A stretch of DNA of 63,562 nucleotides, filler included, from Octopus bimaculoides (lineage: Eukaryota), in NCBI RefSeq assembly GCF_001194135.2. It is 6 parts of 6 records of this genome, joined end to end, with 100 filler letters (N's around TTAATTAATTAA, not from the genome) between each part and the next. Parts side by side here need not be neighbours in the genome. Positions count along the whole stretch, not along the records: positions 43,417 to 60,300 come from NC_069008.1; 5 more parts are not named here. One strand, 5' to 3'. A model generated the notes under the pieces. The model had not been told where the DNA came from, searched no databases, and saw nothing but the letters and a program-made list of their open reading frames with translations. Positions 1 through 63,562 of the stretch are shown piece by piece. The number at the start of each line of letters is the position of its first letter. Position 1 is the stretch's first letter. The position numbers and the translations under genes were made by a program.

Positions 1-53
1 ATATATGCAATTGCTGGAAGAAAGGAAGGACACACAGACGGTCAAATACTTAC

Positions 54-151
54 CAAACACCGATCGCAGTTGATGCCTATAATGTTCTCTTTGCATTCAC
101 AGGTTCCAAATTCACCGCAGTTCACAGTACCACATCTGTCACAGGTGCATG
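54..151 (-). CDS. Laminin alpha-like exon (LE/EGF repeat): xCA-CTCDRCGTVNCGEFGTCECKENIIGINCDRCL
   Basis: Read by hand on the minus strand. Acceptor ...aataaccgcAG (153-152), donor TTG|GTAAGT (53-52). 98 nt = 2 + 32 codons, with laminin-type EGF cysteine spacing (C-x-C-K-x-N-x-x-G-x-x-C-D-R-C). Confidence 0.92.
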
Positions 152-528
152 CTGCGGTTATTGTGGATAGTGCAATGGTATGCAGTTACAGCAGCAAGAT
201 TTGTATATATATAAAAAAAAAAAGCACAGAAAGAGAAACTCATAAAAATGCGATTGCGTTGTTCTTTCTGTATGTGCTGGTCACTATATAGTCGACCGCC
301 ACCCATTTGACCAAATGCTATTTAAAGCAAGGCTTCAAGAGAGCCTCTGACTTTCAACACAAGTTGAACAAGTGCTAAGTTGAAGAAGAAACATCTAGAT
401 GACTTGGAAGGTTTATTCTATGGTGAATACAAACATTTATATTACTTGGATTTGAAAACATACACAAAAATCTTGATCACCCATTTGTCTGTCTGTCAGT
501 CCTTTTCTATTCTATCTATCTATTCTAT

Positions 529-571
<43 letters not shown>

Positions 572-611
572 AATCTATCTCTTCACCTATATCTAACACT
601 ATGTATGTTTA

Positions 612-830
612 CATCATCATCGTTTAACGTCCACTTTCCATGCTAGCATGGGTTGGACGATTTGACTGAGGACTGGTGAAACCAGATGGCTGCACCAGGC
701 TCCAATCTGATTTGGCAGAGTTTCTACAGCTGGATGCCCTTCCTAACACCAACCACTCAGAGAGTGTAGTGGGTGCTTTTACGTGTCACCCGCACGAAGG
801 CCAGTCAGGCGGTACTGGCAACGATATATG
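612..830 (-). mobile_element. SINE-like repeat family D, 3' part with (ATG/CAT)n tail
   Basis: Reverse complement matches 49028-49210 (aaagcacccactacact...gaagggcatccagctgtagaaactctgcc...ggacgttaaacga-tgatgatg). Confidence 0.75.
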
Positions 831-1204
831 TCCAACCCATGCCAGTATGCAGCATGGACATTATCTGATGATGTAGCTATCCATCTGCCTGCCTGTCTGT
901 CTACCTTTCTATCCATCCACCTATCTTCCTACCTACTTATTTACCTGTTAGTATCTACCCATCTGTCTACCTATCCATCAGTCTTTTTACCTATTTCTTT
1001 CTCTCTATCACCATCCTTCTATCTGTGTATTTATTTATCATCCACCCCCTATCTACCTACATGCCTGTCTGTCTCCCTCTCTGTGTCTACCTGTCCATCT
1101 CTCCCTCTGCCTATGCATACATCTCCTTATAACTAACCAGCTAATCAATTTCCATATTAATTAATCAAAACAATACAGTTACACTCACTGTAGTGACACC
1201 ATGG

Positions 1205-1580
1205 TGGAGGTGCAATGGCCCAGTGGTTAGGGCAGCGGACTCGCAGTCATGATTCCCAGACCAGGCGTTGTGAGTGTTTATTGAGTGAAAACACCTAAAA
1301 GCACCACAAGGCTCCGGCAGGGGATGGTGGCGAACCCTGCTGTACTCTTTCACCACAACTTTCTCTCACTCTTACTCTCTGTTTCTGTTGTGCCTGCAAT
1401 CCAAAGGGGCCAGCCTTGTCACACTGTGTCACGCTGAATATCCCCGAGAACTACGTTAAGGGTACACGTTTCTGTGGAGTGCTCAGCCACTTGCACGTTA
1501 ATTTCACGAGCAGGCTGTTCCGTTGATCGGATCAACTGGAACCCTCGACGTCGTAAGCGACGGAGTGCCAACAACAACAA
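1205..1580 (+). mobile_element. tRNA-derived SINE family A, near full length
   Basis: Pol III box A (tggcccagtgg), tRNA-like head and (caa)n tail. A near-identical inverted copy lies at 3228-3530. Confidence 0.85.
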
Positions 1581-2226
1581 GTGACACCATATTTCNNNNN
1601 NNNNNNNNNNNNNNNNNNNNNNNNNNNNNNNNNNNNNNNNNNNNNNNNNNNNNNNNNNNNNNNNNNNNNNNNNNNNNNNNNNNNNNNNNNNNNNNNNNNN
1701 NNNNNNNNNNNNNNNNNNNNNNNNNNNNNNNNNNNNNNNNNNNNNNNNNNNNNNNNNNNNNNNNNNNNNNNNNNNNNNNNNNNNNNNNNNNNNNNNNNNN
1801 NNNNNNNNNNNNNNNNNNNNNNNNNNNNNNNNNNNNNNNNNNNNNNNNNNNNNNNNNNNNNNNNNNNNNNNNNNNNNNNNNNNNNNNNNNNNNNNNNNNN
1901 NNNNNNNNNNNNNNNNNNNNNNNNNNNNNNNNNNNNNNNNNNNNNNNNNNNNNNNNNNNNNNNNNNNNNNNNNNNNNNNNNNNNNNNNNNNNNNNNNNNN
2001 NNNNNNNNNNNNNNNNNNNNNNNNNNNNNNNNNNNNNNNNNNNNNNNNNNNNNNNNNNNNNNNNNNNNNNNNNNNNNNNNNNNNNNNNATAGGGTGCAAT
2101 TACAGAGTGTTGTGAAGGGTTCAGCAAGATGGAGGCATATTTCAGTTGTTTTTGGTGGGGAATGGTGGTGGTGGTGGTGGTGGTAATGGCGGTATGTGGA
2201 GGTTGGGGGTTGGTAGTAGCGGTGGA

Positions 2227-2459
2227 GGCGGCGAGCTGGCAGAAACGTTAGCACACTGGGCGAAATGCTTAGCGGTATTTCGTCTGCCGTTACGTTCTGA
2301 GTTCAAATTCCACCGAGGTCGACTTTGCCTTTCATCCTTTCTGGGTCGATTAAATAAGTACCAGTTACGCACTGGGGTCGATATAATCGACTTAATCCCT
2401 TTGTCTGTTCTTATTTGTCCCCTCTATATTTAGCCCCCTGTGGGCAATAAAGAAATAAG
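2227..2459 (+). mobile_element. SINE family B
   Basis: Head gctggcagaaacgttagc...gagttcaaattcc (box B-like) and core gtcgactttgcctttcatcc...taagtaccagt. Related copies at about 24280-24340(-), 26996-27125(+), 28281-28402(-), 46709-46866(-) and 52393-52565(-). Confidence 0.8.
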
Positions 2460-2716
2460 TAGCGGTGGAGGAGGAGGTGAATCGGGATGTGTGGTAGTAG
2501 TGATGGGCGGAAGGGGGTAAACGAGGGAGAGAAACATAGAGTGATTAATTATAGATATTGAGTACTGACATGTGGAGGTGTATATATGTATACATACATA
2601 ATACGCAGAGAGTGGTCACTTGAAAAGTGGAAAATTGATTTACCTCAAATAGATCTTGGGGAAATATAAATTGGCATTTCACGAATTTTCCACATTCCTA
2701 GTGATCACCCTGTATA

Positions 2717-2763
<47 letters not shown>

Positions 2764-3227
2764 NNNNNNNNNNNNNNNNNNNNNNNNNNNNNNNNNNNNN
2801 NNNNNNNNNNNNNNNNNNNNNNNNNNNNNNNNNNNNNNNNNNNNNNNNNNNNNNNNNNNNNNNNNNNNNNNNNNNNNNNNNNNNNNNNNNNNNNNNNNNN
2901 NNNNNNNNNNNNNNNNNNNNNNNNNNNNNNNNNNNNNNNNNNNNNNNNNNNNNNNNNNNNNNNNNNNNNNNNNNNNNNNNNNNNNNNNNNNNNNNNNNNN
3001 NNNNNNNNNNNNNNNNNNNNNNNNNNNNNNNNNNNNNNNNNNNNNNNNNNNNNNNNNNNNNNNNNNNNNNNNNNNNNNNNNNNNNNNNNNNNNNNNNNNN
3101 NNNNNNNNNNNNNNNNNNNNNNNNNNNNNNNNNNNNNNNNNNNNNNNNNNNNNNNNNNNNNNNNNNNNNNNNNNNNNNNNNNNNNNNNNNNNNNNNNNNN
3201 NNNNNNNNNNNNNNNNNNNNNNNNNNN

Positions 3228-3530
3228 CAAGTGGCTGAGCACTCCACAGACACGTGTACCCTTAACGTAGTTCTCGGGGATATTCAGCGTGACACAGAGT
3301 GTGACAAGGCTGACCCTTTGAATTACAGGCACAACAGAAACAGGAAGATAGAGTGAGAGAAAGTTGTGGTGAAAGAGTACAGCAGGGTTCGCCACCATCC
3401 CCTGCCGGAGCCTCATGGAGCTTTAGGTGTTTTCGCTCAATAAACACTCACAACGCCCGGTCTGGGAATCGAAACTGCGATCCTATGACCGCGAGTCCGC
3501 TGCTCTAACCACTGGGCCATTGCGTCTCCA
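3228..3530 (-). mobile_element. tRNA-derived SINE family A, inverted copy
   Basis: Minus strand reads tggagacgcaatggcccagtggttagagcagcggactcgcggtcataggatcgcagtttcgattccc (boxes A and B). The 3' end is lost in the 2764-3227 gap. Confidence 0.85.
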
Positions 3531-3582
3531 CTATATATATATATATAATATATGAGACAGATAGATCTACATATATACATAC

Positions 3583-3669
3583 CTATCACAGTGATTCCCT
3601 GCATAACCTGGTTGACAGTCACAGTGTGTTACAAGTCCTCGCTGATTTGCATAACATGTGTCAGCAAAG
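3583..3669 (-). CDS. Laminin alpha-like exon: (N)FADTCYANQRGLVTHCDCQPGYAGNHCD(R)
   Basis: Acceptor tctatttctAG (3671-3670), donor AG|GTATGT (3582-3581). 87 nt, phase 2 in and phase 2 out. Completes the SNNFA motif begun in the 4644-4762 exon. Confidence 0.95.
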
Positions 3670-3917
3670 CTAGAAATAGATAATATAGGAAAAATGGTAG
3701 AGAAAAAAATACCACTGACAGTATAAATATAATTTTATATATAAATAATGATGAAGTCAAGCTGAGCCATGACATTTTGAAATCATTTAGTACGTATGTT
3801 TCAGGTTTGTGTAATACGCAATAGGAAATGCGTACATTACGTAAACTTTCTTCAGTTGAAGCATTACATAATAGATGCATTTCCAATTCTATGTTACACA
3901 AACCTGAAACAAATATA

Positions 3918-4330
3918 TTAACCTTCTCAGCACTGTCGTCGCAATTTGTCGCCCGTGTGTTTTCTCCATTGTAGCCCTAGGTGCATTTAATCACCATGAG
4001 AAGGGTACTTAAAATGACACATTCATGCTTTTATTTCTAGTACTTGGGGTTGTAAATAGGTGACTTTCGATTCAGAACTGGGCTAAACTTTTGTTTTCTG
4101 ATGCTGTTTTCATTGTTTATAAATTAACCACAAGATAATCAAGCTTTGGAATCAAACTTAATTCTATAGATTTTTTTATCGAACGAAAATGGCTTCTTCT
4201 GCATTTGAAGCTTTTCTGGAAGAAACCATGTTTGATTCTGATTCAGATGAAGATTTTGAAGAATTTACTCCAGCAGATATCGATGGTGAAATTATTTGAA
4301 GCAATGACGAAGACAGAGACTGTGCTTACA
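3918..4330 (+). mobile_element. Possible piggyBac-like 5' remnant
   Basis: TTAA followed by CCTTCTCAGCAC at 3918. A short acidic peptide MASSAFEAFLEETMFDSDSDEDFEEF (4189-4299) resembles acidic transposase termini. No right end was found. Confidence 0.35.
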
Positions 4331-4643
4331 GTTATATTGAGAATGATGGACTGAGTGGATACTGTAGTCCATGGTTGGCTGATTTAAGGAAATTACTGGC
4401 CCCAAGGAGGTACATTTCTGTAGGGCCGAGGGGCAACTGTTTCGGCTATTCCTTAATTTCAGACTGTGTGCCTTTAGTAGAGAATGATTATTACAATTTG
4501 ACATCACTCGATGCCAGCCCAAACTACCTGGTTTTGACTCCACTTATGCAAAGACTCGCGAACAATGGTTTGCAGTTGTTTGTTATATTTGACTCGAGTC
4601 GAAGATTCTGGCAAATGTCAAATAGGGGCCATTGCCTACTTAC

Positions 4644-4762
4644 TTGTTAGATTCTGAATCAAGGGGACATGTGCACATACTACATCCACCTCTTCTTGGG
4701 TCACCATGGTAACCAGCTTTGCATCGCTCGCAGTGTCTACCCTCAGTGTTGTCACGGCAACT
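4644..4762 (-). CDS. Laminin alpha-like exon: [39 protein letters not shown](N)
   Basis: Acceptor tttatctccacAG (4764-4763), donor AA|GTAAGT (4643-4642). 119 nt, phase 0 in and phase 2 out. Contains the LE motif NTEG-x-HCERCK-x-GY-x-GDP. Confidence 0.95.
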
Positions 4763-5139
4763 CTGTGGAGATAAAGAGTGAGAGGGAGGGTAAGAATTTC
4801 ATACTAGTTTTATAGTGGTGGTGATGGTAGAGGAGGTAGGGGTGGTGATGAAACGGTGATGGTAGTAGTAGTGGTAGTAGTGACAGTTGTATGAGTGCCT
4901 CTCAGACTTATGAATTCTTAGACAACTATAACAATACACACATACACATATATATGTATATATGTGTGTATGTATTATATATATATATATATACACACAC
5001 ATGCATATACATATGTATCTATCTATATATGTGAGTGTGTGTGCATACAAATGTATACACACACACACGCACAAATATATGCACATATACACACACACAC
5101 ACACATCCATTGGGGAGGTTGTGATTAAAGCCTACTCAC

Positions 5140-5253
5140 CAAACACTGACCCGTGTTGGGGTCACATTCATCTGCATGACCGTTGCATTGACAGGGAGAG
5201 CAGATACCAAGGAAGGGGCTGGTTTGATGCCTGTAGTGACCAGGAGCACATTT
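5140..5253 (-). CDS. Laminin alpha-like exon: KCAPGHYRHQTSPFLGICSPCQCNGHADECDPNTGQCL
   Basis: Acceptor tttatgtttcAG (5255-5254), donor TTG|GTGAGT (5139-5138). 114 nt = 38 codons, phase 0/0. In frame with both neighbouring exons. Confidence 0.95.
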
Positions 5254-5520
5254 CTGAAACATAAAGCATAAGTATGGTCATATTATTGTCATCATCATCA
5301 TCGTTGTCATCGTCATCAACATCATCATCATCGTCATCATCATCATCATCGCTTTCGTCATTAACGCCATCATTGTCATCGTCATCATCATCATCATCAT
5401 CAACATCATCCTCATCATTGTCATTGCCATCATCATCGTCATCAGCTGAGCATTCCTAACCTTACAGGTGTGTGGGTCCTAGGGCAATGTAAGAAAGCAC
5501 TCATGCCGGTGTCACATAAC

Positions 5521-6205
5521 TGTGTTTGACATTTGAATGACGGTTTAGCAACTGCAATTGACATTTGAATGACGGTTTTGTAACTGTGTTTGACATTTGA
5601 NNNNNNNNNNGTGTTTGACATTTGAATGACGGTTTAGCAACTGCAATTGACATTTGAATGACGGTTTTGTAACTGTGTTTGACATTTGAAAGACGGTTTT
5701 GTAACTGTGTTTGACATTTGAATGACTGTTTAGCAACTGCAATTGACATTTGAATGACGGTTTTGTAACTGTGTTTGACATTTGAATGACGGTTTTGTAA
5801 CTGCAATTGACATTTGAATGACGGCTTTGTAACAGTGTTTGGCATTTAAATGACGGTTTTGTAACTGCAATTGACATTTGAATGACGGTTTTGTAACAGT
5901 GTTTGGCATTTGAATGACAGTTTTGTAACTGTGTTTGACATTTGAATGACGGTTTAGCAACTGCAATTGACATTTGAATGACGGTGTCACATAACTGTGT
6001 TTGACATTTGAATGACGGTTTTGTAACTGTGTTTGACATTTGAATGACGGTTTAGCAACTGCAATTGACATTTGAATGACGGTTTTGTAACTGTGTTTGG
6101 CATTTGAATGACGGTTTAGCAACTGCAATTGACATTTGAATGATGGTTTAGCAACTGCAATTGACATTTGAATGACGGTTTAGCAACTGCAATTGACATT
6201 TGAAT
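5521..6205. repeat. 32-bp minisatellite, about 21 units, in a laminin intron
   Basis: Unit (gtgtt|gcaat)tgacatttgaatgacggtt(tagca|ttgta)act, counted as 32 nt. Confidence 0.97.
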
Positions 6206-6312
6206 AAGCTTGTTTATTTAGGAAAAAATACAGAAGGAAATTAACACCCATCCACACACACACACACACACAGAAACTTGTTATTTTTAGATGTTTTCAC
6301 CCCAAAACTGAC

Positions 6313-6421
6313 CTCACAAGAAGATCCCTCATAACTTGCTGGACAATGACACTGCTCCACTGTGTATGCTGGACGGTCACCACCGATTTCTGTGGCCACA
6401 TCTAGTTGGACGTTACTTAAC
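6313..6421 (-). CDS. Laminin alpha-like exon, end of L4/domain IV into LE: (R)LSNVQLDVATEIGGDRPAYTVEQCHCPASYEGSSCE
   Basis: Acceptor tttcctatgtccacAG (6423-6422), donor GAG|GTCAGT (6312-6311). 109 nt. The joined peptide (CPASY..SCE-CAPG.YR...FLG.C.PC.C.GH...CPL...SNNFA...C.C.PGYAG...C.C..CGT..C) follows the L4-LE order of laminin alpha-3/5/LanA better than alpha-1/2, from recall of the family. Upstream exons were not found; a contig join lies at 7249-7348. Confidence 0.93.
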
Positions 6422-7292
6422 CTGTGGACATAGGAAACATACAAAATATAGTTTAGGCTGTAGTATGGAGTAATTGTAAAGCAGTGGTGACGATATTGTA
6501 GAGGTCAGTGATGTGTTGATGCTCTGTGAGTGTAATAAGGTAGTGTCGTAGTATGAGTGGATGTGGTATGTGGATGCGGTGTAGGTGGTAGTGCTGTTCA
6601 AAGTGGTGCAAGTAGGAGGTGTAGTGTGATGTAGTATATGTGGATGTATAGTGCTGTATATGTAGTAGTATATTGCGAGGTGGTGGGGTATTGCATACAT
6701 GTTACAAAAAGCACCATTCAAGCGTGGTCGATGCCAGAGAAGGCGAACAGTATGGGCAGTAGTATGATGTGGTGTACAGTGATATATAAATGTTAGCAGT
6801 ATGTTGTATAGGTAGTAGAGTGATGGATGGTACAGATGCAGTCTATACTGTAGTATAGGCGGAAGCACAAAACATTGTATACATTAGTGGTGGTAGTGGT
6901 GTGTGGAACGTAGTACAGGGGGTAATAAAATCAGTGAGATACAGTTTAGGCTGAGGTGTACTGCATTATGCAGATGTGATGACGTTCTATGAAGTTTAGG
7001 TGGTAGTGTGGTACATACAGGTGGTGAGATTGTATATAGTATAGGCGATAGTAGTGTTGAGGTAGAGTATAGAAGCAGTGTGTTGCGAAATGGTGGTAGT
7101 AGTTGTAGTAGTAGTAATAGTAGTTGATGTAGCAGTTGTAGTAGAAGCTGTAGTAGTAGTAATAGTAGTAGTAGTATCAGTTGTGGAGATGGTGGTTGTG
7201 GTAGTGGTAAAAAGTAGCAGTATTAATGTTAGCGGTGGCTGTAGTAGTNNNNNNNNNNNNNNNNNNNNNNNNNNNNNNNNNNNNNNNNNNNN

Positions 7293-7304
7293 TTAATTAA
7301 TTAA
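7293..7304. other. Synthetic scaffold linker TTAATTAATTAA in a 100-bp N block (also 24495-24506, 36803-36814, 43361-43372, 60345-60356)
   Basis: The same 12-mer, with stop codons in all frames, sits between two 44-N runs at five positions. Confidence 0.95.
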
Positions 7305-7377
7305 NNNNNNNNNNNNNNNNNNNNNNNNNNNNNNNNNNNNNNNNNNNNTATATATATACATATATATATAATACAAA

Positions 7378-8379
7378 TAATGTATGAGTATATGCATATA
7401 TACGTACATGTATGTACATACCTACATCAACGTGTATATACACATGTATATCTGGGTACAGGACATCACAAAATAACGTGGACAAAATGAGAAACGAGAG
7501 CAAGAACAAAGCACGGAAAACAAACTTTTTTCAGACAACGGTGGGAACACACAGAAAAACAGACAGAACACATAGAGAACATATCCTTCATCTGCTGCCC
7601 CTATTCTAAAATAAGCGTTTCGAAGAGTTAGGGTAGGACGCATTGTTAGAATAGCTCTTCCCGCAAAGCAAATTTAATTAAATTTGTGATGTGAGGAATT
7701 AAGTGGCAAAAAGAAAACACGACAGGGAAAACGAAACAGTGAAAACAACATAGAAGGCTGTTAGGCCAGACGAGAAAAAAATGTGTACTGAACGCTGTGA
7801 TTTGACGAACTTGAGGGGAAGAGAGAAGAAAGTTCGTGCTTGCTTGGCAGTGGCCAATAGAGGAAAGAAAGCAGTAGCCGCTGGTCACATGTGATCAACG
7901 AGGGGTAAGGAGAAAGAGTGGTAGAGAGAGAAAAAAGGGGTGGAAGTTGAACATAGGTGAGCTACGAGAGACAGGGAGGAAGAGTGAGAGAGATATAGTA
8001 GTGAAGGGGAGAGGCGAAGAACAACAGAAGTAAGAACGAGAGGGGGACAAAGATACAAAGATAAAGTGCGTGTCAGAAATATAAAGTTAAAACTGACTTG
8101 CAAAAAGGACGCGTGCGTTCGATCACATAATAATACAGATAATATGTGAGTATATGCATATATACGTACATGTATGTACATACCTACATCTACATTTATA
8201 TATAAATGCATATCTGGGTAAAGGACGTCACAAAAAACGTGGACAAAATGAAAAACGAGAACAAAAACAGAGCACGGAAAACAAACTTCTTTTCGGACAA
8301 CGGTAGGAACACACAGGAAAACAGAGAGGCCACATAGAGAACATTTCCTTCATCAGCTGCCTCAATTCTAAACTAAGCG

Positions 8380-8381
<2 letters not shown>
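7378..8381 (-). mobile_element. Direct repeat pair (7378-7620 / 8141-8381), Penelope-like terminal repeat sequence
   Basis: Two copies of about 240 bp. A third related copy lies at 53085-53260 on the opposite strand, next to a Penelope-like N-terminal remnant. The PLE assignment is inferred. Confidence 0.5.
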
Positions 8382-8408
<27 letters not shown>

Positions 8409-8413
<5 letters not shown>

Positions 8414-8952
8414 TTATTAATCATAGGGCAGCAAAAGAAATTTTAGAAATTTAATTTACCACCAGTGGTCCAGCGAGAATAAAAGATTAGTCAGTAGACT
8501 ACTTATATATTATTCATTTAAAATATAGAGATGCCTATAATAGGACATGTAACCCGCTAGAAAGAGCACCAAAAAACTCTATACCACAAAAATAGGGATA
8601 ATTTCGAAAGAGAATGAAAAATAAAAACATTTTTACCAGTCTATACTCTGTACCATGATTTCAAGCTATTTAGCAAGATAAAAGTATATCTAACTCGGGT
8701 AACCATGGTACAGAGTATAGACTGGTAAAAATGTTTTTATTTTTCATTCTCTTTCGAAATTATCCCTATTTTTGTCGTATAGAGTTTTTGCTGCTCTTTC
8801 TAGCGGGTTAGATGTCCTATTATAGGCATCTCTATATTTTAAATGAATAATATATATGTAGTATATTGACTAATTTTTTATTCTCGCTGGACCACTGGTG
8901 GTAAATTAAATTTCTAAAATTTCTTTTGCTGCCCTATGATTAATAATGATAT
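8409..8952. repeat. Long fold-back inverted repeat (arms 8409-8657 and 8704-8952, 46-nt spacer)
   Basis: Left arm tcattattaatcatagggcagc...ctgtaccatg; right arm catggtacag...gctgccctatgattaataatga. Only scattered mismatches by eye. Confidence 0.95.
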
Positions 8953-9513
8953 NNNNNNNNNNNNNNNNNNNNNNNNNNNNNNNNNNNNNNNNNNNNNNNN
9001 NNNNNNNNNNNNNNNNNNNNNNNNNNNNNNNNNNNNNNNNNNNNNNNNNNNNNNNNNNNNNNNNNNNNNNNNNNNNNNNNNNNNNNNTAACCATGGTACA
9101 GAGTATAGACTGGTAAAAATGTTTTTATTTTTCATTCTCTTTCGAAATTATCCCTATTTTTGTCGTATAGAGTTTTTGCTGCTCTTTCTAGCGGGTTAGA
9201 TGTCCTATTATAGGCATCTCTATATTTTAAATGAATAATATATATATAGGTAAATGATCGGAATGCTTCAATATTTCAGGGGTAGTCTGAAGTATCTAAG
9301 CAACCAGGGGATAGTTAAATCCGAAGGCACTCCTGCAAATTACTTGTGTGGGTACCGTATTCGTTAGAAGGTATCCAGAGGCAGGTAATTTATTGTTTAA
9401 ACCGCAGTTTATAATTATAATTATGTGGAGAATGGAGAAACAAACACAAGAAGAAGCAAGTCAATTGGGCTAGTTAGCCATTGATTTAATTATGTGGAGA
9501 TTATATAATGAGT

Positions 9514-9565
9514 CATTTACGAACGTTTCGATGTGCCAAATGGTTTGGCAGATCTCTTCAGAATG
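9514..9565 (-). ncRNA. Type I hammerhead ribozyme fold, catalytic core intact
   Basis: Minus strand: CATT-CTGAAGA-GAT(C)TGCCAAA-cca-TTTGGCA(C)ATC-GAA-ACG-tt-CGT-A-AATG. Stems I, II and III all pair, and the cleavage triplet is GUA. Confidence 0.8.
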
Positions 9566-10149
9566 TTGAGAAGTATGTTAAAGTTCATTGTGTGAGAGAT
9601 GCAGGAGAAACAGTTAGTAATACATATAGTGGTATAAGAATAGAGTTAGGTAAAGTTAGTGTTACATTTTAGTTGATGTTGTGTTAATAATCTCCAAATT
9701 AATATTCGTTGTAAATTTTCCATCAACATTCTCTAAAAGCAATACAGAACGTTTTACTTAGTAATTGACTAAAGTATGGAGGAGATAAAGTAGTCTGACA
9801 ATAATCCTCAATTGTAAGGTCGTTTCTATTCGCTCAGAGAATAAGGCCTTTGATTATCAACAAACTATCCTCAAGAGATGGAATTGTGGACTATGTTTAT
9901 ATCAAGACGATGATGTCACGCAACAACTAGAAATCATTCCATTTCCCTGTAATATTGGAACCAGAGGTAAGAGATAGTATTTGAAAACTTAAAAAAAAGC
10001 AAAGCTACTAGAATTGACGATCTACCCGCAGAACTATAAAAAACAAACAATCTGATGACTAAATGTTATGCACTCTCTGCAATGAGATCTTTATCGCTGT
10101 AGAATGGCCATCGGGCTAGTTCACATCAGTTATTCTAATAAGATGAGAA

Positions 10150-11050
10150 TACTCCTGAACCATCGAATTCACTATTTATCACACCATTGCCCTAATCAGG
10201 CACACAAAAAAGATCAGTCAAAAGGTATTGTTACGGAGGACAGAGAAGATCGTGGTGAACAGTTTGATAACGTACAGATGTGATTTCGCAAGAAGTTCAG
10301 GACTAATGACCAGATATTCAATATAGAAATCATGGAAAAAAGTGCTAAAATTCAGTGTTCATCCGAAGATTACATTTATAGGCTGCACAAATGGATTCCA
10401 CTCAGTGCGACACATAAATTTTTGATTTGCCTTGAAAATACGGATCAAAACTTTGGGTGTGAACGCTAAAGCTGTCACCTTTTTTAGTAATCACATCAAA
10501 ATCCAACAAGTTGCCATCAGAACAGAGAAAATACATTCAGAATGGTTCTATATCGAAAAATGATTTCGTCAAGTTTCTCCTGCCTCAACCATATGATTCA
10601 AGGAAGATATAATAACAGTTGGATAAGAATCATCAGTGGAAAGAATATCAACTGTCTATGATATGATATATCGCAATATCACAAGAGGCGCTACAGGGAC
10701 TACTGGGAAAGGTAAAATGTGTATCAAATGAATGCCAACTGGAAATCAGCAGAAAGGGAATGAATGTTTCGGCAGTGACAATAAAATTCCAGAGCAACTC
10801 AACATAAAATACTAAGGAGTTTCCTCAAGACAAGTTTCCAAGTTCAAATATCAGATTGCTATCATAGAGCAATGAAGATGTGAGGACTATGAAATAACAG
10901 CGCCATACAAGCTGGGAAAACAGAGCTCCTAACAAATGCAATGCATTTCAAACAGCTGGCTACCGAAGAGTGCAGAGTATCAACTGATTAATCATGGACG
11001 AAACGTGTCAGTCAGTACTTGAGGAAATGTGGAAGAAAATTTAGGCAACA
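10150..11050 (+). mobile_element. Highly degenerate non-LTR retrotransposon RT remnant (R4/Dong-like)
   Basis: Decayed motifs resembling KAFDSVRH (gattccactcagtgcgacac) and LSP-x-x-F (agtttctcctgcctc). Many stops and frameshifts. Confidence 0.45.
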
Positions 11051-11434
11051 CTCAAAATCAAGAAAGGAAGAGAAGGACTGTACTTATTTATGATTGTCTG
11101 TTTAGTTGAAATGTTACATCAATCAATATGATGTATTTTACAAATAAAAATGTTATGTAAATCTGTACAGGATTAAGTAACTGTTCCATTCATTGCCTCT
11201 TTAAATTGGCTGTAAGAGTAAGAGTAACACCGGTGTACGAAGTTGAATTTGTTTAAGTAAATTGAATGAAAGGCAGAGGTGCATAGGAAATAAAATAAAC
11301 AGTTGTCACACTATCAGAGAAACACTCAACTGTGGGAATTATGAAAATGAAGTGTCCCACAATTTCCCATTTGTTCAGTATATGTCAATGATATTAGATT
11401 TCCTATTTGTTTAGTATATGTCTATGATATTAGA

Positions 11435-12362
11435 ACTGGCAGTATAACCCGGCGTTGCCCGGGATTAAGTTATTATTATTATTAAGCTAATCAAGCACTT
11501 TGTTTCAAACCAAGCTAAGTAACACTGACATCAAATTTGAGCGAAATCCGTTGAAATTGGTAAACGTTTGGCTGAAAATGGGTTGCAGACAATTTGATTG
11601 GGAAATCTCATAAGGAATCGGTTTATTGATTTTTCATCCTGATTGAATGGAAAACCCCATAAGGAATCAGATCTATATTTATACTTTAAAGTTGGTTTTC
11701 ACACCCAACCCAGTTCTGCAGAATCAGCGTCGCAACGGGAACGCAGGTGCTAGGAGTTTGACCGTCAGGTTGCACATGCCGACTCTGTCGAAACCACCCC
11801 CATCATCTAACCCCCCCTTGGCCCATGGGTTGGGAGCCCCTCCTGCAAGGAAAATAGAACGTCCAAAAGGGCTCCCGATCGTCTGTGTCAGAAGAGGCTA
11901 TGTTCGGATCACAATTATCCTTATGCTTAGCCTAAGCTAACCTAGTGAAATGGGGTTCGGGAGCCTCTAAAAGGCAGCGACTAATCCCGAACTAGTCTTA
12001 ACCCATCCTAGGGATACTATCGGTCAAGGCTGCTTTTTCTTAGTGCAAATCATGCGAGTGTTAATCTAAAAATTTACCCTCTGTTTTTCCTTTTCGCCAT
12101 TGCTAGACAGGAGACTTAACTCATGTTAGCAAACTTACGGATTTCACCGATGTGGAAATTGGTAAAAGTTATGATTGAAAATCGATTTTAACCGCTATCG
12201 CGGGTGCCTCACGAAAAATAAGTTGACAAAAACACAGCCATGATCCTGACCAATGTCCTAAAATTGGGGCAACATGCGTGTTAATTTGTGGACGTGCATA
12301 AATTACATTTACGTACACACACCTCCCTTTATAGATATAGATATAGATATAGATATAGATAT
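11435..12362 (+). mobile_element. Non-autonomous Helitron/Helentron-like element with a nested unclassified repeat (about 11690-12130)
   Basis: Starts actggcagtataacccggcgttgcccggg and ends ...ctttatagatatagat(atagat)n. These are typical termini of HINE/DINE-like rolling-circle elements. Confidence 0.55.
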
Positions 12363-13616
12363 ATATATACAATGTTTCCCTAAATATCTGTTTGTCATCT
12401 TAGCTATTTACAACAAGTAATCGTCGATACCAGCCGGTGTGAAACTGACTATTATTACGTAGCAATGAACCTAGAGTTCAGATTTTTTTTTAATAATGCA
12501 AAAACACAACCTACAGAAAGCAAACAAAAAACGTCTTTACGTAATAGCTTCTCCTTTTACAACTAGCAACAATATGTATCTCGCTCACAGATACATAATT
12601 ATCTCGGTAAACAAATGAACACATTGTATAATATAGCGATATTTATTAGGCTTGGGAAAAACAGAGTCAAGAAAGGAAGATTTTGGTCAGTGTTTTAGAT
12701 TAATTCTGACCTTGAGCATTACAACCTTACAAACGGTAATCAAATAACAGCTATTTTTCGTTTCGTAATTAACCTAATTTTTATACACAAGTCTTCTACA
12801 ACACACTAAATATAAAACATTCATTTCTTCATTTCTACAATTTACTCACTTGTTTTCACTTATTCCCGCTTGCACCTATGAGAGATGGAAAATTGGTGTC
12901 AAAAAGAAAAAGTTGGAGAAAACATAAGGAGTAGTGTTTGTGTGACTTCCTGTGTCTTTCTATTCATGTAATGTAGTTTTGATAGAAGAGTATTAAGGAT
13001 CCTGCCAAACCCAAGCCCACACACACCCCTGCGTACACACACAAAAAGATATGCATTTATATGGATATGTGTATATGCACACGCACATACAGTATATATG
13101 CTTAGATATAGATACTGTGCGGAGTAGTTGTACTGGTGTTGTTGCGATCCAACAACACATACACACCCACAACCACGCACAACCGTGTACAACCATGCTG
13201 AGACCCCCTTTGGTCATGACTGACCATTGGAATGCACCTAGAAATTTACCCTCCGAGGCACAAGTCCGGACAAGGTTGTGTGTGGAAGACCAGCAGTCGC
13301 CCGTGCATACCGGCCTCCCCTCTCCACGCCACCATTGTTACCCGANNNNNNNNNNNNNNNNNNNNNNNNNNNNNNNNNNNNNNNNNNNNNNNNNNNNNNN
13401 NNNNNNNNNNNNNNNNNNNNNNNNNNNNNNNNNNNNNNNNNNNNNNNNNNNNNNNNNNNNNNNNNNNNNNNNNNNNNNNNNNNNNNNNNNNNNNNNNNNN
13501 NNNNNNNNNNNNNNNNNNNNNNNNNNNNNNNNNNNNNNNNNNNNNNNNNNNNNNNNNNNNNNNNNNNNNNNNNNNNNNNNNNNNNNNNNNNNNNNNNNNN
13601 NNNNNNNNNNNNNNNN

Positions 13617-14178
13617 CGTATACTAAACTATATCAAACACTCACGCAACATGACTACACTTATATATTAAATATAAGTGTAGTACGAAACAGTATTGAAT
13701 AAAATATATGCGTGTTCAATGATGTTAAACAACATTGTGTACACTTACATGTGGCAAGATCTTACGTGCTAGAAAATGACTCGGAAGAAATTTCTTCTCT
13801 AAACCCGAACACTAAACCTAAAACCCTAAAGCTAAACTGTACAAACGTACGAATGATGTCATAAATAACAGTACCGCCGATAGTTGTTGTTGACACACAA
13901 CGGCATTAATTTTATTCAAGAGAAACGATCCCATTACACCGCCACAACGTATTGTTGACACTCCACAGCAGTAATTGTTTCCACCTCAATAGACGTCAGT
14001 GATTGGTTGAAATTACCGAAATACGACAAATTTAACACGAAATAGCTTTAAAAGTATAAACTTTTCTCAACAACACTAAGAGTAAAAGATGTTTTATATG
14101 ACACATTCTACCAGTGTCGCAGGTTTGAAAATGTTTCTTTAGGAAACAAATGGTGTCCGCCAAATCAGAAAGACCCGT
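13617..14178. mobile_element. MITE-like element, right end only, related to 53390-53906
   Basis: Shares gtcagtgattggttgaaatta.cgaaat with 53720-53750, has degenerate (ccctaaa)n and ends ...tcagaaagaccc. The left end is in the 13345-13616 gap. Confidence 0.5.
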
Positions 14179-15497
14179 ATTTTGTTTTCGAGCTCAATAT
14201 ATAAAGACATAAAACATTTTCTGTCACAATACAGGAAAGTTTGAGGGAGATATGAGTATTATTTCTACTTGAGCCAACGATCGTGTCTTTCAGACGTTAG
14301 TGCCACGATTGAATCAGAATGCGAACAACAGATCTTAGAATCGAAAGAGTTGTTTCTGAGATATAAAAAGTTAAATTAAACAATTAAGGAAATTAGCATG
14401 AAATATGGGATATGGAATAGAGATCTTGAAGAAATAAATTAAATGAGCGAGATAAAAATGAAAATAAAAAGCAAACAATAACTGTAAAGACAAAATATTA
14501 ATTCTAGAGATACTTATATACGTCATTTTAAAATAATGAGCAATCTAACTCGTATATCAACATAACACAAAATGTATTTTCAGGCACGTAAGATAGGTTA
14601 TAATCTAATAAAATTGCAGACCTGTGAAATATTTTAATAAAAATTTCATTATAACGGCTATAAATTGGCTTCTCAAAGTAAATTGGTGAATTATAAGAAT
14701 ACAAGATGAGTTATCTTAACATTTGCAGAGTTTGCTGCTGAAATTACATTTTTCTTTTTTTTCTTTTTCTTTTTTGTCTTGTTACTAAAGTAAATATTTA
14801 TCTTCGGTTGAAATATTTAGATAATAATTTATTTTTCTGAACAGATACGCATTGAAATAATTTCTTTGTTTTCTTTATGGTGCTTTTTTAAAACACTTTA
14901 TTATCATTTACGTACGCATGCTTATTTGTATTTCAACATTTGGATTGCAAGGGGAGGCAATTGCTTATGTGTTTATATATAGCTATTTGTCTTGTGCTCA
15001 AAAAATACACATTCACACAACATTTATATGTGTGTTTGCAAATACGCACGTATGTATTTGAATGAATATAACATTTGCATTATATATGCACGTGTCGAAT
15101 GTAAATATTGATTTATGCACGCGCATAGACACACACAGTTAGGTAGGTAGGCAAATAGATAGATGAATATATATATATACTCATAGATACATACATACAT
15201 GCATATATGTATATATATATATATAGATATTATGGGTGTGCTTGGAGGGGTGAAAGAAGCAGGTTTTGAAAATATGAGGTTTTAGTTTCAGGCCTACAGT
15301 GCAATATTTTGGGTTAATGCCGTCTACAAAACTTCCGGCCGAATAATGGCCTTGGGTACTGAGGTCGATTTGTTCAAGTAAATCCTTCAAGACTATACTC
15401 CACCATAGCCGCAGTCACGTAACTTAAACAGGAGAAAATATACGTATATGCAAATGTATACATGTATATGTGAGGGTCGTGTGTATATATATATAGA

Positions 15498-15528
<31 letters not shown>

Positions 15529-15532
15529 GTGT

Positions 15533-15591
<59 letters not shown>

Positions 15592-16349
15592 AATATATAT
15601 ATGTGTGTGTGTGTGTATATATACATATATATATATATATTTATATATATGTATGTATGTTTGTGCGTATGCATGTATGAACACACATACACGCATATAT
15701 AAAATATGTCTATGTATGTATGTATAAATAATCCTCTGCTAGATTTTGAATAACAACATTGTTTCTAAAATAGGCATCAAACCAGAAATCTGGTGGGCTG
15801 GAAGAATAGCTTATTTGGACAGTTGAAATGAAAAGCTGCGATGACCTCGATGACATATGAAATCATAATAAAATAGGTTTGAATGAAATATTATGATGCA
15901 TTTTGTCCCATGTACTAAATATTTTGACAGTGTATCGCACTTAAATTTAAATTTAGACAGAAAAACAGAAATGTTTCTAGAAAGAAGTTAGTCGACTAGC
16001 TCTCTTCGTGTACTTAACTTGAATTTTAATCCGGAGAGATGACAGGTGAGATTGTCCTCATTTTGCGATTCTATGTATGAATGAATGTAAATCTTTAGAA
16101 TACTGCATTGCATTTTCTAAGAGACTAACGGTTTTGCTGATTAATCGTTTATGTCATCGACACTTGGCCTTACGTTTTTAGAGAGTGAGCTAATCGATAA
16201 ATTGACCTCAGATCTAATAGACCCGGGACAAATATTCTATTACATCTTTCCGACAAGCCACTATCTTACCGTCTGTGCTTATAGTAGGGATAATAAGACA
16301 CAAGAGACAAGAGTGGGCATCCTTGAGGGGCCTAACATGCGATACTAAT

Positions 16350-18100
16350 GGATTCCAATAGATGACCACCGAACGGATGTCGCTGTACATTGCAATGATC
16401 CAGCTTTTGAAATCGTTTCGGCCCTATTTGGTATTTGTATGAGACCCACTCATACTAGGATGCTTACAAACCCTCTCAATGATGTAACGTGAGGCGGAGG
16501 TTTTTGTGGGTAGATCTGTTTGGGATAACTCATGTCTGCGCGTCACCTACCTGTGTATCGACATCAAGCGTCAAACTCTTGACTAATGCGTTGGCCAAGA
16601 TCTTTTAACTTGCGTTCAGCAGAGCTACGGGCCTAAAATTTACTATTTGTTCCCCGAAGTACGTTTCCATTCTCTTCAGCACTACCATGTTGCGGCTCAC
16701 AGCACTCGGAATTCTTCCAATCTGCTACTGGTTGCGGTAGACATCTGTCAAGAATATACCGAAAATATTTGACACAAGAAAACATAGCTCGAAGGCCAGA
16801 CCATACAGGACATGAGGTTTCTCTTTTGTGTTGCTAGTCATCGCGTCCCATATGTCTGCAGCTGTTATCAGCATTTCGCAGAATACCGCCAAGGGAGGAA
16901 GTGAAATCTTCCTCCATATCCGACCCACCACGGAACTCGTACAGTTCAGCGAAGTGCCGACGAAATTCCGTGCCCATTTTCTTGGATCCGTGTAGCATGC
17001 TCCCCTCCAGGTCCGTGAAAGACCGAATTCTTGCTTTCTTGCCAAGTTGCACATCTACCATCCGAGCTTATCGAACGATTTTCCTCTTCTGATGTCTTAA
17101 CGCACGCGCCCTAGCTGACAACACAATATTCGTGCTTCACATTGTAGAGTTAATCAAAAGCTAATCTCACCGCGTGCACGCCAGTTGCAATGTCCCTCCT
17201 CATCTAGCCCTCCAACTAGATCTCCCTCTAACCTAGATGTCTTTAAAGCTATTTCCTTACTAAATCCTACCGTCTCTAATTAAATAACCCTGTTCAGGGC
17301 TATCCACTGTCGATTGCTGATGATAGCTCCCGACAACTTCAGACGGACTAACTTGGTAACCCGCTCTCTGAAATTTTGACTTGCCGGGTAGGACTCGTAC
17401 AGCTTCCAGTGTCCAGAACCTGTCCTATGGATCCTATCTATGTCCATGGTACAGATCACAAACTTGTCGTCTGTGTGACCGACGAATACGAATTATGGAC
17501 ACCCTGTGCTACTTCTGTCTACAGGGTAAGAAAATATTCTATATATATTCGATCTGGAAGACCCTATGGTTTTTGTCTATGTCACATTGACACTTTCTGG
17601 AAATCCCGTCGATACTTCTAAGCCTATTGGAAGCAACTGGGCATGTTTGCGAGGCTTTTATACTCACCTCACCGATCAGTTGTCCCACCCTATCCAGGCG
17701 TGCGTCCAAGATAACGTTCCAGTCGCCCACTAGCACTAACATGTGATACGCCCCAAGAAAAACCTCCAAACATCTGAAGAAATATGTTCACGCTACACCA
17801 GTTGGGACATCCAAAGTCACTTGTCTGAAAGCAGCACCATTGCTATCACTCTCATACAGGGCAACCTACTTTTAATCGGTGTCCCGGAAGATCGTCCGTT
17901 CCTCGAGATCCAGGCCTATCGTAAACATCCTATGACTCTCCACCTCTAGTCCCAGGTCGAAACAGATTTGCGTAGATCTCAAAGTTGTCAAAATTAGGAA
18001 GTAATGTGTCAGAAACCCGGCTCTCATTGTCGGACATAACGTCCTAAGCTAGCGACATGAGAACCTACATTGCTTCCATGACAATCACAGGCCACGAATA
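16350..18100 (-). mobile_element. Tx1/L1-clade LINE ORF2 remnant (APE endonuclease plus partial RT)
   Basis: LVLVGDWNVILDARLDRVG (APE motif), LPDRIY, GSGHWKLYES (GxGxWKLN motif), and decayed RT N-terminal sequence near 16400-16600. Multiple stops. Confidence 0.8.
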
Positions 18101-19930
18101 TTTATACAGCTTACTCTGGTAACCAACATGTTGTCTGCAATGCGCTGAGAGAATGGAAAATGACGAATTACTTACTCTCTTGTTGCCGTTGGAGGTCGTG
18201 TTAGTGGTGATTGAGTTGACTGTTCTGCAACTGGTGGAGTTGTTGTTGTTTTTAATGTCTCTCTCCTTGTTATGAGAGTGGTTCCTGTGTATTCTGGTAT
18301 GTGCATTGGTGCAATGGCTGATGTTTTCATTCTCTTTCCTTTTTTTCCTTTGCTTGGTTTGCGGGGATCCTCCTTGTCTTCACTTCCAGATGTGGGAGAA
18401 CAAGTGTCCGTGGAAACTCTTCGGTCATGGGTGGGAATATGTATGTGCTTGCATGAGAGTCTATGTATGAGTGTGTATTAGAGAAAGTGGAAAAGGAAGA
18501 GCTGGGTTGAGAGGAGCTCTGGTTGGTAGTTTCCGTTGATTTTTAGTTGATGTTGGTGGTTATGGTTATGAGAGATTTACTAGGCCTGTGGTAGTCGTAT
18601 CTGATTACTGGAATTGGCTTCGCAACCGCTGGTGTAGGTGTTAGTGCTACTGCTGTTGCTTCTATGTAACGGTAAATTTGGTGATTTTTTCCTGTGGTTG
18701 AGGATGTGTTGTTGGGAGTGAGGTTGGCCTCGAACGTCCTATCGTTTTGAGCAGAACCTCCTATCGTTTTGGCCTCGAACATCCTATCATTTTGGATTGT
18801 GCAACCGCAGAGATCGGATTTTGACTCTCTAACTCCTACGACTACAGGTTGAGGTCTATATATTCGGACTTCACCTAGAGCAAAATATCTAGATTTATCC
18901 CGAACCAGTTCTATCTTCTGCTTCGTTTGACATCTAGGAGTATCGTTCAGTTCTCTAAGACCATGCAGCCACAATCTGCCAAAATCTGACGTCAAAAGAA
19001 CAGCCAATAACTTCACCCTGGCAGTTATCAGTGAACGGTACGTTGGAAAAAGGACACACTCCTCACTCCAACGAGGTGTCACAGAATGTTTTGTGTAAGG
19101 TTCTGACTCCAGAATAGAACCTCGATGTAGACCATCTACTTATCTGCTTGTATGTGGGTCACATTTTCTATAATGTCTCTCAGAACATTCTCGCTCTGAA
19201 TGATTGAACTGGCTCGGCTTGCCTACTCTTCAGTGAAACATATCTGTAGAGGACTCTCCTTTTTTCTCGACCTGACACGATTACGAAAATCTTTTTGTGT
19301 AGATGTGGTTGTTGGACTCGTTAATCGTCCCACTAGTTTTGAAGTTGTAGCTAATGTTCATGCCCTAGGTTTTGATTTGTTCCTCACAGTGTCACACTTT
19401 TGTTTCCTTTGTGTTGTTTTCTTTGTTTTCTTTGTTGTTGTTCTGTTGTTGGTGGTAGTGCGAGAGGTGGGAGTATTGGGGACAGTGGTGTTGGTGCCAA
19501 TGATGTCGATGGATTTGTTATAGTCACTAGTTGTGGTGGATCTTCTGTCAGGCGTGTTGGGGTGGGGGGAGTATTTTCGTTTGTATTGTTGCTTTTTGTT
19601 GTCGTTGTTCTCTTTTGTTGTTCCCGTGATTGTAAACAGTGTTCTAATTCTTAGCAGCTTATATTAACTCCGTGCTTTTCCCATGTTGTGTTGTAGTTGT
19701 CGCGGCTGTCGTCCTGCTGCTACTTTAATGCTTTTGATAATTTTGCTGTTTTCTTCTACGGATAGATAGCTATTCTGTTCAACGGAGAAAACAACTCTAG
19801 TCCCCTATCGTTCTTTTCTAATACAAAATTTCAGAGGCATGGTTACTAAACAAATTCCGACATGGCTCTTCAGGGCTATAGGTACAGATACACTTATTAG
19901 TTTCCTGGGGCCCTGGTAAGTTAATCTATA
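18100..19930 (-). mobile_element. Tx1/L1-like ORF1 remnant
   Basis: Lies directly upstream of ORF2 on the same strand. Low-complexity Thr/Asn/Lys-rich tracts and decayed V-V-x-G-R-x-P-x-C zinc-knuckle lead-ins near 18830 and 19710. Confidence 0.45.
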
Positions 19931-19995
19931 AAAGGATAACAAATGTTATATACATGACTTTGTGTAACAACAGCTATAATAACAAGGTTATTCGT

Positions 19996-20460
19996 AAGCT
20001 TCTGATCTTAGTTGAATGGAAGTCCTAACATGTACTTAACTTGGCTTGGTGTGAAAGATGTGCTACAACAAATATTCTGCTCAATAACGCAGATTTGCTT
20101 GTCACTTATTTCACCTTAACCTGCTGAGCATGTCCCTTAGTGGCTGACGATTTGTGCATCTCTGATAACGAGTAGAAATAGTAGGGAAGCCTCATGGCCT
20201 TGTGTTGAGGGGAATTCTGTTGGGTTTGAATAATTCACCTCTGGAAACATGGTTGTGTTGTTCATCATACTTAAACAAACCTTCTTCAAGAAACTTTTTA
20301 GCAGGATGGGCTACTCGACAGGAAGAAAATTCTAACTAGGTCCCACATGTATAGTCATGCGCTATTTATCTTGATATGAGATTACCATGTCGTGTACATA
20401 CGGCTGCGAGGCATATGATTGGTGTAAACTGATCAGAAGGGTTGTCATGATGGGTATATT
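19996..20460 (+). mobile_element. Unclassified ~450-bp interspersed repeat with (AAT)n tail, copy A (B 20891-21322, C 21497-21933, D 60463-60997)
   Basis: Four aligned copies (cagatttgcttgtca...gaaaattctaact...gtcatgatg...ctctctcactc-aataat). Confidence 0.85.
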
Positions 20461-20476
20461 AGGGTAGATGATAGGT

Positions 20477-20659
<183 letters not shown>

Positions 20660-20885
20660 TATACAAACAAATACATAACAAAAACACCAGGACTTACAAA
20701 TATATATAACATACCGAAAATTGCACGACTGGGCACTCCACACATCCTACGCAAAACACTTTCAATACAGTAACCATAAGAGCATCACAGCAAACCACAG
20801 CACATACCCAAGGTACACAGAGCTTCGCTCGGTAGTGAAGTGAAAGCACGTTATAAAAATAAAACTACTGAACAATAATAATAAT
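20660..20885 (+). mobile_element. 3' end of an R4/Dong-like LINE with (AAT)n tail (second copy 61788-61935)
   Basis: C-terminal peptide KIARLGTPHILRKTLSIQ* (LLGTAHILRKTLSMQ* in the second copy), then a short 3' UTR ending actactga.c-aataataat. Confidence 0.8.
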
Positions 20886-21354
20886 CATAACCACAGATTT
20901 GCTTGTCAGTTGTTTGACCTTAACCAGTTGTGCATTTTCCTTAGTGGCTGATGATATGTGCATCTCTGATTACGAGCAGAAGTAGTGGGGGAGCATCATA
21001 GCCATGTGTTGAGAAGAATTCTCTGGGGTTTGAATAATTCACCTTTGGAAACATGGGTGTTTCGTTTAACGTCCTTAAACAAACCTTATTCGGCGACCTT
21101 TTGAGCAGGATGGGCTGCTCGACCTCAAGAAAATTCTAACTGGAACCCCACCTGCGAGGTCATGCGGTGTTTATCTTGATATGAGATCACCATGTCGCGC
21201 ACATATGGTTGTGATGCATGTGCCTGGTGTACCCTTATCAGACGGGTAGTCATGATGTGTATAATGGGCTTCATACATTTTACCCCAATGCTACTTTGAT
21301 GGCAAGCACTGCTCTCTCACTCAATAATAATAATAATAATAATAATAGTAGCAT

Positions 21355-21418
<64 letters not shown>

Positions 21419-21448
21419 GGGGGTGGGGGGTGTTGGTGGTGGTGGTGG

Positions 21449-21491
<43 letters not shown>

Positions 21492-21933
21492 AATACCAGG
21501 TGACTCTCATCGTTTTGCTCTTAGCTTACCGGAAGTGTTTTCATGTATATTGATTTGACTAGGTACAAAAGAAGGGCTACAGCAAATATTCTGCTCTATA
21601 CCACAGATTTGCTTGCCAGTTGTTTGACCTTAACCAGTGGAGCATGTCTCTTAGTGGCTGACGATATCTGCATCCCTGATCACGAGCAGAAGCAGTGGGG
21701 GAGAATCAAAGCCATGTGTTGGGAGGAATTATTTGGGGTTTGGGTAATTCACCTTTGGAAACATATGCTGCTTCATTCAACATCCTTAAAAAAACGCTTA
21801 TTCAGGGAACTTTTAAGCAGGATGGGCTACTCGACGTGAAGAAAATTCTCATTGGGACCTGGCTTCAAGGTCATGCGCTGTTTATCTTGAGGCATGTGCC
21901 TACTGTATCCTTATCAGATGGGCAGTCATGATG

Positions 21934-23626
21934 GATAGACTTGGCTCCGTAAATTTTACTCCGGTGGCACCAATTATTATAAAATACATAAGGCACTCAA
22001 TGAACAAATAGCAGACAGTGCTACAGCTCCAAACAAAAGAGGGATTTGTGAAAACGAAAGCCATCCCCGTTAGAAGAGGAATATTCCAAGGAGACACGCT
22101 CTCTCCACTCCTGTTCTGCCTGGCACTCACACCTTTAACTGAATTGCTAAATAGAACTGGATGCGGTTACAAATGCTACGGAAAAACAGTCAACCAACTT
22201 CTATATATCGATGACCTAAAATTATATGCTAAAAATGACAAAGAGCTAGAAACACGACTACATACAGTACACGGCTTTACCAAGGAAATAGATAGAAATT
22301 CGGATTAGAAAAATGTGCCAAAGCAACCCTGAAAAGAGGAAAATTAGTTAAACGTAGCAATATAACACTAGATAAAGCCAATGAAATAAGAGAACTAGAC
22401 GAAAGCCAACCATACAAGTATTTAGGAGTCAATGAACTAGATAGGATACAACATACACAAATGAAAGAAAAAATAAAGAAAGAGTGCTATAGACGAGTTA
22501 GATCAATACTTAAAACAGGATAATGGGTTTCAACACTTTAGCTATCCCAGTTATAAGCTACAGCTACAACATCCTTAACTGGACACTAAACGAACTATCT
22601 AAAATAGACAGGAAAACAAGAAAAATAATGACAGGATATAGGATGCACCACCCAAAATCTCACATAGAAAGGCTATATATACAACGCACAGAAGGTGGCA
22701 GGGATCTTATACAGCTAGAAAACTATTATAAAATAACCATCATAGGACTGTAAAAATACCTACTTCAGAAGCAAGGAAAACTAATACAAATATCCCTAAA
22801 ACACGAGCAAAACAAAAATCTGTTTTCAGTATTTAAGGAAGCTGACAAATACAAACAAGAAATCAATCTACCTAACAAATACGAAGAAGAAGAAGAAGAA
22901 GAAGAAGAAGAAGAAGAAGAAGAAGAAGAAGAAGAAGAAGAAGAAGAAGAAGAAGAAGAAGAAGAAGAAGAAGAAGAAGAAGAAGAAGAAGAAGAAGAAG
23001 AAGAAAAGCTATAAAACAAATGAAATCCAAACTAAAACTAGAACAGCAACGGACCATAATAAAATGATGGCAAGAAAAGCCCATACATGGTAAATACTGT
23101 GCTAAACTAAATGCAAAAGAAATAGACAGAGAAAAATCCCAGCAATGGTTGAGAAGCTCAGGACTCAAGCAGAGACTGAAGGATTTCTAATTGCTGCACA
23201 AGACCAAAGCCTCGCCACCAGAAATCACCAAAAACATATAATGAAAAGAAACATAACAAGTAACTGTAGAATATGTGGAGATGGACAAGAAACAATAAAT
23301 CATATTATATCTGGCTGCCCAGTCCTGGCTAAGAAGCAATATATTCACAGACACGACGGAGCTGAGACCTATATACACTGGAAGCTATGCCAACACTATG
23401 GTATAACAACACGCCAGAAAAGGTCACAGAAAACGAGAAAGCAACCATACTCTGGGATATACCAATACACACAGATAGAGAAATTAAGGCCAATAGACCA
23501 GATATAGTTGTCAAAGATCATGAAGAAAAAAAATGCTTTCTAATTGATGTATCAATGCCAGCAGATGACAACGTTTCTCTAAAAGAAATGGAAAAACTTT
23601 CAAAATACAAAGACCTGGAAATAGAG
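21934..23626 (+). mobile_element. R4/Dong-like non-LTR retrotransposon, 5'-truncated, frameshifted RT plus RLE endonuclease
   Basis: RRGIFQGDTLSPLLF, LLYIDDLKLYAK, CRICGDGQETINHIISGC (CCHC), RHD, ILWDIPIHTDREIKANRPDIVVKD...LIDVS (PD-x-D RLE). The 3' end runs into the 23627-23925 gap and then (AAT)n. Confidence 0.9.
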
Positions 23627-23965
23627 NNNNNNNNNNNNNNNNNNNNNNNNNNNNNNNNNNNNNNNNNNNNNNNNNNNNNNNNNNNNNNNNNNNNNNNNNN
23701 NNNNNNNNNNNNNNNNNNNNNNNNNNNNNNNNNNNNNNNNNNNNNNNNNNNNNNNNNNNNNNNNNNNNNNNNNNNNNNNNNNNNNNNNNNNNNNNNNNNN
23801 NNNNNNNNNNNNNNNNNNNNNNNNNNNNNNNNNNNNNNNNNNNNNNNNNNNNNNNNNNNNNNNNNNNNNNNNNNNNNNNNNNNNNNNNNNNNNNNNNNNN
23901 NNNNNNNNNNNNNNNNNNNNNNNNNGAATAATGATAATAACAATAATAATAATAATAATAATGAA

Positions 23966-24042
<77 letters not shown>

Positions 24043-24342
24043 TGATGATGATAACAATAATAATAATAATTAATTCGTTTTAATGGCAACAAGGGCTACT
24101 ATCAATTAAAAACATGTAAGGACAAAGACAGGACGAAGGTTACAAAAGGTTTTGTCGGAAAAGGTAGAAATGTTCGTCTAAACAGAGGACGAAAACAGAG
24201 AAAGATATAACAAATAAATAATAATAATAATCATTTCTGCTAGAAGTACAAGGCCTCAAATTTGGGGGACCATAGTGAGTAACTGGTACTTATTTAAACG
24301 ACTCCGGGAGGATGAAAGGCAAAGTCAACCCCGGTAGAATGA

Positions 24343-24378
<36 letters not shown>

Positions 24379-24383
24379 CTGTA

Positions 24384-24450
<67 letters not shown>

Positions 24451-24550
24451 NNNNNNNNNNNNNNNNNNNNNNNNNNNNNNNNNNNNNNNNNNNNTTAATT
24501 AATTAANNNNNNNNNNNNNNNNNNNNNNNNNNNNNNNNNNNNNNNNNNNN

Positions 24551-38482: not shown

Positions 38483-38816
38483 ACTGAACAGAACTCTAAA
38501 AACCGTACTGTTTACAAAATTTCATTATGTCTGTTGTGTCGAAATAGAACTCCCCCAAGGTAGAACGGATGGATTAGTCCACCAGGATAAATATGGTGGA
38601 GTAATGCCAATGGGTTGACGGTAGGTCGGCCACGACAGCTCATGAGCATTGTGTCGACTCGGAAGTTCGAGTAGTACTGGTGAGCGGACAAGTATCTAGT
38701 ATTATTTCTTAAACGGACTTAATGTATTATTTTATTATGTTGTACGAGAACTGTACGACATAAGTCTCTCAAAAAAATTCAGAACACGAAATAAAATCAG
38801 GTTACATTTATTTAAT

Positions 38817-39491
38817 TCAACTGCAATCTACGGCAACGCAAGGCAAAAATTTAAGAAAATCGTCCTTGTCTATACTTGATTTGTATTTATTAAGGAAAGC
38901 AGGTATTACGAGGTTTGATTTTCGCTGGTGCTTCATATTTCGTCGAAAGGGTGTCATAATTCGAGTTAGCGTCGAAAACGATGATTCACATGTAGCTGTG
39001 CTAGATCTAAATGTTAATGCTGCACCATACAAAAGATAAACATTTGGAAAGGCATCCTGTTCAATACGTAAAGATCCAAAAATATCAAGCAGTGTCATCA
39101 TATTTTGTTTGGAAATGTATGCTTTAGCCACAGTAAGTTCAGAAAGTAAAGCTGATTTATCACAATTAACTAAATTGCTCAAAGGTGTTAAAGCATCAAA
39201 ATCCAAAAATGTCTCGGACGTTGGTAGTAGACTTGCCAAGGAAGAATATATACTATCGTTTTGCTCTGAAAATCTATTATCTAGCTCTCCCAAAATTTCG
39301 TCGATAATCACGAAATAAATTTTGCGGTGAAAGGTCATCCAGTCATCTTGTGATGGTACTAGGGCTTCAACAACATAATCTGAAAAACGTCGGCACCCGC
39401 AAGCTTTTCGACCCATGCGTTCCTCAATAATATTAAATTGACTCATTTGTTTTAGAATCTCATCAAATATTAAATATTCACTATTTAACAA
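38817..39491 (-). mobile_element. hAT transposase C-terminal fragment (dimerisation domain)
   Basis: ELDNRFSE...FPNVYLLYGAALTFRSSTATCESSFSTLTRIMTPFRRNM...RKSNL matches the hATC motif (S-x-A-x-x-E-R/S-S-F-S-x-L). The N-terminus is replaced by a Penelope fragment. Confidence 0.85.
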
Positions 39492-39875
39492 TGCCCTTAA
39501 AGCTAGTGGATTTAAAGAGGAAATAGCTTACACACCTACTGTTAGACCAGAAATAAAGAAAAGAAAACATAGACACAGGAAAATTATCTGGTTCACACCC
39601 CTTACTATCAAAGTGACCTTTAATATAGGTAAATATTTCTTGTCACTTATAGGTAGACATTTTTCAATACATCACAAATATAGAAAACACTTTAATAGGC
39701 TTAACCTAAAAATTAGTTTTAGTTCCACCCCAACACACAAGGCAACACAACACGAAGCCAGCTGTTCCTGCAAGGATAAAGACTTGTGCCCACTAAATGG
39801 AGCCTGTTTGATCGAGGCCTTTATTTATGAAGCCACCGTAAATTCCACGAACGCTAAGAATAGTATCGTGTAATC
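39482..39875 (+). mobile_element. Penelope-like RT thumb/linker fragment
   Basis: NNALKASGFKEEI...RHRKIIWFTP...NIGKYFLSLIGRHF..HHKYRKHFNRLNLKISFS...CSCKDKDLCPLNGACL..IYEATV. Confidence 0.85.
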
Positions 39876-40328
39876 CTTCCCGTTCAGGTTAAATTGCTTT
39901 TATATACAACATGATATAAAACAAATACATTAATATATGAGTGCATATACATATACATAACATTAATATATGTGTGCATATTGATATATGTGTGCATATA
40001 CAAAAAACAAAAAGCAAAACAAAAAGGTTAAAACTTTTGCCCGAGCCATAAGCATGTAAGGCTGGTTTCCTGGATTCCGCGGGAGGATTACTCATTTTCG
40101 CCAGCTGAGAGAACTGGATCAATGTGAAATGAAGTGTTTTGCTCAAGAATACAATGCATCGACCTGTCCACGAATCGAAAACACAATCTTAAGATCATGA
40201 ATGCGCCATATAGACATGTATATATATATATATATATGCATGCATATATATTTACGTATATACACACACACACATATATATTCAGAAAAAGGTGAGTGAG
40301 AGAAATAAGGGTGGAGATAGATAGATAA

Positions 40329-40371
<43 letters not shown>

Positions 40372-40633
40372 TAGAGAAAGAGAGAGAGAGAGAAAGTGAC
40401 CTAGGGATTGACTCCCAGTGGAAGACCTTTTGTATGTCTTAATTCAAACAGATACTCCTATGGTTTTTAATAGTTTGAGAATGTAAGCAAAGTAAAGCTG
40501 CCGATACGAACGACAAAATTTCTTTAAGGGCGGTACCCAGTTTGACCTCCAATTTATAAGTACAACCAGTTAAAGAGTAACACTCCCCATATATATGTGT
40601 GTGTGTGTGTACGCATAAGTATGTATGTATGTA

Positions 40634-40860
40634 TTGGGCTGGTGCATAATTATTGCGGCTTCTTATCAACAAATTTTATTCGACAAAATCAATAACAATG
40701 TTTAACAAAAACATCTTTAAATGACGGCCTGACCGCCTTCCAAGCAAAAGGGAAGCAGTAATTGAAGTAGATGGTGAACATGCTCCGGAATAATCATTTA
40801 AAGATGTTTTTGTTACATGTTGTTATAGTTTTTGTTGAATAAAATTATGCACCAACCCTA
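40634..40860. mobile_element. Mariner-derived MITE
   Basis: TA|ttgggctggtgcataatt ... aattatgcaccaaccc|TA, with long internal inverted arms. The internal gtagatggtgaacatgctccggaataa resembles a mariner C-terminus. Confidence 0.75.
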
Positions 40861-40939
40861 TACATGTGCATATAATCCCTCTACCTATCTATCTGTCTAT
40901 CTATTTATTTGTCAATCATTCTTTCATTCTCTCTCTCTT

Positions 40940-41013
<74 letters not shown>

Positions 41014-41337
41014 TGCCATACAGTTCCCACTTCCCAATTTCTCCCACAAGGCAATATTCGTTCTGCGACTGTAGTAAAAGATACAATTGCCTACAACGGT
41101 GCACAGCAGGACTGAGCTCAGAACCACACGTGGCTGCGAAGAAAACTTCTTAACCGCACAACCAGTTCATTGTGAATGAATAATGATGCATGGTCCTTTA
41201 TAGTCTAATTACAAGGAATTAAAGACTGAAAATAAAACCCCTGGAATTTTCAGGCCTAATTTGGATGTTGCCTTCGGTGGCGAATTTGTATATTGCATTT
41301 GAAACCTTTCTAGATTATTTTAACAACATCATGGCTC

Positions 41338-41481
41338 TTTACATTATTTACATTTGACGGATATTTGTCCTCATCTTGTTTGTTGTTAACACAACGAAGG
41401 CTGGAGGGTATATCAGCCGAAACGTTGTGTTAACAACAAACAAGATGAGGACAAATATACGTCAAATATAAATAATGTAAA
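41338..41481. repeat. Fold-back (arms about 58 bp) whose spacer is the 3' half of a hammerhead; Penelope-type inverted terminus
   Basis: Arms 41338-41396 and 41423-41481. The spacer reads GA-AGGCTG-gagggtatat-CAGCC-GAAAC-GTT. Confidence 0.8.
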
Positions 41482-41559
41482 TAGTGTAAATAATTCCTCA
41501 TCTCTTAAATATAGAACTGTATCATGGCTCTTAGTTATCTTTGCTATTTTTGCATGAGT

Positions 41560-41900
41560 AGCTCATCAAGAAAATAGCTCTTCATGTACATAGAAGAAAT
41601 GTCTTATAAAGCAATTACAAATAATAGTGGATCTAAAGCATTTCTCTGGAGTACTACTCACAGAATGATCGTCCTCTGTAAGAAAGTACCATTGGCTGCA
41701 ACAGCTTTTGTTCTATTTTCAAAATATTCTGCTATCACTCTATGTTTCTCAGTCCGACAAAGATCACGTAGATTGAAACATTCTGTATGTGTGCGTTGCA
41801 TGATTTTTAAGGCTGCATAGAGTGTGTAAGTACCACTGTAAACTCCACTACTGTATTCTCAGTTGTTAAGTCTAAGGATCAAAAAGAAAAAGTACATGAA
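41560..41900 (-). mobile_element. Degenerate CR1/L2-like RT remnant
   Basis: Minus-strand peptide VAANGTFLQRTIIL*VVLQRNALDPLLF resembles V.VNG.FS...I.SGVPQGSVLGPLLF. Confidence 0.45.
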
Positions 41901-42757
41901 GAATATTACTATTCAGACAAATCAATAAGGCTTGGATAAATATTCAAAATAGGGAATAAACTGTGTATATAAAGTAATTATCATATGTGCGTATATCCTT
42001 GTATTTGTATTTTTGTGTGCACGTGTATTCATATGTATCTTTTGTCTTTTATTTGTCTCAGTCACTAAACTGCGGCCATGCTGGGGCACCACCTTGAATT
42101 TTTAGTCGAATTAATCTAATCGATCCCAGCACTTCATTTTTTTTTTTTTTTCAGAAGTGATACTTATTTTATCAGTTTGTGTTTGTTTCACAAACATTGC
42201 TTCGGGTTAGTGTAGCAAAGCAGCTGCAAGTCCGAAAGAAGATTTCGATGATGTACAATTTACGTTTCTATTAGTCAGTTCGAATTATGTGGATGTGTCT
42301 CTTGTTGCATGTATATATAAATATACGTGTTTGTGTGTGCGTGTGTGTCAGTTTCTGTGAGTTTAGGCATTTCTTTTCATATCTCTTTAGACCACACAGA
42401 TAAAACTGTGTACCGATAGTAGCTGGGAGTTAATTTTGTGATAGACTGGAAGCATTTCGTTTGGTGGGTGAGGGTCTCTTGAGACCTTCGTCACTTAAAC
42501 GCTCCAGAAATAGGGACAAGAGATCTGGTCGAGTGAGTCACTCAAGTCAAGCCATAGTTTAACTATGTGTATGTGTGTATGTATTAGCCTGTCATGTGTG
42601 TGTACTATGTATGTATATATATATATATGTTTGTGTGTGTGTATCTGTGTGTATGCGTGTCTCTGTGCCTGTATGCCTGTGTGCCTGTATTTTAAGCATA
42701 TATAATATATAAGAGAGAGAGAGAGAGAGAGAGANNNNNNNNNNNNNNNNNNNNNNN

Positions 42758-42790
<33 letters not shown>

Positions 42791-43275
42791 GAAATATACA
42801 AAAATTATACCAAAAAAAGAGACATATGAAGGAATAACAAACAGAGCGTGTTAGTTTGACGATTAGGAAAAAATGAAAGAAGTCTTTGACGTTTCGAGGC
42901 TTACGCTCTTCTCTAGAAAGAAATAAGGAAAGAAAACTGACGGAGAGGGGAAAATGGAGAGAGGAAGACGTGTCTGAATTAACGCTACTCTATGTTGAAT
43001 ACACCATACATACATAAATACATTCATACATACATACATACATACGTACATACATACAAACATACATAACTAGATACATATATTTATATATACACACACA
43101 CGCACATACGCACACACACACACGCACATACGCAACATACAACACAATATAACTTCTCCGTTGTTGTCAAATTATACCACATGTACTCCTTCATATACAC
43201 GCATCTCTCTCTTTCTATCTCTCTCTCTCTCTATCTCTCTCTCTCTATCTATCTATCTATATATCTATCTATCTA

Positions 43276-43316
<41 letters not shown>

Positions 43317-43695
43317 NNNNNNNNNNNNNNNNNNNNNNNNNNNNNNNNNNNNNNNNNNNNTTAATTAATTAANNNNNNNNNNNNNNNNNNNNNNNNNNNN
43401 NNNNNNNNNNNNNNNNTATGAATTCTCACACTAATAGTCGTCACATATCACCACTTTTTAATTTCTGCAACTGTATTGAATGTGCAATCATAAGCATCAT
43501 TTCATATATATATGTGTATAGATGTATGATTTTTGCATGTAAATAAATGCTAAAAGAATGTATTTTCAAATCTTTTATTCACTGAATTTGCTTATATTTA
43601 AAATAAATTGTATTAAATATGGTTTTCAATGGCAGTCAAAAATGACCACTTTGAGATTTGTAAGAAGAAAAAAATGTTGGTACTTCTAGTGTTAA

Positions 43696-43904
43696 CCCTT
43701 TAGCATTTAAACCAGCCATCTCTAGCCCAAATATACTACATATTTTACGTTCAAACTAGCCAGAGTAGGCCTCTTACAATGTCATTCTAAAAACAAACAC
43801 TCACATTATCAAACCTTGAAAGCTGTGAGATAATGCATGACAAATTGAAAACAATGTGAATAAATAAAGATCACATTTGATAGAATAATCTACATGGTTA
43901 AAGG
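43696..43904. mobile_element. piggyBac-like MITE in the ZNF 3' UTR
   Basis: TTAA|ccctttagcat ... atggttaaagg|TTAA. A homologous partial copy is in the paralogous UTR at about 51780-51935. Confidence 0.7.
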
Positions 43905-43928
43905 TTAAGTAACCACTTACAGATAATA

Positions 43929-45437
43929 TTAGTGGGATTGCTTCTTCCCCTTATGAACACATTTGTGATAAGCTAAGTTGTTATGTTGAGTGAATGACCT
44001 ACCGCAGATATCACAAAGATATGGCTTCTCTCCTGTATGGAGACATTTGTGAGAAATTAAGGTGCCATGTTGAGTGAATGACCTACCACAGATGTCACAA
44101 TGATGTGGCTTCTCTCCCATATGGATAAGTCTGTGTTTAGATAAATTAGAACTCATAGAGAATGATTTACCACAGATATCACAGTGATGTAGCTTCTCTC
44201 TTGTATGGAAACGTTTGTGAGTAGCTAAGTTGCCACCACGAGAGAATGATTTACCACAGATATCACAGTGATATGGTGACTCTCCTGTATGAATACATTT
44301 GTGATTAGTCAAGCTATCTGTCCGAGAGAATGATTTACCACAAATGTCACAGTGAAATGGCTTCTCCCCAGTATGAGTACGCTTGTGTCTAGTGAAGTTT
44401 ATGGCTGAAGGGAATGATTTACCACAGACACCACAATGACATTGCTTTTCTCCTGTATGGATATATCTGTGAGTAATTAAGTTACTCTTTATAGAAAATG
44501 ATTTACCACAGATGTCACAAGTATATGGTCTCTCTCCTGAATGAATACTTTTGTGTACAGTTAGGTTACTATTTACAGAGAAAGATTTCTTACAGATGTC
44601 GCATTGATATGGCTTCTCTCCGGTATGAATACGTTTATGGTAAGTTAAAGAACTGTAGCCAGAAAATGATTTACCGCAGATATTACAGGTATATGGTGTC
44701 TCTCCTGCATGAATACGTTTGTGAGAAGTTAAAGTACTACTTTGAGAGAATGATTTACTACAGATGTTACATTGGTACGGCTTCTCCCCTGTATGAACAC
44801 GTTTGTGGGACTTTAAAACACTTTGGTCTGAGAATGATGTACCACAGACATCACAGTGATACGGTTTCTCTCCGGTATGAAGACGTTTGTGCTTAGTCAA
44901 GTTATGCTTTCGAGAGAATGATTTACCACAAATATCACAGTGAAATGGCTTTTCTCCAGTATGAACACGTTTGTGAGAATTCAAAGTACTTTGGTCAGAG
45001 AATGATGTACCGCAGACATCACAATGATAAGGCTTCTCTCCGGTATGAATACGTTTGTGTGTAGTCAAGCTATTTTTTTGAGAGAATGATTTACCACAGA
45101 TGTCACAGTGATATGGCGTCTCTCCAGTATGAATTCGTTTGTGGGTAGTTAAGTTACTGGCTGAAGAGAATGATTTATCACAGACATCACAATGATATGG
45201 ATTCTCTCCTGTATGGATATGTTGTTGACTAATTAAGTCACTACTTACAGAAAATGATTTACCACAGATGTCACAGTGAAATGGCTTCTCCCCTGTGTGA
45301 ATACGTTTGTGTCTATTCAAGTGACCCTTTTGAGAGAAGGACTTTTTACAGACATCGCAGTCATGTGATAATTTTTGTTTCTCTTTTTCTCTATCTTCTG
45401 GAAAAATCTCTTCCTTCACTTTCTCACTCTTTTCCAT
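43929..45437 (-). CDS. Poly-C2H2 zinc-finger protein, 502 aa, 17 fingers (finger 2 lacks its first His)
   Basis: Uninterrupted ORF with TGEKP linkers, ATG at 45437 and TAA at 43929-43931. Acceptor tttcAG at 45746-45745 and AATAAA at 43579-43574. No KRAB/BTB-like effector domain is evident. Confidence 0.95.
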   Translation of the reverse strand: MEKSEKVKEEIFPEDREKEKQKLSHDCDVCKKSFSQKGHLNRHKRIHTGEKPFHCDICGKSFSVSSDLISQQHIHTGENPYHCDVCDKSFSSASNLTTHKRIHTGETPYHCDICGKSFSQKNSLTTHKRIHTGEKPYHCDVCGTSFSDQSTLNSHKRVHTGEKPFHCDICGKSFSRKHNLTKHKRLHTGEKPYHCDVCGTSFSDQSVLKSHKRVHTGEKPYQCNICSKSFSQSSTLTSHKRIHAGETPYTCNICGKSFSGYSSLTYHKRIHTGEKPYQCDICKKSFSVNSNLTVHKSIHSGERPYTCDICGKSFSIKSNLITHRYIHTGEKQCHCGVCGKSFPSAINFTRHKRTHTGEKPFHCDICGKSFSRTDSLTNHKCIHTGESPYHCDICGKSFSRGGNLATHKRFHTREKLHHCDICGKSFSMSSNLSKHRLIHMGEKPHHCDICGRSFTQHGTLISHKCLHTGEKPYLCDICGRSFTQHNNLAYHKCVHKGKKQSH

Positions 45438-46548
45438 TATTTTTCTATGAACTTCACCTTTTTCTCTTTTTTTTTTTGCTTCTATAGTCTTTTGTTTACA
45501 AATATTTCACCTGCTGTCTTTCTGTCCAGTGTTACCTTTGTCACAAAACAACTAAATTTATCCACGTTTAATCTGCAATCAGACTAGTCTTGTAGACACT
45601 CCAGCCAGAGTAAATATATCAGAGGAATTCTACCATAGACTTATAGAAACAATCTTCTATATCTGTTCTGTACAATATTTTGGTCTTTAAAAGATGATAA
45701 ATAATGAGAATGTATCTTCTGCTATTCCAATGTCATCTGATATTCTGAAATAATAAAGAAACAACAGTGTAAGATATAGAGGCTACTTAGAAAATACAGA
45801 TTCAACATTTCCATAAACTCTTAAAATATTATCTAGAATTCTTCACGATCTCTTCGTGATGTATGCATATGTCTTTGACTAGTTAACTAATTACTTAATA
45901 AGTTCTCTTCTTTGACACCTTAAATGAAAAAGGAGAAATTATTGGAAATAGTCTTTACTCATTTTTCCCCATCTAAGACATGATTTTTGATAACTGAACA
46001 TTACCAAATTAGACACTAAATGGGGTGGGGGTATTGATCTGGAATGCAAGAAAGAAAAGAATATTGATTGTTAAACACCGGACATCATTAACCTCAATTA
46101 CAATCAGGTTGAAAGTTGAGGGAAAATTTCTTGAAAATCAAAAGGACCTGCCACCTGTTTCGGACTGGAACTTCAACAACTATAATGACTAATTTTCAGT
46201 CCTAAATATAATGTAGCAATATTCACAAAATAATAATTTACAAAAAATTAGGAGAAATGGGAAATTACTCATTTTGCCCCGCCTACTTATTTTGTCCCTT
46301 TCCTCTATATCAAGAAACAAACATTCGATAAATTATAATAAAGCATTGGTTTCTCAACATTTCTGTGGTTGGAATGTATTTGAGGATATTTCTCCAACTA
46401 AAACACACAACAAACAAACGTGGAAACGATGGATCGTGTAGAAGGTTGCCTCCATAGCTAGAAATAGCAGCCAAATGTCGCACACATCAAAGGACATCTG
46501 AGACAGAAAGTATTAAAAGATTAAATGCTTATATTGTTTAATACTTAC

Positions 46549-46710
46549 GGAAATGCTTTTATAAAGGACAGTGTTGTTAGAAGTGCGTCAGGCGGTAGAG
46601 AAATCTTATAAATGTGTCTGGGAATTGATTAAGAGAAATACAGGTACGACTCACGTATGCTCTGATGTGACGAATAGAGGTGGGTGTACGTTTAGTGCGC
46701 ATGCGTATGA
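46549..46710 (-). promoter_or_regulatory. Putative promoter and non-coding first exon of the minus-strand ZNF gene
   Basis: NRF1-like TGCGCATGCGTA (46696-46707 on plus) and donor ttcc|GTAAGT at 46548-46547. Conserved with the paralogous region 48059-48222. Confidence 0.6.
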
Positions 46711-47439
46711 AATATTGGTTTCAACGTTTGGCGCAACGCCAGCAATTTCGTGGGTAACGATGGTGCTTAAGTCAATTACATGGATCCCCAGTAGTTAACT
46801 GGTACTTATCATATTGAACCCCAAGCAAAAAAAATTAAAGGCAAAGTTGACCTCACCGGAATTTTGGGCACACATACACGAATGTGGGCGTACGTGAAAC
46901 ACGTGCACACCCGCCCACTTCCTGTATTTTTTTTTTTCCAAAATGCCTTCGGATCCACAGAATACGATTTTGACCCAAATATCGCGTTTTCAAAATTATA
47001 ATTTCCACCCCTCCCCACTTTCTTAATTTTTAAAACTTTCCGGATTACAGAGATTACAAATGTGAGAATTTTTTTTTGTTTTATTTTGCAAATTTTCTTA
47101 AAGAAACCACGCTCCTCCTCCCCCCACCTTGCTTACCCATCGCGCGCTCGCGAAAGGGGTGCGGTGGGGTGGGTAGTTGGGTTAAAGGACTCGGAACATT
47201 CGCATCGTCACACATCGTCAGTCCATGGCCTCAAAACTATAGTGTTTGACCCGTGCTCGGAACATTCAGGATATGTGAATGTTCCGAGCCCTCTCCCCAC
47301 CTCCACCCCGTTCACGAGCACGCATTTCTTTTTTTTTTTTGTTTTATTTTCATATTCGTTCCCAGCAAGTTGTTTTACACCTATTACATTAATTATTTTT
47401 CGTTTTTGAGCTTGGGTCAAACGCTTTAGTTTGACTTTC

Positions 47440-47823
47440 GCTTTTACTCGTTTCAGTCATTTGACTGCGGCCATGCTGGAGCACCACCTTTTAGTCGAGG
47501 TAATCGACCCCAGGACTTATTCTTTGCAAGCCTAGTACTTATTCTATCGGTCTCTTTTGCCGAACCGCTAAGTTACGGGGACGTAAACACACCAGCATCG
47601 GTTGTCAAGTGATGTTGGGGAGACAAACACAGGCACACACACATATATATATATACATACATATATACGACGGGCTTCTTTCAGTTTCCATCTACCAAAT
47701 CCACTCACAAGGCTTTAGTCGGCCCGAGGCTATAGTAGAAGACACTTGCCCAAGGTGCCACGCAGTGGGACTGAACCCGGAACCATGTGGTTGGTAGGCA
47801 AGCTACTTACCACACAGCCACTC
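47440..47823 (-). mobile_element. tRNA-derived SINE family C, full length with internal (TA/CA)n
   Basis: Head aggagtggctgtgtggtaag...gggttcagtccc (boxes A and B) and tail cagcatggccgcagtc. Partial copies at about 15290-15430, 32563-33200, 33670-33870, 35800-35980, 36465-36660, 37615-37740, 42050-42150 and 63362-63521. Confidence 0.85.
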
Positions 47824-48058
47824 CTGTGCCTATAAATTTTTAGAATCTTTCCTCCCACCTTCGGTAAAATGAGTTTTTCTGAACAAATTTTAATACAGTC
47901 GTAATCTACAGCAACTGAAGCGTACTTGTGGAAAATTTCATTAGAAATAACCTTGTTTTTTTTTCTTCTATAAATCGATAACTGGAGTAAAGGTAATCGA
48001 ATTACCATCCCCCCACTCTCTCACTCCGAAATGGCTGGCCTTGTGCCTAAATATTTCA

Positions 48059-48222
48059 TGCGCATGCGCACTAAACGAACTTCCGCCTTCATTCATTATA
48101 TCTTGATAAATACGTCTGGTTCCAGAATTTCTCTTAGTTACCTCCCAAACACATTTATAATAGATTTCTCTACCACCCGACGCACTCATAACAATAACAC
48201 TATCCTTTATAAGAACATTTCC
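48059..48222 (+). promoter_or_regulatory. Putative promoter and non-coding first exon of the plus-strand ZNF gene
   Basis: Perfect NRF1 palindrome TGCGCATGCGCA (48059-48070), ETS-like ACTTCCG (48079-48085), donor ttcc|GTAAGT (48223) and matching acceptor tttAG at 49437-49438. Confidence 0.65.
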
Positions 48223-48996
48223 GTAAGTATTAAACAATGAAAACATTTAATCTTTTAATACTTCGTGTCTCAGATGTTCTTTGATGTGTGCGACATTTGG
48301 CTGCTATTTCTAGCTATGGCGGCTACCTTCCACACGATCCATCGTTTTCCACGTTTGTTTGTTGTGTGTTTTAGTTGGAAAAATGTTCTCAAATACACTC
48401 CAACCACAGAAATGTTGAGAAATCAATGCTTTATTATAATTTATCGAATGTTTGTTTCTTGATATAGGGAAAAGGGACAAAATTAGTTAGCGGGGCAAAA
48501 TGAGTAATTTCCCGAATATTGCAATAATATATTTATGGTTGAAAATTGGGTAGAGACGGACTATATGTAATCTGGTCCTTTCCCCCCCCTTNNNNNNNNN
48601 NNNNNNNNNNNNNNNNNNNNNNNNNNNNNNNNNNNNNNNNNNNNNNNNNNNNNNNNNNNNNNNNNNNNNNNNNNNNNNNNNNNNNNNNNNNNNNNNNNNN
48701 NNNNNNNNNNNNNNNNNNNNNNNNNNNNNNNNNNNNNNNNNNNNNNNNNNNNNNNNNNNNNNNNNNNNNNNNNNNNNNNNNNNNNNNNNNNNNNNNNNNN
48801 NNNNNNNNNNNNNNNNNNNTGTAATTGAGGTTGCTAATTAAAATATATTCTTTTCTCTGTTGGATTTCAAGTCAATTTTTCTTCATTACAGTGTCTAATG
48901 TGGTAATTTTCAAGTTTCGCGAAATGATTTTTAAAATGGGGCAAATTCTCTTCAGCATCATGGTATTAACGAGAAAAAAAAATTATTAAAATTCTC

Positions 48997-49027
<31 letters not shown>

Positions 49028-49210
49028 CCGGTGGCACGTAAAAGCACCCACTACACTCGGAGTGGTTGGCATTAGGAAGGGCATCCAGCTGTAGAAACTC
49101 TGCCAAATTAGACTGGAGCCTGGTGTAGCCATCTGGTTTCACCAGTCCTCAGTCAAATCGTCCAACCCATGCTAGCATGGAAAGCGGACGTTAAACGATA
49201 ATGATGATGA
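49028..49210 (+). mobile_element. SINE-like family D fragment in the ZNF intron
   Basis: Matches the reverse complement of 612-790. It is absent from the paralogous intron. Confidence 0.75.
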
Positions 49211-49728
49211 TACATACATACACACATACATATAAATGTTAACACAATATGAATGTGTAGCTAGAGTTAAGAAATATTTTAGTTCTACACAAGATTTTCT
49301 TATGTAAATTTTAATAAATTGAATGGTTCTGTTGTTCAAGTAAATATTTATTTCTAGAGTTTATCTCTATGGAAATGTTGAATCTGTATTTTCTAAGTAG
49401 CCTCTATATCTTACACTGTTGTTTCTTTATTATTTTAGAATATCAGAAGACATTGGAATAACTGAAGATACTTTCTCATTATTTATCTTCTTCTAAGCAC
49501 CGAAATGAAAATATTGTACAGAATAGATACATAAGATTCTCTACATAGATTTCCCTAAATCTATGGTAGAATTCCTACAATATACTTACTCTGATATTGT
49601 GTTATTAGCAAACTTTCAGGACATCACAGGTTGGAGTGTCTACAGCAGTTGAAATATTTGTAAACAAAAGACTACAGAAGCAAAAAGAAGAAAAAAAATA
49701 TCTATATTGTGTTTTTCAAAGAAAAATA

Positions 49729-51267
49729 ATGGAAAAAGGTGAAAAATTAAAGGAAGTGAATTTTCCTGATGATAGAGAAAAAGGGAGTAGAAAATTGTCA
49801 TATGACTGTGATGTCTGTAAAAAGTCCTTCTCTCAAAAAGGATATTTGAATAAGCACAAACGTGTTCATACAGTAGAGAAGCCATTTCAATGTGACATCT
49901 GTGGTAAATCATTTTCTATAAGTAGCCAATTAATCAGTCACAGACATAGCCATACAGGAGAGAAGCCATTTCATTGTGGTGTCTGTGGTAAATCATTCTC
50001 TTCATCCAGTGTCTTTGCTACACACAAGCGGATTCATACAGGGGAGAAGCCATTTCACTGTGACGTCTGTGGTAAATCATTCTTTCAAAAACACAACTTG
50101 ACTAGACACAGACGTCTACATACTAGGGAGAAACCATATCCCTGTGATGTCTGTAGTACATCGTTCTCTGACCGAAGTGCATTAAATTATCACAAACGTG
50201 TTCATACAGGGGAGAAGCCATTTCACTGCGACATTTGTGGTAAATCATTCTCTCAAAAATGTGACTTATCTAGACACAAACGTATTCATACTGGAGAGAA
50301 GCCTTATCCCTGTGACGTCTGTGGTACATCATTCTCTGAGCACAGTATTTTAACTACTCACATACGTATTCATACTGGAGAGAAGCCGTATCAATGTAAC
50401 ATCTGTGGTAAATCATTCTCTCAAAGTAGTGTTTTAACTTCTCATAAACGTATTCATACAGGGGAGAAGCCATATCACTGCAACATCTGTGGCAAGTCTT
50501 TTTCTAGAAGTAGTACCTTAACTAAGCACAAACGTATTCACACAGGAGAGACACCATATTTATGTGATATCTGTGGTAAATCATTCTCCCAAAGTGACAG
50601 CTTAGCTACTCACAAGCGTTTTCATACAGGAGAGAAGCCATATGATTGTGATATCTGTGGTGAATCATTTTCTGTAAGTACTTACTTAATCAGTCACAGA
50701 TATAGCCATTCAGGAGAGAAGCCATATCATTGTGGTGTCTGTAGCAAATCATTCTCTTCAGCCAGTGTTTTCACTACACACAAACGTATTCATACAGGGG
50801 AGAAGCCATTTGACTGTGATGTCTGTGGTAAATCTTTCTATCAAAAATATAAATTGACTACACACAAACGTATTCATACAGGAGAGAAGCCATATCCCTG
50901 TGATGTCTGTGGTACATCTTTCTCTGGCCAAAGTGCTTTAAATTCTCACATGCATCTCCATACGGGGGAAAAGCAATTTCACTGTGACGTTTGTGATAAA
51001 TCATTCTCTCAAAAATATAACTTGACTAGACACAAACGTATTCATACCAGGGAAAAGCCCTATCACTGTGATGTCTGTAGTACATCGTTCTCTGACCAGA
51101 GTGCTTTAAATACTCACATACGTGTTCATACAGGGGAGAAGCTATTTCACTGTGACATTTGTGGTAAGTCATTCTCACAAAAAAACAACTTAACTAGACA
51201 CAAACGTATTCATACTGGAGAGAAGCCTTATCCCTGTGATGTCAGAAGTACATCATTCTCTAACTGA
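49729..51267 (+). CDS. Poly-C2H2 zinc-finger protein, about 512 aa, 17 intact fingers plus a broken 18th
   Basis: ATG at 49729 (MEKGEK..., homologous to MEKSEK... of the paralog; the ORF-track start at 49636 is GTG). TGEKP linkers. Ends [16 protein letters not shown] at 52048-52053. Confidence 0.9.
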
Positions 51268-51775
51268 AGTGGTTCAAATTCTCACGTTTTCATACAGGGG
51301 AAAGCGACTTCACCGTGATATCTGTGGTAAACCATTCTCTCAAAAATATAACTTGATTAATCACAAATATGTTCATACTAGGGCGAAATCAAATCCACCC
51401 GCCTTATCACTGTGATATCTGTGGTACATCATTTTGTGGCCAAAGTGCTTTAAATTCTCACAAACATGACCATAGAGGAGAGAAGCCATATTATTGTAAT
51501 ATCTGTGGTAAATTATTCTCTGTTAGTTGTGATTTATCTCAACACAGACATCTCCACACAGGTGAGAAGTGATATCTGTGACAAATTGTTCTATGGATGT
51601 ATATAGTTGCTTGACTAGTCCCAAACGTATTCATAATTCATTCTCTCAAGGTAACCACTTAGCTTTTCACAAACGTTTCCATAGAGGTGAGAAGCCCTAT
51701 CACTGTGATATCTGTGGTAAATTGTTCTCCAGAAGTAGTTGCTTGACTATACACAAACGTATTCACATTATTTTT
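51268..51775 (+). pseudogene. Decayed continuation of the zinc-finger array (about 6 remnant fingers after the stop)
   Basis: Frameshifted finger remnants such as [42 protein letters not shown] and [21 protein letters not shown]. Confidence 0.85.
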
Positions 51776-53389
51776 AATTTGTCATGCATTATCTGACAGC
51801 TTTCAAATTTAAATGGATAGTTTATTTTTAGAATGACATTGTCGGGTAGGCGTAAGAGGCCGAGTCTGGCTAGTTTGATCAAAAAATAATTAGAAAATTT
51901 GGCCCAGATATGACTGATTTAAATTCTAAAGTGTTAACACTAAAAGTGCCAACATTTCCTCCTAAGAATGACCGTGGCAATTATTTTTGACTGTCAATGA
52001 AAATTTGTATGTAATAGAATTCATTTTAAATATAAGCAAATGCAGTGAATAAAGGATTTGAAAATACATTCTTTTAGCATTTATTTGCATGCAAAAATTA
52101 TATTTCTATACACATATCAAATTATGCTCATGATTGCACATTCAATACAGTTCCAGAAATTAATAAGCAAAAGTGGTGATAAACGACCACTTGGTACTTG
52201 TAGTGTTAACTAAACGTGTATCTATTCATATAGATGTATGACTATCAATCAATGTGACCATTCATAAGAACAAGAAGCATTTTGGCCTCCTCGTGAACTG
52301 GTGATAGTGTTGGTGACTAGCGCCAGACACGTTTGTCAAGATGTAATGAATGGAAGCGGAAGTACGTTTGATGAGCATGCATATGAAATGTTGGGTTCAT
52401 ATTTTGTCACAAGGCCAGCAAATTCGGGAGTGGAGTGGAGTGGTGTGTAAATCGATTACATGGACCTCAGTAGTTAACTGGTATTTATTTTATTGAACCC
52501 CCAAAATGGTGAAAAGCAAAGATTACCCTAAAGGATGATAGGCAAAGTGGACCTTGCCGGAATTTCGGAATACATACGCAATTGTGCCTCCTTCAAAGGA
52601 AGACCATCAAGGATGGTCTTCCTTTGACGCATCAAAAAGGCCATGACTAAGAAGGGGTCGAAGTTTCTGAAAAGTTTCAAAAGTTGGCATTGTTTTCTTA
52701 TAATTTTCAGGAAAAAATGAGTCATATTCATATGAAATTTTCTACAACTACCTTCCAGAGGGTTAACATTACGATTATGTCGGAATTTAATAAGAAAAAT
52801 GAAAGAAATTTGGTTGGCATGTATACATACTGAGATACAACTCAACATCTTCGAAATTTCGAGCTTTATTTACAGATATGTGTCAGATTGTATGAGTAAT
52901 GCCCATCGATTTTTTTCATAAGAAAATCAATCATCATAATCAATATCATGTGAAAGGTGTTCAAAACAAATTCCGTTAAGGAATATACATTTTTCGGCAG
53001 GTTATGAGTAAATAAAGCCAAATCGTGTTAATCACTTCACCCCACAGACGGTGAATGAAACATTCCAAACACGGTCACTCTTCGAAACACCAGTGTTGGA
53101 AGGGCGGCTGCTGATGAAGGAAAATGTTCTCTATGTGGCCTGTGTGTTTTCTGTACTCTGATTATTATCTTTTTGTCTACGTTTTGTTTACAACGTCCTG
53201 TACCCAGGTAGATATAGGTATGCACATACATGTACGTATATATGCATATACTCTTATTATTTGTATTTCAAGATAGTAAAGATTGTTTACCAACACAACA
53301 GGACTGCTATGTTATGTTGCCAAATAATCTTTACTACAAAGTACTGTTGCAGAATATCTCACGTTGTGAGATTTTAAACTAGTAATTTT

Positions 53390-53906
53390 GGATCTTTTTT
53401 AAAACGGGGGCCACATTTTTCATTAACGAAACACTTTGAAACTTGGAACANNNNNNNNNNNNNNNNNNNNNNNNNNNNNNNNNNNNNNNNNNNNNNNNNN
53501 NNNNNNNNNNNNNNNNNNNNNNNNNNNNNNNNNNNNNNNNNNNNNNNNNNNNAAGTGCCGACTACATAAACAAACGATTCTGAAACAATTAACCCTAACC
53601 CTAGGGTTAGGGTTAAAGGAAATTTAAAATGAAAAAAACAAATAAAACGAAGGTATGGAGATTAAATACGCTTTACATCGCTTAATCAGCCAAAGGAGTA
53701 AATGTAAACAACTGAATACTTGTCAGTGATTGGTTGAAATTATCGAAATAAGACAATTTTTTACATGAAATAAATTCGAATACAAAAATATTTTTCTGTT
53801 CTATAACACAAAATAGATAAGTATACGAAGTTTGAAAGTCTTTCCGTACCAAAAACACTACGTAAAACATTAATGAAAAATGTGGCCCCCGTTTTAAAAT
53901 AGATCC
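53390..53906. mobile_element. Merlin-like MITE (GG-starting ~37-bp TIRs, 8-bp TSD gtaatttt)
   Basis: TSDs at 53382-53389 and 53907-53914. TIR ggatct..ttaaaacgggg.ccacatttttcattaa. Internal telomere-repeat palindrome at 53589-53616. Confidence 0.8.
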
Positions 53907-53949
53907 GTAATTTTCTAAACTCTTTGATAGACGCAATCTATACCAACTT

Positions 53950-54600
53950 AACCATATTAGTACCTGCATGTACGAGGAGTAAAACGTTGCTCCCTGTGAG
54001 TGAGAGGCGTAAATCGTCGTTCCCTGTGAGCGAGAGGAGGAAATCGTTGTTCCCTGCGAGTGAGAGGAAGAAATAGGTCGTTGTTGTTGATAAATACGTT
54101 AGTAGTTGTCCCTTAGACCGTAAAATTTTAAAATTTCTTGTATCTTGTTGTCTATGTCTTCTTAGTGACCTCCCTTCCACCATACCTTTTAGATAAAATT
54201 CTCTTGGTTGTCTCCCTTTGACCATATTTTTGTTTTTTAGTATCCCTTCTAGAATTTCTTTTTGCACAGTTAACGTCTCAGAACCGCTGTTCTATTGAAG
54301 TTAATAGTTTGCTGTAAAATGTATATTTGTTCAAATTAACTCCTCTTCTGAAGTATTCCTTTCACTTTTGCTTGATTCTACATCTCTTTTTTTTATTTTA
54401 TTGACAATTCAGGCGTATTGTTTGTAATATTTCATTAGAAAATCGTTATAAAATTTCATATTCGATAACTTTCGTTATATAAAAGCTAAAACTAATCTAA
54501 TTTGACAACCAAAAGATTGCTTGCAGCTTCTTTATATATTTATTGTCAATATTTCATCTTATATACAAAATATGACTGTGAGTTTTCGATATTGTTGTTA
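53950..54600 (-). mobile_element. Probable Penelope-like 5' ORF remnant including three 30-bp tandem units (53975-54070)
   Basis: Lys/Arg-rich decayed peptide. A PLE-type terminal repeat lies at 53085-53260. Family assignment is weak. Confidence 0.35.
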
Positions 54601-54899
54601 CATCCGTTCTCAGTCTAACCTTCAAGTCATTGAATGAACAGAATTTCGTGAATAAGTAATTATTGAAAATTGTTGTCAGAAAGATTAATAAGAATCATAA
54701 TGATATCTCTGTGATTGACGATGTGATCGTATCAAATATTAATATGTACACACACACACATATATGTATGTGTATGTGTATATTTCTGTTTATACATGTG
54801 TGTATATATATATGTATATATGTGTGTATGGGGACATGCACACATATGGGTATATTTGTATAGGCATGGGTACGTATGTGCATATGTGTAAATGTGGAC

Positions 54900-54954
<55 letters not shown>

Positions 54955-55599
54955 CACATATATGTATGTATGTATATGTGTGTATATGTATTTATGTATG
55001 CATGTATGTTTTCACACATTTATATGTATGTGTTGTCCAATTTTCTAACGGAGAAATGAATGGCGTCATAACCTTATCCATCTATTGTTTTCATACTCGG
55101 TCATAATGTCTTACGTTTAAGATGATTCCCATGCATTCCCTGCAGAGAAGGTTACAATTTTAATATCAAATATCCCTATGGATCACACAGGTTGTAATCC
55201 TTTGAAACATATGTAGGAATAAAGTATGCAATTATAACATGTGTTTTCTCCATTCCTTAAATTTTTAAATATATATATATATATATAGCTGAATGTATAT
55301 GTGTGTATGTTTGTTTGTACGTACATGTATGTATGTATATGTGCAGTATTTGGAGTGAGTGCACGTAGATTTGTATATTTTGTTTTATGTATGTATACTC
55401 ATACATACATTTATATGTCTAGACACGCGCATATATACTTAAATGATAAACTTTGGAAAAGTTCAACAATTTCAGTGATTCCTTAGATCTGTAGTCTTCG
55501 AATGAACTTTCTTCTTTCTGGAATTGAGAATTCTAATTTCAGAAGATGGGTAATTAAGCTGCACACACACACATACCCATATATTGTCCGCATGGAATT

Positions 55600-55990
55600 T
55601 CAATCCCAGAGCCTAAATCAGTGAGGGACCTGGATAACGACATGAGTGATGACACCTCTTTCCAAGTGCACATTACCAGGATGGTGACAAAGTGCAGACG
55701 ACTGGCTGGATGGATCCTGAGAACATTCAGAACTAGAAATAAGGAAACCATGATGGTCCTCTAGAGGACATTCATTCTCAGCCACCTGGATTACTGCTTC
55801 CAGCTGTGGTCACCCAACGGTGTGAAATTAACAGCGGACTTTGCAGCAATCCAGAGAAGATCGACCTCTTCCTGTCGAGTGTCCCAGATGAACCTACCTC
55901 GCGGCAAGAGGTGAAAATGAGGGTAGCTACATCAAACTCCATTCTTCACCAAGCGCCACATATTGGAGGAGGCTCTCAGTAATAACAGTG
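55600..55990 (+). mobile_element. CR1-clade LINE RT C-terminal fragment with internal deletion
   Basis: SVRDL..MSDD.SF..HI.RMVTKCRRLAGWILRTFRTRNKETMMVL*RTFILSHLDYC.QLWSP...IQR, then FLSSVPDEP...SNSILHQ. Confidence 0.8.
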
Positions 55991-56541
55991 TAGCAAAACG
56001 GCGGTGCATTAGCATGGCCACAGCTCTGACCTGAAACTACAGAAAATATATCGATATTCCTCCCTGTGCCTGTGAAATCTTGTATCCCAGTGTGTGAATC
56101 TGAGAGGGGAATATGTTGAATAAAATCATATTTAACTGATCCTCCTGTATTTTCTTTGATGCAAAGCCAGGAAGTTTTCAGCCCCACCTCATATGTACGT
56201 ATGAATCGAGGGTGACTATCGCATGGTAACTAGAACTGTTGAATTATAGCAGCCAAATCTCCCTCAAATCACAGCCTACTGTCTATTTGTATGTACATGT
56301 GTATGAACCAATAACAGAAACCTCAACATGTAGCAAGACATGGTAGAAATAGCAGGCAAGTCTCCCTCAAATCATACCCTCTGTGTTTATGGACATACAT
56401 GTATACGTATAAGCCAACAAGGGAGACATCTACAAGGTTGCTAGACCAGCTGGAAATGGCAGGCAAATCTCTCTCAGATGACACATTAATGTTTTATGCA
56501 TGAACAAATGAAGAAGACTTTCACACACACACACATATTGA

Positions 56542-56991
56542 GGTACTACTAAAGCAGCGTGGTCCCTAACTTGCAGTTGCGCGTCCCCGCTAGCTAGTCG
56601 TGAGTGGTCGATCCTACAAAAAGTGCGCGCGCGCGCAAATGAATACTTGGTTGGGGTAATCTTCAAGTTTAGGGGGGTAAAAAAGTAAAAAAAAAATATT
56701 CAAGGAAAATAACTGAACGACTTACCAGTATTATCCGTTTTCTTCTAGCTGTTTATAAATAAATCACACCCTAACCCTAACGTCAATCAAATCACGTGTG
56801 TGATTTATTTATAAACAGAGATGTACGGAGAATACTGGTAAGACGTTCAGTTACTTCCCTTGAATATTTTTATTTATTTTTTACCCCCCTAAACTTGAAG
56901 ATTACCGGGTTAGGGTTAGGATCTACCACTCACGACTAGCTAGCGCGGACGCGTGACTGCGCGTTCGAGACCACGCTGCTTTAGTAGTACC
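56542..56991. mobile_element. Merlin-like fold-back MITE, 450 bp, perfect 8-bp TSD catattga
   Basis: TSDs at 56534-56541 and 56992-56999. TIR GGTACTACTAAAGCAGCGTGGTC. Inverted arms extend over most of the element, with internal (CCCTAA)2 and (TTAGGG)2. Confidence 0.85.
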
Positions 56992-57126
56992 CATATTGAA
57001 AGAGAATGTATGAATTGAAGACTATTACATCGACATTTGTTGGTGAGTAGAATGCAGTGTAAATGATGCAGGTTGAACAACAAGAACAATAACAGAAACA
57101 AAGTAGTGTAATATTTACGGACAAAT

Positions 57127-59792
57127 TTATTTTTCATAATGAAAGAAAGCAAAAGATTGACGTCCTATGGTAATTCCAAAAACCATGAAAGAATTTTCTG
57201 AAACATCAAAACCAAGAACTGCGAAAACATCATTATCATCATGAGGTAGGAGTAAATATTCTTCAATATTTTCAGATGCTAGGTGTTCAATATGTCCAGG
57301 TATTTGGTAAATATTGCTATATTTGTCTGTTATATAAACACAGTCACCATGTGTGGTTAGATAAGGTCTGTAAATATTATGTTCAATATCTGCTGATAGT
57401 TTCATTCTCCTGATCAAATGTTCCCTATACCAATAGACAACATACTGATAGTCAGCATTCATATCTGCTGGGTCCATCATTTCCCAATTCACAGCAACAA
57501 TATCACCATCAGATGACGCTACTACATCACAAAATATCATCTCCAATTCCACCTCTACGTTCACCTCTCTAGAACAAATTTCTCGATTGTATTTACACGT
57601 CTCACCGTTGATATCAACTAAATCTATATAGGTATGATAGTATCTTCCAGCCTCAGTTACGGCTCTAATATAATGACCACCACACACAAGTTGATTGTTG
57701 TTGTATTTATAAATACTGTTGTAGTATTTGCCTGTGTTGATGGTTTTTAAACGACGGAGATCTTTGTTGAAGAACATCAGTTGTTTACCAAAGACGATTA
57801 TGAAACATTGATCTGTCCACCGACAAATGTCTAGTGGTTGTTGTTGTGGTAGTTGTTTGTGTTGAAGTATGTCACCTGTTGTTGTGTTGATTAATGTGAC
57901 AGTGTCTCTAAACATCAACACACTGACATTGCCATCCAACTTAATTAGTCTACTGTTATAATCTCTATTGTCCACATATTCATAACAAACAGGTTCCTCG
58001 AATGCAGGAATGGAAAAAGGGACCATTGCTGTTCTATATGGAAGTCTCCTCACTGATATTTCATCAGTTCCTGGCATACTCTCCGCTATGTAATTACCAC
58101 ATCTCACCTTTAATCTACCTTTACTAATTATTTCACATGATTCACCTCTTCTTCCTCTCTCCCCATCTTCTCTACTGTATTTCAGTTCATTAATTAATTC
58201 ATTACTGAATATTTCCTTGTTCATCTGAGATGTAATGGAAGGGAAACAAAGACCAGAATCAAGATTTAATAACGACACAGATTCCAGAACCTTCACTTGG
58301 TCCCCATCAATCTTTATGCAATGACATTCAATCAATTCAATATGTTGACACCAGTAAATACCCCCCACTTTTCTCCATATTACACCATAAGGGACGAGAC
58401 TTTCCCAAACGTTATGATTCACCAAATCTTGTTTCAGTTGAAATATTTCTTGTCTGTTTGGAAGTGTGACCATTATCTCTCTTTCGCCTGTAAAACACAC
58501 ACCACCAACTAAACTTGCCACATTTCTGTGACATAGCAGCTCCCCATCTTCATCAAATATTTTAACATTTCCATTATTGGCTTTTTCACACACAACTGTC
58601 TTTCCTTCATCAGAAATATCAAAATCTTTTACTTGAACAGCAAATTCTTCTGTTTGTAAACGACAAACAGGGAATCTTTCCCGATTAACATTAAACAAAC
58701 CTTCAACATACAATTTATTTCTGTGACTTCCAATAAACCTTGGTCCTTTACTGTCTATACTGGAGAAATTTACTTCACCTTTATAAATTCTTTCATTTAA
58801 AAATATTCTGTTATATTCACCAGTGTATGTCAAGCACGTAATGGTTTCTAACAAACAGTAAACATCATATCTTTCCCGCCATCCATTAATATACACATAA
58901 CTGTCATCAATTGTCATGGGCTTGTGGTTACAGTTATATTCCTTGTAGTGTCTAACTGAATATAAATACTGACCATCACTACTGAGGAAATTGATGAATT
59001 TGTCATTGCTGACAACGATAACATCATTAGCAGTCACTGTTATATTGCATATGCCATCGACATAATCAATGACTTCACCACCTCTTGTTAATAATGTCTC
59101 AGGTATGTCTATTTGTTTTATTATATTCACAGTCGAATGAACCTCATCAAAATCAATGACATACAAAGTACGTTCATCTCCATCCCAACTACATAATAGT
59201 AGATTGTCCGAAAAAGAAGTAATATACTTATATTTATCTCTCGTTTGGTAAATTACCAACGACAATGGAAATTTGACTTTTAATGTCAACAATCGGTATT
59301 TATCATCCTCAGTCGTAATAACCAGTGTGTTTGAGTGCCATCGACACATATCGATAGGAGAAACATTCAATTTGATAGAGTCCAGGAGTTGACCATCAAA
59401 TGTGAATATCTTAACATTTTCATTTTTCCTATCATATCCTGCAATCAGGTTATTTTCTGTAACAACCAAACGATCAATCTTCACTCGCAATTTGTCTCCC
59501 AAATGTTGAGGGAGATGAATATGTCTGGCTTTATCAGAAACTGTCAGATCCTGTAGATATAAAGATGATGACAACATTTCACTGACAGAAATGTTTCTGG
59601 AAAATACATCTACTTGGTCGATAAAAACATCAACTTGGTTGTTTTTAACCAGATCTCTCAACACCAAATTATGATCATTTATGGCAAACATACGAGTGTT
59701 GTCTATCAGATAGATAAACATTTTATCTATACAACCACCATAGAGATTGGGGGGAGGTTTCATTTGGGATAGTAAAACACTGTGGACCATCT

Positions 59793-59833
<41 letters not shown>

Positions 59834-60300
59834 TCACTACCGCTACTACTATCACTACCACTACTACTATCACTACCACTACTACTTCTACGACGACGAT
59901 GTCTACCATCATGACCACCATCACCAACACTAGTGCAGCATTGAAATACTCTTCTCTTAGTAACAATTAATAGCTTTTGTGTTTCATTTTCTATTGCTAA
60001 TGCTTTCACTAGAAAAGGGATATTAATTGTCTTAATTGTTTCAACTTGATTATAATTTTTCTTAATGGCTAAAATATCTAAATGTGATGGTTTATCACAA
60101 TAACAAACAATTTCACCTTCACCCATCTTACACACCCGTACATAAGGCTGCCCTAATGATACACTTCTCACTGTCTTTGATAGGTTTCCGATGACCCTTA
60201 ATTGTTTCTGTAGGGGTAATGTGACACCTATATGATTAGAATCCCATCGACATATATCCGTAGCTGTAGACGGCAGAGATAATCTCGACACAATGTCTCC
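57127..60300 (-). CDS. Uninterrupted ORF >=1054 aa: tandem NHL-like/beta-propeller repeat protein, 5' end missing in a gap
   Basis: 3.17 kb without a stop in AT-rich DNA. The frame stays open to the gap at 60301 (GDIVSRL...; the track start is GTG). Recurrent blade motifs DICRWDSNHIGVT, DMCRWHSNTLVIT, GVCFTGEREIMVT and DICRWTDQCFIIV, plus YD..NENVKIFTFDGQLL and CE..NGNVKIFDEDGELL. Confidence 0.85.
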
Positions 60301-61934
60301 NNNNNNNNNNNNNNNNNNNNNNNNNNNNNNNNNNNNNNNNNNNNTTAATTAATTAANNNNNNNNNNNNNNNNNNNNNNNNNNNNNNNNNNNNNNNNNNNN
60401 ATATTGCCCGGCATGATAACGATTCTGCAAACTCGCCGCCTTAATAACAACAACAATAATAGGGCAGTGGCTCTCATGGCTTCTGATCTTAACTGATTGA
60501 AAGTGTTATCATGTACATTGTTTTGTCTGAGTATAAAAGATGGGCTACAGCAAATATTCTGCTCAATACCACAGATTTGCTTGTCACTTGTTTGACCTTA
60601 ACCAGTTGAGCATGTCCCTTAGTGGCTGACGATATGTGCATCTCTGATCATGAGCAGTAGTAGTGGGAGAACATCGTGGCCATGTGTTGAGAGGAACTCT
60701 TTGGGGTTGGATAATTCACCTTCGGAAACGTGGGTGTTCCATTCAACATCCTCAAACAACCCTTATTCAGGGACCATTTGAGCGGATAGGCTACTCGATG
60801 TGAAGAAAATTCTAACTAGATCCCACCTGCAAGGTCATGCGCTGTTTATCTTGATATGAGATCATTGTGTTGCGCACATATGGTTGTGATGCATGTGCCT
60901 GGTGTACCATTATCAGACGAGTAGTCATGATGTGTATACTGGGCTTCGTATATTTTACCCCAGTGTTACTTTGATGGTATACACTGCTCTCTCACTCAAT
61001 AATAATGATGATGATAATAATAATAATAATAATAATANNNNNNNNNNNNNNNNNNNNNNNNNNNNNNNNNNNNNNNNNNNNNNNNNNNNNNNNNNNNNNN
61101 NNNNNNNNNNNNNNNNNNNNNNNNNNNNNNNNNNNNNNNNNNNNNNNNNNNNNNNNNNNNNNNNNNNNNNNNNNNNNNNNNNNNNNNNNNNNNNNNNNNN
61201 NNNNNNNNNNNNNNNNNNNNNNNNNNNNNNNNNNNNNNNNNNNNNNNNNNNNNNNNNNNNNNNNNNNNNNNNNNNNNNNNNNNNNNNNNNNNNNNNNNNN
61301 NNNNNNNNNNNNNNNNNNNNNNNNNNNNNNNNNNNNNNNNNNNNNNNNNNNNNNNNNNNNNNNNNNNNNNNNNNNNNNNNNNNNNNNNNNNNNNNNNNNN
61401 NNNNNNNNNNNNNNNNNNNNNNNNNNNNNNNNNNNNNNNNNNNNNNNNNNNNNNNNNNNNNNNNNNNNNNNNNNNNNNNNNNNNNNNNNNNNNNNNNNNN
61501 NNNNNNNNNNNNNNNNNNNNNNNNNNNNNNNNNNNNNNNNNNNNNNNNNNNNNNNNNNNNNNNNNNNNNNNNNNNNNNNNNNNNNNNNNNNNNNNNNNNN
61601 NNNNNNNNNNNNNNNNNNNNNNNNNNNNNNNNNNNNNNNNNNNNNNNNNNNNNNNNNNNNNNNNNNNNNNNNNNNNNNNNNNNNNNNNNNNNNNNNNNNN
61701 NNNNNNNNNNNNNNNNNNNNNNNNNNNNNNNNNNNNNNNNNNNNNNNNNNNNNNNNNNNNNNNNNNNNNNNNNNNNNNNNNNNNNNCTACTGGGCACTGC
61801 ACATATCCTACGCAAAACACTTTCAATGCAGTAACCATAAGAGCATCACAGCAAACCACAGCACATACCCAAGGCACACAGAGCTGCGCTCGGTAGTGAA
61901 GTGAAAGCACGTTATAAAAATAAAACTACTGAGC

Positions 61935-62005
<71 letters not shown>

Positions 62006-62199
62006 TAATAATAATAACAGCACCAACAACAACTACAACTATAAAATAATAACATGTTCATATATTTTTACTGTTTTGGATTTTTATAACCTTGAAAACT
62101 CAAAACACCCTGAAACGAATTCTGCATGATAACCTGGTTAAAAGTATGAGGTGGTAAGCGCTTTACTACGATCATGCATATTCACTGGCAGACTCTGAA

Positions 62200-63290
62200 C
62201 AACTCGGAAGATTCTCACCCTGAAACAAGAAATCCTTTGAAGTGAATTTCTTGGATATCATATCAAAGCTGAAATTCTGTACGTCTACTCTTTTCAAAGT
62301 AAGCTTAGCGTACACATAAACGTAAACATAAAAATTTAGATATAAGCACCGATCAGCAAACAACTAGAAGACTCCTTTGATGTAGCGATGAGAACATTCG
62401 ATAGCGCTGATATATGTTTTTTCTAGATATACTTTGTAAGAAATTACCTCTACTAACTTTAGATAGTTGGTGCCTTCGAATTAACGAGAGTGGTAGACGG
62501 CCAAACACTCGATAGGCTCAGGGAGGTCTTAACTCGTGCGCTTAGTTTTCTTGAGCTGGAAGACACATTTGAGACAAAGTTCAAAATAGTTGATTTCCTG
62601 GATATTAATCAAAAGTAACTATAAATCTTTTTGAAAACTAAACGAGAGACTGACATTTATTAATACAACTTCCTGCCATCTAGCCATAGTCTCCAAAAAC
62701 TCGGTGAAGGGGATTAGCAAATGAATCTTTGATGACGCGTTCCCTTATAATAATGAGGCTTTGGCTTCTAATGGTTTCAAATATAGGATTAGTTATATGC
62801 GCGACCTTCACACCACTTTGAAAAAAACGTTACAATAATTCATATAGTCCACAGCCCCATTTTCTCACAATATTAAAATTTTGTGCTGGTAATATTTTTC
62901 TTAATTTAGCGGATAAGTATTTCCACAGATACAAAGATACAGAAAATTTTTTGATAAGGTATATTTTGACGTTCACTTTTAGCTGCACGCATCAAGAAAA
63001 TGTCAGTAAATAGGCTCAAACCTAGCATAGAAGTAGGTTGTTCATGCAGAGTTAAAATCACTAAATCTTCAATGCAATATAGAGAACGTCGTGTATAAGA
63101 CGGGTATAATGTTCAAACCAGTGGGTCGACGAATGGACAAAAGAAAGTAGGCGCGACGGAAGGTTACCTTCAAGATCCGGATCAGCTACCACAAGTCCTC
63201 GTTTAACATCCAGATGTTAACACCACAACTTTAGCCAGACATATATAGACATTGAATGAAAACACTGCACTACATGACATCGAACGGAAA
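62200..63290 (+). mobile_element. Degenerate Penelope-like element (RT plus GIY-YIG)
   Basis: Decayed ..ETKFKIVDFLDI, FINTTSCH and CSCRVK...NVVYK motifs; same type as 39482-39875. Confidence 0.7.
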
Positions 63291-63517
63291 TACTAGAAAA
63301 TGCAGGTTTTACCTTAACAACGGTTGGCGGTGCAGGCACTGTTTAAGATAAGATAAAATATCGGAGTGTCTGTATGGTTAGAAGTGTGCAACACAACTAC
63401 ATATTTCCGGGTTCAGTACCACTGCGAGGCATTTTGAGACAGTGTCTTGTATTAAAGCGCTGGGCTAACCAAAGCCTCATGAGTGGATTTGGTAAACGGA
63501 AACTGAAAGAAGCCTGT

Positions 63518-63562
<45 letters not shown>

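What the first reader, a model, noticed from the sequence alone, without database searches (positions are those of the whole stretch)
57127..60300. Single-exon protein of about four tandem NHL-like propellers with no recognisable partner domain
Seen: at least 1054 codons are open in ~35% GC DNA, while neighbouring laminin exons are about 100 nt. A blade signature ([DG]-[IMV]-C-[RF]-[WT]-x4-5-[ILV]-x-[IV]-T) recurs near residues 12, 312, 597 and 835, about 240-300 aa apart, i.e. propeller-sized modules. Established: molluscan B-box/TRIM-like proteins usually end in one such NHL-like domain, and these families are expanded and fast-evolving. Inference: a concatenated multi-propeller binding protein, perhaps a lineage-specific immune or recognition receptor built by intra-exon duplication. 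The N-terminus is hidden by the join at 60301-60400. This is the best candidate here for an undescribed protein family.
Basis: partly seen in the sequence, partly recalled or inferred. Interest (0 to 1): 0.72.

Follow-up and report, generated by a model that had tools for sequence, protein, structure and literature searches.

The report
Octopus protein of tandem NHL propellers
The long open reading frame is real: it is the last four of six tandem NHL-type beta-propeller domains of an intron-less, multi-copy gene family found only in octopods, derived from the propeller of molluscan TRIM-like proteins, with no known function.

Summary
Window 57127-60300 (minus strand) is open for 1057 codons in 35% GC DNA (chance about 1e-38) and runs off the piece edge.

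It is the C-terminal 60% of a roughly 1,790-aa protein. About 60 'uncharacterized' relatives exist in Octopus vulgaris, O. sinensis and O. bimaculoides, and also in Argonauta hians. Full-length paralogs have one coding exon, a basic and helical N-terminal region of about 200 aa with no Pfam domain, and six propeller-sized modules. The window holds modules 3 (cut at its start) to 6.

The modules are homologous to each other (hhalign up to 95%). They are also homologous to the C-terminal NHL-like domain of a cuttlefish RING/B-box protein (E 2e-8 in 1.8 billion proteins).

Module 4 folds with pLDDT 84 into six four-stranded blades. Its eleven best PDB matches are all TRIM-NHL domains (Thin, TRIM2, TRIM3, Brat).

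The O. vulgaris ortholog sits at a syntenic locus (91% nt identity, dN/dS 0.37), but its N-terminal half carries a frameshift and a stop.

No signal peptide, membrane segment, RING or B-box was found, so 'receptor' is unsupported. I read it as an intracellular multivalent binding scaffold; that function is inferred.

It is a new architecture of a known fold, of moderate interest.

The parts
57127..60300 (-). Open reading frame of 1057 codons plus stop (TAA at 57127-57129). It is the C-terminal ~60% of a ~1,790-aa hexa-propeller protein, and its 5' end is cut by the piece edge.
   Evidence: It aligns over 100% of its length with the C-terminal parts of 1,780-1,800-aa Octopus proteins.
59545..60300 (-). 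Module 3 (aa 1-252). It is an NHL-like propeller that lacks about its first 20 residues because of the piece edge, and it contains a low-complexity loop.
   Evidence: The M3 HMM matches aa 1-252 at 383 bits. The non-octopod NHL-like HMM hits aa 1-119 at 30 bits. AF2 places strands in groups of four over aa 15-122, with pLDDT 70-80 for aa 1-95.
60244..60258 (-). D-I-C-R-W signature of module 3 (aa 15-19).
59794..59895 (-). Arg/Ser-rich low-complexity insert (RRRSSSGSDSSSGSD…S13) inside module 3, encoded by an (AGT/AGC)n microsatellite. Its length varies between paralogs: absent in P0002, present in P0031 and P0034.
   Evidence: (TRF 59793-59891)
58666..59544 (-). Module 4 (aa 253-545): a complete six-bladed NHL-type beta-propeller.
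   Evidence: AF2 with alignment A3 gives pLDDT 84.1, pTM 0.85 and 24 strands, i.e. 6 blades of 4. Foldseek top 11 are all NHL domains: Thin 6d69 E 1.8e-10, TRIM2 7qrv TM 0.67-0.70, Brat 1q7f, TRIM3 7qrw. It is collinear end to end with the NHL-like domain of cuttlefish and bivalve proteins.
59338..59352 (-). D-M-C-R-W signature of module 4 (aa 317-321). The Cys is nearly invariant, also in the non-octopod NHL-like domains (G-[IM]-C-x-W).
57982..58665 (-). Module 5 (aa 546-773): the most divergent and shortest propeller-like module, with a helical/linker stretch at about aa 690-730.
   Evidence: The M5 HMM matches at 416 bits, and it also hits the Sepia TRIM-like NHL region. The non-octopod HMM hits aa 542-638. 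hhalign M4-M5 is 80%. The AF2 model is of low confidence here.
58489..58503 (-). G-V-C-F-T variant of the signature in module 5 (aa 600-604).
57130..57981 (-). Module 6 (aa 774-1057): C-terminal propeller. The model has six groups of strands, and the module is acidic (net charge -14).
   Evidence: AF2 pLDDT is 75-92 over aa 780-1057, and the strands fall into six blades. hhalign M3-M6 is 95% and M4-M6 94%. Charge.
57817..57831 (-). D-I-C-R-W signature of module 6 (aa 824-828).

Best explanation
The ORF is the 3' part of a member of an octopod-specific, intron-less, multi-copy gene family. The complete product (~1,790 aa) has a basic, partly helical N-terminal region of ~200 aa with no known domain, followed by six tandem six-bladed beta-propellers of the NHL type. 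The window holds propellers 3 (cut) to 6.

The propellers descend, by repeated internal duplication, from the single C-terminal NHL-like domain of molluscan RING/B-box (TRIM-like) proteins. The RING, B-box and any other catalytic or membrane-targeting part are absent.

Shown here: the fold, the internal homology, the origin, the taxonomic range, the clustered paralogs, and purifying selection on this C-terminal part.

Inferred: the protein works inside the cell as a non-enzymatic, multivalent binding scaffold. Each propeller would offer one ligand-binding face, to protein or RNA, as NHL domains of TRIM-NHL proteins do. The family would diversify its binding surfaces by birth-and-death and exchange between clustered paralogs.

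My confidence is about 0.9 for the structural and evolutionary identity and about 0.3 for the scaffold function. Whether this particular copy is intact upstream is unknown.
For: - Family and length: 59 hits, all Octopus, and 18 of them are at least 1,650 aa. The window protein aligns over 100% of its length to their C-terminal parts.
- Taxonomic range: Argonauta hians has a 1,913-aa member. All other strong hits that were looked up are Octopus.
- Single coding exon in paralogs.
- Six modules: the A2 HMM and the HMM built only from non-octopod domains each give six in-register hits in P0002, P0009, P0063 and P0061, and four in the window protein. hhalign between modules reaches 95%.
- Link to NHL: the octopus-only profile hits a Sepia RING+B-box+NHL protein at E 1.9e-8 among 1.84e9 proteins, and also NHL proteins of bivalves. 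The profile of module 4 plus those domains hits Thin (1.7e-20), TRIM3, TRIM71, TRIM2 and Brat in the PDB.
- Fold: the AF2 model of module 4 has pLDDT 84 and 24 strands. The Foldseek top 11 are all NHL domains, with TM 0.65-0.70. The whole-window model matches multi-propeller proteins.
- No other domain: Pfam is empty for the window protein and for five full-length paralogs. There is no signal peptide or membrane segment.
- Selection and synteny: 91.3% nt identity to O. vulgaris chr OX597841.1 in one block, with the flanking zinc-finger gene conserved. dN/dS is 0.37, with dS 0.18.
Against: - No Pfam NHL match reaches threshold in the octopus proteins themselves.
- The octopus-only profile reaches solved NHL domains only at E 0.2-4. 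Membership therefore rests on a transitive link and on a predicted structure whose alignment included NHL-like sequences.
- Modules 5 and 3b (window aa 100-265 and 494-750) are modelled with low confidence, so 'six blades' is shown for module 4 and is plausible for module 6 only.
- Net charges of the modules are near neutral to acidic, unlike the basic RNA-binding face of Brat or LIN-41. This weakens the RNA-binding version of the scaffold idea.
- No expression, interaction or localisation data exist.
- The O. vulgaris ortholog has a frameshift and a premature stop upstream of the region seen here.
- Many paralog gene models skip internal stretches, so a good share of copies may be decaying.
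Confidence: 0.6

Rival explanations
1. This copy is a pseudogene or gene fragment. The 1057-codon frame would be the still-open 3' remnant of a family member whose 5' half is already broken, so it makes no full-length protein.
For: - The syntenic O. vulgaris ortholog is split into three ORFs (10001-11260, 11031-12110 and 12207-15428 of L001). It has a frameshift near P0002 residue 389 and an in-frame stop near residue 705, only ~17 codons upstream of where the window begins. Its gene model P0001 has to skip the middle.
- Many other models show internal gaps relative to P0002.
- The window cannot show the 5' 735 codons.
Against: - 1057 codons are open in DNA where a stop is expected every ~12 codons.
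- The same region is open in O. vulgaris too (1073 codons).
- dN/dS between the two is 0.37, with only 3 gapped columns in the alignment. This means constraint over most of the time since the species split.
- The defects in O. vulgaris may be recent, may be assembly errors, or may be specific to that lineage.
Confidence: 0.3
2. The ORF belongs to a mobile element or is a retro-copied or virus-derived gene. That would explain its many intron-less copies.
For: - There are tens of copies per genome and a single coding exon.
- DNA similarity between paralogs starts ~90 bp before the ATG and ends ~50 bp after the stop.
- Repeats and a ~450-bp nested palindrome lie just downstream.
Against: - No transposase, reverse transcriptase, integrase, capsid or other enzymatic domain is found in full-length members.
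- There is clear homology to host TRIM-like NHL domains.
- There is no poly(A) tract after the stop.
- The locus is at the same syntenic position next to the same zinc-finger gene in another species.
- Similarity confined to the ORF is what purifying selection on old duplicates produces anyway.
Confidence: 0.05
3. The protein is a secreted or membrane-bound immune or recognition receptor.
For: - The family is lineage-specific, expanded and fast-evolving.
- Multiple propellers would suit multivalent recognition.
- B-box/TRIM families are expanded in bivalves (PMC8382680).
Against: - Full-length paralogs start with hydrophilic, basic sequence.
- No 19-residue window looks like a membrane helix. 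The highest-scoring ones are Gly/Ser/Thr-containing beta-strand sequences.
- NHL domains of TRIM-like proteins are cytoplasmic (established knowledge of TRIM-NHL proteins).
- An intracellular recognition role is not excluded; see the novel case.
Confidence: 0.05
4. The modules are WD40-type (seven-bladed) rather than NHL-type propellers.
For: - Weak profile hits (E 1e-5 to 5e-4) of profile positions ~497-594 (module 5) to bacterial WD40/STAND proteins.
- A designed WD40 fragment is the best PDB sequence hit of the octopus-only profile, at E 4e-4.
- The whole-window model matches WD40 multi-propeller proteins.
Against: - Those hits are short, single-blade-sized stretches in highly repetitive targets.
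- Module 4 has 24 strands, i.e. 6 blades. Its top 11 structural matches are NHL domains, and WD40 proteins follow with lower TM.
- Each of the M3, M4, M5 and M6 HMMs hits the NHL-like region of the Sepia TRIM-like protein.
Confidence: 0.05

Closest known systems
TRIM-NHL proteins (Brat, Mei-P26, Thin/TRIM32, TRIM2, TRIM3, TRIM71/LIN-41) and the expanded molluscan RING/B-box proteins with an NHL-like C-terminal domain (e.g. Acanthosepion pharaonis CAE1315789.1 = P0080)
   Same: The propeller is the same kind: six four-stranded blades and ~270-290 aa. Module 4 is collinear end to end with the P0080 domain. They share the G/D-[IM]-C-x-W signature in blade 2. Foldseek TM to solved NHL domains is 0.65-0.70, and the profile link is significant.
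   Different: There is no RING, B-box or filamin domain in full-length family members. There are six propellers in tandem instead of one. The Pfam NHL model does not reach threshold. The modules are near-neutral or acidic rather than basic. E3-ligase activity is therefore not expected, and RNA binding is uncertain.
Multi-propeller scaffold proteins built from other blade types (DDB1 with three WD40-like propellers; LRP/LDLR-family YWTD propeller arrays; bacterial 'highly repetitive propeller' 2ymu)
   Same: The architecture is several closed beta-propellers strung in one chain and acting as binding platforms. The whole-window model matches these at Foldseek E ~1e-13.
   Different: The blade family differs (WD40 or YWTD against NHL), and there is no sequence relationship beyond single-blade similarity. 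LRP arrays are extracellular and interleaved with EGF modules, which are absent here.
NHL-repeat proteins without TRIM parts (NHLRC2, peptidyl-alpha-hydroxyglycine lyase, virginiamycin B lyase)
   Same: They have the six-bladed NHL fold without a RING or B-box, and they appear further down the structural hit list and in the profile hits.
   Different: They have a single propeller, often with catalytic metal sites or a thioredoxin partner domain. No such partner or site was identified here.

Membership tests
NHL-repeat six-bladed beta-propeller (Pfam PF01436 clan) | Closed propeller of six four-stranded antiparallel blades of ~40-50 aa each | tested here: met
   Module 4 (window aa 253-545): AF2 pLDDT 84.1, pTM 0.85, 24 strands. 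Module 6 shows six strand groups at pLDDT 75-92. Modules 3 and 5 are modelled too poorly to count blades.
NHL-repeat six-bladed beta-propeller (Pfam PF01436 clan) | Closest structural neighbours are solved NHL domains | tested here: met
   Foldseek against the PDB: ranks 1-11 are Thin, TRIM2, Brat and TRIM3 NHL domains, with E 2e-10 to 5e-9 and TM 0.64-0.70. Caveat: the model's alignment contained NHL-like sequences.
NHL-repeat six-bladed beta-propeller (Pfam PF01436 clan) | Sequence match to the Pfam NHL repeat model above the gathering score | tested here: not met
   No NHL hit appears even at E<=10 for the window protein or at E<=1 for five paralogs. The repeats are too divergent for the 28-residue model.
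NHL-repeat six-bladed beta-propeller (Pfam PF01436 clan) | Significant profile-level homology to proteins that do carry NHL repeats | tested here: met
   The octopus-only profile A1 hits P0080 at E 1.9e-8 in 1.84e9 proteins; P0080 has Pfam NHL at 29.1 bits against a cut-off of 20. The combined profile A2 hits Thin at 1.7e-20 and Brat at 2.8e-14. The direct octopus-only profile against the PDB is only marginal, E 0.2.
TRIM-NHL / tripartite-motif proteins | N-terminal RING and B-box zinc fingers plus coiled coil | tested here: not met
   This is not visible in the window, where the N-terminus is cut. In five full-length paralogs no RING or B-box is found at E<=1. Their N-terminal ~200 aa are basic and helical, without a Cys/His pattern.
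TRIM-NHL / tripartite-motif proteins | One C-terminal NHL domain | tested here: not met
   There are six in-register modules in full-length members and four in the window.
WD40 multi-propeller proteins | WD40 repeat signature and seven-bladed propellers | tested here: not met
   There is no Pfam WD40 hit at threshold. Module 4 has six blades and ranks NHL above WD40 structurally. Only single-blade-length weak hits to WD40 proteins appear.
Transposable-element or viral protein | Enzymatic or structural element domain (transposase, RT, integrase, capsid) and element termini | tested here: not met
   Pfam is empty for full-length paralogs. There is no poly(A) after the stop. The position is syntenic in a second species. 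Termini and target-site duplications were not searched for systematically.
Secreted or membrane receptor | Signal peptide or transmembrane helix | tested here: not met
   Hydropathy scan of five full-length paralogs and the window protein: hydrophilic N-termini, and no convincing 19-residue hydrophobic segment. No dedicated predictor was available.

The most novel reading that the evidence does not exclude
The hexa-NHL family could be an octopod-specific system of intracellular recognition proteins, for example restriction factors against viruses or transposons. In that reading, six rapidly diversifying propeller faces per molecule give combinatorial target recognition, and the genes turn over by birth-and-death and gene conversion inside a chromosome cluster shared with expanded C2H2 zinc-finger genes. 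This would be functionally analogous to diversifying TRIM or NLR/WD40 arrays, but it is built from NHL propellers and has no effector domain of its own.
Probability: 0.12. Interest if true: 0.7.

Novelty: new variant of a known kind. Interest (0 to 1): 0.42.

Why it matters
NHL propellers are known as single C-terminal binding domains, mostly of TRIM E3 ligases that bind RNA or protein. A chain of six of them, stripped of every other TRIM part and amplified to dozens of intron-less copies only in octopods, is an architecture I could not find elsewhere in 1.8 billion representative proteins.

It gives a fold and an origin to a block of roughly 60 'uncharacterized' cephalopod gene models. It also shows how a lineage-specific giant protein arose from a common molluscan domain by internal duplication.

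If the copies are expressed and their propeller faces are under diversifying selection, the family would be a candidate for a cephalopod-specific recognition system. If not, it is an example of rapid birth and decay of a repeat protein. Either way it is a useful annotation, but not a solution to a long-standing problem.

Tried and rejected
- Self-BLASTP of the window protein found no internal repeat. The repeat only appears with profiles.
- Single-sequence Pfam and PDB sequence searches gave only noise: Tudor_krimper, DUF4934, lysis protein via the poly-Ser tract.
- A mixed alignment of full-length and C-terminal-only models, meant to keep the profile under 1,200 positions, failed because hmmbuild still made ~1,690 match states. 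I trimmed the sequences by hand instead.
- AF2 on the whole 1057 aa with 11 close paralogs gave mean pLDDT 56. It is usable only for aa 1-95, 270-400 and 780-1057. Its Foldseek hits say 'multi-propeller' but cannot tell NHL from WD40.
- The octopus-only profile against the PDB did not reach NHL domains significantly.
- The second word-indexed search, with the module-4 profile, added few new relatives: 17 hits.
- A comparison of the family's N-terminal region with the pre-NHL region of the TRIM-like proteins found nothing.
- The net charge of the modules did not support a basic RNA-binding face.
- Literature searches for this family, and for NHL or TRIM expansions in cephalopods, found no description of it. 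One paper only documents the B-box family expansion in bivalves.
- The transposon reading was considered and rejected for lack of any element domain, termini or poly(A), and because of synteny.
Full report
**Observation**

In the piece 43417-60300 the longest ORF is 57127..60291 on the minus strand. Translation from the piece edge at 60300 gives 1057 sense codons and then TAA at 57127-57129. The frame is cut by the edge, so the true N-terminus is missing. GC is 35.2%. From base composition a stop is expected about every 12.5 codons, so the chance of 1057 open codons is about 1e-38.

The signature is found as follows (numbering from 60300):

|---|---|---|
| DICRW | 15 | 12 |
| DMCRW | 317 | 312 |
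| GVCFT | 600 | 597 |
| DICRW | 824 | 835 |

**What the protein belongs to**

A search of 5.8 billion proteins returned 59 hits. All come from Octopus vulgaris, O. sinensis and O. bimaculoides, and all are named 'uncharacterized' or 'hypothetical'.

- Eighteen are 1,650-1,830 aa long. The window protein aligns over its whole length to their C-terminal ~1,050 residues, so about 735 residues lie upstream of the piece.
- The best hit is P0001 (87% identity). It is the product of the syntenic O. vulgaris locus. Window 60300-57056 matches L001 12258-15502 (chromosome OX597841.1) at 91.3% nt identity in one block. The downstream C2H2 zinc-finger gene (window 52311-49641) matches at 89% in the same order and orientation.
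- Nei-Gojobori dN/dS between the two C-terminal ORFs is 0.37, with dS 0.177 and dN 0.065. Only 3 columns of the alignment are gapped.
- Full-length paralogs are encoded by one uninterrupted exon: P0009 at L003 10001-15352, and P0002 aa 8-1790 at L002 15902-21250.

**Range of the family**

An exhaustive profile search (alignment A1, 1.84 billion representatives) found 27 proteins at E<=1e-10. Every one that I looked up is from Octopus, except a 1,913-aa protein of Argonauta hians. One divergent, conserved paralog (P0063/P0093) sits on another chromosome in all three Octopus species. No multi-module relative was found in squids, cuttlefish or other molluscs.

**Internal structure**

I cut 18 full-length paralogs into an N-terminal piece and six modules, in P0002 numbering:

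| Piece | P0002 residues |
|---|---|
| N-terminal | 1-205 |
| M1 | 206-455 |
| M2 | 456-735 |
| M3 | 736-975 |
| M4 | 976-1268 |
| M5 | 1269-1500 |
| M6 | 1501-1790 |

- hhalign gives M3-M6 95% (E 5e-8), M4-M6 94%, M3-M4 82%, M4-M5 80% and M2-M4 57%, all in register. The N-terminal piece matches nothing.
- An HMM built only from four non-octopod domains hits full-length proteins six times and the window protein four times, at aa 1-119, 253-481, 542-638 and 799-934.
- The window therefore holds module 3 (its start cut off), 4, 5 and 6.
- Module 3 carries a variable Arg/Ser low-complexity loop, encoded by a microsatellite at 59794-59895.

**What the modules are**

- Neither the window protein nor five full-length paralogs match any Pfam family at threshold.
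- The first non-octopod hits of the octopus-only profile are P0080 (E 1.9e-8), P0082, P0084 and P0085.
- P0080 is a Sepia (Acanthosepion) pharaonis protein with RING, B-box and NHL repeats by Pfam. P0082 is a bivalve NHL protein.
- Module 4 aligns end to end with their C-terminal domain at 18-21% identity and shares the G/D-[IM]-C-x-W motif.
- A profile of module 4 plus these domains hits the solved NHL domains of Thin (1.7e-20), TRIM3, TRIM71, TRIM2, Brat and Mei-P26.
- The octopus-only profile reaches them only at E 0.2 or worse, so the sequence link is transitive.
- AF2 of the whole window protein is poor overall (pLDDT 56). It is all-beta, with strands in groups of four, and it matches multi-propeller proteins.
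- AF2 of module 4 with a 27-sequence alignment gives pLDDT 84.1, pTM 0.85 and 24 strands, i.e. six four-stranded blades.
- The eleven best PDB matches of that model are all NHL domains, with TM 0.64-0.70. WD40 proteins rank lower.
- The weak hits of module 5 to bacterial WD40/STAND proteins are single-blade-sized.

**What is absent**

Full-length paralogs have hydrophilic, basic N-termini. They have no convincing hydrophobic segment, no RING or B-box, and no enzymatic or element-type domain. The modules are near neutral and module 6 is acidic.

**State of the copies**

- The O. vulgaris ortholog has a frameshift near P0002 residue 389 and a premature stop near residue 705. Both are upstream of the region seen here, and the C-terminal 1073 codons are open.
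- Many other gene models skip internal stretches, which suggests birth-and-death turnover.
- DNA similarity between paralogs is confined to the ORF plus or minus about 90 bp.
- L001 resembles L002 at 91% in the 5' half but at 80% in the 3' half. This points to exchange between paralogs.
- There is no poly(A) tract after the stop.

**Interpretation**

Shown: this is the 3' part of an octopod-specific gene for a protein of six tandem NHL-type propellers. It derives by internal duplication from the propeller of molluscan TRIM-like proteins and has been under purifying selection.

Inferred: it acts inside the cell as a non-catalytic, multivalent binding scaffold. The ligand class is unknown, and the charge data do not favour RNA.

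The main rival is that this copy is a decaying or truncated member. That cannot be settled without the upstream sequence and transcripts. The readings as a mobile element, a surface receptor or a WD40 protein are each contradicted by tests made here.

**Comparison and novelty**

The fold and its origin are known kinds. The hexa-propeller architecture without any TRIM part is not described in the papers I could search, and neither is its restriction to octopods. I rate it a new variant of a known kind, of moderate interest.

Noticed in passing
window 43929-45437 (-) and 49636-51267 (+): Two long single-exon ORFs (502 and 543 aa) made of tandem C2H2 zinc fingers (HTGEKPY linkers, 84-bp period by TRF). 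They face in opposite directions downstream of the propeller gene. The second is conserved in synteny with O. vulgaris (89% nt), and both cross-match the same O. vulgaris zinc-finger gene.
   Followed up: partly
window 56542-56991: A ~450-bp nested palindrome lies 135 bp downstream of the stop codon. Its arms are 75 nt at 89%, 43 nt at 91% and 21 nt at 100% complementarity, and each half contains short telomere-like (TTAGGG)2 / (CCCTAA)2 runs. It looks like a foldback or MITE-like element.
   Followed up: partly
window 47438-47558; L001 15500-18300: A ~112-121-bp unit is present once in the window. In O. vulgaris it is amplified into a tandem satellite array of ~25 copies directly downstream of the orthologous gene.
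   Followed up: no
L001 9908-12645 versus 12746-15482 (against L002): The O. vulgaris ortholog is 91% identical to paralog P0002's gene in its 5' half but only 80% in its 3' half. This mosaic pattern suggests gene conversion or recombination between clustered paralogs.
   Followed up: no
L001 about 11070-11137 and about 12110-12207: The O. vulgaris ortholog carries a frameshift and an in-frame stop in its N-terminal half. The public gene model (P0001, 1018 aa) splices around them, producing a chimeric N-terminus plus modules 4-6.
   Followed up: yes
L002 or L003 (searched together, not resolved which), 21440-21697 and 21881-22138: Two extra fragments encoding the last ~91 residues of the protein (66-67% identity) lie in tandem just downstream of a full-length paralog.
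   Followed up: no
P0011 (O. sinensis), module 4: A ~45-residue Asp-rich low-complexity insertion sits in a loop of module 4. With the poly-Ser loop of module 3 in the window, it shows that propeller loops in this family tolerate microsatellite expansion.
   Followed up: no
P0074 (UniProt A0A0L8GPW0, O. bimaculoides fragment of module 4): This 162-aa fragment of the family is automatically named 'Sema domain-containing protein' in UniProt. That is probably a spurious propeller-to-propeller profile match.
   Followed up: no
window codons 601-750 of the ORF (about 58050-58500): Local dN/dS against the O. vulgaris ortholog is 1.15, with low dS (0.07), in the second half of module 5 and its linker. 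Elsewhere it is 0.15-0.56. This may be noise from the small window.
   Followed up: no
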